A stretch of DNA of 64,000 nucleotides from Epithemia pelagica. Its lineage: Eukaryota > Protista > Bacillariophyta. The translations under genes were made by a program, and so were the position numbers. This document shows, piece by piece, positions 1 through 64,000 of the stretch (positions are counted from its first letter, which is position 1; every line of letters starts with the position of its first letter). Below the pieces are notes generated by a model. The model was not told where the DNA came from. It saw only the letters and a program-made list of their open reading frames with translations, and made no database searches. The DNA lies in NCBI GenBank assembly GCA_946965045.2, contig OX337235.1:496001-560000 (forward strand). Direction: 5' to 3'.

Positions 1-954
1 GGCACTGCCACTTTGACGAAGTTCAAAGCAAACAAAGTCTTCAAAGTCACCGTGCGAAATCTTGGCATGACGGTAACTAACTTGTTCAATGGGACCAGCC
101 GCAGCAGCAACACGGGCAACGACAATGGTAGCCTCATCGGCCTTGGCATTGCAGCAGCATCGTGGATCATCGTCATCGTAGGGGCAGCACAATCCGCACG
201 AACGGTCCAACCATCCTTGGTGACCACCAACGGCAATGTCAGCCACTGTTTGGAACAACCCCAGAGACAAGGCGGAGTTGCTAAAGGCTTGATTGTGGGC
301 CTTGAGAACCACTTTATTGAGAATTTGATTGTCACGGTCCGACAATTCGTGGGGCAAACCAATCAAGGTGAGCTGGGCTTCGGTGATTTCGCCATGTCCA
401 TAGGCCGTTTCGACGGGTCCAATGGTGTTCAAGCCAGTGTGTTCCAAGAAGGAAAAGGTACAGTCCTTGGCATGAACTAAATTGACATATGAGGACTTTT
501 GAAGACGGTCGCACAAGTCATATTGGAACTGTTCGTGAAGAAGACCAAGATCGGCCGTGGCACCCAACACACTGTCCTTGTAATAAAATACATCGACTTG
601 AGCATTGATAAAGGCAGCTTCTTCTTGGCTGTTCTTGACAAGAGAAGTACTGCTGGGTGTCCACCAAAAGGAGTCGGAAGGAATGGTGGAAAAGCCTTGA
701 GTCTTGATATCGCCCAACTTTTGGCCCGCCTTGTCGAAACCAAAGGCCTGGTTGTACGCGGCCTGAGCTTGCTTGGTAATGTAGTTGGCTTCCTCGTCCG
801 AGACCATGTCCGAAAGACCACCCACAACAATGCGGGCATTGTACGATTCCGTCGAGGCACTGGCCACCATTTCTTGAAAGGCAGCACGCAAACTAAAGTC
901 GGCGGCAGCAGACGAAGTGAAGAGCATGGTGAGAAAGGCAAGAGAAAGCTTCAT
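1..954 (-). CDS. Secreted protein of unknown function (3' end runs off the window; absent from the ORF track)
   Basis: Manual translation from ATG at 954 is open for 318 codons to base 1: MKLSLAFLTMLFTSSAAA|DFSLRAAF (signal peptide) ... WLDRSCGLCCPYDDDDPRCCCNAK ... The + ORFs 13-480 and 499-975 are its antisense shadows. Confidence 0.8.
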   Translation of the reverse strand, partial: MKLSLAFLTMLFTSSAAADFSLRAAFQEMVASASTESYNARIVVGGLSDMVSDEEANYITKQAQAAYNQAFGFDKAGQKLGDIKTQGFSTIPSDSFWWTPSSTSLVKNSQEEAAFINAQVDVFYYKDSVLGATADLGLLHEQFQYDLCDRLQKSSYVNLVHAKDCTFSFLEHTGLNTIGPVETAYGHGEITEAQLTLIGLPHELSDRDNQILNKVVLKAHNQAFSNSALSLGLFQTVADIAVGGHQGWLDRSCGLCCPYDDDDPRCCCNAKADEATIVVARVAAAAGPIEQVSYRHAKISHGDFEDFVCFELRQSGSA

Positions 955-2607
955 GGTGAATGTAGTTGTTCTTGAAAATCGGTGCAAAGACTTGAGGCTT
1001 TTTGCTTTTGCCGTTTGGAAAATTGTGAGCAAAGTGAGGGATCTAGAATTTGGAGGTGGAAGAGCAAAAGTCGAGTGGATCCATAAGACCACGTGTGGCG
1101 TCCGTGGGATCAGAAACGAAAACACATTGGGACAAGGAACCCAATACTCACATTTCACATTGTTTTTGACGTTTTGGCCACACGGGGTTAGACCCACGGA
1201 TGCATCGAGATTTGATTGTCATATTGAGAACTGATTGGCTGTTTCCGTTGTCAATAGGAAAGGGACTTGAAACCCAAAGCGCCCTTGTGCTGTCATTTTC
1301 TCTCGCTGGTTTCGATTGGTTGTTTAGATGCAGCGTCAACCGTTTTCCCCATCGGAGATTTCTGGTTCTTCGATACCATTGGTGGAATAGAACAAAAGTC
1401 TATGATTGGCTAAAATGGCCCTAGAGTTGTATTTCCGAAATCATTGCCACTGATTTCCCCCCCCCCCCCCCGCATTGAACTCAGAATCCCCGGTTCCCGT
1501 AAAGAATAAAAGGGGCAGGAATGATGCATAAGGGTAGCTAGGATAGCAGTATGATAATGTCCGTGGAGTATGTACGCAAAGGCACCCCTACGTAGAGAGT
1601 TTGCCATCATGATCAAGACGCATGAATGAAAATCGTCATATCTATTGGTAATATTTCAATAAGTCCTCCCGTTATTTGGAAGAGGCAAGGAGGCAAGGTA
1701 TAGCCATGCTACTAAACGGAGCCGTTGCGAAATGAGGGCATTATCATCGTTCCAAGAATAGTAAGGTCGTTGGAAGGAATCTGCGAAAACACAGATGAGA
1801 AGCTCAGACTACTTCTCACCAAAATCATGTCGGTTTGAGACGGAGAAAAGGCTGTGAGGTACTGTTCTTTTCGTGTCTCGTGTTTTTTGTATCACCCTGC
1901 CCTGTTCAGTCCTCTACAGCACGGACTGTACCAACCTCAAAAGGAATACAAAGCTGGCTATTCTTCGTTTGGCTCCATGTTCGTTTCGTCTCTGGTTCTC
2001 CGTGATACGTCTCTCTTGTGGTTCTGACCCTGGTTGGTTCGTGAGTGGATTTTCGTTGGTTCGATACTCCTGGCGATGTTGGTACATTCTCAGAACAGAA
2101 TACCACTCGACTGATAGGTCTGCAGTGTATTCAAAAGGTGCATAAATACACCTGTATAGATAGTGTCGCGTCACTATATATCCTTAACCAAAATGGCGAG
2201 AGCGATTGGCACTTTTCCTGTCTTGGGTGTTGAACTGTAAATAAGGCCGCTGTTTAGTCCTTCAATTCTTTAGCGCAATTTACCTCCAATCAATCCAACG
2301 AGAGATCTTTGTAAATCACAGTCACCAAATCCACAACGTCGTCCCCGCCTTTGTTTCCTAGTCGTTTTAGTGGACATCCGAGTTTCCGGTATTCGTCGTG
2401 GGTACTGGAGCTCCTGATGCTGCTCCAGCAGACTCTTGTGAGTCTTATTGGACCACTTTAGAATCGGCGGAAGCCGAATCGGCAGATTGATGCGTTCTGG
2501 TCGATACTTTTGAAGATGCCTCATCACGCACCGTTGTCAATGATACTGGTTTGGGAGTAACTTCTGCAGTCACCGAAGATGATGGACTGGCAGTGTCCGC
2601 TGGGGGT

Positions 2608-3600
2608 CTATATAACTTGCGGTGTGCTGCTGGTACTGGAGACTGGTTCTGTACTGTCTGCTTCCAACCTCAAGTTGTCGAGATAGAAAGGCGCAATGAC
2701 TGATTTTGTGGCAGCTTGCAACCATTGTGACCATTTGGCATTCTCTTTCTTGGCTTTCTCGGCCTCTAATTTTTGTTCCTGCTGTGTTTCCAAGAAATAG
2801 CGATGAATGGCTTCTTCCGACCAAATTTCGTCGACACTCAAGCCAGCTTCGTATCGACTAACGGCACAGTGAAAAAAGTAATTCTTCCAGAACAAAACCT
2901 CTCGTGTGCCACCCCCGGGACTCGCCCGTGCCATGTACAGTGCCAAGGTCGGATCAACCTTCAACATTCTTTGAATCAAACCAACATGAATATCCAAATC
3001 AAAGTCTGACAAGAGTTTGGGTAAGGGCTGTAATTTTGACAGGAGTTTCAAGGACTCGGGGCTTGATGGGAGTGTCGTTCCTACAGTATTTGTATAAGGA
3101 GTGCCCTCTACTCCGGTATCCTCGTAGCTGTTGGGCAAGGCGAACGGGCCCGTGAAAGTTTCTGATTTGGTACTCAATTGCAAAATGGTTTGTTTACATT
3201 CTTCCACCAATATTTTCCGTTCCGGACAGCGCGTTTCCCATGGCAACAAGCAAGTCAAATGATCTCGAACTTGTTGCTTTTGCTCATCTTGTTGTTGTTC
3301 CTGCACCTCCATTTCTTTGAGCTCTTTCAGAGCTTTGGACATGTTTTGAAACATATGTTTTAAGGTTCCTCTTGGTTCCTGCGGTACATGGAGAGTCAAA
3401 AGTTCGGTCAAGATCTGGTTCGACTGCTTCTGCACCTCCAGTATCTGCTGAAGGAGATGGTGATTGTTCCTGTCGTCGTCGTCGTTATCATGATGAGCAT
3501 CGTTGAGTTGCGATTGTATCTTTGTTATAAGGGCACCGACAGACTCGTTGCTGTCCAGGAGACTTTCAACTTTACTCGATGGCAACGCCCCTAATACCAT
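2608..3600 (-). CDS. BSD domain-containing protein
   Basis: FDLDIHVGLIQRMLKVDPTL...EVLFWKNYFFHC resembles the BSD-domain FW-x-x-YF signature; coiled-coil N-terminus. The 3' end may be frameshifted near 2620. Confidence 0.7.
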   Translation of the reverse strand: MVLGALPSSKVESLLDSNESVGALITKIQSQLNDAHHDNDDDDRNNHHLLQQILEVQKQSNQILTELLTLHVPQEPRGTLKHMFQNMSKALKELKEMEVQEQQQDEQKQQVRDHLTCLLPWETRCPERKILVEECKQTILQLSTKSETFTGPFALPNSYEDTGVEGTPYTNTVGTTLPSSPESLKLLSKLQPLPKLLSDFDLDIHVGLIQRMLKVDPTLALYMARASPGGGTREVLFWKNYFFHCAVSRYEAGLSVDEIWSEEAIHRYFLETQQEQKLEAEKAKKENAKWSQWLQAATKSVIAPFYLDNLRLEADSTEPVSSTSSTPQVI

Positions 3601-4064
3601 GTTGCTGATTCTTTTGTGGATATGGATACGAGTAGAAGCAACCTGACTAATTTGGCAGCCTGACTAAATTTGGTGGGCGGAATTTTGGGGTCACCGCGAT
3701 GCCACCGTAGAAAACTTTGGTTTGGGACACGACAGAAAAATGGAGTGAGAGATGCACGGTGAACGGTGAAATGCCAGTCACACAGTCATTACATGAGTCC
3801 GAAAGTCATCATTAATTTCGACTATAGAAACAAAAAGTACTTGGATGTTACAAAAAGGAATGCTCATTTCAACAGGGAGTGACGTCAGACGAGAAAGATA
3901 CCAAAGCATGATGCGAAAGATACCTTTTAAGGTCATGGCAAAACGACGATGCTGTGCAATCTCGACGACTAAATCACAGAGGAACTTCTTCATATACAGG
4001 TCGTTCGTTTGAAATTCATACTTGCTTGGATTCTTCTCTTTCGTTTTCAGTTGTGCCTTTGCTC

Positions 4065-4259
4065 TCAATCCTGAAACTCCTTCCAGAACGGCGTGTAGTC
4101 CTCTTTGTACCCATCTTGGCAGTTGGCTTTGATGACAACCATTTGGTCATTCGCTATCCCGTTCGCATCGCCAATATATTTGCCACTGTCTACAATCTTG
4201 ATTTTGATTTTTGTGTTGATAGGGTTCACATATACGAGGTCTCCAGGTCAGGTAAAAGC
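4065..4259 (-). pseudogene. Displaced 3' end of the ceramidase reading frame
   Basis: Removing the element and one TSD joins ...PDAPKAF to T*PGDLVYVNPINTKIKIKIVDSGK...FWKEFQD* in the same frame. Confidence 0.55.
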
Positions 4260-4540
4260 TGCTAGAACACTTTAAGACTGGCCTATTAGGTTTTGCTTTT
4301 CCCAAACTTATGATCTCATTACTAATATTTTGTTTTCGTTATCCTAATCGTATTCTGTGTTTGTTTGTGTCCCCGTGGGAGTAAGACCTATTTCGACTCC
4401 CATTCATATGACCTGATCCCGTACATAGTTTCCCCAGTAGTCGAATCCCAAGGCGCTAATCCCGACCGTTATAGAGGCCACAGCGCTAATCCCGACCGTT
4501 ATAAGGGCGACCATCAGTCAGGCCACAATAGGTTCCAACA
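4260..4540 (-). repeat. 3' LTR of copia element
   Basis: Matches 9275-9555 except one substitution (4383 a vs 9398 t); contains a 21-bp motif GCGCTAATCCCGACCGTTATA twice (4453, 4483). Confidence 0.97.
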
Positions 4541-4550
4541 CCCTCCCCTT
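4541..4550 (-). other. Polypurine tract
   Basis: AAGGGGAGGG on the minus strand abuts the TG of the 3' LTR. Confidence 0.9.
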
Positions 4551-4560
4551 GTGGCTGACT

Positions 4561-7500
4561 TCAATCGGCCACATAGACCAACCCATGACGAAGATAGGTG
4601 GGACCATCAAGATTCTTGGTGAAGAGGTCCGCAGAATTGTCGTCAGTGCTGATCCAGTTGCATTTGAGAATTCCTTCTTCCTTGAGTTCTCGAAGGAAGA
4701 ACATGCGGACATCAATGTGACGTGTCCGTCCACCGACTGCCCACGAATTGATGATATCTTCCCCCCCCCCCCCCCCCCCTTGTTGTCCATTTCAAGTAAC
4801 ATAGGTAGTTTCACCTTAAGCCCCATGCTGAGAATAATTTGCCGAGCGAACAACATCGTCTGCACACAGTCCACAGCAGCCACCAATTCGGCTTCCGTAA
4901 CGCTCAGGGTTATGATGCTCTGAGTCTTGCTTTTCGTTTGAATAGGTGCACCGTTGAGAAACACCGAAATTCCACTAACACTCTTGCGATCGTGCTGTTT
5001 CGCGTAGTCACTGTCTGAACGGCCGCTGATCTCAAACTCGTAATCGGCTGTTCCATCCCACTGTCCCTCTGGTTTTAGCAAAAGACCGCGCTGTTTGGTT
5101 GAGACGCAGTATTCCATCAAGCGTCGCATTGCCTTGTCATGCGCAAGAGAAGGTTCCTGCATGAATCGACTCAAATCTCGAACGGCATTTGAAATGTCAG
5201 GGCGACTCCATTTCATTAAGTACAACAGTTTCCCAATCCCGGACCGAACTCGAAATGTGCCCTTAGCATCCAAACGCGAACTCTCATCTCCAGCTTGTAG
5301 TGTACTGTGTGGTACAGCAGGTGTTTTCGATGTACCCTCCCCCACTCCAAATTCGTCCCCAAAACTGCGAAGAAGAACTGGTTGGGTAATTTTGACTGTG
5401 CGTTGTTCAGTACAAAATTCAATCTTGCTCCCCAAATATTCATCCAACGGTCCAATATCATCAACATCAACCTTTCCCTTGAAGATTTCACGGAAATGCA
5501 TAACTCCGTCTTTATTCCCCATAAGAATCATATCATCAATGTAGGACAGAAACAAGATAAGCCCAAATTGCGTCCAAGCAAAATACAAACAAGGGTCAGC
5601 TTTGCTTCGATCAAAGCCCATACTCTGCATCAACTTCAACAGAAATTCCCAAAACATCTTAGCGGCTTGCTTGCATCCATAGAGCGTCTTCAACAGAAGC
5701 AACAACCAACCGTAGGGATAGAATTTCTCAAAACCTCGTGGGACTTCCATTGCCACTTTGTGTTGCGTGCGGAATCCGCATTTCAGAAAAGCCCCTTTCA
5801 CGTCCATTAAATGTGCGTACCACCCAGCCAAAATCAGCATCACAAAGGCAATTTTCACGGTGAGTTCGTTGACCACCGGTGCAAATAAATCATCACGATC
5901 GTACGACACTCCTTCGCGTTGTTTGAAACCCCGAGCTGCCAAACGAGCACGATACTTTCCACTGGCCTTTTTCTTCATAGACCAAGTCGAATCGATGATG
6001 TCGCAATTGGGAGGCAAATCTTCTTTCCGAATGGGCACCCAAACGCCACAATCAATCATGCGTTGGTGTTCTTCATCGACTGACTTCACCCATGCATCCT
6101 TGTCGGCTTGGGCCATTGCCTCATCGAAGGTCATCACCTTGAGCTCTTTTGTATTCGTGATGCCTTGCCCCAATCCGGCACCCACCATGGCCAATTCTTC
6201 ATCCAGGAAACTATCGGCATCAGAGTCCAATGCTTGAAGAGCATGGTAGTAATTCTGTTCTGCTTTGGACAACACGGCTTGTCCAATTTCAGCAATCAAC
6301 CGTTGTGGTGCTCGTACGGTACGACCTGTTCGCGTCGTCGCTGTTTCAACGGGCTCCGGAATCACAATATTCCGCACTGGAGCCGTGGATTCGTCATTGC
6401 CTGTGCTCATGTTTACTTCAGGCATCGGATCATCCGGTTCATATTCATTGTTGGAGTTGTTGTCGTCCACATTGCCGTCGTTTCCGCCATGGTCGTCTTG
6501 GCCATCGTTTTCGCGACCACTTCCGCGACTCTCCCCGTGATTCGATGCAGCCTCAGCATCCACGACTGGATTGGTTTGTAGTTCCTTGGCATTAGGAGGT
6601 TTCTTGTAGTATAGCCGCTTTAGCCAAGTCACGTCGCGTGATTCCCGAACACGACCCGTTTTAGGATCAAACATCCGATAACAGTCACCCGGATGATCAC
6701 GTGCATACCCAACGAAGAAACAATGTACACCTTTGTCCATTAATTTCGGGGAAGTTTTAGTCTTGATCTTGACCGTTCCGGCTTCCCCCCATACTCGCAA
6801 GTGTTTCGCGAACGTTGGCACTTTCCCCCAAATGTGTTCGTATCGAGTCGCAGATCTTCCCCCATGATCCACAACAACCAAGCCGTCCAAAAGCGTTGCC
6901 GTCATGCAAGCCTCGTGCCACAACTTGAAGCGGATTTCTATGGGGATATTAGCGCGGTGCATCATCGCACGTGCTCGATTCATCATGGTAGCAAATCCCA
7001 CCTCAGCGACAGAGTTTTGCTGGGGTGTATCACGGGCAGTGAACTCAAAATGGATCCCAAGTTGCCACTTTTCATTTTGACACCGTTTCTGCAAGGCCTT
7101 GTTCTCGCCTGCATTGTCCAACCGAAGGTGAGTGATGGACACACCATGTTGTTTCATCAATGCCATTTTCTCACATGTGTCCTCTGGCATTTCATCTTTG
7201 GCATCATAGAACTCGGAAAGCTTGAGCTGGATTTTCGGATGGACCACCAAGATTCTCCACTGCGGCTTCGACGGAATTGGCATGTCTTGCTTCTTCTTGA
7301 TCGAGGCCATGTCGAGGTAAGCACGAAGTTGTTTCTCGTCATCGTGTTCCCTGTCATCTTCTCCGTTCTCATTTTGCGGCAAGTTCTTCTGTTTTGCCTT
7401 TCCAGCTGCGCAAGCTGCACATTTTGGCATCGTTGTCTTGGTGAGTTTCCATCCAAGTTTCTTGGCTGTTTCGATTACTGCTTTCTCTCCGATGTGACCC

Positions 7501-9239
7501 AGTTTCTCATGAGCCTGTTCCATTGTCATCTTGATTTGTTCTTCACTTGTCGCTGCGTTTCCCAACTCGGTCCTTTCAAAATACGCGGCAAAAATCACTC
7601 CCTTGGGCGTTTGGATCTTGATATCGAAGATGATTTCCTGCCCATTCTTGGTAAGTCGGATTGACTGTTTGTCTCCTTCCAATTTCCATCCACTCATCTG
7701 CATTTTCGTGATGCTGAACAGGTTGAATCCACCGCTTGGAACCACGCTGACGTCTTGCATCTTCACACGGTTGAGCGCGTTCCCATTCTTGTCGTGCAAC
7801 ACTCCAGGTAAGTTGCCAACTTCCACGACCTTTTCTGTTTTATTGTTGCCCATGGTGATCCCTTTCTCATCATGTTGTTTCTTGACATCAACCATTCCGA
7901 CGCGAAACGGAGTCATATGCGTCGTCGCTCCAGTGTCTGCGATCCATACATTCGGATCTGTCAGGAGACTTTGGATGGCTGGGAATTCCATTTCCTTGGC
8001 CATACCGGCACAGCAGATCTCCTTGTCCACTTCTTCTTCGTCATCTGACACAACAACCAACGAGTCGTCGATGCTTTCATCGTCCTCTTCACCCAAGAAA
8101 CTGATCCAATCGAGGTCTTCATCGTCGCCTCTTGTCTCTTCGTCGTCGGTGTCGCTCACGATCTCGTGATCGAGCACCGAATCAGGGAGTTCTTTATATT
8201 CGTTGTGTTCGTCCTCGTCATCGGTATCTAACCATACCATGTTCCGAGGGATCATTGGTGGTAATTCGACCGCACAAGTGATGATTTCAACGCTGCCTTC
8301 GACATCCGTCTCACCACTGTCCTTTGCCACTTTGCCATGCTCCTCGACCTTGTACCATTCGGGCCTCTTGTCTTTGTTCTCGGGTTTTATCCAGCAGTCT
8401 GCGGCCTTGTGCCCGACCTTTCCGCAATGATGGCACTTGCCCTTGAATTTGTAAGTCTTCTTACCGTCACCTTTCCCACTTTTCTTGCTTGACTTTGACT
8501 TTCCTGACGTTGAACCTTGTTTGTCTCCAGCTGCGAGACCAATCTCGTTGTCTTCGTCTCCGTCGTCTTGGAGGAAATTCTTGGTGCGCTGACCATAAAG
8601 TGCACGCCAGTGCAACCGCATAACGTCTTCAATGTGGTCCGACGTCAATGCCGCACCCTGCTGGCGTTGTTCCGACACAATAATTGACTGGTATTCTCGC
8701 GGAGCTGCTTCAATCGCGATCGCAATTTTCTCCTCATCATCAATCGACACGTTGAACATATTTTCAATCTGCCCAATTTGGCTGAACAGAGTAGTCGGAT
8801 CTTCTTTCTTGGTCATTGCCACTTTACCCAACAACCTTCGCATCTCAATCTTCGATACAGTGTCTGTCGGTTTGAATCGCTTGTGCAATGCAGCAATCAC
8901 CTTCCAGGCCAAACCATCGGGCCATTCATCCGTCTGAGCTTCAGTCAACATTCGGATCATTTGAGGGCTTGTCATCGCAAGGTTCAAGGCACAAAAGGCT
9001 GCCGCATTCTTCTTCTTAGCCAAAGCTTGTTTTCCCGCCACTGTTGCATCGGTATCGAGAGCTGAATCGTCCCGCAAAGGCAAGTCAGTGTCAGGCCCAT
9101 CTTTGCTGATCGCCGACTTGAATCCATGCGCCACTGCATATGAACAAAAGTTCATGAACCAAACTTGGAAATTTTCATGCTTTCCATCGAACGTCTGCAA
9201 ACGTAGATGCTTTAGTGATAAGTCGTCTACCGTAGCCAT
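4561..9239 (-). CDS. Copia gag-pol polyprotein, frameshifted in RNase H at a G19 run
   Basis: Zn knuckle CHHCGKVGHKAADC, protease WIADTGATTHM, HEKLGH...CAAC, integrase LDNAGEN, RT YIDDM, RNase H EMDNKG. After the C19 run (4761-4779) the alternate frame gives DIINSWAVGGRTRHIDVRMFFLRE...SADLFTKNL, stop at 4561. Confidence 0.93.
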
Positions 9240-9274
9240 TGTTGTCTCGAGCGATCTCCTTTCGCTTCGAAGCG

Positions 9275-9555
9275 TGCTAGAACACTTTAAGACTGGCCTA
9301 TTAGGTTTTGCTTTTCCCAAACTTATGATCTCATTACTAATATTTTGTTTTCGTTATCCTAATCGTATTCTGTGTTTGTTTGTGTCCCCGTGGGAGTTAG
9401 ACCTATTTCGACTCCCATTCATATGACCTGATCCCGTACATAGTTTCCCCAGTAGTCGAATCCCAAGGCGCTAATCCCGACCGTTATAGAGGCCACAGCG
9501 CTAATCCCGACCGTTATAAGGGCGACCATCAGTCAGGCCACAATAGGTTCCAACA
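9275..9555 (-). repeat. 5' LTR of copia element
   Basis: Begins TGTTGGAACC on the minus strand and ends CTAGCA; direct repeat of 4260-4540. Confidence 0.97.
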
Positions 9556-11804
9556 AAAGCCTTTGGAGCATCAGGCCGAGGAACCAAATTCACTTCATCA
9601 TTGTAGTCATATATCTCGAACTTGATTTTCCCCGTGCAGAAGCTTCGAATTGTGATCCGGTCCATGTTACGGACGGATGTTTTTTGTCGATCTACATCAG
9701 AGTCTTCAATCACCGTGCCGTCTATAATGCTTTTGGCAAGTCTTTTGAAGCTTTGAATGTGCGCCGAGAGTGTACATGGGCCAAAGAGAGTACACGCTCC
9801 CTCATAGTGCTGTTTGTCGTATTCTTCCTTCGTCGTAATGTACTGCGAGTCATTGTTCGCGTACCCAGCGATTGGGGAATGAGTGACATCGCCATCAAAA
9901 ACAGTGTAAATCGATTCCATGAGACGTCTACCAGCCATTGTGGTCAGTTCGCCGGGAACCCCAGCCAGTGACATCTGGCCAATCTTGAAAAGTTGTAGAG
10001 GCAAGATATTGGGAACAATCGGAGGATTCGCTTTACCTGGACAGAGTACAACTGGTTTGGGATTGTGCTTTTCGTTATCTGTTCCACAGGATTTGGGAGC
10101 GCCAAGGAGTTCACTCAATACCCTACTAACAATAGATTTAAGAGACTGTTCGACGTCATTGAGTGGTTTGGCCATTCCTTCTGAGATCGCCTTAACGTAA
10201 GGATCGGGAAACCCATCTTCTGTGCTTCCTTCGCAAGAGGAACAGTACAACAACACAACAAGGTCAGTGGTCGATGTACCCATTCCATTCCTGAAGTCCC
10301 AAATCCTGTTCTTACCTGCTGCAAAAGACACACCCAAGGCTGCCGGTGCAGTTGTTTTCTCAAAACAGATGTCATCCTCATCACTAATTACAACGTCTGA
10401 GAAGTTGACGCGCTGCCAACGAAAGACGATGGAACCTTCCAACTTTTCGCTGGCAGTATCAAATATCTTCGTAGCTGCTTGCACCTGCGCCTTGCCGTAT
10501 TCAATCATGCGTTTCTCATATGTACTTTTCACCGTGCGTAGATCCGTGCGCTGGATATCCACGTTCCCTGACACATCGCCAGCATTCGAGTTGGCAAAAG
10601 CTGCAATGACCCCCGTATTAACTGTCTCAAACTTCTGAGCAGCCCAACCTTTGCTGTCTCCAGCCGTACGATAGTAGTCCTGACCCTGTGTAGTAAATTG
10701 GAAGTCATCATGTCATGCGGTTGAGAAATAGAAAGGGATAACACCGCGAAAGAGAAAACTAGTTTTTCCACGTACCAGGCTCGTCGGATGAAGTGCGTAC
10801 CAATTGATCATACCAACTGGCGTCTGTCCGTGGGTTAACTTGAGAAGAAACATTCGATGGTCGACATCTGAATCATAGGAAACCCGCTCCTCTTTAGGAT
10901 TGGCTTCGTAGGCACCTGCAGATCGCTGCTGACCGACTTTCATGACGTTGCCTCCGCTCTCGTCTCGAATGTCCTGAACATTGATAAAAATGTCACCGTA
11001 GTCCCTGTTTCTGAATGCTTGTTTCAGGGCTTCGATAATACCTTGCACGATACATTCAAAATTTTGGTTATCGAATCCGCCTACAGCTGTCTCATACAAT
11101 TCGTGATCCGAGTACCCACCAGGAGCACTGTGTGCGTGACTAGCCATTAACATAAAGTTCTTTTGGTTGAGCTGCATCTGCTCGCCTTCTTCATCATTTC
11201 TAAGGCGCCGGATAACATTACGTTTGACTCTGTCCGTTGCAGCCCAGTTGTCCGTGCTCACCATGGCGACTCGTTTGGAAGGATCAAATCGTTCTTCGAT
11301 AAAAAAAGCTCTTGCATAGATTCTCTGGTACGGACCACCATTTGTCTTTTGGTCAGAGACAGAAAATCCTTGAAGTCCAATATTCTTGGCTCCATCCGTA
11401 ATGTCTTCCTTTCCGACGCCGATCATGAAATCGTGAGGAATGTCGCGAACCATGATGAATCGAGTCTCGGTGACCGTCGCACCTCCGTAAGGGGTGACGG
11501 TCACAGTGATAGTGTACGAGGTATCTTGAGCGACGTCGCTGTAAATATGCTCAAGAGCAAACTCCTGTATCGGTCCTGGAATGAGATCGTCTTGCGTCGC
11601 GTCCCTGCTACCATCGCCCGTTCAATCACTCCAACAAAACTCGTTTGCTCCTCATTATTGGTTATGTGAACGAGTACAGTCGCACTTTCCGTCTTCATTG
11701 ACTTCAGGCGTGAGCAAGTTTACTTCAACCTGAAAAGCGTCACTTACGCCGACGAGGAAAATCCAAAAGGCGGTGGTAACCAAAGGCTTGAACAAATTAC
11801 GCAT
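9556..11804 (-). pseudogene. Neutral/alkaline non-lysosomal ceramidase with signal peptide and PKD-like domain; frameshifted and interrupted by the copia element
   Basis: IGVGKEDITD, RIYARAF, SHAHSAPGGY, WYALHPTSL, AFANSNAGDVS, GVSFAAG|STEDG, VPGELTTMAGRRL, GYAN...YITTKEEY...YEGACTLFGP. GT-AG introns near 10689-10776 and 10229-10315; two frameshifts in 11600-11690. Confidence 0.88.
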
Positions 11805-12290
11805 TTGCGGCCATACTCTTTGGATGTCCGTGCCGTCGCGTCGTTGCAGTTGATGCCATTTTTGATTGGGACAACAACAACGCGACTCCGCAAATCCGCA
11901 ATCTTCGACTCCGCTCATCCGGCGGGGTGCATGTATTTTCTGTCCTTTGTACGGACAGAAGATATACGAGCGAGCCCCATGCTCTATTCCCCAGCGGAGG
12001 TGGGAATTTCGTCGTAAATTCTCTTTATCAATTCATCGTAAAACACTCGCCCCCGCTGGGGGCTACCCCAAACCCCAAACGAGAGATTCGGAACAAAAAT
12101 CTCTCCACAGTTGAGAACAATAAGCTTGACAGAATGAATCCAAAAAAGAATTGTGCCGGAACCCTTCGCGTGACAGGATCCCCAAAGAATGGTTCCTCCG
12201 TTCCTGAATAGAACAGCAACGTCTTTGTTGGATGGTAGAACTTGCAATGTGCGGCGGTCCAAATCATTGTCGGGGGCTTCGTAGATAACG

Positions 12291-14836
12291 ATGATGATGG
12301 CATGGATAGGATGGTGGCGGTATCTTCTACTACTACTTCCAAGCAGCTTGCTTGGGGAAAACCATGGTGCCACCGTGTTTGCGGTGGCGTCGTATATACC
12401 AGGGATCAACCATCGTTCCTTTCGACCCGGAGATCGGTAGGGATTCCAATGTTCTTTTGTTGTTGTTTGTTGGATCCTCCACAAAAAGTGTGAGTTTCTC
12501 ACGTCTCCTGCGATTTGCCCTGTTCAACAAAACAGAGTCCCAGTCAAGGCGAACAAACTCACGTCCCACAAGACTCTCTTGCCCTTGCCGTATCGCTCTT
12601 TGCCCTTTTGCCCTCCGGTCGACGGTCCTTCCAAATTGGACCATTTGAATCTGGGTGAAATCTTGGCCGGTGACCGAATTGAAAGTTCAACGTACCAATT
12701 ATTCATGAAAAGGGTATTGCGAACAGCTCTGCATTATGCAAATAACCGATCGAGTCGTCCAGGCCACTTGACAAGGGTTTGTACAAACTATAAAGGAATA
12801 TGAATGGAGTGGACTTGTGTATGCTCCTCTACCGCTGTCCTGCAAAAAAAAAACAGCTCGTGTCTCATGAAACATGGCTTGTTGTTGTTCTTATTGTTGT
12901 TGTGGTTTTGTCGGTTTCCCTAGATATCGGATGAATTTGATGGTCGACAATCTTCCTTCGACCCATCGGCTGTATGAGTTTGGAAAAAATCAGCATCATC
13001 ATCCGGATTACCCACCGCATTGGCATATCTTTCAATTGGGATTTGTTCAATTTGGCGAGGTATATATATCTACAATCATGTAAGTAAGTATGTACGCCAT
13101 CCTCCTGTCGAGACACTCTGCCTTATTGAACGGTCCAACGAGCCCCCCTTTCGTTGGTAAATCTCTCTTGTGTGGTTTCGTATTCCATTTTTACCATTTC
13201 TTTTGGATTTGAAACATTTCACGTCAATCTGGAGATAATGTATCATCCAGTGCAAGAACATAACAATACCTATCGGATTGTGCGCTTTGCAGTTCATCCC
13301 CGCTGCATTCAACATGAATTCCGCGTCAGAGAGAGTTACCGGTTCGACGAACACAAACAGTATCATCGTGTGTCTATTCAGAATCCCATTGCCTCGTGTA
13401 AGCCGGGGAGCCAAAACCATACTACAGATAATATGTTGGCAGAACGGGATCCCCAACCCGCGTCTGACAATGTCTTGTTTACCTACAATGTCACTTGGAT
13501 TGCCAATCACGAGGTACCCTGGGCATCACGGTGGGATTTCTATAGGGTCTCGGTTCCAGCCCATGTACATTGGATGCGCATTGGCGTCTCCATGATTTGG
13601 CTTGTCTTGCTGACCAGTGTGGTGGTGGCCATTATGGTGCGTCATTTACGACGAGACTTGGATCCCTACAATCGATTGGAGGTATTGGACAATTCCAAAA
13701 AGCAACAAGAGCAACAAGAAACTGATACTAGCGACGGGAATGATGATCAACTCTCTGGGTGGCGATCGTTGCATGCTGATGTCTTTCGACCACCCTCGCA
13801 TCCGTTGATTTTGGCCGTGGCCTGTGGTACAGGAGCTCAAATTCTATGTACCAGTTTGGGGACCAGTTTTCTTGGCATTTTTGGCCTTCTGAGTCCAGCA
13901 CGACGAGGACAATTGCTCATGACCGCGCTGCTCCTCTTTGCCAGTCTGGGATGCATAGGTGGCTATGTCACGGCCCGACTGTACATGGCGTTTCGGGGAT
14001 ACCAGTATGAACGAGCAACGATGTGGACGGCTCTTGGCTTTCCCTCGCTAGTGTTTTGTGTGTTTCTTGTGGTGAACATTATGGCCAAAATGCATGAGTC
14101 AACGCTCGCCGTATCCTATTCGAACATTGGGTTATTGCTTTTCTTTTGGTTTGGAATTTCGACAACCCTTGTCTTTGTGGGTGCCCGTTTTGGTTACCGA
14201 CAAGAGTCGTTTGAGTTTCCGCTCAGTACCAAGTACAGTCGCCGACCAATTCCTTATCAACCATGGTTTCTCGGGGTCCCCTGTACCATGATGGTGGCTG
14301 GTATTTTGCCATTTGCTTCGTCGTCTGTGGAAATATACTACATGATGGCCTCTGCCCTTTCCGATTTCTATTACTACGCGTTTGGTTTCTTGATGTGTGT
14401 CTTTGTCATTGTGCTTATCACGTGTGCAGAAGTGACCATTCTCTTGAATTACTTCCAGCTTTGCCGTAAAGATTATCATTGGTGGTGGCGCTCCTTTGCG
14501 AATGCTGGCAGTATGGCCATTTACGTCTTTTTGTATTCCATTGGACAGTATCAGGAATCAAGAGCCGCTGAGTGGACTTCCCTTGTCATATTCTTCGGAT
14601 ACATGATCGTGGTATGCGTTGGTTTGTTTTGTATGTTGGGATTTATCGGTGTCACCGCTTCGCTCTCCTTTAACCGTGCCATCTATGCAAGCTTGCGACA
14701 AGAGCTCCAGGCCGAAGCGACCGAGTCGGGAGCAAGTTGGGGACAAAACAACGACCTGGAGACGACAGCGGATGACGGAACAGGAATAGCCCTCCGCAAG
14801 CGTACCACACAATCTCCGGAAGAATCAGATGAATAG
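12291..14836 (+). pseudogene. TM9SF: TM9SF/EMP70 nonaspanin paralogue 1 (divergent; lumenal exons frameshifted)
   Basis: Signal peptide then SYIPGINHRSF|VPVKANKLTSHKT...NLGEILAGDRIESS; DNLP; WRSLHADVFRPP; YHWWWRSF. Relative to paralogue 2 there is a 5-nt deletion near 12710, an in-frame TGA near 12768 and a 2-nt insertion near 13065. Confidence 0.85.
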
Positions 14837-15075
14837 CCAGCGACAAAATTTTTATGTTTACGACGCCATCGATTGACAACTATCCTCTTTTTTCGCCCTA
14901 TTGGTTGGTGCCCAATTCATCACAGGGTGTATAACTTACAAAAATGGCCCATGCTGCCGTCTTTGCAGCCCAATTTCTGGCATATGAGCTATTAGCTTTT
15001 TGAGGTCCAAGTGTAAGAAGATTGCCGATCTTGACCAAAAACGAACTTATTCTTCCTGCGGCTTAGTGTTCCCGG

Positions 15076-16674
15076 TTATAGCGTTTTGGGCTTCAATTCT
15101 CGCACCGTTTCTATCAAGAGCTGTCTGTGGAACAGTGGTCTCATAATATGAGCAAACAAGTGTCCTCCGGGAAGCCACTTCATTCCAAACTTGGTTGAGG
15201 ACAATGAACCGTGAGGAGGGAGAAGACACTGCTTGATTTGCTCTTGGAGTTCCAAGCCATAAATGGGTTTGATGATCCCATCGTGTCGCATGTGGCACGC
15301 TTTGACCACCTTGAGCTGTCTGTGGAACAGTGGTCTCATAATATGAGCAAACAAGTGTCCTCCGGGAAGCCACTTCATTCCAAACTTGGTTGAGGACAAT
15401 GAACCGTGAGGAGGGAGAAGACACTGCTTGATTTGCTCTTGGAGTTCCAAGCCATAAATGGGTTTGATGATCCCATCGTGTCGCATGTGGCACGCTTTGA
15501 CCACCTTGACGTGGGGTCGTTAGTGCACATGCCCTGTCCTTGTGATATTCATGCCCAATTTGTCCTTTTCGTTGTGGGCTTCATTGCAAGTGCTCTTCCA
15601 AGACGCTGCAGCCAAGTGCTTCAACTGGAATTGGGACAAAGCGTCAAGAAGTCTGCGACGTTGAACTTCTTGGCACTCGTCTTGTAGGCTAGCCCTGGCA
15701 GTGCTGTCATTCTCGGTCTCCGTGTGGTGTTGCTGCAAGGCTTTCCAGTGAACGACATGTTCAATGGCGCCATTGGCGTACGGACGTGCAGAGGCACAAC
15801 CGACATAGGAGCACACGGCCAAACGGTGTCCGTCAACACTGGGTAAGGCCAAGGCCCATTGCGCGGCAAAGTTGGCACAGGCAGCTCCAAAACTAAAGCC
15901 TGTCAAGCATACCAATGAATCCGATGTCTTTCGCATGAGATAGGCCGTCACGGCTGCTGCTTCTTGAGCACAGGCTTGTCCTTGCCAAAAGCCATCTTGA
16001 ACGGACGTCAAGAAACAGGCAGTCTGGTGTTTGGGTCTTCGATGCTTGTGGTAGGGTGCCGTCATGAGAATGCTATTCCAGCCGAAGTCCTTTGCCAAAG
16101 CCTTGGCGATGCTGTAGCGATCGGAAATACCCATTTCTCCCGTTCCGGGGATCATGACGATGAACACGTTGGAATCGTTGACATCTCGCTTGTGTTCCGA
16201 GGACGAGTGATCATGCTGACCGTCGTGATCCTTGATGGGTCGAATCATAAAGAGTTCACTATATCGGGCTTGCTGGGGTAGGTCGTGCGCCAAGGGACTC
16301 AAAAAGTGGGCCTTCTGGATCGTAATGGGACCATCACGTGTCTGGTTGCCCCATCGAATCATGGAGTTGTCTAACCAAAGGGGAGGGAGAGAGGACGATG
16401 ATGATGCACAAGTGTTCTTTTCCGTCTTCGGAGAGTTCTTTTCTTCCATGGAGGTGCTGCAATGAAGGTTGTTCCACATGGTGGCAACACGAGCATGATA
16501 ATGTGGCAAATCTCCAAAGCCATCGTCAAAGAATCTGATCGAGCTCAACGATCCAAACAGACGAATGGCGGCAAGATCCATCAAACCCAACAGCCAGCTG
16601 ATGACATAGAGCAGAGGAGGAGGGCAATGCCCTAACAAGAATGCAAAGACTAGTTGAGGATGATCCATTTTCAA
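15076..16674 (-). pseudogene. ABHD18/DUF2048-like alpha/beta hydrolase with in-frame TAA and duplicated C-terminus
   Basis: IMIPGTGE-like loop, APYHKHRRP, nucleophile elbow GFSFG. ORF 15076-15504 (HDG...WLPGGH) is in frame with ORF 15520-16674 across one TAA at 15520-15522. Confidence 0.78.
15118..15509. repeat. 195-bp tandem duplication (2 copies)
   Basis: 15118-15312 is repeated at 15313-15507; the 65-codon unit appears twice in the translations. Confidence 0.97.
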
Positions 16675-17437
16675 AGAAGGTAGGTGCGGTGAGTGGTCAG
16701 GTGAGTGGGCAATTCAATCCTTGGCACCATAAAATAATATGCGAAACACAAGAATTAAAGACCAAGGATGACGACGACTTACTCGACCGTCTCACATTAT
16801 TATCTTACACATATCTATGAGGGGATTATGAAATACTACATGGATGCATCATCGTGAACGAGTAAAAGGGTTCTTTTTCTCATTTGGATCCAAGAGCGAC
16901 TCTTCCACGATCGAGAATCAAAAGGGCATATATATCATTTTCAAAGGCGACCATTTCAGTCCCGTTAAGTCGAGATGGTCGCTCTCGGGGCGCTGGTCCC
17001 GCGGTCTGTCCTGCTATGGGGAATTCCTACCTCTACCAAGTAGACCGTTGGTGTTGGCTATGTACGTGGGTCTGGGAGCTGGAGCAATGGTCGGAACCAA
17101 GGATAAGGATATACTGTTGCGACCTCGTCCGCTCTGTACTGAAGTCAAATGAGCGACCTCTTATATTGCTGGTTGCATTCAAATTTTGCTGGGCAAAAGG
17201 CAAACTTGAGGACCCCCACTTTGTCGTTGGATATAATCTGTTTCAGAGTTACGAACAGATGATTTCGCACGGGCGACGTGGGGGCCATTGAGCGGTCCCT
17301 CGAGAGGCGCTTCGGTCGTAACTGGAGAAACAAGTTACGCTGCTGACGTTTCAATCGACATCCTCCCCGTTATCACCACGACATGTACTGGTCCTCGCTC
17401 GTGTACGTGCTGAAGGATGTTCCATTGACATTTCGGT

Positions 17438-19019
17438 TCACCGATCCTTCCCGATAATGATACCACTGGTCGGTTCGTGCTCACAGAGGCGCCGAAAACA
17501 CCACGAATTCTTGTCCGTGATTCCAACGAATTCTTGTCCGTGATTCCAAATGTCGCGCACCAAGAATTCTTTTCTCCACCAATCAATGCGATTTGATTGT
17601 CCACAGCTACCATATTGCAGCCCAACGTACCTGCTTTTTTGACTGGTGGGAGATTCCAAACGCGGTGGCGGTATGTATCCAAGATTTCCACTGTTGGTTC
17701 GTCTCCTCCCGCCACCAGCAGAGAGGATCCCACATCTACCACAGCACAAGAAGTTCGTTGTACAGAAAGCGTCAAACGGGAGAGTATCGTCCAAGTGGAC
17801 AAGGAAGACATGACTGTCGACAACGTCTCCGGATTGTTGTTGTCGCAAGAAGTTACTGGAACGTCCCAATACTCCACCGAGTCATTGGAGTGGTCGGCGT
17901 TGTGTACTCCCAGGACAAAGATGCGGTTCTGGCCCATGACCGCACTTGCACAACCATAACGAGGAACAGTCATGGATGGTCCCATTCGGACCATGTGCTG
18001 GTTCCTACTACTGGTATCGATAATCTCCACAGACAAATACGAGAAATTCCCGTCTGGCCCAAAGTGAAATCCACAATGTAGCGATTGCGAACCGCAACAG
18101 CGAAACATCCATGTCGCCCTGCTAATAATTTACAATTCAATATCGTCCAGTGGCTCTTCTTCGAGCTGTTTGTTGTTGTTGTAGAAGAGTGAAGCATATC
18201 TTTTGCGTCCATTCGTTCCACACAATCCAAACTTGAAGAAGCGCCATTGTATCCTCCCATGACGTAGACGCCTCCATTGCACACCACCGCGGCATGTCCC
18301 TCACGCCTCTTGTTCATGGGTGGTCCTTCTCGCCATTTCTTGTGTGGTTCGGCCAAATTCAATAACAAAACAGAATTGGTGGCACCGTGACCCTTTCGGT
18401 TTCCTCCCAACACGACAGCGGTTTGTCCCTTCTTGTTGTCATGATTGCAAGGGTTCAGTACGACCGACGCATGATGCAAACGCCATCCACCCTCCAGAGG
18501 AGGCCAGTCGTTGTTTTTCTTCCATTTCGGTTTCTCGTCCAAAACGAAAAGCCCCGACTGTTGCGCTTGTTCTTGCAGTGTCATCCTCCTTTGCATGATT
18601 CCGAAAGTTGAATAACGCAACGACTTTATGGCGATCGAGAATCGAGACGTATGATGAATTGGGAAATGGAGCACGATTGAGAGTTCTTTGTGACGACACC
18701 TTCTGTTCGTCCCAAACGTGGTCGCGACTCGCGTTGCTTCTGTAAGCGCGCACGCCATGCACCTTGCCTGAGCTGCTGCGCGACCAAACCAGCGCCCGGC
18801 ACACTCAAACAGCTCAAACGGTTGGGTCTCTTCTTGTTTTCCGCACTCCCCAAAATGACCCTCCATAAAACGCAAAAACCGTGACAACGACCATGGTCTC
18901 TTCCTTTTCGTCTTCGTTCTCCCAACGACTGGTGTCTTGGACGCTTGGTCTGTGGCTGTTGGCATATCCTTGTACGGATCATGTCGCTGAGGCCTATTAT
19001 CTTCCTGGATCCAATCCAC
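17438..19019 (-). pseudogene. Kelch-repeat protein, frameshifted (probable start ATG 18584)
   Basis: Kelch units: VVLGG...WREGPPMNKRREGHAAVVCNGGVYVMGGY; GPSMTVPRYGCASAV; LLVAGG...WNLPP. Frame switch near 18075 and a 23-bp duplication near 17525 before DKNSWCFRRLCE. Confidence 0.85.
17503..17548. repeat. 23-bp tandem duplication
   Basis: ACGAATTCTTGTCCGTGATTCCA x2. Confidence 0.95.
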
Positions 19020-19368
19020 AATCCTTTCTGGAAGGACAAAAGTAAGTTGGTGGTGGTTCTGGTCGTGCCAAAGATTTCGTGTCGTCGTCTTGTTGAGTGG
19101 TGACTAGTGATTTGCCCCTCTTGTATCCTTTCTCACCATCTTTCTTCCTTGTACTGCTGTGTCTGTGGCTTGGTATGGATTGTTGTTCTGGAATGACTGA
19201 TTCGTTCGACAAACTACATCATCACTGGGCATGATTCGACGATTCTCGATCGTGCGAACTGCACTGTACCAACGAACCCAACTCTGCTTCAACAAACCTC
19301 TTGGTTGCGATATCGTGTCTCCAACTGAATTCAACAACAACAACAAAATCATCGTTCACATGACACAG

Positions 19369-21529
19369 AGTCAAATTAAAGGTGAACAAAATGACGTCCA
19401 CCAAAACGCTCATGCCCTTGGATTATTACTACTTGCCCTTTTGTACCCCTCCCAATGGGCCGGTCAAGGACAATGAAAATTTGGGTGAATTCTTGGCGGG
19501 TGACCGCATTGAAAGTTCACCGTACAAATTATTAATGAAAAAGGAAATGTATTGCGAACAGCTCTGCATCAAAAATATGGGACGCGCCGAACAAAAAGGC
19601 GTTCAACCCAATCGAGTCGTCAAGGCCATTCGACGAGAGTACGTGAACAAACAAAAATCCACAATGGATGGAGTGGACTGGAGCGGTTGTGTTGGTGACA
19701 GGTGAAGCGGGTTGTCTCATGGCATGGTTTGTTGACATTGCTGTTTTGCCTTGTTGGTTTCAGATATCACAACAATTGGATTGTAGACAATCTTCCTTCG
19801 GCCCATCGACTGGATGAAAGTGAAAGGGAAGAGGGTGATCCTAAAACACTGTATTGGCATGGCTTTCCCTTGGGATTTATTTCCAAAACCGATGGCAAGG
19901 CCTACATTAACAACCATGTAAGTGGGGTTTGGCCATGGAGAGTGCGTTCTTGCCATTTATCGAGTGCAGAGACCTGATGGTTCTTGTTTGGGGGTCCTTG
20001 TTTGTTGACTCCGTTTTGTTGTTTCATGCCATTGCTCTGGTGATACACAGGTCAATCTTGAAATCATGTATCACCCTGTCGAACACGAAACCGATTCGTA
20101 TCGTGTGGTACGCTTTACGGTCGAACCCTTGTCGATTCGACACGAATTTGATGTGGATACCAAAGTCAAGGAGGAAGATGCCATGAAATCCGAGTCCTTT
20201 TTACCCAAGCTTGTCTCCATTCAGAATCCGATTGCCTCGTGCAAACCAGGCAACCAAGAACATACCACCTTTGAAATGGTAACATCCGACAACCACTATC
20301 CGCAACCCGCATCGGGCAATGCCTTGTTCACGTACGATGTGACTTGGATTATCAATCATGAGTTGCCCTGGGCTTCGCGTTGGGATATCTACTTGAACAT
20401 GGATGGAACCATTCCTGCGCGCATTCATTGGTTGTCGATTGGCAATTCCTTGATTATTGTCATGGTACTTTCGGGTATGGTGGCGGCGATTTTGGTACGA
20501 AATCTTCGACGTGATATCAATCGGTACAATCGTTTGGAGGTGTCTGATGAAGAAAAGCAAGAAGATTTGGAAGAATATGGTTGGAAGTTGGTGCATGCCG
20601 ATGTCTTTCGACCACCTACACACCCACTCTTCTTGGCGGTGGCTTGTGGTTCCGGAGCACAAATCATGTGCATGTCGCTCTTGACCATTGTTTTTTCGGC
20701 TCTGGGTTTCATGAGTCCGGCCCGACGAGGCCACTTGCTCATGGCCGAACTCTTCTTTTTTGCCGCCATGGGATCCGTCGGTGGTTACGTTACGGCCCGT
20801 CTGTACAAGACGTTCAAGGGCAAGAGTTGGCAACAAGCCACGGTCTGGACAGCCCTGGGCTTTCCCTCGATTGCCTTTGGTGTCTTTTTCATTATCAATA
20901 TTGTCGCCATCTCACAACGATCCACCGACGCCGTGCCCTTTTTCACCTTTATTGTCTTGATTCTCTTGTGGTTTGGAATTTCGACACCCCTCGTCTTTAT
21001 GGGGGCCTATTTTGGATACCGTGAAGAGTCCTTTGAGTTTCCCGTGAGTACCAGCAGCATTCCTCGACAGATTCCGGATCAGCCCTGGTTCATGGGCGTT
21101 CCCTTTACCTTGGCCATTGCCGGAATCTTGCCCTTTGGTTCGTGCTTTGTGGAAATGTATTACATGATGGCCTCCGTGTGGCAAGACTACTATTACTACG
21201 TCTTTGGCGTATTGCTCTTGGTCTTTTTCATTCTGCTCGTGACCTGTGCCGAAATTACCATTCTCTTTACCTATTTCCAACTGTGCAGTGAAGATTACCA
21301 TTGGTGGTGGCGTTCCTTTGCCAATGCCGGTAGTACGGCCCTGTACGTCTTTTTGTACTCCATGATTTATTTCCAGCAATTGGAAGCCTCCCGGTTGGCC
21401 ACCTATGTCATGTACTTTGGATACATGGCCGTGGCCTGTTCGGGATTGTTTGTCATGTTGGGCTTTGTGGGCGTTGCAACCTCGCTGTACTTTAACATTG
21501 TCATTTTTGGGTCCATCAAAATTGACTAA
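19369..21529 (+). CDS. TM9SF: TM9SF/EMP70 nonaspanin paralogue 2 (conserved; first exon not found)
   Basis: Exons about 19369-19638, 19764-19917 and 20051-21529: VKLKVNKMTSTKTLMPLDYY...ENLGEFLAGDRIESSPY...DNLP...GFPLG...WASRWDIYL...GWKLVHADVFRPP...EDYHWWWRSF...IFGSIKID* (COPI-type KxD tail). Confidence 0.92.
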
Positions 21530-21897
21530 TCATCAGATTCGAATACTACATACCACACCTCAAGAGACAAATCCGAGAACGGGGAACAAGCAGGGATCAT
21601 GTTCCTGGTTGTGTTGCTTGGAATTGTTCGCCGCTCAACTCTAATAAACATATATGAAGGGTTGTGCACCCATAGCTTTGAACGATATTGTCTTTGACAC
21701 CTACCATTGACATTGCTTTTGACCACTCTGCTTATTCTAGGCTATGCTGGTGGGACAGTTGCGAAGGTTGTCATAGAGTTCAACTTGGGCCACTACCAGT
21801 GTCAAGATTCATCTGGCGTCATTTGGGTTCGCAGCCCACTACTACTGCTACTACCAGCAACAACAATTACAAGTTTTTACCATCAGGGTGCTTCTTG

Positions 21898-22899
21898 CTA
21901 GATGAGCGATAGACCATGTAACTTGTCATAGGAGGAAGCTCCTTTTCGCACTGCAATCACATCAGCCTCCTGACACTTGAACGGCCCAGATGCATCTCCT
22001 GTATTGGCACGCTTACAGTCCCCTGTACTGTAGCCGTTTTGCTCCAACCTGGTTAGAATGGCTTGCAACTCACTTGGGAAGAGTGAAGCTACAATCTTTT
22101 GCTCAAACACAATGACCCCCGGAAGTAATCCTGGAACATCCAGCGCCTCGGATAGAATTTTTGCATCAAAGCCCTCGACATCAATGGCCAAAACATCCAC
22201 ATCCTCTGGGCCCACAAGGCTGTATTTTGAGATAATCCTGGCAAATGGGACACATTCAACCTTCTTTTCGGCAATGTATTTTTCGGGTGATTCCTTCCTT
22301 TTTCGCGCTTTGAGAGACCCTCGAACACCGCCTGTAATGCTGTCTTTCTCCAAGCTTGATAGCTGGTACTTGAGCCAGTGCGGGGGTCTCTTGAAATCTT
22401 TGTCTAAGGCTTCATGGTCAACGACATAAAATGTTTTGGTTTCGCCCTCTGGACAAATGAGAGCGTTTACTGGCGTGATTCTTGACGAGCCTTCATAAGT
22501 AGTTTGTACAGTCTCCAGCAGTTTTGGATAGATTTGTGGGTTGGCTTCCACCAAAATGCCGTGAGTGTCCTTGTGGGCCAAAATGTTTCGCACCGTATGG
22601 TCATTTCCTTTCAAACTTCCATCGTTGGCCCCTATCTGAATGAGATGAATCGTCCCGTCTGTAGTAGTGTCTTTGATGCTCCTCATCAATCGTAGCTGGT
22701 TATTAATTGTCTCATTCTCCAGAGAAAAAGTGGCTTGGAGAGATAGTAGAGCGGCGCCGACTACTAATACCTGAAGAACGATACAAGTTGTCCTGGTCCA
22801 TTTGGAACAAGGCAAACCTGATGTAGAATTCTTTTTAAAAAGCTGCTTAATATGGGAGCCAGCTTGCAAAGGACCTTTCTTCTGATCAGTGTGGAGCAA
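21898..22899 (-). CDS. FkbM-family (Methyltransf_21) SAM methyltransferase, type II membrane
   Basis: TM segment CIVLQVLVVGAALLSL; motifs IQIGANDG, GILVEAN, DVLAIDVEGFD, VIVFE. No in-frame ATG upstream of the TM segment (TGA near 22928). Confidence 0.85.
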   Translation of the reverse strand: MLHTDQKKGPLQAGSHIKQLFKKNSTSGLPCSKWTRTTCIVLQVLVVGAALLSLQATFSLENETINNQLRLMRSIKDTTTDGTIHLIQIGANDGSLKGNDHTVRNILAHKDTHGILVEANPQIYPKLLETVQTTYEGSSRITPVNALICPEGETKTFYVVDHEALDKDFKRPPHWLKYQLSSLEKDSITGGVRGSLKARKRKESPEKYIAEKKVECVPFARIISKYSLVGPEDVDVLAIDVEGFDAKILSEALDVPGLLPGVIVFEQKIVASLFPSELQAILTRLEQNGYSTGDCKRANTGDASGPFKCQEADVIAVRKGASSYDKLHGLSLI

Positions 22900-22919
22900 G
22901 TAGGTCCACAGATAGACGA

Positions 22920-23435
22920 GTTGGATTCATTCCAAAAGGGGTCTAAAAGAGAAAATAAAGGATCGATTGTGAAGGCTTCCGTTGTGAGCGTTGGGTCCCG
23001 GGAACGAGCCGGGTGAGCATCCCATACTTTTAACACTCCCTCTCACGCACATTTGTCGGCCAATTCCCTTTTTACCAACCCAGGACTTTCTTCCGCAATC
23101 GCTCGAGCGGGTCACGCAGTAGTGGTTTTGTTAGGTAGTCAGCCAATTGCTCGTTTGTTCGGATTGGGTGAATGCTGATGTCGCCTCGCTCGACATATGA
23201 TCGGAAATGGTGCAATTTCACGTTCAGGTGCTTTGTCCTCAGTCTGAACTTGTGCACTCGTGCCATCTCCAAGGCGCCACTGTTGTCTTCAAATACCTTG
23301 CAATGGACCTTGGCTTTTGAGTTACCCACGTTACTACCTTGCTGGTCCATCTCCTTGAGTATTTCCATCAACGGTATAGCTTCCCTGAGTGCGTAGGAGA
23401 GTCCTGTGTATTCACTCTCGGTCGAGCTTAGTGAC
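22920..23435 (-). mobile_element. 3' fragment of a second copia family (RNase H end, PPT, start of LTR)
   Basis: LSSTESEY...FEDNSGALEMA...RTKHLNVKLHHFR...QLADYLTKPL* (stop 23072), then GAGAGGGAG and TGTT at 23035. Left boundary uncertain. Confidence 0.88.
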
Positions 23436-23939
23436 GGGCGACGCACCAGCCCATCCACATTTCCGACGTGCGCGCAGACGAGGAGGACGATGCCATGATT
23501 GTGTGGTTGTGGTTCAGCGTGTGGCAACAACAAAGACAACGGAAGTAATCAAACCATTCCTTGACGGTTCGGTAAGGAGTCTCCCGAAGAAGGATACAAG
23601 CAGGTCATGTCTGTCGTCTTCCAGTTTCACCGTGTACAGGAAGCGGAGGGCAATGTGTGGTGTGGTGGCATCAGTTCCCCGTCGACTACCATGAACAACA
23701 ACGAGAACGACAACGTGGCGAGGACGATGACTGATAAAGTGTAATTTTGGAGGAGTCATCCAGGAAATCCATACCAAAAACACGGATAACTTCCGTTGCA
23801 CTCCATCGCCCATCCACAACCCGATTCCCTGTCGGCCTCTATGTGTCCCACCTCCATCCCTTCCGAGACTCCATTTCCCGTTCCATAGACAACCAACACA
23901 ACAACAACAACTACTTCTTCTACCATGTTTCAGATGACA

Positions 23940-24230
23940 TGAAGGCCCGACTATTGCATCCAGCGAGGACAGATGCTCGTGATCTCGCCAGTCTTTAGTC
24001 TGGTTGTAGGAATCCTGCTCAAGATTCTCAGGCCATGGGCCGTGATAGGCACGGTCAATGACCTCAAAGTCTTTGGAAGGATCATCAAGAATTGTGTGTG
24101 AGACTTTAAAACACAAAATTGATCCATGCATCCGAAATTCGACGTACGGACTTGGAGGATCGTACACGACCACAGTGTCAGCTCCGGTAAGTGTCAATCC
24201 GACCCCAGCCGCCTTTATTGATGATAACAC
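23940..24230 (-). pseudogene. Degenerate partial duplicate of the SNF2 helicase C-terminal exons
   Basis: KAAGVGLTLTGADTVVVYDP...IDRAY...DWRDHEHLSSLDAIVG parallels 25850-25250. Confidence 0.8.
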
Positions 24231-24836
24231 ACCCCTAGCTAGTACTCGACATTGGATATGGGACTACCTAGGTTATCTGGCAAAAGTTCTTGAGGAACGA
24301 GGGCATATCAAGGTAGAATGCCATGTTTCTCGTGACATGTGGACTGTAGCCAAAGAGCATATGAACAAATGAGAACAAAGCTTTCGGAATCCCAAGTCCA
24401 ATGAACTGGCGTACTCGGAGCACAAAGAAGAAGAGGAAGCGAAATGCTCCATGGCCGATTTACGACATCACGATATGAGAACAGGACTTTCTTTTCTGAC
24501 CGGCAACGTTTGATGCATGCATTTCCATCTCGGCATTGCAATGGCTGTGTTATACCAACTCTGCCCACCAGAATCCACACACCAGCACCACTAGAGACGA
24601 ATCCGAGAAACAGGGACAAGCTGTTCTCAGTGGTGCGATTTGGACTTTTCGTTGCTTTGCCATTACCTGATCACTGTACTTGTCCTATCTTAGGCTATTT
24701 ATATGCGGACAAAGAAACCCCTGTACAAGCAGCGATAGCCATGGATATTGGTCCAATGAGAGAGACTCGTGGTGACTGCCTGCGTATAAGCAGAGAAACA
24801 AACTCGCGAAACAAAGGGTAGAAGCTCAAACAGTAC

Positions 24837-27713
24837 TTATTTGACGGCAAGCAAACCCATTGAGGCCGACAGCTGACTTATTTTGTTGTGCAGTTCCAAT
24901 TTACGCTCCCGATTTTGTCCCGGGAACTCGGGTGACGCCAGCATGTCCAAGCAAAGTTTCAAGGCCAATCGAGGTTGGTTGATGCTTCGGCTTTTATGAT
25001 TTGTTCTTGGAGAGTGGGAGGCGCAACGTCTTCTGTTCGATTTAAAAGTTGTTGGGTGACATCCACTCTGGTGGAATTCTGTTTGCGGGATGTGGTTGGT
25101 TTCTGCCCCAACGCAATCAGCTCCTGATTTTCCTTGTCGCGTTCCATGACTTTTTGCGAGCGACCAAAAACTCTTGGAGCTCGATCCGTGGCATCTTCAA
25201 ACACATTTTTGCCGGTTCCCTCCGATTCGGAGAAAGAATAGAAACCATCATGACGCGAAAGCCCGACTATTCCATCCATCGAGAACAGATGCTCTTGATC
25301 TCGCCAGTCTGTAGTCTGCCCACGCATGGCTTCGTAAACTAGAAAGAAATAGACACATTATGGTAAGGAATCGAAGCCCAACTGACAGAAGACTGTTGAA
25401 TCGATCGTTACACGTACCCTTCTCCATCATATGACAGACTCCAGGACTTTGTTCAGGAGAGGGCACAACACATGTATGTTAGTCAGTAGCAATAAACAAC
25501 GTAACCACGACATACTCCACACGTACTCGCCAAGTTTGAAAAGCTCCTTGAGCTCGTTTCGTTTAAAGTATCTTTGTACCGCCTCTCCTTCCACACCAAA
25601 CACAGTCCGACGAATTCCGTCCTTGTGAATCTGACGTTCATACATTTTCTCTTCGACTGTACCAGCCGTAATCAAACGGTATACGGTGACTGGTTTTTTC
25701 TGCCCCAATCGATAGGCACGATCAATGGCCTGAGAATCTTCGGCAGGAGTCCTGGATCATCGGAACTTGAGTGTGAGATTTCAAAAAAAAAACAATGGAT
25801 CCACGCATCCGAAATCCGACGTACCAGCTTGGATCGTAGACCACCACAGTATCGGCGCCGGTCAGTGTCAATCCGACCCCCGCCGCCTTGGTGGACAACA
25901 TTCGATAATGTTCAACATTTTGGTGCTTTGCGAAAAAATCAGTGTCCGATGGTGGAAACGAATCTGATTGATCAATTTCACCAAGACTCCAAGCTTGGCA
26001 CTTTGTGCCATGATGGTGGAGTTCGAGTCTGTAATGACTCTAGTTTCGTCGTCGTCGTCTTCTGTTTGAACGAGCATTGGATGACTGCACAATTTTTTGA
26101 GGTGGGTGAGGGCAATGAGCGGAGATATTTTTTTGCCCCTCAGAATGTCGTAAACATCGTCATTCTTGTTCAAAAACTCTTGGTAGAGTTCGCGTTGAAG
26201 GTCTGGATCCAAAGAGAAACAACAACAAATCTTTGAGTTCAAAGGTTCCGTCCGTTCGTTTGTTCCAGCTGCGAACAAAACTTACTTGACAAGTGCGTCC
26301 ATACAACAAAGTCCCTCTTTTCGGGAAGTCGTTCTTTGAGGTAGTCGGCCTTGAGACGCTGCAAAAAGAAGGGTTTGAGCAGTGTTTGAAGTTGGCGGTT
26401 CTTGGTTTCTCCGAGGGCCATTTCCTGCGGACCGGCCGAGGCATCCCGGGCCTGTTCAATGGGCCCCGCATAATCCTGCTGAAAGCTCTTGAGCGAACCA
26501 AGGACAGCTCCCGTGGTGGCAAAGTCAAACAAGCACCAAAGTTCCGTGAGATTGTTGAGAATGGGCGTGCCACTCAACATGAGTCGGCGTGTCGCCGGGT
26601 CATGACAAATGGCATGACAACTCTTGGTCACAGCCGCCTTTGGGTTTTTGATGGTGTGTGCCTCATCGAGGAGAACATAATCCCAACGGTGAGCATCACG
26701 CGAGTGGCGCGGACAAACGAAATCCTGCTGAGCACTCCGAGCCAGGCCATAGGTGGTAATGACCATGTGGCAAGTACCCTTTTGTCTGCAACACAATTGG
26801 AACAACGCGCAACGATGAAGTTGTTGGTGGAAAAGTCACAACCCGAACGATTCGTTTCTTGTGTTCCTATCGTACCTTTGGTTGGTGGCATTGCCAAGAA
26901 TTCTCTTGCGTTCCCGTTCCGAAGTATTGCTCGACACGACAGAAATACAAACGGTTCGGACACAGTGTCGCAAGATATGCTTGGATTCGTTTTCCCAATT
27001 TCGGAGCAAACTCACAGGTGCAATGACCAAGGCATTTTGAATGGCTCCACCACGCATGAGTCCTCCCAGAACCGACAAGGAAACATAAGTTTTGCCCATA
27101 CCTAGAAGAAACATGTCCAACAAGAAAGGTAAGAAGCCATCTCCTTGACTCGATAGCGCCTGCGCCACGACATTTTCTCCAAGATCTTACCCATGTCATC
27201 GGCCAGAATCCCACCCCCCGCTCTCAATGGCGTGCCACGCAACAATGACGAGGATGGCGTAGTACCGACCACACGATGATTGTTGAGAGAGGCAATCCAT
27301 TTCACACCATCGAGTTGAAAGTCATAGAGTGTGTCGTAGAGTTTTTGCGGTAGGCCAAACTTGGGAAAGGGCAGTTTCGACTCGGTGCACTCGAGACCAT
27401 ATTCCTTGCGGTCCGGGAAATGCCTCCAGATCCAATACGAAGGCCCACTAGTTGTCCGATTTGGACGTCGAGGGGTCACTTCCGCGACAGAACTGTCGGA
27501 AGACGAGTCGTCGTCGTCGATCAAGATGAGCTTTTTCCGAAACGTGTTGGTGAGAGATTGCAATCCGGTCGATCTTCCCCTCGTAGAGATGTTTTCCTCG
27601 TCGCTAGAACTGTCCGAATCATCCAACACGATCACTTCCTGAGGTTGTGAACGTTGCCCCTGGCGTGGTGCTGGATGAGGGAAGCGCTGTTGGTTGCGAT
27701 TTGCGGTAGACAT
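24837..27713 (-). pseudogene. ERCC6L/PICH-like (Rad26 subfamily) SNF2 helicase, multi-exon and disrupted
   Basis: LYDFQLDGVKW, GGILADDMG|[74 protein letters not shown]. The RIDG segment is missing near 25890 with a frameshift; a further frameshift lies near 24965. Confidence 0.88.
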
Positions 27714-28247
27714 GGTCGTAGGTTTTTGGTTTGTGGATCGAGAACAAAAAAATTATTTGTGAAGATGGCTGTTGAATTTGGATGTGTCACACGGACGGCA
27801 GGCGATCGCGCCAACCGAGCCATTTCGCGTTGTCACAAAATCGCACGGTCAAGCGACAACGGACACATCTTCTGGTTCTCGTTCAGACACCACTCTTTGT
27901 ATAAGAGGGGCCCACCGACATGTAAACAAAAAATGCGAAGCTCCAATCAAAACATGAGTGCTTTCAAAGAACCCACGACTTGACAGTGCATCCATTCCAT
28001 TCATCCTCTACGGTATGCAGTATCGCATGAAACCGAACCATTCTTTTTTTTCTTTGGAACATAAGAGTCTGTGACGTCGATCTGAGACATGGCCATCACA
28101 ACCACCATCCTCTTCACATCAGCTCCTATCATGACTTTTGACACGATACAAACATGAACCAAGAACGAAGTGCACAAAATCAAAGACGTTTTTTTTCATG
28201 AAATCGCAGTCACAAAGACAACCAACCCCAACCAACCAACAAACAAC

Positions 28248-29411
28248 ATGAAAGAGATGATTCGTCTCCTCCTTCTGCTTCTAGTGGTCGGAAGCCTTGT
28301 CATCAAGGACCTTGAGACCTTGTTGCGGTCCCGAGGCACGACTCTAGTTCCCAATCATTCGGTCATTTCCGCCATGGCGTTGACAGTTCCAAGGTCCACA
28401 CACCCGTTCTTACGCAAACTCAACCGTTCGAGCCATGACGCGCTCTCTGTTCCCGGTGGAAGAAGAAATCTCCGTTCCAACACCGTCTCTCCGGAATGCC
28501 TTAAGGCCCAAGACACCTTGGATTCCCATGGTGTCCTCTTAGACAACAAGAAGATTCGAGACGATATCCACACCAACCTTTTGGAGGATGCCTTTCCCTG
28601 TGTTGACCAGACATTGCATCTCTGGAACACGAAAACTACACAACAAGCAGCGTCGTCTCGGATCGATTGTACCGACATGAGCACAACACCACGACCAACG
28701 TCCTTTTGGACACCCCTGCAGGACGCCTGTCGTCGCACGGCTGGTGGGTCCATTATCCAATACAACGTCACGGTGCAATGCACGGTATCCGTTTCTGGTC
28801 TGACCAGCACCAACGACAACGACCTCACGAAGGAACGTGCGAGTGATCAGAAAACCGAAGCCAAGGCAACCTTTGCATTTCCCCAACTCCAAAACTGTGT
28901 CGACTTGTTTCAGTGCCAAGTCCCCGAAGTCTTTGATCTCCTTCAACAAGAGGCAACCGACAACTTGGCACAACCCTTGCAAGACTACTGGATGACCCAT
29001 ACAATGGCGGCCATGGACGACAACTCCACGGTGGTGGCCACGTGCCGTGCCGAGCCCATTCCCCAGTTTTCTCATATAATGGGACCGGGACACACCAGCA
29101 CCACCCATCAACAGGTATCCAATGATGTGGTCACGTATGTGATTGCGGCACTCTTGCTCTTTTGTGGAGTCCTCTTTTGTCTCATTGTCCTGTTGAGTCT
29201 CACCGTTTCGTCCACGGAACCCGCACTACAACCACCACCAGGACACGAAGGCGATCAACATCCTACCATGCTGCGGGGTGGCACCATGGCCATGACCATT
29301 TCGGAACGATCCAAAACTTCCGACACGAACCATCCTGCTCCATCAAACAATAATGGTCCTCAACCTCTCGACCCTTCTGTTGGGGAACAATCGGAGGAGC
29401 AGTCTCGGTAA
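28248..29411 (+). CDS. Single-pass Cys-rich membrane protein (family member 1)
   Basis: Signal-like MIRLLLLLLVVG, SPEC...DAC...YNVTVQC...C ectodomain, TM YVIAALLLFCGVLFCLIVLL, tail MLRGGTM. Confidence 0.75.
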   Translation: MKEMIRLLLLLLVVGSLVIKDLETLLRSRGTTLVPNHSVISAMALTVPRSTHPFLRKLNRSSHDALSVPGGRRNLRSNTVSPECLKAQDTLDSHGVLLDNKKIRDDIHTNLLEDAFPCVDQTLHLWNTKTTQQAASSRIDCTDMSTTPRPTSFWTPLQDACRRTAGGSIIQYNVTVQCTVSVSGLTSTNDNDLTKERASDQKTEAKATFAFPQLQNCVDLFQCQVPEVFDLLQQEATDNLAQPLQDYWMTHTMAAMDDNSTVVATCRAEPIPQFSHIMGPGHTSTTHQQVSNDVVTYVIAALLLFCGVLFCLIVLLSLTVSSTEPALQPPPGHEGDQHPTMLRGGTMAMTISERSKTSDTNHPAPSNNNGPQPLDPSVGEQSEEQSR

Positions 29412-29782
29412 GAACGGAGCTTTTCCTGGAGGATGTGTCAAAGAGAAAAAGAAGAACACTCGAGTGACGACAACAACACCGACATCACAGGGACAATTTG
29501 CAATTGTGTAGAGGCCATTCGGGACCACCACCAATCCAGGTATACGAGCGCCTGTTCTCTCGTGTGGACCCTCAAATAGAGAGAGACTGCGGACGAGACA
29601 CTCTGTCACAACAGTCGCTGGACCTATAGCTATTAGCAAGGCAGTACGAGAGTCGTCCTCGGCTCTTCTGCCAAAGCACAAGTACCATTTGTTTGGGCCT
29701 TATCGCATTCTACAATAATAGAACTACTCCTAGAACTGCAAAGGTTGGAACGTACCGGCAACTCGATACTCGATAGCTCTAT

Positions 29783-32120
29783 TGGCATAGGTCTTTGAGA
29801 GGGTAGCACGGTTCGGAAACCGCGATACAGAAGCGACAGAGTCAGACAGACGTGTTCGCACGCGGTTCTCTCGTTCTCCGAACTCGTCCAAACACCATGG
29901 CGTGCATGGAGCCGTTCGAATCGGCACACACCCCTCTAGTAGAGAGGATGAGCGACTTGTGCACGCGTGAACCGAGAGGTCAAGGGTTCCGACAGGGGTG
30001 AGATCTCTCTCTCTCTTGCACCATGTCGTCACATTATCATCATCATGAGACCTGTGGGTGATTTTTGGGAACTCCCCTTCGGACTGTGACACAGCGTTCA
30101 ACCCGAAGCCGGTCTACAGCAGCTTTTTTTCACTCGGAGGAACAGAGAAAATCCGAACCGCGACACACCATCCGAAGGAGACTACGACCACAAAGAAGAA
30201 GAGAATGAGAGGAAAACAAGAACTAGGTTGTCAAGCAGCAGAGCATCCCCAAGTATCTTCTTTTGACCCAAATTCGACCCATGACGATATAAACCTGCAG
30301 GCTGCACTCAATCAAAAGTCCAAGTTGAAAAGGATGACTTACCACGCCACTCGCTTTCTAGGTTGGATTGGCCTTGTGTCTGCCATGGTCCACTCCGAAA
30401 CCGTCCCACCAGAACCAGAACTGTGGCATCCTGTCACTCCTCCAACAAATAAGAACAAGTATCCAACAAGGACTGCATCTCTTGTGTCGGTCCAGCCGCA
30501 ACCACCTAAACGGCACCACCAACAACCACACACGGTCCACCGAACGACTGTGCTGGAACCAACACTCCACAACCATCCATCCTCCTCGTCGCTCGTAGTA
30601 GATCCCTCGTCCTCTTTGAGAAACCGTCCATATCTTCGTGCTCGACTGGTCCGACGAGTCCGCAAAACCACTGCCACCACCACCCTGTCACCCAAATGTC
30701 AAACTGCCACTACTCGATTGGCATCGCACCCTCTCTGGAACCAGGCCCAGAAGCAATATCGGTGGCAGCTCTGGAACCAATCACTTCGTTGTATGGACCA
30801 TGTCCTGGACCAGGAGGAGGACCGGCTCGTGACTGCATGGAACTGCATCATCCCCAGCAATACGAATAATCCCCGAGCGTCGGACGTTCAGCAAGCCTGT
30901 TGGGTGGCGGGCGACAACGAGGACGAGGAAACCACCACCGTGGTCGTTTCCTACAATGTTACCATTCCCTGCGATTTGGTCCTGTCGTGGAAATCCGATA
31001 CTCCACCCTCCAACCCCAATGACGACAAGAACAGCAATGCATCCACGGTGGTTGTCACCACCAAACAGGTGACCTTTCAATTCCGTTCCATTCCAGTGTG
31101 TATTATGGGGATTGGTGCACCTTCGGAATGGAGGCAAGTGGTCCAACAAGAGGCTGATTCCACCGACTGGGCCACGACCCTCGAACAGGATTGGAGAGAC
31201 GTGGCTGCCGCCCAAGCTGCCGCAGCAGCCTCCTCCACTACGGTTGTGTCCCTCCATCATGTTCAGTGTCATTACGCCTCACCAATTTCCTCCGTCACGT
31301 GGTCTGTACTACCCAATAACCACACGGAACCACAATCAGAACAACAACCACAACAGCAAAGAAACGAACAAACGGTAACCGAACTCTTGGTGGTCTACCT
31401 CTTGTGTGGCATGGCCGTCCTGTTTGGTGTCACCTTTGTCGTGGCCTTTTTGGTGAGTCTGGTGCAAGAGGCAACCGATCGGATCCCAGCCGCCGCACCA
31501 TCCGGAAGACGCTCCACGCTCATGCTGCGGGGAGGGACCATGGATCTGACGGAAGCATCATTGTCGTCTCACAAGAGTCGTAGTAGTTGTGGTGGTGGGG
31601 CGAGTGTTGATCGTACCATTTCTGCCAATCCTACTACCACCGTGCATGATACGGAACAACCTCCCTAGCTCATACCTCAAAGAAACACATACGCACACAC
31701 ACAAGTCACATCCGAGATTCTCCAACATGTCGTACGAGTCGCTTTCCTTGTGTGGATCCATGATTGGAAGAAGGAGCCCATGTATGTGTGTTTCATCCGC
31801 CACACTATGCCTGGTCCTGTGCCACTGTCGTCGGGGGTGTGTTTCTCGGAGTATAGTGCATCGGGGAGAAGGTCGTTTGCAGGATACCTGTCTTTTGTAT
31901 CCATATCGTAGCACCTACCTCTAGGCGTATAGCTATTGGAATCCGACGATCGAAGATAGATCAAAGACTAACTCTAGCTACTTTGGAGTATCTACCATTG
32001 GCAAACCATACAAGTTGCAGAGTTGCAACGACGGATTGCGGATCCTATGGTTCCAGCCGCCAATTCCTTGTGATTTCCGCAACAACCACACCCACTCATA
32101 ACAGTGGCGCCCCTCCAATG
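29783..32120. repeat. Inverted duplication arm A (partner 35895-38544)
   Basis: Reverse-complement similarity across the membrane-protein gene and both flanks. Confidence 0.93.
30334..31668 (+). CDS. Single-pass Cys-rich membrane protein (family member 2)
   Basis: MTYHATRFLGWIGLVSAMVHS signal, SPKC...QAC...YNVTIPC, TM LLVVYLLCGMAVLFGVTFVVAFL, tail MLRGGTM. Confidence 0.78.
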   Translation: MTYHATRFLGWIGLVSAMVHSETVPPEPELWHPVTPPTNKNKYPTRTASLVSVQPQPPKRHHQQPHTVHRTTVLEPTLHNHPSSSSLVVDPSSSLRNRPYLRARLVRRVRKTTATTTLSPKCQTATTRLASHPLWNQAQKQYRWQLWNQSLRCMDHVLDQEEDRLVTAWNCIIPSNTNNPRASDVQQACWVAGDNEDEETTTVVVSYNVTIPCDLVLSWKSDTPPSNPNDDKNSNASTVVVTTKQVTFQFRSIPVCIMGIGAPSEWRQVVQQEADSTDWATTLEQDWRDVAAAQAAAAASSTTVVSLHHVQCHYASPISSVTWSVLPNNHTEPQSEQQPQQQRNEQTVTELLVVYLLCGMAVLFGVTFVVAFLVSLVQEATDRIPAAAPSGRRSTLMLRGGTMDLTEASLSSHKSRSSCGGGASVDRTISANPTTTVHDTEQPP

Positions 32121-35100
32121 CAAGCAACTGGTGGTAGTGCCTCAAAACGTGTGTGTCCATGCCCCTACTTGCGCAAGCCCCGCTGCATCATAACGTCCAC
32201 AAACGAATTCCATGGCCCGGTAAAATAATGAGCCCATGAACCCATTGCTTGTTCCAATCCTTCGCCTAGAAAGAGTGTCGGCAACTCCCAGAGGAGTTCC
32301 CAATTCTATGCAATTGTTGTTGTGTCGAGTCTTTGCCTTCCTGGGAAACGTGGTCCTCCAGTGACTGCTGCAGCAAAGACTTGCTGCCGTGAGCATCCTC
32401 TGACGTTGATGCACCCTCCTCCGTGGATTCGTCTTGTTGTTGTTGTTGTTGTTGTTGTGGCTTGTCTGATGGTTCCGGGCCAGGAATCTTGGGGATCGTT
32501 CGGGTCCGCTTGAATTGCTGGACGCGTCGCTGGTACAAGGACACGAGCAGCCATCCGGCGTGAAATTGAAGGCCCACGAGGATAAACACCAGGACGGACA
32601 CGACCCAAAAGCCCGGTGCATGGTCCCCCACGGACACTCCTCGTTGGCAACCGCATGCCACGAGCATTAACAGGACGACGGCCTCCATGGTTCGGGTGAC
32701 AAAGTAAACGACCACAAAACAGGGTAGCGCCACATACACAAAACGTCGATAGCTTGGACACGCCGTCAACTTGGTCCTGTTTTCCTTGTTACAGGAAGCG
32801 TCAAAGGCGGAATCATAGAATCGTACAATCCAGAATGGAGCAAACAGGGACCACTCATAGGTCCAAGCGACTAGAATCGTAAGACACATTTTCGAAATGG
32901 TCACTTCGGTGGCGGCAAAAATGATGAGTTGCAGCACAAAGAACCCCACATGATGAAAGGTAATTTGATAAAACATGCGGGGGTCAAAGTCACTGAATCG
33001 CCACTGCGACAGACGAAGGGCAATCTCGGCGATAAAATGGGCCCCCACCAGCCCGGATGTCCAAAAGGAAATCCGGTAGGATGAATCCGCAAACATCTGA
33101 ATCCAATAGGGATTGCCAATGATCTGGACCCAGAGAATCGTCATTGGTACAAAGCAGGCAGTCGAAATGACAAGACTCACCGTCAAGATGCACAATCTCA
33201 CACGTTCGCGAAAAATATCATTGTTGACTCGTTCCACTCGGAGTTCATCCTTGGCAACTAAAAGTATTTGGCTGTGGGCATCGACGGAGAGGTCTTCGTG
33301 GTCCACACCAGCCAATCGCTCACTCGCTGTCATTGCGACGGTACTAAAGTGCAGGGTAGCCGGTTGAACTTGTCCGGGTGATGTTTGAAACGGTCGGAAC
33401 TGGGACAAACTCCAAAAGGTTGCAATGTAGAGACCCACAATAATTGCAAAGCATGCCTGATAAGCCACAAACAAAAGAAAAGGGTAATGTGTCAGCAGCA
33501 GCAATCATGCCTTTTCCTTTGTGTCGTCCCACAATTCAAACCGTACCGTGTAAATTGCCACAGTGATGGGCATAAACCCGTTTTCATAGTAGTACCAGGA
33601 AGTGTAATCCACGCCCACATAACTGCAGACCGTGTCCATTCGGAACAAGCTTATCCCCACTTGGTCGGGCAGTCACTAGTCGTTTGGTTCGATGCACGTA
33701 CTGGCGTCCGTTTGAAAGGGACAGGGACGGTCCACATCGTCGTCGCTTTCAGGGGACAGGAGCGTTTGGAGCAAGGTTCGAAATTCAAACTGTTGCACTA
33801 AGGCTTTTCCGGCCTTGGTCAAGTAGTCGTCGCTCCAGAGCATGGGATTTTGAAGTATGGCATTGGACGCCACATCCTGAACGGCAAAGAGGCTGACCAA
33901 AATGAGCTGCACGTCGCCCAGCAAGGGAACAGTCGGGCGTGGGAATCGGCCAGAATGCCCGTCAAGAATTCGAGGCGATTCACATCTCCGTGGTAGAGTT
34001 GTTGGAGTTGTTGCGGATTGTCCACGGCCAGCTCGTCAAAGGATTGCAAGGGCGGTAATCCCACGTAGGAACGATAGGCATTGTAGGAGGGCAACCGTTG
34101 CGCGCGTTCATCGGCCAGTGCTTGTTCGGTAATCCCACGGACAAAGGGAGGGAAATTGTGGGGACCATACCGGGCAATGGGGGTCTTGGAAAAGGCCAAG
34201 GAAATTTGGGCAAGGCTGTAATTGGCAAATAGATTTGGAGACCACATGAGACTGGTCAGTGGTATTTGTTGGCCTTGAAGATGGAGTGCATCGGGAAGCA
34301 AGGAATGCCAGGCTTGGTAGACGTGATTGAATTCCAAAAAGTGGGGTTTGGCTCCCGAAAAGGGAAACTGCGGGACCATGAGTTGGCGAAGTTCCTCGGG
34401 ATTGTACGGGAGCCGCGCGTGATTGCGGGCATGGGAGACGGAATCGGAGACAAAGTCTTGAAGACGAATCTTTTGGACAATGTGAAAGGTAATGACGCGC
34501 GCTCGTTGAAAAATATCCTCATCGGTCCAGCCGCCCCCATCCTCCGCATCATATTGTCGTTGCGGTTGCGGTTGGTGTTGAATCAAAATGTCGCAGGCGG
34601 TATTGTGCAGGTAGAGGGCAATGCTGGTCCAAACAATGTGTCCGGGATGCATGTTGAACCGAGGATCCCCCATGGCAAAGTAGGCCGACGTGTCCACGTC
34701 TTGCTTACCGGCGGCACTGGAATTGCTACTGGGCCCATTGTGCGGTGTCCACATGTCAAAGTCGGGATAGTCTTGTTGCACATCGTTCCACAAGGGCGGA
34801 AAGTAGGTCCATTCTCCCGACGATGAGGATGTTTTCATTTTGCCATCTCCTTGCAAGGTACGGAGCGCGTCTTGTCGGTACCGGGTATGGCCATAGACAT
34901 GGGTCATGTGAAGTCCCCCATCACCTCCCCACGAATAGGATCCATTGGTATTGGGAACGGTTCGAAAGTTGTCATCGTGAAACCAATTGACAAAGGACAA
35001 GAACCAAAAATTCAACAAGGCCGGAGCACTATCCAATGGCATACAAGCCGACGACGAACGACGGGCAAAAACGGCATTGTACACATCACGGACCGGAGGA

Positions 35101-35884
35101 AGGTTGTCTGAATCCTTGTCCTCTGGTGATGGATTGGTGGCGTTGGGGCTACTACTGTTGGGACTCATACGACGCCACCATTTCATTGGGGAATCGGCGT
35201 GAGTGGGCGCCACACACTCCTCTGGTTGTCCGTCGTGGTCGTGGGCCGTGTCGGGGGGGGGCAACAAGAGATCCTGTGGCGTTCTTCTTGTCTGGGATGC
35301 GGCTGGACCGACAAATTGATCGGCCGCCGTGACACAGCCCGCCTTGTAAATGCGCGTCGACGGCAGCAAGGCCCCAATGCGTTTAAAAATACTCTTCAAA
35401 ATCACGGGAGAAATGGTGTGAATCTTGAACTGGTCGGGTCCCCCCAAGTCGCGGGCCGCCCGATGAATGGTTTCAAATTCCTTCCAGGTATTGCCGTGGA
35501 CTCGCGATTCCAAGGGGACGATTGTTCCGCCCCAGCTGGTCCATTCCCTGCAAGAATCAGAACGAGGCACCAAATCACGTGGCACGAACCGGATCGCCAA
35601 CGACAAGGGGGCAGTCGGACTCGGAAGGGCTTGGACATGTTGTCGTCGTCGCCTTGCCTTGTGTGTTTTCTGTATTGTTGGATCTCTATTCTGGAGAGGA
35701 TGCCGATTGGAGATTGGAGTAGGTATAATAGGTTGTCATCTATTAAAGTGACGTAAGGTAAATAGGAGTAATTCCCTGTGTTGTCAAGTCCTCTTGAGGA
35801 GGGTCGCGCGGCGCGTTTCTACTGTATGCGCCGGGCGATCTATCTAGAAACGCGCCGCGCGATCTATCCTTAGAAGCGACTTGG
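31960..35884. repeat. Inverted duplication arm B (partner 42476-46375)
   Basis: Reverse-complement similarity across the COX-TLC gene and flanks. Confidence 0.93.
32266..35638 (-). pseudogene. Cyclooxygenase (PGHS)-like heme peroxidase fused to TLC-like multipass domain, copy 1 (disrupted)
   Basis: COX motifs as in copy 2; intron 33457-33546 (GT...CTGAC...AG, phase 0). Lesions: frame break near 35500, 4-nt deletion near 33935, TAG-TGA in place of TGG-AGA near 33675. Confidence 0.88.
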
Positions 35885-36419
35885 GAAAACCACCACTATA
35901 TTGGAGGGGCGTCACTGCGTAATAGAAGTAGTGTGTGTTTGTGTATTGCGGAACTCACAATCAAGTGTGGCGGCTGGAACCACCAGAAGAGGATCGGTCG
36001 TCGCAACGTTGCAACTTGTATGGTTGGCCAATGGTGTAGATACTTTGGCTCTAGTAGAGGTAGTCTAGGATCCATCTACGATCGTCGGATTCCGAAAGCG
36101 CTTGATTACAAACCATACACGCCTATATACCTATACACGCCTACCGGTAGGTATATAGGTGCTACGATGTATGGATACAAAACGACAGACCTGTGCAGGT
36201 ATCCTGCAAACGACTGCACTATGCTCCGAGTAACAATCGTTTACAAAAGCCAAATGTGGCACGGCTCCAACGACACTGGCACACAACCAGGCACAGACAG
36301 AGTGGCGGATGAAACACACACGCACACATGGCCCCCTTCTTCCCGCCATGGATTCACACAGGGAAAGCGACTCGTACGCGGCATCCGAATGTTGGGTGTT
36401 GGAGAATCTCGAATATGAC

Positions 36420-36633
<214 letters not shown>

Positions 36634-36659
36634 CTTGGAGGACTTTCTATCTATCAAAG

Positions 36660-38000
36660 CTAGGGAGGTTGTTCCGTATCATGCACGGTGGTAGTAGGAT
36701 TGGCAGGAATGTCAAGACAAACACTCTCCCCACTATTACTCTTGTGCGATGATGCTTCCGTGAGATCCATGGTCCCTCCCCGCAGCATGAGCGTGGAGCG
36801 TGTGCCGGATGGTGCGGCGGTTCCTGCGGCGGCGGCTGGGATCCGACGATCGGTTGCCTCTTGCACCAGACTTACCAAAAAGGCCACGACAAAGGTGACA
36901 CCAAACAGGACGGCCATGCCACACAAGAGGTATACCACCAAGAGTTCGGTTACCGTTTGTTCGTTTTTGTTTTGTGGTTGTTCTGATTGTGGAGGAACCA
37001 TCGTGTCGTTATTGGGTGGTACGGACCACGTGACGGAGGAAATTGGTGAGGCGTCATGACAATGCACTTGATGGAGCGACACATTGGAGGAGGCTGCTGA
37101 GGAAGCTTGGGCGGCGGTCACGTCTCTCCAGTCCTGTTCGAGGGTCGTGGCCCAGTCTATTGTATCCGCCTCCTCTTGGACCACACTCATCCATTCCGAG
37201 GGATTGCACCAATCCCCATGGATACACGCTGGAATGGAACGGAATTGAAAGGTCACCTGTTTGGTGGTGACAACCACTGTGGATGCGTTGGTGTCTTCGT
37301 CGTTCGGGTTGGAGGGTGGAGTAGCAGTATTGGGGGCATTCCACGACAGGACCAAATCGCAGGGAATGGTAACATTGTAGGAAACGATCAACGTGGTGGC
37401 TCCCTCTTTCTCGTCGCCGCCCGCCACCCAACAGGCTTGTTGCACGTCCGACGCTCGAGGATTATTATTCGTATTCGTGCTGGGGATGATGCAGTTCCAT
37501 GCAGTCACGAGCCGGTCCTCCTCCTGGTCCAGGACATGGTCCATACAACGAAGCGATTGGTTCCAGAGCTGCCACCGATATTGCTTCTGGGCCTGGTTCC
37601 AGAGAGGGTCCGATGCCAATCGAGTGGTGGCAGTTTGATATTTGGGTGACAGGGTGGTGGTGGCAGTGGTTTTGCGGACTCGTCGGACCAGTCGAGCACG
37701 AAGATATGGACGGTTTCTCAAAGAGGACGAGGGATCTTCTACGAGCGACGACGCGGACGGTTTTTGGAGTGTTGGTTCCAGCATAGTCGTTTGGTGGACC
37801 CTGTGTGGTTGTTGGTGGTGCCGTTTGGGTGGTTGCGGCTGGACCGACACAAGGGATGCAGTCCTTGTTGGATACTTGTTCTTATTTGTTGGAGGAGTGA
37901 CAGGATGCCACAGGTCTGGTTCTGGTGGGACGGTTTCGGAGTGGACCATGGCAGATACAAGGCCAATCCAACCTAGAAATCGAGGGGCGTAGTAAGTCAT
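36660..38000 (-). CDS. Single-pass Cys-rich membrane protein (member 3; inverted duplicate of member 2)
   Basis: Near-identical translation to 30334-31668; ORF intact. Confidence 0.78.
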   Translation of the reverse strand: MTYYAPRFLGWIGLVSAMVHSETVPPEPDLWHPVTPPTNKNKYPTRTASLVSVQPQPPKRHHQQPHRVHQTTMLEPTLQKPSASSLVEDPSSSLRNRPYLRARLVRRVRKTTATTTLSPKYQTATTRLASDPLWNQAQKQYRWQLWNQSLRCMDHVLDQEEDRLVTAWNCIIPSTNTNNNPRASDVQQACWVAGGDEKEGATTLIVSYNVTIPCDLVLSWNAPNTATPPSNPNDEDTNASTVVVTTKQVTFQFRSIPACIHGDWCNPSEWMSVVQEEADTIDWATTLEQDWRDVTAAQASSAASSNVSLHQVHCHDASPISSVTWSVPPNNDTMVPPQSEQPQNKNEQTVTELLVVYLLCGMAVLFGVTFVVAFLVSLVQEATDRRIPAAAAGTAAPSGTRSTLMLRGGTMDLTEASSHKSNSGESVCLDIPANPTTTVHDTEQPP

Positions 38001-39875
38001 CCTTTTCTTCAGCTTGGACTTGATTGAGTGCATCCTGCAGGTTTATATCGTCATGGATCGAATTTGGGTAAAAAAAAAGATAATTGGGATGCTGCTGCTT
38101 TGACAACCTAGGTCTTGTTTTCCTCTCATCCTCTTCGTTGTGCGATACAACTGCTCGTAGTCCTTCGGATGGTGTGTCGCGGTTCGGATTTTCTCTGTTC
38201 CTCCGAGTGAAAAAAAGCTGCTGTAGACCGGCTTCGGGTTGAACGCTGTGTCACAGTCCGAAGGGGAGTTCCCAAAAATCACCCACAGGTCTCATGATGA
38301 TGATGATGATGTGACGACATGGCTCAAGAGAGAGAGAGATCACCCCCGTCGGAACCCATTGCCTCTCGGTTCACGTGCGCGCAAGTCGCTCATCCTCTCT
38401 AGAGGGGTGTGTGCCGATTCGAACGGCTCCATGCTCGCCATGGTGTTTGGATGCAAGAGAACCGTGTGCGAACACGTCTGTCTGACTCTGTCGCTTCTGT
38501 ATCGCGGTTTCCGAACCGTGCTACCCTCTCAAAGACCTATGCCACCAGCCGCCTTGGTCGGGTGGTACGGGCCTTTGCTCATGATGGTCTCGGTTCTTGG
38601 GTGTCCAGGGTTCGAGTCCGCTGTGATTAGGTGGTTGGGAGGGCTAGATGTGGGGCCCGAAAAGCGGTTCGTCTATGTGGCCCCTTGTCACAAGCGGGCT
38701 GTCCCCCCGCTCCATGATTCCGAGAAAAATGGCGCCAGGGCAGTCGGTCGACTGTACCCTAGTGTTGGATTCTGGTTCCTTCTTGGTAGTGTTGGATTGG
38801 AACAAGAAGGGCTGTGCGGGCAGTGGTTCGTGTTGGTGTGGTGCTCCTCGTTGTGTGTTTGGTGGAACGACATGTATCCGTGGTTCTTCTGGTTCTTGTG
38901 GTGGTGGTGGTGGGTCGTCCCGAGCACTCGTCGTGGTGGTGGTGGTTCTTATTGTGGTGGTTCTGAGCAAAGACGGCAAAATGGGCACCACAACTTTCAA
39001 AACCACATCCACGGATGGTGCCTCTCATCATATCAAAATGCCATTGAAAACTGCCAAGATTATGGGAACGATTCAAGAGGTGTATATTTTCTGTCATTTG
39101 TGCGTTGCCCAACTTTGGCCTCTTGTTTTTTTCCAAAGCGCCTGCCATGTCAAATCGTCAGCCTGCTTTCGATCGTTGAAATCTGAACGCCGGCCTCGCC
39201 TCGTATTTTGTACCATGAATCGTCTCACTTCTCACTTTTCGACAAACCACAAGAAATGACAATGGGGCTGCAACAAAATCGAACAATCCAGCAAAATGAA
39301 TGACCATAGCATGAATACTACTGTCAAGATCTACCCCCTGGATCATCAGTAAACGCGGCAATCAACCGAATGAGAAGAAGGATGAAAAATGACAAGATGA
39401 CAATCAACCAGTGTGTGGACGACATCAGAGTCTAAGGAAGGACACAATACAATGGATAGGGCCAGGAAGCCTAAACAAATAGGAGGAGTACCTAGATACA
39501 TATAGAGTTGACTATGCTTGTATTTTAGTTGCAGTCAATGTACTAAGAGCTTTCCTTGTTGTGGGCCATTGCCACTTGTCTTGTGTTTGTGCATGTTTTT
39601 TTCTGTTTCACGTGTGTGTTCACTGTTCATCCTTGTGTGGGATTTCTTCGCGTCGTGCTCCGTATCAAGCCAAAGCCAGGGCGAAGCGCGCGATGCCAGT
39701 TATGACAGTTGCTATGGACGTTATAATTACTGCTTTTAGAGAAAAAAACTGAGCTATAATTTAAAGTAAAAACTAAAATGAAAAAAGAAAAATGTCGGAT
39801 GGATGACAGAAGTTATACACCCGCCGGATCGGACAGATATAGGATTAATACTATCGCTTGCTTCTCGAGTAGATC

Positions 39876-40181
39876 ATGATTGACGACCACCTTCATGCTT
39901 CTACCAATCAAGGGTTGCCCCACAACCTCTTGAACATGTTCCACAACAACAACAACAACGAGATGATGAAGAATGGTCGAGGTGTTAAGGTTGAGACACT
40001 GGTGCCAGAACGAAACCGTGTCAACCTCCAGAACAAGAAAAAGAAGAACGTCATGACCCGATACGGTCCGATGGTTCTTGTGGTTGTGGTACTTTTTCAA
40101 TGGTCTATGTCCATGCCGTCCTCCTCCTTGTCGTCGTCGCTGTCTCTGGCCGTGTCGTCCATGTCCTCCGAATCTTGGACC

Positions 40182-40215
<34 letters not shown>

Positions 40216-42188
40216 CCACAACAAGAACAACACTCGTTTCGTCCCCCGAAACCAGCAGCCATAATAGGACGGACTCCACGTCTCCTTCTACTCGGAACGC
40301 CACTACCATTATAACCCAGTCACCACCACCACCACCACCAACAACAACAACAATTACTACTACGACAAGTAGGAATGGAACCGAGACAACGCCGTGGTCT
40401 CTGTGGAACCGTTGGATCTCCTTGCCATCGTCTGGGATGTCGTCAAATGTTTCGTTTGCCAGTGCTACCGACTGTCGACTGGCGATTCAAGACTCGGTTC
40501 AAAATCCGTGGATCATTGGCGATGGCATCCGCTATCGCATCCCCACGCTCGAAGATGTCATTGTCCTACCATTGATGGTCACGACCAACCACAACGACAA
40601 CAACCATTCATCCAACCACAAACAACAATATATTTTGCTCAATCCCTTGCTCCAGACCGACCCTTTGGTCCGTGCCTCGACGTGGTACTGTGGAAATCTC
40701 GAGCATGCGGCCCATTGGGCACACTTGGAAACCTTGATTCAAACGCATCAGTACTTCAATAGCAGCAGCAACAACAATAACAGCCTCAAGAAGGATTCTT
40801 CGTTGGAGAATGCGGGTCCCGTTCCGACACGAAACCTCTTTGTCCAAAGGCCCCGACAGCATGACCAAGTGATTGTGCCATGTCCTCTGGTGGTTCCCCC
40901 AACACCAATGAATACTACTAGTAGCAACCACCACCATTCGAACGACTCTGGCAGTCATGCGCCAATCGCCGTGACTCATTTGTGGTCCTCCGTGGCCGAA
41001 CGCCAAACCGGTGTATGGCCTGTGTACGATTTGCGGCTGTTTCAAACCTGCAATCGCTTGGAAACGCTGGAATTTTGGAACCAGACGAACCAGCAGCGGC
41101 ATCCCGAACGACGACGACAAGAGCATGCGGAGGATGCCACCACCCGTACAAATCACACAAGGCTCCGACCATACGAATCGCCGTTTTCCCCCGAACCAAA
41201 CCACCACAAGAACACGACAATAATGTCTCCCAGTAGTCCTCCTCCTCAAGTAGGTGCCTGTTTGATTACGTGGGGAGACAAGAGCCGTCAAGCCTTGCAT
41301 GAATGGATTGTATACCACCGATTATTGGGCGTTTCTCACTTTTGGATCCACATTAACGAAGACTGGAATACCACGTACAACAATCCGACCATGAATTTGA
41401 GCTATGTCACATATATTCCCTACAATTACCATTATCGTGACTACGTTCCAGATGCGGGAGGAGCCGTCTTTCCGTGGCAACAAACGATGCAAATGAGATG
41501 CTTGTGGAATGCCAAAAAATTCGGTTTCGATTGGGTCATCACCACCGATTCCGATGAATTTCTTGACATTTCCGATCCAGACATCATTCACAGAAATTCA
41601 ACAGCAGTAATAGATCCATTGTCCGTTTCGCTTGCAGATGCGACTGCTGTGACGGAGGATGCTCCACTCTTGCAATTCTTGCGCCGCTTTAATGCCGAAA
41701 AGATTGGGTCCTTGATTCTAGCAAGTGTCCCCTACGGTGACCACAAGACGAACAAGACCAATTTCCTGACAGTAGTCCCCCATGACAATACAACCAGTGA
41801 TTCTCCTCCCATAAAAACGAGCATCGTGTTGAAAATGGACCAAGTTTGGAGAAATCGCGACTTGAAGCACACGAAATACAAGCGTCAAAAAATGGTGTAC
41901 AGTGTTCCCACTGCCGCTTCGATTGGAATTCATTATTTACTGAAATGCAGTGCGGCCCATGATCCTGACAGGCAAGTCGGGTGTCAAATGACGCATGTGG
42001 AACAGACGTCCTTGTTCATTCGGCATTATCGAGAGGCCAGGACCCGAACCGGAATCCTCTATAATAACAACATTACGGCATTGGCGCCGGATCCCCGTCT
42101 TCCCGAACAGTATCGTCACACGGTCCTGGCGGTCATGACACAACACCAAATCAAACACAACAACAATAGTCAATCTGGTATTAGGTAG
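39876..42188 (+). CDS. Glycosyltransferase family 92 (DUF23)-like type II membrane protein
   Basis: TM PMVLVVVVLFQWSM, Thr/Ser/Pro stalk, then VGACLI...LHEWIVYHRLLGVSHFWIH...C...FDWVITTDSDEF (DxD)...KMVY...IHY...IRHY. Confidence 0.85.
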
Positions 42189-42475
42189 ATTTCTTTTTTT
42201 TTTTCTCTCTCTCTCTCTCTCTTCTACCTCGATCCTCCATACCGTTTCATCAACTTCATACAGTCGAAGGAAGCCCACAGTGGGATGCTTTCTCCTCCTC
42301 TATCCTCTATACCGTTTCATCCCAACCATTGCGGAGTAGTTATGTGCTATAAAGACGAACAGCGGAGGATTGACTGCTCAGATGATCGAGGACCTTTGCA
42401 CTCAACAAGACGCCAAACTTTTGTATAAGTTGGAACACTTCCTATCTAATCGCAAACCACTACGGAGTATATCTA

Positions 42476-45400
42476 AGTCGCTTCTAAGGATGGATCGCCC
42501 GGCGCATACGGTGGAACCGCGCCGGGCGACCCTTCTCAAGAGGCCTTGACACAGGGAATTACTCCTCTAAGAAATACCGTACGTCACTCTAGATGACAAC
42601 CTATTATACCTACTCGAATCTCCAATCGGCATCCTCTCCAATAGAGATCCAAAACTACAGTCTGTATAGCCATTCGCCAAAACACACACACAAGGCAACG
42701 CGACAACAACAACATGTCCAAGCCCTTCCGATTCCGACGACGGCCCCCTTGTCGTCGTTGGCTGTTCGGTTGGTGCCACTATGATTACGCCGTCATATTA
42801 CTGTGCCTCGTTTGGATTCTTGCAGGGAATGGACCAGCTGCTGGGGCGGAACAATCGTCCCCTTGGAATTTGAAGGACCATTTTTAACCATTCATCGGGC
42901 GGCCCGCGACTTGGGGGGACCGGATCAGTTCAAGATTCACACCATTCCTCCCGTAATTTTGAAAAGCATTTTGGAACGCATTGGAGCCTTGCTGCCATCG
43001 ACCCGAATCTACAAGGCGGGCTGTGTCACGGCCGCCGATCAATTCGTCGGTCCAGCCGCAGGATCCTCCTCCCAAACGCCGCAGGATCTCTTGTTGCCCC
43101 CCGACACGGCCCACGGACAACACGAGTGTGTGGCGCCCACTCACGCCGACTCTTCCATGAAATGGTGGCGTCGTAGTCACAACAGTAGCCCCAACGCCAA
43201 TCCACAAGAGGACAATGATCCAGACGACCTTCCTCCGGTACGGGATGTGTACAATGCCGTCTTTGCTCGTCGTCGGCTCGTATGCCATTGGAGAGTGCTC
43301 CGGCCTCGTTGAATTTTTGGTTCTTGTCCTTTGTCAATTGGTTTCACGATGACAACTTTCGGACCGTTCCCCATACCAATGGATCCTTTTCGTGGGGAGG
43401 CGATGGGGGACTTCACATGACCCATGTCTATGGCCATACCCGGTACCGACAAGAAGCGCTCCGTACCTTGCAAGGAGATGGCAAAATGAAAACATCATCG
43501 TCGTCGTCGTCGGCCACAACTGTGTTGGGAGAATGGTCCTACTTTCCGCCCTTGTGGAATGACGTGCAACAAGACTATCCCGACTTTGACATGTGGACAC
43601 CGCACAATGGACCCAGTAGCAATTCCAGTGCCGCCGGTAAGCAAGACGTGGACACGTCGGCCTACTTTGCCATGGGGGATCCTCGGTTCAACATGCATCC
43701 CGGTCACATTGTTTGGACCAGCATTGCCCTCTACCTGCACAATACCGTCTGCGACATTTTGATTCAACACCAACCGCAACCACGACAAGATGCGGAGGAT
43801 GGGGGCTGGACCGATGAGGATATTTTTCAACGAGCGCGCGTCATTACCTTTCACATTGTCCAAAAGATTCGTCTTCAAGACTTTGTCTCCGATTCCGTCT
43901 CCCATGCCCGAAATCACGCACGGCTCCCGTACAATCCAGATGAACTTCGCCAACTCATGGTCCCGCAGTTTCCCTTTTCGGGAGCCAAACCCCACTTTTT
44001 GGAATTCAATCACGTCTACCAAGCCTGGCATTCCTTGCTTCCGGATGCACTCCATCTTCAAGGCCAACCGGTACCACTGACCAATCTCATGTGGTCTCCC
44101 CATTTCTTTCAAAATACCAGCCTGGCCCAAATTGCCTTGGCCTTTTCTCAGACTCCCATTGCCCGGTATGGTCCCCACAATTTCCCTCCCTTTGTCCGGG
44201 GGATTACCGAACAGGCCCTGGCCGATGAACGCGCGCAACGATTGCCCTCCTACAATGCCTATCGTTCCTACGTGGGATTACCGCCCTTGCAATCCTTTGA
44301 CGAGCTGGCTGTGGACAATCCGCAACAACTCCAACAACTCTACCACGGAGATGTGAATCGCCTCGAATTCTTGACGGGCATTGTGGCGGATTCCCATGCC
44401 CGACTGCCCGGGAACTTGCTGGGCGACGTGCAGCTCATTTTGGTCAGCCTCTTTGCCGTTCAGGATGTGGCGTCCAATGCCATTCTTCAAAATCCCATGC
44501 TCTGGAACGACGACTACTTGACCAAGGCCGGAAAAGACTTTGTGGAACAGTTTGAATTTCGAACCTTGCTCCAAACGCTCCTGGCCCCCGAACACGGCGA
44601 CGACGTGGACCGTCCCTGTCCCTTTCAAACGGACGCCAGTACGTGCATGGAACCCAAGGACTGGAGACTCCCCGACCAAGTGGGGACCAGCTTGTTCCGA
44701 ATGGAGACGGTCTGCAGTAATGTGGGCGTGGATTACACTTCCTGGTACTACTATGATAACGGCTATATGCGCATCACTGTGGCAATCTACACGGTACGGT
44801 TTGAATGGTGGGACGACACCAAGGAAAGGACAGTAGGATTGCTGCTGCTGACACTTTTTTTCGTTTGTGTTGGGCGTTCCAGGCATGCTTTGCAATTATT
44901 GTTGGTCTCTACATTGCCGTCTTTTGGAGTTTGTCCCATTTCCAACCGTTTCAAAAATCACCCGGACCAGTGCAACCAGCTACCCTGCACTTTAGTACCG
45001 TCGCACTGACAGCGAGTGAGCCATTGGCTGTCGACCACGAAGATCTCTCGGTCGACGCCAACCGCCATGTACTACTCGTTGCCCAGGAGGAACTCCGAGT
45101 GGAACGAGTCAACAATGATATTTTTCGCGACCGTGTGAGATTGTGCATCTTGACCGTGAGTCTTCTCATTTCAATTGCCTGCTTTGTACCCATGACGCTT
45201 CTCTGGGTCCAGATCATTGGCAATCCCTATTGGATCCAAATGTTTGCGGATTCATCCTACCGGATTTCGTTTTGGACCTCCGGGCTGGTGGGGGCCCCTT
45301 TTATCGCTGAGATTGCCCTTCGTCTGTCCCAGTGGCGATTCAATAACTTTGACCCCCGCATGTTTTATCAAATTACCTTTCATCATGTGGGATTCTTTGT

Positions 45401-46375
45401 GCTGCAACTCATCTTTTTTGCCGCCGCCGAAGTGACAATTTCGAAAATGTCTCTTACGATTCTAGTCGCTTGGACCTATGAGTGGTCCCTGTTTGCTCCA
45501 TTCTGGATTGTACGATTGTATGATTCAGCTTTTGACGCTTCCTGGAACAAGGAAAACAGGAGCAAGTTGACGGCGTGTCCAAGCTATCGACGGTTTGTCC
45601 ATGTGGCGCTTCCCTGTTTCGTGGTCGTGTACTTTGTCACCCGAACCATGGAGGCCATCGTCCTGTTGATGCTCGTGGCATGCGGATGTCAACGAGGTGT
45701 GTCTGTGGGGGACCAGGCACCGGGGTTCTGGGTCGTGTCCGTGCTGGTGTTTCTCCTCGTGGGCCTTCAATTTCACGCCGGATGGCTGCTCGTGTCCTTG
45801 TACCAGCGACGCGTCCAGCAATTAAAGCAGACCACCCCGCAAATTCCTCGCGCGGAACCATCCGACAAGCCACAACAACAACAAGACGAAGAATCCACAG
45901 AGGAGGGTGCATCATCGTCGGAGGATGTTCCCGGCAGCAAGTCTTTGCAGCAGCAGTCACTGGAGGACCAAGTTTCCCAGGAAAGCATAGACTCTACACA
46001 ACAGCAAAAGCATAGAAATTGGAACTCCTCTTGAAGTTGCCAACACTCCTCCCATGAGAGGGATCGGAACAAGCAATGGGTTCATGGGCTCATTATTTTT
46101 ATACCGGGCCATGGAATTCTTTGGTGGACGTCAGGATGCAGCGGGGCTTGCATCCAAAGGAGGGACATGGACACGCACACGTTTTGAGGCATTACCACCA
46201 GTTGCCTATTGGAGGGGCGCCACTGTAAGGAGAGTGTGTGTTGGTTGCGGACATGACAATGAATTGGCGGCTTGATTGAATCACCATAGGATTGGCAATC
46301 CGTCGTCGCCACTCGGCCACTTTTATGGTTTACCCATGGTATAGATACTCTACTATCGAGGTAGTCTATGATCTA
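42476..46375. repeat. Inverted duplication arm B'
   Basis: AAGTCGCTTCTAAGGATGGATCG at 42476 matches the reverse complement of about 35862-35884; similarity continues to about 46375. Confidence 0.93.
42714..46034 (+). CDS. Cyclooxygenase (PGHS)-like heme peroxidase fused to TLC-like multipass domain, copy 2 (two frame breaks)
   Basis: Signal peptide; RIGALLPS..Y; FVNWFHDDNFRT; HVYGHTRYRQEALR...DGKMK; HNTVCDIL; WTDEDIFQRAR; EFNHVYQAWHSLLPD; SYNAYR...FDEL...LY.GDV. Intron 44794-44882 joins ITVAIYT|ACFAIIVG to a multipass domain with EIALR...FHHVG...YEW...VTR. Frame breaks at T5 (42883-42887) and near 43270. Confidence 0.85.
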
Positions 46376-46381
46376 GAAAAA

Positions 46382-46513
46382 GGTGGCTGGACCGATGAGG
46401 ATATTTTTCAACGAGCGCGCGTCATTACCTTTCGCATTGTCCAAAAGATTCGTCTCCAAGACTTTGTATCCGATTCCGTCTCTCATGCCCGGAATCACGC
46501 AAGGCTCCCGTAC
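46382..46513 (+). pseudogene. Third, isolated fragment of the COX-like exon
   Basis: GGWTDEDIFQRARVITFRIVQKIRLQDFVSDSVSHARNHARLPY, nearly identical to 43801-43932. Confidence 0.9.
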
Positions 46514-46565
46514 TGTGCAATGTAATACTTCAATGGATGTGGAACGTGGCACCACAGTGGAGGAT

Positions 46566-49142
46566 TTAGCTGTCATTTCCTGTCAAGTTGTCCTCGAAGC
46601 CCTCCTTTATCTCTTGCAAAAACTGTGACGATGGCATGTCCGGCTTTGTCTTGCTTCGCAGCAACCGCTTAGCGCTTTTTCCACGTCCTAATGCAACCTC
46701 TGAATGAGACGCCATAACCTCCGACTTTTCCCCTCCGCCACAAGTGGAACAAACAGCAAGCTTGGTCGCTTCAAAACAGTCATCGGTAGGCACTTCGATA
46801 GTTACTGTAAAAATTCTGCCATGGGAAAAATTCTTCTTGCGGATGGTGCTTTGCGATGGATCCTCGAGGCCAATCAGTAATAGAATACACAACCCAGTTT
46901 CGATGCCGGCATCTTTAAACACCATTTTCATGGCGTTGACTGCACCCTCGCGTTGCACAGAATTGTAAGATAATCGATTCTTCACACTCACTAGCATGGG
47001 ACAGTAGTGATCCTGATTATTGTGTTTGTATCGCACAGGTATTACCAGGTCGTAAGCTGGGCAAGAGGCATACGCATAGGATGCCCTTGCAGCTCGATAC
47101 CAGTGCTCCAATAGGCCATTCTCCTGCAGTTCTTTTAGACTGTAACGCAAGTAATTACGACACACTTGGATGAAATTGACGCTTGCTTGTCCAGTGCTAT
47201 CAACGCTAGATGAATCATCATTGTTGCCTTGCAGTTTTTTAAGCCATTTCTCGAGTGGAACGGAAAGATGTTTCAGATCTTTTGATTTTTCCCAGCGCAA
47301 CTCGTCTCCACAAGCCAGCATGTAAAAGGCAGCCGCGACTTCACCAACATCTCCCTTTTCAGGACGACACAATGCAGACGTATACATCTTGATGGCAAAT
47401 TTGGACCAAAAAGAAGGAGGTTGAAACCAGTCGCTAAAACGGTTGCAGTTCTTGATCATTTGGGACATCGCAAGCCATGCGCATACCGGATCCGGAAGGT
47501 ACGCAATATCTGCGACAGCTGGTTGTTCCGGGTCAAAATGAGTAAGGTAGGCATACCCCGAAGCCACTTGTTTCGACGCAAGATCAAATGAAACTTGGCC
47601 CATTTGCAGACGCGTTGCCAAAATTGAAAAACATGAACTCACATTCACCTGCTCAATCTTGTAGGCCCCACCTTTCATCCGAAGCAAGATTGAGTCCAAC
47701 GCTTTTTCTAGCTCACCCTTTAGATGCATCCGAGCGAACAACGGACGTCCATATTGGACTGCAACTTCAAACTCTGTCCAACATTTTTTATCGAATTCGG
47801 AACCACTGGTGATTGAAACAAGTCCAGTCGTCGTGATCTCGAAAAATGGAGCATACAACTTGTTGCCTGAGTTGTATGTTGCTTTTACATCTCTTGAGTG
47901 CTTGGAATGCTGCGGTGGCTCCGCAAAGTAGTTTGACAAACTCATGCTTGTCCCCGCAAACACGCCAACAATGTTATGTTCATTTTGTTTTCTTCGAAGC
48001 CACCATCGTATGCTTCGAAAATGAAATCCATCACCGTTGTTGATCAGGTGTTGGGACTCGTCAAAGAGCAGTATGACCTTTTCCTTTCCTCCATTCTTTA
48101 CAAAATCATCCAACTTCTTCCAGAGCGTTTCTCGGTCATCTTGGGTGGTTCCAATTGTTTTAACGTCCAGAGTCTGGGAGAAAATGTCACTGCCCCATGC
48201 TAAGTGTGTAACTTCGCCATGATGGCACAGAATGAGTTCACAGTGAACGTTGCTTTCATGGTCGTTATCAAACATTGTTTTGCATTCGTGAAGTAATTTG
48301 GTCTTGCCAGTTCCACTCGATTGGATGAGCGGAAAATACGGAGCCATGTATTCTTCTTTTGCGGAGTCTTTCCATTTGAAAAGTTCTTCCACTCGATCCA
48401 TGAATGCATTTAAGTCTCGTTTGTACAACATTGCGCTGTTTTTGATGTCAAAGTCGATGTAGGCCACTCTATGGGATTCATTGGGGGAAGAATCCATAGG
48501 AGTTACTTTTCCTGTTCTCAAAAAGTGTGCCAAGTTAATCTTCAAATAGTCTTGAACAACACTTGACAAGTTAGAAATTATTCTCAAGGATTTGATCGAT
48601 TGACTTCGAACAAAGTCTTTTTCTTCTTGTGACATATTTGTCTTGAACCAAGTGTCATCCAAGTAGTAACCAAGTGTTTTGCTGTCGTCCGGTGGATTCG
48701 GAGAGCTAGCGCTTCTTTTGCGCCTTTTGTTCTTTTTCGTAGGTTTCACAGTGTTTTGAGTCTTCCTCTTGGTTACTTTTTGTCTCTTTTCAGCTGGGCC
48801 GGTTTCGTCATTGCCCCCTCCACTCTTTCCCCCGTCGTTGTTGGTAGACGCCTCCCTCATATCTGGAGAACCTTCTTTTGCTGCTTTTGACGTATCAGCC
48901 TTGAACCAAGTGTCTTTCAAGTAGTAACCAAGTGTTTTGCTGTCGTCCGGTGGATTCGGAGAGCTAGCGCTTCTTTTGCGCCTTTTGTTCTTTTTCGTAG
49001 GTTTCACAGTGTTTTGAGTCTTCCTCTTGGTTACTTTTTGTCTCTTTTCAGCTGGGCCGGTTTCGTCATTGCCCCCTCCACTCTTTCCCCCGTCGTTGTT
49101 GGTAGACGCCTCCCTCATATCTGGAGAACCACTTCTCTTCAT
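46566..49142 (-). CDS. Crinkler-type P-loop NTPase with putative restriction-endonuclease-like C-terminus
   Basis: YMAPYFPLIQSSGTGKTKLL (Walker A), ILLFDES (Walker B), GRPLF, GDVGEVAAAFYML, AYDLVIPV...MLVSVKN; basic repeat-containing N-terminus. Confidence 0.72.
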   Translation of the reverse strand: MKRSGSPDMREASTNNDGGKSGGGNDETGPAEKRQKVTKRKTQNTVKPTKKNKRRKRSASSPNPPDDSKTLGYYLKDTWFKADTSKAAKEGSPDMREASTNNDGGKSGGGNDETGPAEKRQKVTKRKTQNTVKPTKKNKRRKRSASSPNPPDDSKTLGYYLDDTWFKTNMSQEEKDFVRSQSIKSLRIISNLSSVVQDYLKINLAHFLRTGKVTPMDSSPNESHRVAYIDFDIKNSAMLYKRDLNAFMDRVEELFKWKDSAKEEYMAPYFPLIQSSGTGKTKLLHECKTMFDNDHESNVHCELILCHHGEVTHLAWGSDIFSQTLDVKTIGTTQDDRETLWKKLDDFVKNGGKEKVILLFDESQHLINNGDGFHFRSIRWWLRRKQNEHNIVGVFAGTSMSLSNYFAEPPQHSKHSRDVKATYNSGNKLYAPFFEITTTGLVSITSGSEFDKKCWTEFEVAVQYGRPLFARMHLKGELEKALDSILLRMKGGAYKIEQVNVSSCFSILATRLQMGQVSFDLASKQVASGYAYLTHFDPEQPAVADIAYLPDPVCAWLAMSQMIKNCNRFSDWFQPPSFWSKFAIKMYTSALCRPEKGDVGEVAAAFYMLACGDELRWEKSKDLKHLSVPLEKWLKKLQGNNDDSSSVDSTGQASVNFIQVCRNYLRYSLKELQENGLLEHWYRAARASYAYASCPAYDLVIPVRYKHNNQDHYCPMLVSVKNRLSYNSVQREGAVNAMKMVFKDAGIETGLCILLLIGLEDPSQSTIRKKNFSHGRIFTVTIEVPTDDCFEATKLAVCSTCGGGEKSEVMASHSEVALGRGKSAKRLLRSKTKPDMPSSQFLQEIKEGFEDNLTGNDS
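48643..49130. repeat. Direct repeat, about 230 bp x2 with 258-bp (86-codon) period
   Basis: 48643-48872 matches 48901-49130; the protein repeats GSPDMREAST...YYLxDTWFK. Confidence 0.97.
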
Positions 49143-49212
49143 TGCGACAAGTTGATAACTTGTGGGTCAAGGGAGTCGTGGTAATATAGTGTGTTGCTGT
49201 TTGCTGCAGCAT

Positions 49213-49422
49213 GGAGGAAAACGGTTGTCTCCTAAACTCCTAAAATCCCACACTTTTTTGACGATCGAAGCCTGATCCAGGAAAAAGCAGTCGATCATCA
49301 TAAAAAAGAGTACTTACTATGCTAGACTACATGAATAATTTGTCGGAGCGTCATACGATTTGATGATTTCTGATCGGTAAAAAAATAGGATTTTGGGATT
49401 TTGGGATTAACCGTTTTCCTCC
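49213..49422. mobile_element. MITE-like element with terminal inverted repeats
   Basis: GGAGGAAAACGGTT (49213-49226) is the exact reverse complement of AACCGTTTTCCTCC (49409-49422); imperfect complementarity continues about 35 bp inward. No TSD seen. Confidence 0.6.
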
Positions 49423-49534
49423 TACTCCCTCTGGAAGTTGCACCAAAAAAAGGGGAATTGCGTCATTTCATGGGCGTATGTCCGTTGGTCAAAAAAATTA
49501 TATAGGCTTATAGCTCTTTTTAGTACGAACATTT

Positions 49535-52040
49535 CGGTATATAAAAAAAGACAAGAAACGAAAGCAAACTATCGCTGGAAATCAAAGACCTACTCAAACA
49601 ACTGAAAGAACATGATCTAGTCGTTATCCCCACGGATAAGACGAACTCCTTCACGATCATGTCGACTGGTGAATACTCAAAGGAAATCAACAAACACCTC
49701 ACGAAGAGCGCTGTCAGGATCGATCGCTCCAGACTCACAGAGATCGTGGACAACTGCTTCTCTTTCATTCAAGAACTGGACCCGTTCATTTCAACAAATG
49801 AGAGGAACTTCTTGAAAGAGAAAATTCAATCCAAGGCCATCCCATACCCGAAAATTCTGGTCAAGGATCACAAGAAGGCAGGACCCGACGGCAACTACCC
49901 AACACGTCTAGTCGTGCCCGCAACAAACTTTACAGCGGGCTTCCCCAAAATCGGCTACCTTGGCATCAAAAACTTGTTCAAGGAAAACAACATTGAGTAC
50001 GGATAACGTAACATTGTCCAAGCCTCAGACCTCAAGGAAAAACTCGAACAACTGCCCTTCGACTTCTCCAACTCAACAATCGTGTCGGTAGACGCTGAAG
50101 CCATGTACCCGTCGATTAAGTTCCAACTTATCTACGACGCGGTCATCTACTACGCGGAAGCGCTACCCCCCGAGACACACCGTACAATCAACCTCTGCCT
50201 CGATTTAATCTACTTCGGCATGACAAACACGTTGATTGCCTTCAAGGATGAGTATTACCTCTACGACGGTGATCTCAAACCCGAGGAGAGGGGTCTCACG
50301 ATTGGTGGATACGAGTCAGCTTGGTTGGCAGATCTAGTGATGTCCTTCCTACTAGAAGCAACCTACGATTCTATCCACGACCCCATGCACTATTTCGGCA
50401 TGTACCGAGATGACGGCCTAGCAGTATTCAAGGGCCAACTCTCAACGAAGCAAATCCAAGACTGGCTCAAAGCCTTTCAAACTGACATTAACGATGTAGC
50501 GGGAAATGAATTTCTCAAATTCACAGCCGTGATTTGGGATCCAACCAACCTCCACGATCCAGCAACAATCGAATCCCCCAGTACGACGATTGCCAAGTCC
50601 GAATCCTTCCCCTTCCTAGACATGGAGATGTTTTGGAACTCCAACTCCAAACTCTCCTTCAAGGTCCACCTGAAAGAAAACCAGCAGTTGAAAGTTGAAA
50701 TACCTTAACAAGGGGAGCGCTCACACCCCCGGGTGCTTCAAAGCAATCCCGAGCGGCGTTTTCAAGCGACTCACGAAACTTACCTCCCTTGACGACGACA
50801 ACACCAACTGCAAGCTTTCCGAACTCTATCCTACCCACTTCGAAGCCCTAAACAATGCCAAACTCATCAAACCCGAACAAATTCCTACTCTGGGCGAGTC
50901 TAAAGAAAAAATGGCAAAAGAAAAGGAAGACACGGCATCACAAGCGCTGAAGAAGAGACGAGAGCGAGACCATAAGAGGGCGATCTACTTCAAGATCGGA
51001 TTCACCGACTTTTGGAGAAAACCAATTCACAAAGTGATAAAGGAGATCAAGTCCAAATTCCCCTCACTTTCGTGGCTACGCATATCTATGTCCTACCATC
51101 GCTTCAATAACATCCGCGAACTTTTTCAAGGGGACTTGAACTCAAAGCTAGCAGACGGCCTCAACTCACTGGACTTCGAAGACCTCGACTGCAACTGCAG
51201 GAACAGAGAGGCATGCCCGTACGGTGGCCGCTGCAGGAGATCGATAGTTGTCTACAGAGCTACCTGCCTCCAAAAAGGTAAACAGTACATTGGAAACACG
51301 CAACAACATGTAAAGAAACTTCTGCAGCAACACGTACAAGACGTCAAAGCTCTTGTACTCCAAAACAAACAATCAGACTCTTTCGCGAGTCACTTTGCGT
51401 GTTTTGTCCCACGAGGCATCGAGAAAAAAGAGATCAAACAACACGTCAAACTCAAAGTTGATATCCTATGGCAGGGCAAACCACTGTCCACAGTCAAGAC
51501 GTTTGGTACACGAAACTGTAAACTCTGCGCGAAAGAGAGGCTAGAGATACTGAAATTCACACGAAAGAACCCGAAATTGGCAATCAACAAGTGCAACGAG
51601 GTTTACGGCGCCTGTCGCCATAAGCCGAGATTTCATCGGTTCAAGAACAACAAAACAACCAGCACTGATGAGTCGGACGACGACGAAAGGGTCCTCCTTT
51701 GCCGCCCGATTTCGACTACCTCGGCAAGCTCAAGGTCCTCGATTTTCTCATGGACAACCTCCTCATCAATCTCCCCCACCGACCTATCAACTGCAAATGA
51801 CGATATGGACCAGGGCACAGACATGAGGAGTGAAAGCATCATTGATGCGATCCCGCCCATGTCTTACCAAGAACGACGTAGACGGGGGCTCCAAGCTAGA
51901 TTTGCATTCAGCACTCCCAAAGACACTCCACCAGTGCTCATTGTGGACGACGGCAAACTAGAGGAGCTCCCTATCGTTGATGCCCTGACCACCGATGTAG
52001 TTGATAACGGCGACCGGGTACGAGTGGATGTAGATTAGTC
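49535..52040 (+). mobile_element. 5'-truncated Penelope-like retroelement (RT plus GIY-YIG endonuclease), disrupted
   Basis: LVVIPTDKTN, SVDAEAMYPSI, GLTIGGYESAWLADLVM, YRDD, FPFLD, SIVVYRATC...YIGNTQQ...QH. In-frame TAA at 50004-50006 and a frameshift from a GTTGAAA duplication near 50695. Confidence 0.92.
51660..51704 (+). ncRNA. Type I hammerhead ribozyme in the PLE 3' region
   Basis: cagca-CTGATGA-GTCG-gacga-CGAC-GAAA-GG-gtcct-CC-TT-tgccg: intact catalytic core, 4-bp stem II, short stem III, stem I GCA/TGC. Confidence 0.78.
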
Positions 52041-54674
52041 CATCCGAAGTGGCTTGCTGGCGCGCGAGCGGGAAGTAGAACACTCCAAAATCTTTGGATA
52101 GAAAAACCTAAACTAGCCTCCACACTCTTTGCTGTTTATCCAATTTGATATAATTTATATGTTCGATCTCGTATTCCTGACGACCTGTGATCAAAAAAGG
52201 GACGAAATTGAAGCACCTACTTTCATCCCGTACCGGTTGATCCTTATATGCCTCCTAGGAGAGCGCGAGGGCCAGGACGCTCTATTGGAGTGTCAAAGGG
52301 ACCAGAGTTGCCGGCACAATGCTGTGGTCGGGCCATTTAGACCCTCATCACCATGGTCAATCAGGGCACCTTTTTCTGAGGTGCTTTGACTTCCGTCGCC
52401 AAATATTTTGTACTTTTCGTATAGTAGTGTAGAGGCGCGCATGTCATTCTATATGATCCCCCATATTATTCTTAGACTTTGATACTCCGAATGAGCCAGC
52501 CGTCCTCCTGTAGGTTTGTACTGGAGTATACGTGAATTTTTAATGCGACTAAAATAACCAAAAACCAATTGGTGCAACAAAGGGTTTACAGAGGGAATAA
52601 CGCAAAAATACAACTGCAGTAGTATTCTTCTTGACTGGGTCTCGAATCGCGTACTATTATAGTGGATGCAGGAGTATGCATCAGTCCAGTCAGTCCCATC
52701 AGGAGTATGTCTTTGTACTTCATAGTGTGCCTCTAGCTTATGGTTGCGAGAGTATGCCATACAACTAGAAGTTGCCCTTTCAGTTGCGCAAACCATGCCA
52801 AAAATACAACTCTGCACTATGAAAGTAAGTGTACTTCATGACTGAAATACAACTTTTCTCACATTTTTCATTTCACGTACACCTTCGGCCCTTGTGGTGG
52901 CAATCCAAAATCCTACAACAGCAACAGCAACAACCATCCACAAGAGTCGTCGTCGTGATCGTATTCGATGGTCTCCGACAAGGCACTGCTCCTGCATTCC
53001 CGCATCTATCAAGTCTTTATGGCGCAACAACAAGACCAACCACCAGACCAGGTGGCAGCCGAAAGAGCAACAAGGGCTCCTCCTCCTGCCCGAAAACCTG
53101 CGACCGTCGAGTGTCGGGAATACAGTTGGTCGGCGTAATGGGCCACCTTCCACCTTGAGCCTTGTCACAAGAAGCACCCATCGCCATGATGACGATGTCG
53201 ACATCACAGCACCATCATCAACAAGACAACAACAACAAGTCGTTGTGCGAACGCAATTGCTCGAGGCCACAAACCAAACGAGCTTCCCGTTCAACCATGT
53301 TCTCTACACGGGACGGTTGAGATAATAACAAGCCAGGCCGCCGTACACACCACACAAAAGTGGTGGTGGTGGACTCTCCATTCAGTCATCCTTATTGGAA
53401 AGGGAGCAACAAACGAAGGAACGAGAGTATTGTTGTTGGTTGTCGTCTCAAGGTAGAATTTAATCTTACGAGCATGTCCATAAAAAAGAATCACCAAAAC
53501 ACTTCCATGTTCGTCCTTAGGGGACACTTTGAATCATTCTGCACTCGGACACTGCCCGTACTACCTAGGTAGGAGTAATAGGTTGGTAGAATAGATCCAA
53601 GAGATCCAAAAAAGTCATACCATCCGCCTCTTTGGTCCATAGAGAATGGTTTTTTCGTCCAATTTCACGGTCGCACTGAAACGGAGGGTATCTAGATACC
53701 TTTCTCCCGGACGATACATTCTGTGGATGGTCGAGGGGCGAGAATTGTGGTCTTCTCTTCTACTCCTATGAATGAACGATGGACGACACCCAGTGTAGTG
53801 AATTTGAGTGAGTGTATGTGCTGCTACTACAAGAGTCTCTTAGTGGACGGATATCGGGTGGAGGAAGGGCTATTTTGGCAAATGTTTGCTGCCATGTTAG
53901 GAGATTCAAACAACGGCTTCTCCTATCCACGAACGTGACGGCTGGATCCTGATGGTACGATAGATTGGTAGAGAGAAGGAGACTATGGCGCCATGTTTGG
54001 GCACCTGGAGAGGCTCATACAGAATCGCCAAGGAGATTTTATTCCGCTCTACATACAGATGTGTTGGAGTAAATTGGAAAAGAAGATAGATAAGGTAGCA
54101 AAGGTATTGTCTTGTGGATGCCCACCTACTATTGCGTATAAAGTATCGTAGGAATGTACCAGAAGCAACGTAGTTTTACTCACCGTTGTATTTTGTTCGG
54201 ATACTACGGGAGTAGTAAAAATATATCCAACGCAGTAGAGCCTATTGTATACGTAAATCTTCCTGGTACATGACGTCACGTTTGGCATCAAGTTTGTCAA
54301 GTATGTCGCAGTATCGTGGCTTCACCACCATGGCATGCCTTCCGTCAATCTGTTATGGTCCGTAACTATCTTCGTTTTCTTATCCCTCGCAGATGTCCGT
54401 TCTATTCTTTCTATTTGATTGTTTGCTCCGAGGGATGAGAAAAACTCCTTGTCCTTCTGGCACAACAAGCGTGATCCTGGCTGAAATGAGGGCCACAAGC
54501 GCAACACAAGAGCGCAACGAGCGCCCCATCCACATAAGGTTTCATTCAACGCGATATAAGAGCGACCTAGTTGGTTCCGAGTCATGCGGCCACGTACGTA
54601 TCATCCCATGACAAAGAATGATGGAACGGATGAAATATTGTAGAAGGATCTCACTCTAGACCAAGGACCCTCTA

Positions 54675-56471
54675 TTGTATTCTATTGTACAGGAAAACAT
54701 CTGTGACGAGAGATGCAAAGTGAGGAGTGCGTACCGTCCGAACGAGAAGCGAGACCCAAATTTGCTTTCTTTGGTTTCGGGGGCGATTGAGATTTCCAAT
54801 CCTACCACCATGGTTCTTCTGATTGGACGTCGACAAAAATTGGTTCTTGGTTGGAATCCTTCCAGAGTCATGATCCTGGGTATGCTGTGGTACTGGACGA
54901 CGACAAACTCCTCGTCGCTAGTAGTGACTGGACTCGTGTCCGTCCATTCCCGAGCAAGACACCATCACCATGTACCAGTGTGGCAGGATAGTGCCTCGTT
55001 CCGTCGATGCCGAAAGGGGGGTGACATGTTGGTTTCGCACATTGCCTTTGTCAAACGTCCATTTTCGCGTACTACGACCTGTGTACAAGCCACGGAAACA
55101 GACCGCACAGATGCCTCGTCCCCGACAACTGGCACATTCCACCAAGATACGATCCGGCCTCAAGACGAGGCTGCGTCTCGTCGTCGTTCCTCTTGCTTGG
55201 CGTGTGGCTTGTTGTTTTCGTCCTTTAGTGACGGTTTGAAACCAACGGTACAAGCTCATGTCGTGTTGCAACAAGGATTGCTCCAATCCTTGTTGCGACA
55301 AGGACAAGTTCAAGTGGAACGCGAGATTGCCCAATCGGCCACACAATCGCCCTGTTGTGGACCCACCAATCTGGACGCAGTGCAACACTTGGAACAATTG
55401 GATCAGGCCATGCAGCAACTCTGGTCATGCTCGACAGTATCGTCCTCCGTGCCACGCGAAACGGCGGAATCCATTTGGAAGGCCCTCCTCAACAAGGACA
55501 TGGGCAATGACGACAGTCACGCTCGGTTGCCATCGATTCGAATCGTGTACATTCCCACAGCCCTGTATGCGCTGCGGCCCGATTCCACCAGTACTCCAGG
55601 CAAACAACGACAACGGGCCCGATACGATGCCAAACAACGACGCCAGGCCTTGGTTCAATTTTTAGAACCACTCGTGACGGACCTTCTTCCTCTGGAATCG
55701 GCGTCGGCACCAGCAACACTCCAATTGGAACTAGTCACGGTGGACCTGAGTGACAATTCCGTCAAACTTCCCCAACAAGTGCCCATTTCTCGCAATCCTT
55801 CCAAGAACGACGACACTCCAGCGGCCTCCTCCAACAACAACAACAAGTTGCCTTCGTGGTGTCCGACATCCGGTCACCACGCCCTGACCGACTGGCATCC
55901 TCATTTGATTTATGTCGAAGGGGGCAATACCTTTTGGTTGTACCATTGTTTGAAAGAACAACAACCCACGTGTTTCGAGGCCTTGCGACAGGCGGTCGAT
56001 GCGACGGGGTCCACGGCTGCCGTCTATTGTGGCAGCAGTGCCGGAGCCATTCTCCTGGGCGCCTCAATGCAAACGGCCTGTTGGAAAGAATGGGATGCCC
56101 CCAGCATTGTCCCGACGCGACCGACCTATGACGATTGGAAGACGGTCGCCGGTCTCGACTTGCTCGTGCCGGCGGGAACCTCCATTTTTCCGCACATGAC
56201 ACCCCAGTGGCACGGCTTGGTGACACGCAAAGTCCAAGAACTACGACGCGAAAACGACTACAACAACGACAAGACGGAACCCATGTCGAATGACGAGCAA
56301 CCCGACATGATTATTCCTACTTCGTCTACGACGGGTGTCATTTGTTTGCGCGACGAGGACGTCTTGTGTGTGGTGGGTGGATTGGAGAATGCCCACGACA
56401 ATGACGACAATGACGGGACTGGACCCCTGCGTCTCTTTTCCGCACCCGACTTGGAGACGGCAGAAGCTTAA
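54675..56471 (+). CDS. Peptidase family S51 (dipeptidase E-like) with N-terminal extension (probable start ATG 54810)
   Basis: IVYIPTA, LIYVEGGNTFWL, YCGSSAGA (Ser nucleophile), GLDL...IFPH. Confidence 0.87.
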   Translation: MYSIVQENICDERCKVRSAYRPNEKRDPNLLSLVSGAIEISNPTTMVLLIGRRQKLVLGWNPSRVMILGMLWYWTTTNSSSLVVTGLVSVHSRARHHHHVPVWQDSASFRRCRKGGDMLVSHIAFVKRPFSRTTTCVQATETDRTDASSPTTGTFHQDTIRPQDEAASRRRSSCLACGLLFSSFSDGLKPTVQAHVVLQQGLLQSLLRQGQVQVEREIAQSATQSPCCGPTNLDAVQHLEQLDQAMQQLWSCSTVSSSVPRETAESIWKALLNKDMGNDDSHARLPSIRIVYIPTALYALRPDSTSTPGKQRQRARYDAKQRRQALVQFLEPLVTDLLPLESASAPATLQLELVTVDLSDNSVKLPQQVPISRNPSKNDDTPAASSNNNNKLPSWCPTSGHHALTDWHPHLIYVEGGNTFWLYHCLKEQQPTCFEALRQAVDATGSTAAVYCGSSAGAILLGASMQTACWKEWDAPSIVPTRPTYDDWKTVAGLDLLVPAGTSIFPHMTPQWHGLVTRKVQELRRENDYNNDKTEPMSNDEQPDMIIPTSSTTGVICLRDEDVLCVVGGLENAHDNDDNDGTGPLRLFSAPDLETAEA

Positions 56472-56773
56472 CCGTGACACGAAACGGACCACACACGCCC
56501 TTGCCTCTCGCATGGCGCATGATGCACCAACAAATAATGAGCTACGGCAGAACACGGCGGTTCGTGGCCCAACGACCACCAATCCCACACCCATATACGC
56601 TTGCTGTGTATGTATGTGTGTGTGGACAATAAGTCTGTCACACACTCCATGGAACGTACGTGTCCGACAGTGTGGCTCCTCCGAACCGCCGAATCCATGA
56701 CTGTAAAAGATATGGAACGACAGCATTGTTCCTCTTTCGTAGTAATAGTATAGGAAGATTCCATTGTAGGAAC

Positions 56774-59161
56774 TCACTGTTTCTTTTTGGTGTCGTCGTC
56801 GGTTGTGGCCGACGGGGGTGTCTGTAGCATGCTGTTTTTGGGGAGCAAATTTTCATGCCAAATTTGAAAAGACCACAAGTATCGTCCATCGGATTTGGTC
56901 TTGGCCAAACATTGAATGGGTTGTCCATTCAAAATACGAGTCATGCCAATATTGGCAAAGCCCAAATCCAAGGAATATGTCGTACAATTCAAGAGCGATT
57001 GATAAAAGTCAAAGGTATACACCGTTTCCGTATCAAAGGTATAGTGGGCGGCACGCTGCGGATGGGACAAGTGCACCTTGCGTTTGGCGGCATTGTTGGA
57101 CAAGGGCGTCGCTGCCTTTTTGCTGCTCGACGAATTCTTGGAATGAGGATTGACGACCAAGAGGGAACAATCTTCTTGCACCTCATCGGTATCGTGTTGT
57201 CCGGCTTGCCAAATATCGGGTTCATTGCCGGGTTCATCGCCACGGACAATTTGCGACGTGGCCGCCAGGGGTGCCAACATTGTCGGATTTGGGCCCGCCA
57301 TGGAAATTTCACAGCCCGGGGCCAATTTGCCAATCAAATTGGTGGCCGCCTTGAGAATCCAGGGATGCGGCAAGTGCTGGAGGGGTTTGACAAATTCGTG
57401 GCCCGTCAAAACGTTGTCGGCCGTCAAGGCTTGTTTGAACCGGCCTTGGACAATCATTTGAAACAAGCGGCGACGACCAGCAAAATACGCCTCATCACCC
57501 GCCACGCTATCGCTCGTGGGCAAATCGCGAATCCGCACCAAACACGTGCCGTGAAACACTTCCGATTCAAAGGAAAAGGGTTGTCCAATGGGACAGGGAC
57601 CCGTGCCATGGTTTGGAACCTTCAATTGCGACGAGACGGGAGTATTGACACAGAGCAAGAGGGGACGATTGGGCCACGTCGAAGGTGGAGGTAAATCATC
57701 TGCTTGTCGTTGTTGAATCTCGGAGGATTGTGCAGTTGTGGTTTTCACTGTTGGGGGTTGTGACTTGGTTGGCTGTGCCGATACTGGTTGTGAGCCTTCT
57801 GGGTTGTCTCTGGGTTTCTCTTCGGTCGTGCTATTGCTGGACGACGACAAGAGCAAGTTGCGAGACGACAGGTACATGTGGGTCATGGAGGATTTTTCCT
57901 CCATACTATTGTCAGTCGTTGTTGTGGTTCCATTGTTTGTTTGGGGCAGAAGCGACAAAAAGGGCGAATGTCGACTCAATCGAGGACGTGCACTGGTACC
58001 ACTACTGCTAGTCGTCGTCGTCGTTGCCATGGTGGTTGTGGAACCGGCATCCTTGTCGGGGACCAACTCATTGTTGTTGGTAGTGGAGGAGTCGCCTTGC
58101 ACAAACACTTGTGGTTCAAAAAATTCGTCGTCGTCATCTTCGTCTTCTTCTTGTGCCACTTGCAAGACACTGTTTTGCAAGGAGGACCAAATGCGCACGA
58201 GCCACGAGGCTTGCAGGGCCACGGCCGACACCAAGACGGTTCCGCCTCCCACCATGGCCGTGACGGTTTTCCAGGATCCTACCGACGACGACAAGACGGC
58301 GGCCGTATAGACCCACAACAAGGTCAACAAGACCGCCATCCAGGCCAAGGCTTGCCACAGCGATCCCAGGGCTTGCGAGAAAATGTCCAATTGCGTTTGG
58401 GTCGCCACGTGACTTTCCGACAGTTGCGAGACGGTCGATTGCAAGCGATGCAATTGCGTTTGTAAGTGCTGCACCAACTCGTGGTCGGCATGCGACAGGG
58501 ACAAGGAGGACGATGACGACGAAGATGCATCTTCGTCCCACATGAGTGCGGCTGTGGTAGTCGTTTCTGCATCGTCCTTTTTGTCCAGCGTCGGTGCTGG
58601 TTCGTCGTCCTCACAATCACGACTATCACCCGCCGACACGAGGGCACGATTGGTCGTGAACTGCGCGTGTGGTTGCACCACGAAGCAAAAGTAGAGTTTT
58701 TTCATGCCTTGTCCAACGCGAAAGGGTTTGTGGGGATCCACGACATGTTGAATAAAGCCCGCTTGCCTCAAGGCATTCAAGGACAAGACGGCCGAGGTTT
58801 CGGCCGATTTGGACAAGGACGACGACAAGGTCTTTTTGGTGGCCTTGGTCGGTTCGGTTGGATTCGTTTGTTGTTGTTGTTGTTGTTCTTCTTCTTCTTC
58901 TTTTTGTTGCGCTTGATATTGCATCATCCATTGAATGGCTTCGGAATGCAAAAAACATTGTCGATAGGTTTTGGTCCGCCATTTGCGATCCTTGATTTCC
59001 ACATTGGCGTGCAACAATTCCGACAAGGAGGCCAATTCGACCTGTCGTTGGTGGCGTTTGGATTTGGGACGATGGCCCGTGGTGGAGGTGGTCCGGACAG
59101 TAGGAGTCGCCGTCGGTTCTCCCTTGTTTGTATTCTTTTTGGTAAGGCTGCGCGACGCCAT
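56774..59161 (-). CDS. DEP domain, coiled coil, two TM segments and DUF1769-like domain protein
   Basis: DEP: IKDRKWRTKTYRQCFLHSEAIQWM...GFIQHV...YFCF. C-terminus: FESEVFHG...YFAGRRRLFQMIVQGRFK...GHEF...YTFDFY...LDLG...GQPIQ...YLWSFQIWHE. Confidence 0.8.
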   Translation of the reverse strand: MASRSLTKKNTNKGEPTATPTVRTTSTTGHRPKSKRHQRQVELASLSELLHANVEIKDRKWRTKTYRQCFLHSEAIQWMMQYQAQQKEEEEEQQQQQQTNPTEPTKATKKTLSSSLSKSAETSAVLSLNALRQAGFIQHVVDPHKPFRVGQGMKKLYFCFVVQPHAQFTTNRALVSAGDSRDCEDDEPAPTLDKKDDAETTTTAALMWDEDASSSSSSSLSLSHADHELVQHLQTQLHRLQSTVSQLSESHVATQTQLDIFSQALGSLWQALAWMAVLLTLLWVYTAAVLSSSVGSWKTVTAMVGGGTVLVSAVALQASWLVRIWSSLQNSVLQVAQEEDEDDDDEFFEPQVFVQGDSSTTNNNELVPDKDAGSTTTMATTTTTSSSGTSARPRLSRHSPFLSLLPQTNNGTTTTTDNSMEEKSSMTHMYLSSRNLLLSSSSNSTTEEKPRDNPEGSQPVSAQPTKSQPPTVKTTTAQSSEIQQRQADDLPPPSTWPNRPLLLCVNTPVSSQLKVPNHGTGPCPIGQPFSFESEVFHGTCLVRIRDLPTSDSVAGDEAYFAGRRRLFQMIVQGRFKQALTADNVLTGHEFVKPLQHLPHPWILKAATNLIGKLAPGCEISMAGPNPTMLAPLAATSQIVRGDEPGNEPDIWQAGQHDTDEVQEDCSLLVVNPHSKNSSSSKKAATPLSNNAAKRKVHLSHPQRAAHYTFDTETVYTFDFYQSLLNCTTYSLDLGFANIGMTRILNGQPIQCLAKTKSDGRYLWSFQIWHENLLPKNSMLQTPPSATTDDDTKKKQ

Positions 59162-60021
59162 GGCCAGGATCGCAACGTTAGGATGAAGGAAGGAATGTTC
59201 CACTGGATTCTCAATTGTTATGAACAAGACGTGAATGAAATATTATAAACTCTCTCTCTTTTATATGAAGGAACACGAAGTCTTTTGTTTGTCTTGTTCA
59301 CAAACGCGACTTCGCGTTGACCTTTGACGAAACAAAAAATAAAAAATTCCAATTGACGCAGCACTTTTCTTTCTCCACGGCTCGACGACGTCATCCTGCG
59401 CGCCGGGTCGGTCGGGCTTAAACGTTCCGAAGTCGGAAGATACCTAGGTCGACTCCCACCGGCACTCCAACCCTTGTGCTACTCCAAGAGGTACTCCTAG
59501 TAGAGTGCGGATCCTGAGGATCCGCAACCTAGAGGTAGTAGGAGTTCGGTATTCTCCAAGTTGGAGTCTATCTTCTCCCAGTGAGTCGACGACACATCAC
59601 CTATCCTAGGTTGTCACTACGAGGGGTACCGACCATGGTCCCTTCACTTTACCAATGTTTGACTCGGTGCCAGCGGTTGTGTTGCTTTTTAGAGAGCATG
59701 GAACGAGAACCGAGCAACACAAATCCTCCATCCCCCGTTGGATGAGACCAAACGAACTTCCAAAACTCACGCCAATGCACGTCACAGACCTTTTGGGAAG
59801 GCTCGTCCAAAAGTAATTTGTGTGGTTGGGGCCACTCCAAGAAACAAAAGTATTATGTCTATACTAGGTACTCCCATTTGACAATTGAGTCGACAACACA
59901 GCAACTATTGTTTGACGCTATACAGACACAAATCCACAACAGTCCAACGTGGATACCATCTCTTGTCCTTACGACAATGCTGCACCTCCAAATTCCAAAC
60001 ACTACACTCATCCAAAAAAGA

Positions 60022-63000
60022 TCAGCCCAGAAATTCCAATGCCAGCTTGTCGCCAATCGCGTCGGAAATGCGTTTTCCAATTTCCGCCTCCAACAAGTCC
60101 GCCACTTGGGCTCCACCGGCAATTTCCTCAAATACCCTCGTCAAGTCCTCGGTATCGGAGCTAGACCGGACCGTTCCCATTGGAGAAGCACCAGCGATTT
60201 GCCGCAACTGGGACTTGTTACAACGGGATCGAAAGGCAATCACGTAGAGTTCAAGGTCAGATCCTGTCTGGTCCTTGATTTCTTGGTTTAGATCCACAAA
60301 GAGGGATGCGGCAGCAGTTGCGTCGGGCGCTTCGCCATCGCTCATGAAGACGACCACAGGTGTGTGCGAAGATGGAGTTCCTCTAGCCACTTCACAGGCC
60401 ACCCGCGCAGCTGGCTCAAACCGCGTACCCATGCTTGTTCGATTCAGAGTCGTACGAGCGGAACCGATAGGACTTTGGTTGACCGTAGTTCGGGCTGATT
60501 TTGAGAACTGGACCACCGAAACAAGATCGGAATTGCATTGGTACTTTTTTCGTCGCTCAATATACCGGTTGTAGGCCGCTACGACACCCACCCAATCGTT
60601 GCGCATCGAGCGAGATTCATCTAGAACAAACACAATATGGCGATCATAGCTCACAGGACGTCTGCTCTCTTCTACCGCTGGAATCAGAGGCACCACTGTC
60701 ACTTCACGTTCATCTTTGTTGCCCGGGTGGTCCCGGTAGGCCTCAACGATTTGCTGCTCGGTTTGAGCCGTTTCCGTTGGATTAAATGTGCAAATGAACA
60801 AATCAATCCCACGTGAAATCAATTTGCCAACCACACCATCACAGGTCAGACAATTGGGGTGCGTTGTGCCATCATAGTCGTCGGCATTCGGACTACTCAA
60901 TACAAACGGATCAACCATAGTGTGGGCGGCACCATCCGTCAAAACCATCATAAACTTCAATCTAGAATCCCAGTCTCCTGGGGCATCCCAGCTCCCGCAA
61001 CGGTCCATCGCCCCCAGAATGTCCTCAGCTAAGTCCCCGCCACCTGAGGTTACATTGCAGAGATTTTCAGCATATCGAATTGCTTTCTTTGTGTCTTCAG
61101 TGAAATGCTCGTCTCGAACGGACCAACAAATCTCTTCAAACTGTTTGTCCCCGTCACAAATATCACGGAATCCCATGACGGCAACTCGTCTATCGTGAAT
61201 TCCGTGTCCGGAAAATTTGTCTTTAATTTGCCCATTAGAGCACCATGCTGGTCCACTAAAGTATGAATGGTAGACGCAACCGCAGGTGCATATGGTCCCA
61301 TACTTCCAGTCACATCGACCAGAAATGCAAGGTCAATGGTGGGGCATGTTCCGATTTCCGCGTTTTTCATCCTGTAGTACATTTCATTAAAAGCGCTGCA
61401 CGCTAGTTCCATGTCGCCGGCAAGCAACGCGTTGAAATACTTGTAAGTGTTTTCGTCTTTTTCTGTGGCATCCTGAAGCTGGGATTCAAGCTCTTGGTAA
61501 TGGGAAACACGTTTTGCTCGTCGGACTGCCAAAAGCCAGTCATATCGATATTCTCGTGGGATTCTACCGGCTTCTCCCATCGCAATCCGAAAGTTTTGAC
61601 ATAGGTCAGACTCCAGCAGGACCATTTCATAGGAACCTTTCTTTCCTTGTCGTGCTGTGCGTCCTTGAATCTGAATCTCCTCGCTCAACTCTTCAGACAG
61701 GAAGGTCTGAATAATGTGTACTCCTCCATTTCGTTGGACAATATCGTCCTTGCAAAAGAAATCGGTCCCACGACCGAAAACGGCCGTACACAAGGTGATT
61801 TGGCCAGCAGTTGCGGCTTTCTTGACAGCAAAGTCTTTATCTGATTTGTCCATCTCTTCGGACAACAAAAGGACATGTCGTCCAAGCTTTTTGAAAAACG
61901 GACTAGACTTGTAGTCCTTCAAGCATACGAGGTTTCGGAAAAATACAATTGTCGCCCGATTTTGACGGGTTACCTGTAGAGTTGATGCTGTGATTGAGTG
62001 ATAGAAGTCGCTTGTCGATGTTTCGAACGATATGCCATCGCCCACTTCGTCAAACTTGAAGTTAGACTCGCCATATACACTTGGAATGTAGACAAACCGA
62101 TCAATTCCATACTTGGCCAAAACCTCTCTCTCGTAGAGACCCATTGCAGCGATGGTGCCTGATACACCCAGAATCCGTTTCGGTGATATGTTTGCATAGG
62201 AGAACTGTCCGCATGAAATTGTCATTGATAGAACCTGCGCAAGCGTCAAATCTACATCACGTAATTTTCCTTTATCGGCTTCTTGAAGGTACGCAAACAT
62301 CGTACAATATCCGTACGTCACATCGTATTCATACGTATCCATGATCTTGTACCCAATCCGATTTGAAATGGGGTCAAGGCGGTAGCGCGGTTCGTCGTTC
62401 ACTTTTTTGACTTGGCTCATCATCAACACAATCTCATTGTCGATGATATCAGTGAACCTGGGGTATTTTCTGATCAAGTTTCGATAAGGCCCAGTAGCCT
62501 TGACGTCGGATAGCCGAAGCTGGCCGCCGACGCTTTTATGTTCAACCCAAATATATTGAAGAATTTCAGTAACTTCTGTATCTCGAAGCTTCGCACCTTG
62601 GTTGTATGTCTGTCCGTAGAAGTCCGAGCCAAAGAACACATCAAGCTCGTCAACAAGCAAGATTTCTTCCTCCTCTGGTTGTTCTCGTCTCCTTCCCGTC
62701 TGTACTAGTTCGCCTCGTAGCATACTTTCGGTCATCCGACGTATGTCACCTTTCGCGGAGATGGTTTCCTCAGAAAATGTTGTTATCTTGGAGTAGTTGA
62801 TGCGATCCAATAACTTGAAGATTGCGAATAGATCTTTAAAGAGCTCATAGTCACGAGTCGAAAGATAATCACTGTAGCAAACGCAGCGGACTCGATAGCC
62901 AAGTAGAGCAAGAACGGTAGCAGTCGCGCCTAGAATAAGCGATTTCCCTTCTCCCGTTCGCACCTGCATAGCCTGGCTTTCCAACGAGAAACTCGTGGGC

Positions 63001-64000
63001 TCACCACATCCCAGCATACACAACAGCGTGAAGACTTGGATGTTATGAGGCTTCATCAATATCTTATTTCCCAGTCTTTCGTCCTCGATGCGGTTATAGC
63101 TAGTGCCAGATTTCAGAACAGTGAATACTGCAAACACACCTGCAAGGATCATGGGTATTTTCTTTTTCACCTCTGGACGCCAGCCTCCGATACAGTTCAC
63201 CGGTTTGAGTTCATTCGACATTCTGGTAACAATTTCAACAAGCCCGCTAGTATCAGCGTCATGTGGCAAAAATGTAGCAAGAAAGTTTTTAAAGGTCTCC
63301 TCGACCGCGAAGAAATTTGATAAAAGTTCATTTGAGTCAACAGAGAAATTGGCTGCCATATTCTCGGTGCAAGGTTTCACCTGAATTTGACGCACTGTGT
63401 CCTCACACGGTTTCTGACATGTTTCTTCATTCCAAACCATCGTGATCACCTCCCTAAAGTGGCTGAATTCGCCTAAATTCATGTGGCAAATGCGATTTTC
63501 GTCATCACTTGCATCTTGATCACCACGCTGCAATGATAACCCTAGCTCGAACAAGAAACTAGGGCCCCATCCGTACTGGAGACATGACTCTAACGAAGTA
63601 GACATTGTCAATTTGGTCAGTTCTCGGAAGTGTTGGAGATCGTCCATAACGGATCCCAGTCGGACAAGGTTTCTTCGAAAACCGATAACTTTTTGGTTTC
63701 CATTTGGATATTTTGCCAGCACCTGATGCAAACAATCTCCCAGTGACTCAATGCCCGATTCAATTTTGCTCAAAATTCCGGTCGTCCATGATGTTGGGAA
63801 AATATCAGCATGTGATTTCAAGCTAGTTTCAATTTTCTTCAAATCGATGATACTGTCGTTCAAAGCTTTGTATTTATGTTCTGCCCAGTTTGTTTCGACA
63901 TCAACTCTCACCCCATCCACATATTCTTTTACCAATCTAACGACTGCGTCATAAGTGGATCTTGATTCGTAAAGTGGTTCAACAAGGTCATCCAGCAACC
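60022..64000 (-). CDS. SecA-like DEAD helicase followed by two vWA domains (5' part off-window; frameshift near 61190)
   Basis: TGEGKS, CYSDYLSTRD, VDELD, GVSGT, TAVFGRGTDF, GGVHI...QIQGRTARQGKKGS. vWA1: DLAFLVDVTGSM...VAVMGFRD...GGGDLAED...TDG. vWA2: IVFVLDESRSM...GTRF...FMSDG. Confidence 0.87.

Follow-up and report, generated by a model that had tools for sequence, protein, structure and literature searches.

Positions 42714 to 46034 of the window (the whole stretch of Epithemia pelagica DNA that was analysed, 64,000 nt) hold, on the forward strand, a gene-like locus in which a cyclooxygenase (COX)-like haem dioxygenase ORF is followed, across a short intron, by an exon for a multipass membrane domain. 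This locus, referred to below as copy 1, has the following layout:

42714..42887, + strand: ATG of copy 1 and a segment resembling a signal peptide, from three-frame translation
42888..43266, + strand: N-terminal region of the mature protein (TIHRAARDLGG to RDVYNAVFA), in a frame that differs from that of the ATG; colinear with homologues P0002, P0004 and P0009
43264..43268, + strand: site of a 7-nt frameshifting deletion in copy 1
43282..44793, + strand: ORF for the catalytic domain of a COX-like haem dioxygenase (Pfam PF03098; alignment with PGHS-2 and PGHS-1)
43330-43359, + strand: distal-side motif FVNWFHDDNF, within the COX-like ORF
44008-44046, + strand: Tyr/His motif NHVYQAWHSLLPD, within the COX-like ORF
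44794..44882, + strand: 89-nt GT..AG phase-0 intron, from the sequence and the joint in a contig of run X3
44883..44933, + strand: TM1, a helix straddling the splice junction (ITVAIYT, then ACFAIIVGLYIAVFWSL), from hydropathy and AF2 (helix 2-19)
45105..45842, + strand: six-TM barrel core TM2-TM7, with a TLC/ceramide-synthase-like fold by AF2 models, fold searches and family alignment
45381-45386, + strand: HH codons, in the barrel core
45474-45488, + strand: conserved E of YEW, in the barrel core
45630-45656, + strand: conserved R of YFVTR, in the barrel core
45765-45782, + strand: conserved Q of LQFHAG, in the barrel core
45843..46034, + strand: C-terminal tail, acidic, Q-rich and poorly conserved (pLDDT below 50; dN/dS between copies 0.84), with the TGA stop
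46370..46513, + strand: orphan fragment of the COX exon (WTDEDIFQRARVITF), 144 nt, just 3' of copy 1 (tblastn, 94% identity over 48 aa)

The initial annotation had called the ORF at 43282-44793 COX-like, and this assignment is borne out by a Pfam match to An_peroxidase (PF03098) that scores 96.7 bits (E 1.7e-27) where the cut-off is 25. Homologues P0002, P0004, P0007 and P0009 likewise exceed the PF03098 gathering score, and the top PDB matches of the ORF are PGHS-2 and PGHS-1 (E about 1e-29). In a HMMER alignment with human COX-2, the motif NHVYQAWHSLLPD lies opposite NTLYH-WHPLLPD, with equivalents kept of the catalytic Tyr and the proximal haem His (Tyr385 and His388 in ovine COX-1 numbering). 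At the distal Gln/His site, N-W-F-H-D is aligned to Q-H-F-T-H and the His falls one residue early; the surrounding FVNWFHDD is shared unchanged by the full-length family members that were read, Prymnesium included. PMC7096440 puts a Nitzschia member of this COX-like subfamily at the base of the animal COX clade.

The COX-like ORF does close with ITVAIYT at 44793, directly before the intron and with CTGAC upstream of the acceptor, as had been described, and the corresponding intron of an inverted paralogue is indeed 90 nt long (33546-33457, minus strand). Two other taxa (L001 and L002) retain an intron at the same position. Use of the proposed junction (44793/44883) found partial support: in a single assembled contig of run X3, which has a 28-nt flank, 44792 is followed directly by 44882 across a GT..AG boundary; the records do not give the library type of this run. 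The joint suggests, on that single contig, spliced RNA from at least one of the four copies in the genome (see below). The exon after the intron begins with ACFAIIVG and carries EIALR, FHHVG, YEW, VTR and QFHAGW, just as first read, and it encodes seven predicted TM helices.

That a COX-like enzyme is joined to a multipass membrane domain is corroborated by fused ORFs in Seminavis robusta, in four more long homologues and in Prymnesium parvum. The Seminavis protein (CAB9499617.1) is encoded by one intronless ORF of 1054 aa; its mRNA, at 46829-49993, measures 3165 nt and therefore consists of one exon. The Prymnesium protein (P0028, 881 aa) matches, with an E of 6e-17, a core HMM that was built without it. 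When the C-terminal piece was compared by phmmer with 1.84 billion representatives, 17 matches were obtained; an N-terminal An_peroxidase domain is present in all five family members of at least 600 aa, and a stand-alone barrel domain was found in none of the members with readable context. Two candidates for such a stand-alone domain, P0005 and P0006, proved to be gene-caller fragments directly behind An_peroxidase ORFs, split off by a conserved intron at the same codon position. Across the family, identity is 19-42% in the barrel core and 36-57% in the COX part. Judged from these sequences, the fusion is genuine and is conserved in diatoms and a haptophyte.

The Epithemia locus itself cannot be read as one translatable gene from 42714 to 46034, as had been assumed. 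Copy 1 has lost 25 nt at about position 42874, as defined relative to copies 3 and 4 (L004 and L008), and because of this deletion the frame of its ATG and signal peptide meets a TAA at 42885-42887; the 7-nt deletion at about 43266 then shifts the frame again. The inverted paralogue, copy 2, is damaged at other places:

32266..35638, - strand: copy 2, with its ATG at 35638
35509-35490, - strand: lesion of copy 2, loss of 7 nt at about 35500
33937-33918, - strand: lesion of copy 2, loss of 4 nt at about 33927, also present in an X3 contig
33678-33673, - strand: lesion of copy 2, stop codons TAG TGA

Copies 3 and 4 lie on a second contig of the same assembly (ctg1180l), and each has a nonsense codon and a frameshift. 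Walking this contig in search of an intact copy turned up copy 4, which has only two lesions yet is disabled too, one of them being a +2-nt (TA) frameshift in TM1. This frameshift also disposes of the idea that the C-terminal exon is intact in all copies and perhaps separately selected. Altogether there are nine independent lesions over the four copies, two of which recur in contigs of run X3; with all four versions disabled, the claim that this locus makes a COX-TLC polypeptide is not supported.

A functional gene could still be argued for, with a single polypeptide running from 42714 to 46034 and with the breaks put down to assembly errors or unseen introns. The COX exon and the C-terminal exon of copy 1 are both open, the spliced contig exists, dN/dS is below 1, and the 7-nt site at 43264 is polymorphic, with a contig of run X2 carrying an additional GCCCGCC. 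However, contigs of runs X1 and X2 match the region of the 25-nt deletion without a mismatch, and indels of 25, 7 and 4 nt together with point nonsense codons are untypical of assembly errors. A small intron bridging the signal-peptide and mature frames was also considered and rejected: the sole GT..AG candidate, of 42 nt, leaves the reading in the wrong frame, copies 3 and 4 are uninterrupted at the 25-nt site and colinear there with Seminavis, and both they and the homologues cross both sites without an intron. We consider a functional gene at this locus highly improbable. The substitutions between copies 1 and 2 do favour synonymous sites, as the initial annotation had stated, with dN/dS at 0.32 for the COX exon and at 0.21 for the TM core. 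Values of 0.2-0.3 indicate an earlier constraint, and the function appears to have been lost recently in this genome.

The description of the membrane domain as TLC-like is supported at the level of fold only. A Pfam scan for PF03798 gave no match with the window protein (E up to 1) or with 19 family members (E up to 10), nor did scanning the C-terminal piece and these 19 members point to any other consistent family. PDB sequence searches with the single sequence or a family profile returned chance matches only and no CerS chain. A family-profile search of a 5.8-billion database returned only the window's own products, because that search is limited by shared words, and a shape search of the ESM Atlas gave unrelated membrane proteins with TM below 0.5. 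An ESM feature search did indicate PF03798. The AF2 models of the C-terminal domain reach a pLDDT of 78 and 84; aligned by VIA-align over 220-254 residues, they match CerS6 with Z of 16.2 and 15.3 and Lac1 with 14.5, compared with at most 10 for unrelated helical bundles. A Foldseek-independent PDB search was again led by CerS6 and Lac1 (Z 14-15). Most of the best 30 AFDB Swiss-Prot matches in Foldseek are TLC proteins, dominated by CerS, TLCD, TRAM and fld-1 and including TLCD2 (TM 0.60/0.60), with weak E-values of 2e-3 to 0.4.

The HH pair occurs in every family member covering it and lies in a modelled helix (158-180) predicted to be the fourth TM, within about 8 residues of CerS6 His211 as estimated solely by linear interpolation of the aligned ranges. 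The E (WEW), R (YFATR) and Q (LQ) are nearly invariant over diatoms and the haptophyte in the family alignment. In the TLC family, the catalytic residues are His211/His212 of CerS6, in TM4, and H138/H139 of CLN8, and the mechanism of both enzymes is acyl-CoA-dependent acyl transfer through an acyl-His intermediate (PMC11919693, PMC13661276).

Two other explanations of the barrel need to be weighed. It could be a non-catalytic anchor, an oligomerisation module or a lipid sensor, which makes a monotopic COX integral without any acyl transfer, in parallel with TRAM-type TLC proteins or with TMEM120A, whose enzymology is unproven. The missing TLC match at the sequence level fits this explanation, as does the tie between CerS and TMEM120A when the six-TM core is compared alone (Z 13.8 and 13.7); so do the faster evolution of the C-terminal domain relative to the COX domain and the state of the conserved "D" of S-x-D-V, which is replaced by E in this genome and missing from Prymnesium. 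On the other hand, a single TM helix would suffice as an anchor, and since the conserved HH, E, R and Q are polar or charged residues inside TM helices, they form the pattern of an active site rather than that of an anchor. We consider a purely non-catalytic role unlikely. Alternatively, the barrel could belong to the ELOVL/TMEM120 branch of HH-motif six-TM acyl-CoA enzymes and act as a condensing enzyme or CoA-binding module. TMEM120A does score Z 12-13.8 and ELOVL7 9.9, and TMEM120B and HACD are among the AFDB matches. However, CerS6 moves ahead once TM1 is included (16.2 and 15.3 against at most 13.2), TLC proteins supply the bulk of the Foldseek matches, and the HxxHH signature of ELOVL is absent: Q-I-T-F-H-H, the sequence here, lacks the His at -3. 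CerS also has the arrangement predicted here, seven TM helices oriented N-out/C-in and a cytosolic insert separating TM1 from TM2 (PMC11919693), and membership of the ELOVL/TMEM120 branch seems less likely still than an anchor.

The interpretation that we favour, and consider probable, is that the locus belongs to a set of four disabled copies of a gene whose function appears recently lost here and whose counterparts in relatives encode a single ER-membrane protein combining a dioxygenase with an acyltransferase-like domain. The intact gene of the relatives would produce a protein of roughly 900-1050 aa, consisting in order of a signal peptide, an N-terminal region of about 190 aa, a COX-like dioxygenase predicted to be lumenal, TM1, a cytosolic linker of about 65 aa, the six-TM HH barrel of ceramide-synthase (TLC)-like fold and an acidic cytosolic tail. 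Domain order, conservation, likeness of fold and the lesions found here are observations, whereas a mechanism coupling acyl transfer to dioxygenation is inferred. Such a protein would presumably have two active sites: the first His of the barrel would accept an acyl chain from acyl-CoA, as in CerS6, TLCD1 and CLN8, and the COX domain would act as oxygenase on a polyunsaturated chain drawn from the same lipid pool. In one possible order, the barrel would supply or tether the substrate for the COX domain; in the other, a PUFA ester or amide made by the barrel would become the substrate of the COX domain. Either order seems more plausible than re-esterification of the COX product, because a TLC cavity faces the cytosol and its donor must be activated by CoA. 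The predicted topology places the active sites on opposite faces of the membrane, which makes direct channelling less than obvious and topologically awkward. We tentatively propose, as a possibility in which we have rather low confidence, a hitherto unrecognised bifunctional ER enzyme of diatoms and haptophytes in which a CerS-like barrel and a COX act on the same PUFA chain to give lipid-bound (ester or amide) prostanoid-like oxylipins, or in which the barrel delivers acyl-CoA-derived PUFA across the bilayer to the lumenal COX.

Prostaglandin-like signalling is documented in phytoplankton, with little known about the enzymes behind it. The diatom "COX" examined to date belongs to a different, peroxidase/alpha-DOX-like branch, and the sole literature sequence of the present branch, from Nitzschia, was analysed as a trimmed catalytic domain only. 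In agreement with the novelty first claimed for it, no earlier description of a COX/TLC or COX/transmembrane fusion in algae was found in the literature searched, nor did these searches turn up biochemical work on this subfamily; fused proteins can, however, already be met in databases, where they carry the label "Prostaglandin G/H synthase 2". For both families, a COX-like enzyme with a permanently attached TLC-fold barrel would represent a novel domain architecture, pointing either to lipid-conjugated oxylipins or to a novel route by which the cytosolic acyl-CoA pool supplies a lumenal dioxygenase. The present genome also illustrates what appears to be a recent loss, with four copies broken independently despite earlier purifying selection.

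Several known systems invite comparison. The likeness to animal PGHS (COX-1 and COX-2; family 4 of the peroxidase-cyclooxygenase superfamily, PF03098) extends over about 400 aa and includes the N-terminal signal peptide and the Tyr/proximal His motif (VYQAWH here, LYH-WH there). However, identity is only about 25-30%, the distal Gln and His are replaced in register, the position of Ser530 is Ala, and the monotopic animal enzymes lack the C-terminal seven-TM extension. With CerS6, Lac1/Lag1, TLCD1/2/4 and CLN8, the membrane domain shares, in the models, seven TM helices with TM1 outside the TM2-TM7 barrel, a lumenal N-terminus and cytosolic C-terminus by the positive-inside pattern, an HH pair in the predicted TM4, and conserved acidic, Arg and Gln/His residues in TM5-TM7. 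It differs in that sequence homology to PF03798 is undetectable, that the aspartates of the Lag1p motif are not verifiable in register, and that the barrel family, which counts 17 clusters at 50% identity, is very small and only COX-fused wherever context is readable. TMEM120A (TACAN) and ELOVL7 likewise have a six-TM barrel with an HH pair, whereas the placement of TM1 and the overall layout here are closer to CerS. Architectural parallels are the fungal DOX-CYP proteins (Ppo/linoleate diol synthase) and coral AOS-LOX, in which an oxygenating lipid enzyme and a second lipid enzyme of the same pathway share one polypeptide; in DOX-CYP the oxygenase is likewise a COX-like haem dioxygenase. In those proteins the partner is a soluble P450 or catalase-like enzyme, whereas here it is an integral-membrane domain of acyltransferase-like fold, and the two domains are predicted to lie on opposite sides of the membrane.

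Two inverted paralogues of the fusion gene lie in the window, copy 1 on the forward strand and copy 2 on the reverse strand, and the exon structure proposed in the initial annotation is borne out by the window sequence. The COX-like reading frame of copy 1 ends in ...ITVAIYT directly before the intron, the following exon contains all of the downstream motifs that had been listed, and the same junction is kept in copy 2, where the intron measures 90 nt.

Features of the two gene copies in the window
42714-46034, forward strand: copy 1
43282-44793, forward strand: COX-like open reading frame of copy 1 (the COX exon), Pfam An_peroxidase at 96.7 bits, E 1.7e-27
44794-44882, forward strand: junction intron of copy 1, 89 nt, GT..AG, phase 0, CTGAC 5' of the acceptor
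44883-46034, forward strand: C-terminal exon of copy 1, starting ACFAIIVG
ATG at 35638, stop ending at 32266, reverse strand: copy 2
3' of the signal peptide, reverse strand: copy 2 lesion, 7-nt deletion
About 33927, reverse strand: copy 2 lesion, 4-nt deletion
33678-33673, reverse strand: copy 2 lesion, in-frame TAG and TGA

In a PDB sequence search, the nearest solved relatives of the copy 1 COX exon are PGHS-2 and PGHS-1 (E~1e-29), with alpha-dioxygenases (1e-7) and lactoperoxidase far behind, and the domain retains the catalytic Tyr and the proximal His. The reported bias of differences towards synonymous positions is also real, since comparing the two copies gives a dN/dS of 0.32 in the COX exon and 0.21 in the TM core at a dS of 0.11-0.18 (tail, dN/dS 0.84). 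Splicing across the junction is suggested by one assembled contig of the public sequencing run X3, which joins 44792 to 44882 (GT..AG), but this support is thin, given a flank of just 28 nt and an unrecorded library type; a second X3 contig begins exactly at 44882. Farther upstream, 255 unrelated letters in an X3 contig give way to window sequence at 42670, immediately 3' of an AG, and this break could be a 5'-UTR intron of copy 1, an alternative leader or a rearranged allele.

The fusion of a COX to a multipass membrane domain is real, and intact fused homologues occur in other organisms. A phmmer search of 1.84 billion cluster representatives with the 383-aa C-terminal piece returned 17 matches in total, and all five members of at least 600 aa carry an N-terminal An_peroxidase domain. 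The Seminavis robusta protein (P0002, CAB9499617.1, 1054 aa, named "Prostaglandin G/H synthase 2" in the database) has an mRNA span of 3165 nt (46829-49993) and is therefore encoded by one uninterrupted exon. Further fused homologues are P0004 (934 aa), P0009 (1010 aa), P0007 (766 aa) and P0003, the last with a longer cluster mate, P0019 (756 aa); the Prymnesium parvum protein P0028 (881 aa) is organized in the same way and scores E 6e-17 against a core HMM from which it had been left out. Two apparent stand-alone domains, P0005 and P0006, were rejected as such: they are gene-caller pieces lying directly 3' of An_peroxidase reading frames and split from them by an intron at the identical codon position (49 nt in locus L001, about 86 nt in locus L002). 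Because the long members are fused and these two are split pieces, the C-terminal domain goes together with this COX subfamily in every case with a readable context. The junction intron is old, although some lineages no longer have it.

In the same ENA assembly (ERZ21939226), another contig, ctg1180l, shares 97-98% identity with the window and is colinear with it downstream; we infer that this contig represents the other haplotype. On ctg1180l the ~7-kb spacer that separates the head-to-head genes is inverted relative to the window (32266-46034 compared with the ctg1180l pieces L006 and L008), so that its two genes are reciprocal hybrids: copy 3 is copy-2-like in its 5' part and identical to copy 1 in its 3' part, and copy 4 is the converse. 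The inversion looks like a polymorphism arising from recombination between inverted repeats. L006 also carries a ~4-kb insertion (204-4173, at about window 39321), present in L009 and L010 as well and absent from the window haplotype; its reading frames of 312 and 387 aa have no Pfam match, and it is probably a mobile element, since three contigs encode an identical 312-aa product. In the window, the spacer holds a 770-aa reading frame (39876-42188, forward strand) with a weak Glyco_transf_92 match and long T/S/N-rich low-complexity stretches. Directly downstream of copy 1 is an orphan 144-nt COX-exon fragment (46370-46513; …WTDEDIFQRARVITF…SHARNHARLPY), also found downstream of the ctg1180l genes, followed by an 858-aa reading frame on the reverse strand (46566-49142) with a weak AAA_22 match, at whose start a tandem duplication of ~257 nt (48616-48872 and 48874-49130, 96.5% identical) repeats a K/S-rich N-terminal segment.

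The proposal that 42714-46034 forms one translatable gene does not hold. The signal-peptide frame of copy 1 stops at a TAA at 42885 after a 25-nt deletion, and the loss of 7 nt at about 43266 causes a second frameshift. In copy 3 (L004) the signal-peptide junction is unbroken; its lesions are a poly-C frameshift in the N-terminal region (7 C, compared with 6 and 9 in other copies, equivalent to window 43096-43101) and a CGA>TGA nonsense codon equivalent to window 43783 C>T. Copy 4 (L008, from 15836) is open for 384 codons from its ATG; its lesions are a GAG>TAG nonsense change (L008 16988) and, within TM1, a +2-nt (TA) frameshift. Together with those of copy 2, this makes nine independent lesions, and no intact copy was found among the four in the window and ctg1180l. 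Two of the lesions, the copy 3 TGA and the copy 2 4-nt deletion, are shared by X3 contigs; the region of the 25-nt deletion is matched exactly in runs X1 and X2, and a +7 allele at 43264 occurs in X2. The copy 1 locus is thus a decaying copy rather than a working gene. With dN/dS at 0.2-0.3, the simplest reading of these sequences is long purifying selection followed by recent functional loss in the lineage or strain.

The description of the C-terminal domain as TLC-like is upheld by its predicted fold but not by sequence. Over this domain, none of 19 family members matched Pfam even at E up to 10, and PDB sequence searches with the domain found nothing, by single sequence or family profile. 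The predicted structure (pLDDT 78, pTM 0.72 for the whole piece; pLDDT 84, pTM 0.82 for the six-TM core) consists of TM1, spanning the splice site, then a ~65-aa linker and six TM helices. A Foldseek-independent scan of 48,161 PDB chains ranked CerS6 (Z 15.3), Lac1 (14.4) and yeast CerS (14.1) above TMEM120A (12.9), ELOVL7 (9.9) and generic helical bundles (<10), and re-alignment of Foldseek's own candidates gave CerS6 a Z of 16.2. The top 30 AFDB Swiss-Prot matches were mostly TLC proteins (CerS2-6, TLCD2/4, fld-1, TRAM, TDA4, YPR114W), with TLCD2 best (TM 0.60/0.60), at weak Foldseek E-values (2e-3 to 0.4); an Atlas shape search gave nothing useful. With the six-TM core alone, TMEM120A (Z 13.8) ties with Lac1 (13.7) and CerS6 (13.6). 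Our reading of the model is a divergent HH-motif six-TM acyl-CoA enzyme barrel, probably closest in fold to TLC but not an established member of Pfam TLC.

In the family alignment, conserved polar residues lie within TM helices: the HH pair, present in every member covering that stretch (fourth TM helix, residues 167-168 in the 168-aa numbering), a Glu (W-E-W, TM5), an Arg (Y-F-A-T-R, TM6) and a Gln (L-Q-x-H-A-G, TM7). CerS6 uses His211/His212 (TM4), Asp242 (TM5b), Arg275 and Asn315 (TM7), and its acyl-enzyme intermediate is formed by His211 (PMC11919693); CLN8 H138/H139 and TLCD1 H117 are used in the same way as the CerS6 His (PMC13661276). Loop charges predict seven TM helices with a lumenal N-terminus and a cytosolic C-terminus, which is the topology of CerS, and a lumenal COX domain led by a signal peptide fits this arrangement.

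In an intact protein, the COX-like domain should abstract hydrogen from a PUFA and then add O2, since the catalytic Tyr and proximal His are kept. By analogy, the barrel would bind acyl-CoA from the cytosol and should form an acyl-His intermediate, because the HH pair and other cavity residues are kept; a serious rival is that the barrel serves structure only. If catalytic, the barrel would, on our favored reading, act upstream of the COX domain in one of two hypothetical schemes: delivery or tethering of a PUFA chain in the direction of the lumenal leaflet, or synthesis of a PUFA ester or amide for later oxygenation by the COX domain. Mammalian COX-2 oxygenates 2-arachidonoylglycerol and anandamide. 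Re-esterification of a lumenal COX product would be less direct, because the cavities of TLC proteins face the cytosol and require a CoA-activated donor.

No description of a COX/TLC or COX/multi-TM fusion was found in the literature searched, and to that extent the architecture is undescribed as claimed, but public databases already contain fused proteins, labelled simply as PGHS2. Di Dato et al. 2020 included one sequence of the subfamily, Nitzschia sp. MMETSP0014_6887 with the motif FVNWFHDDNF, trimmed to its catalytic domain; they placed it at the base of the animal COX clade, with no mention of a membrane domain (PMC7096440). The prostaglandin-linked diatom "COX" proteins of Skeletonema and Thalassiosira belong to other branches than the COX subfamily of the fusion. 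We rate the fusion as a new domain architecture built from known kinds, of real interest for algal oxylipin biochemistry, for which the fungal DOX-CYP and coral AOS-LOX fusions provide known analogies.
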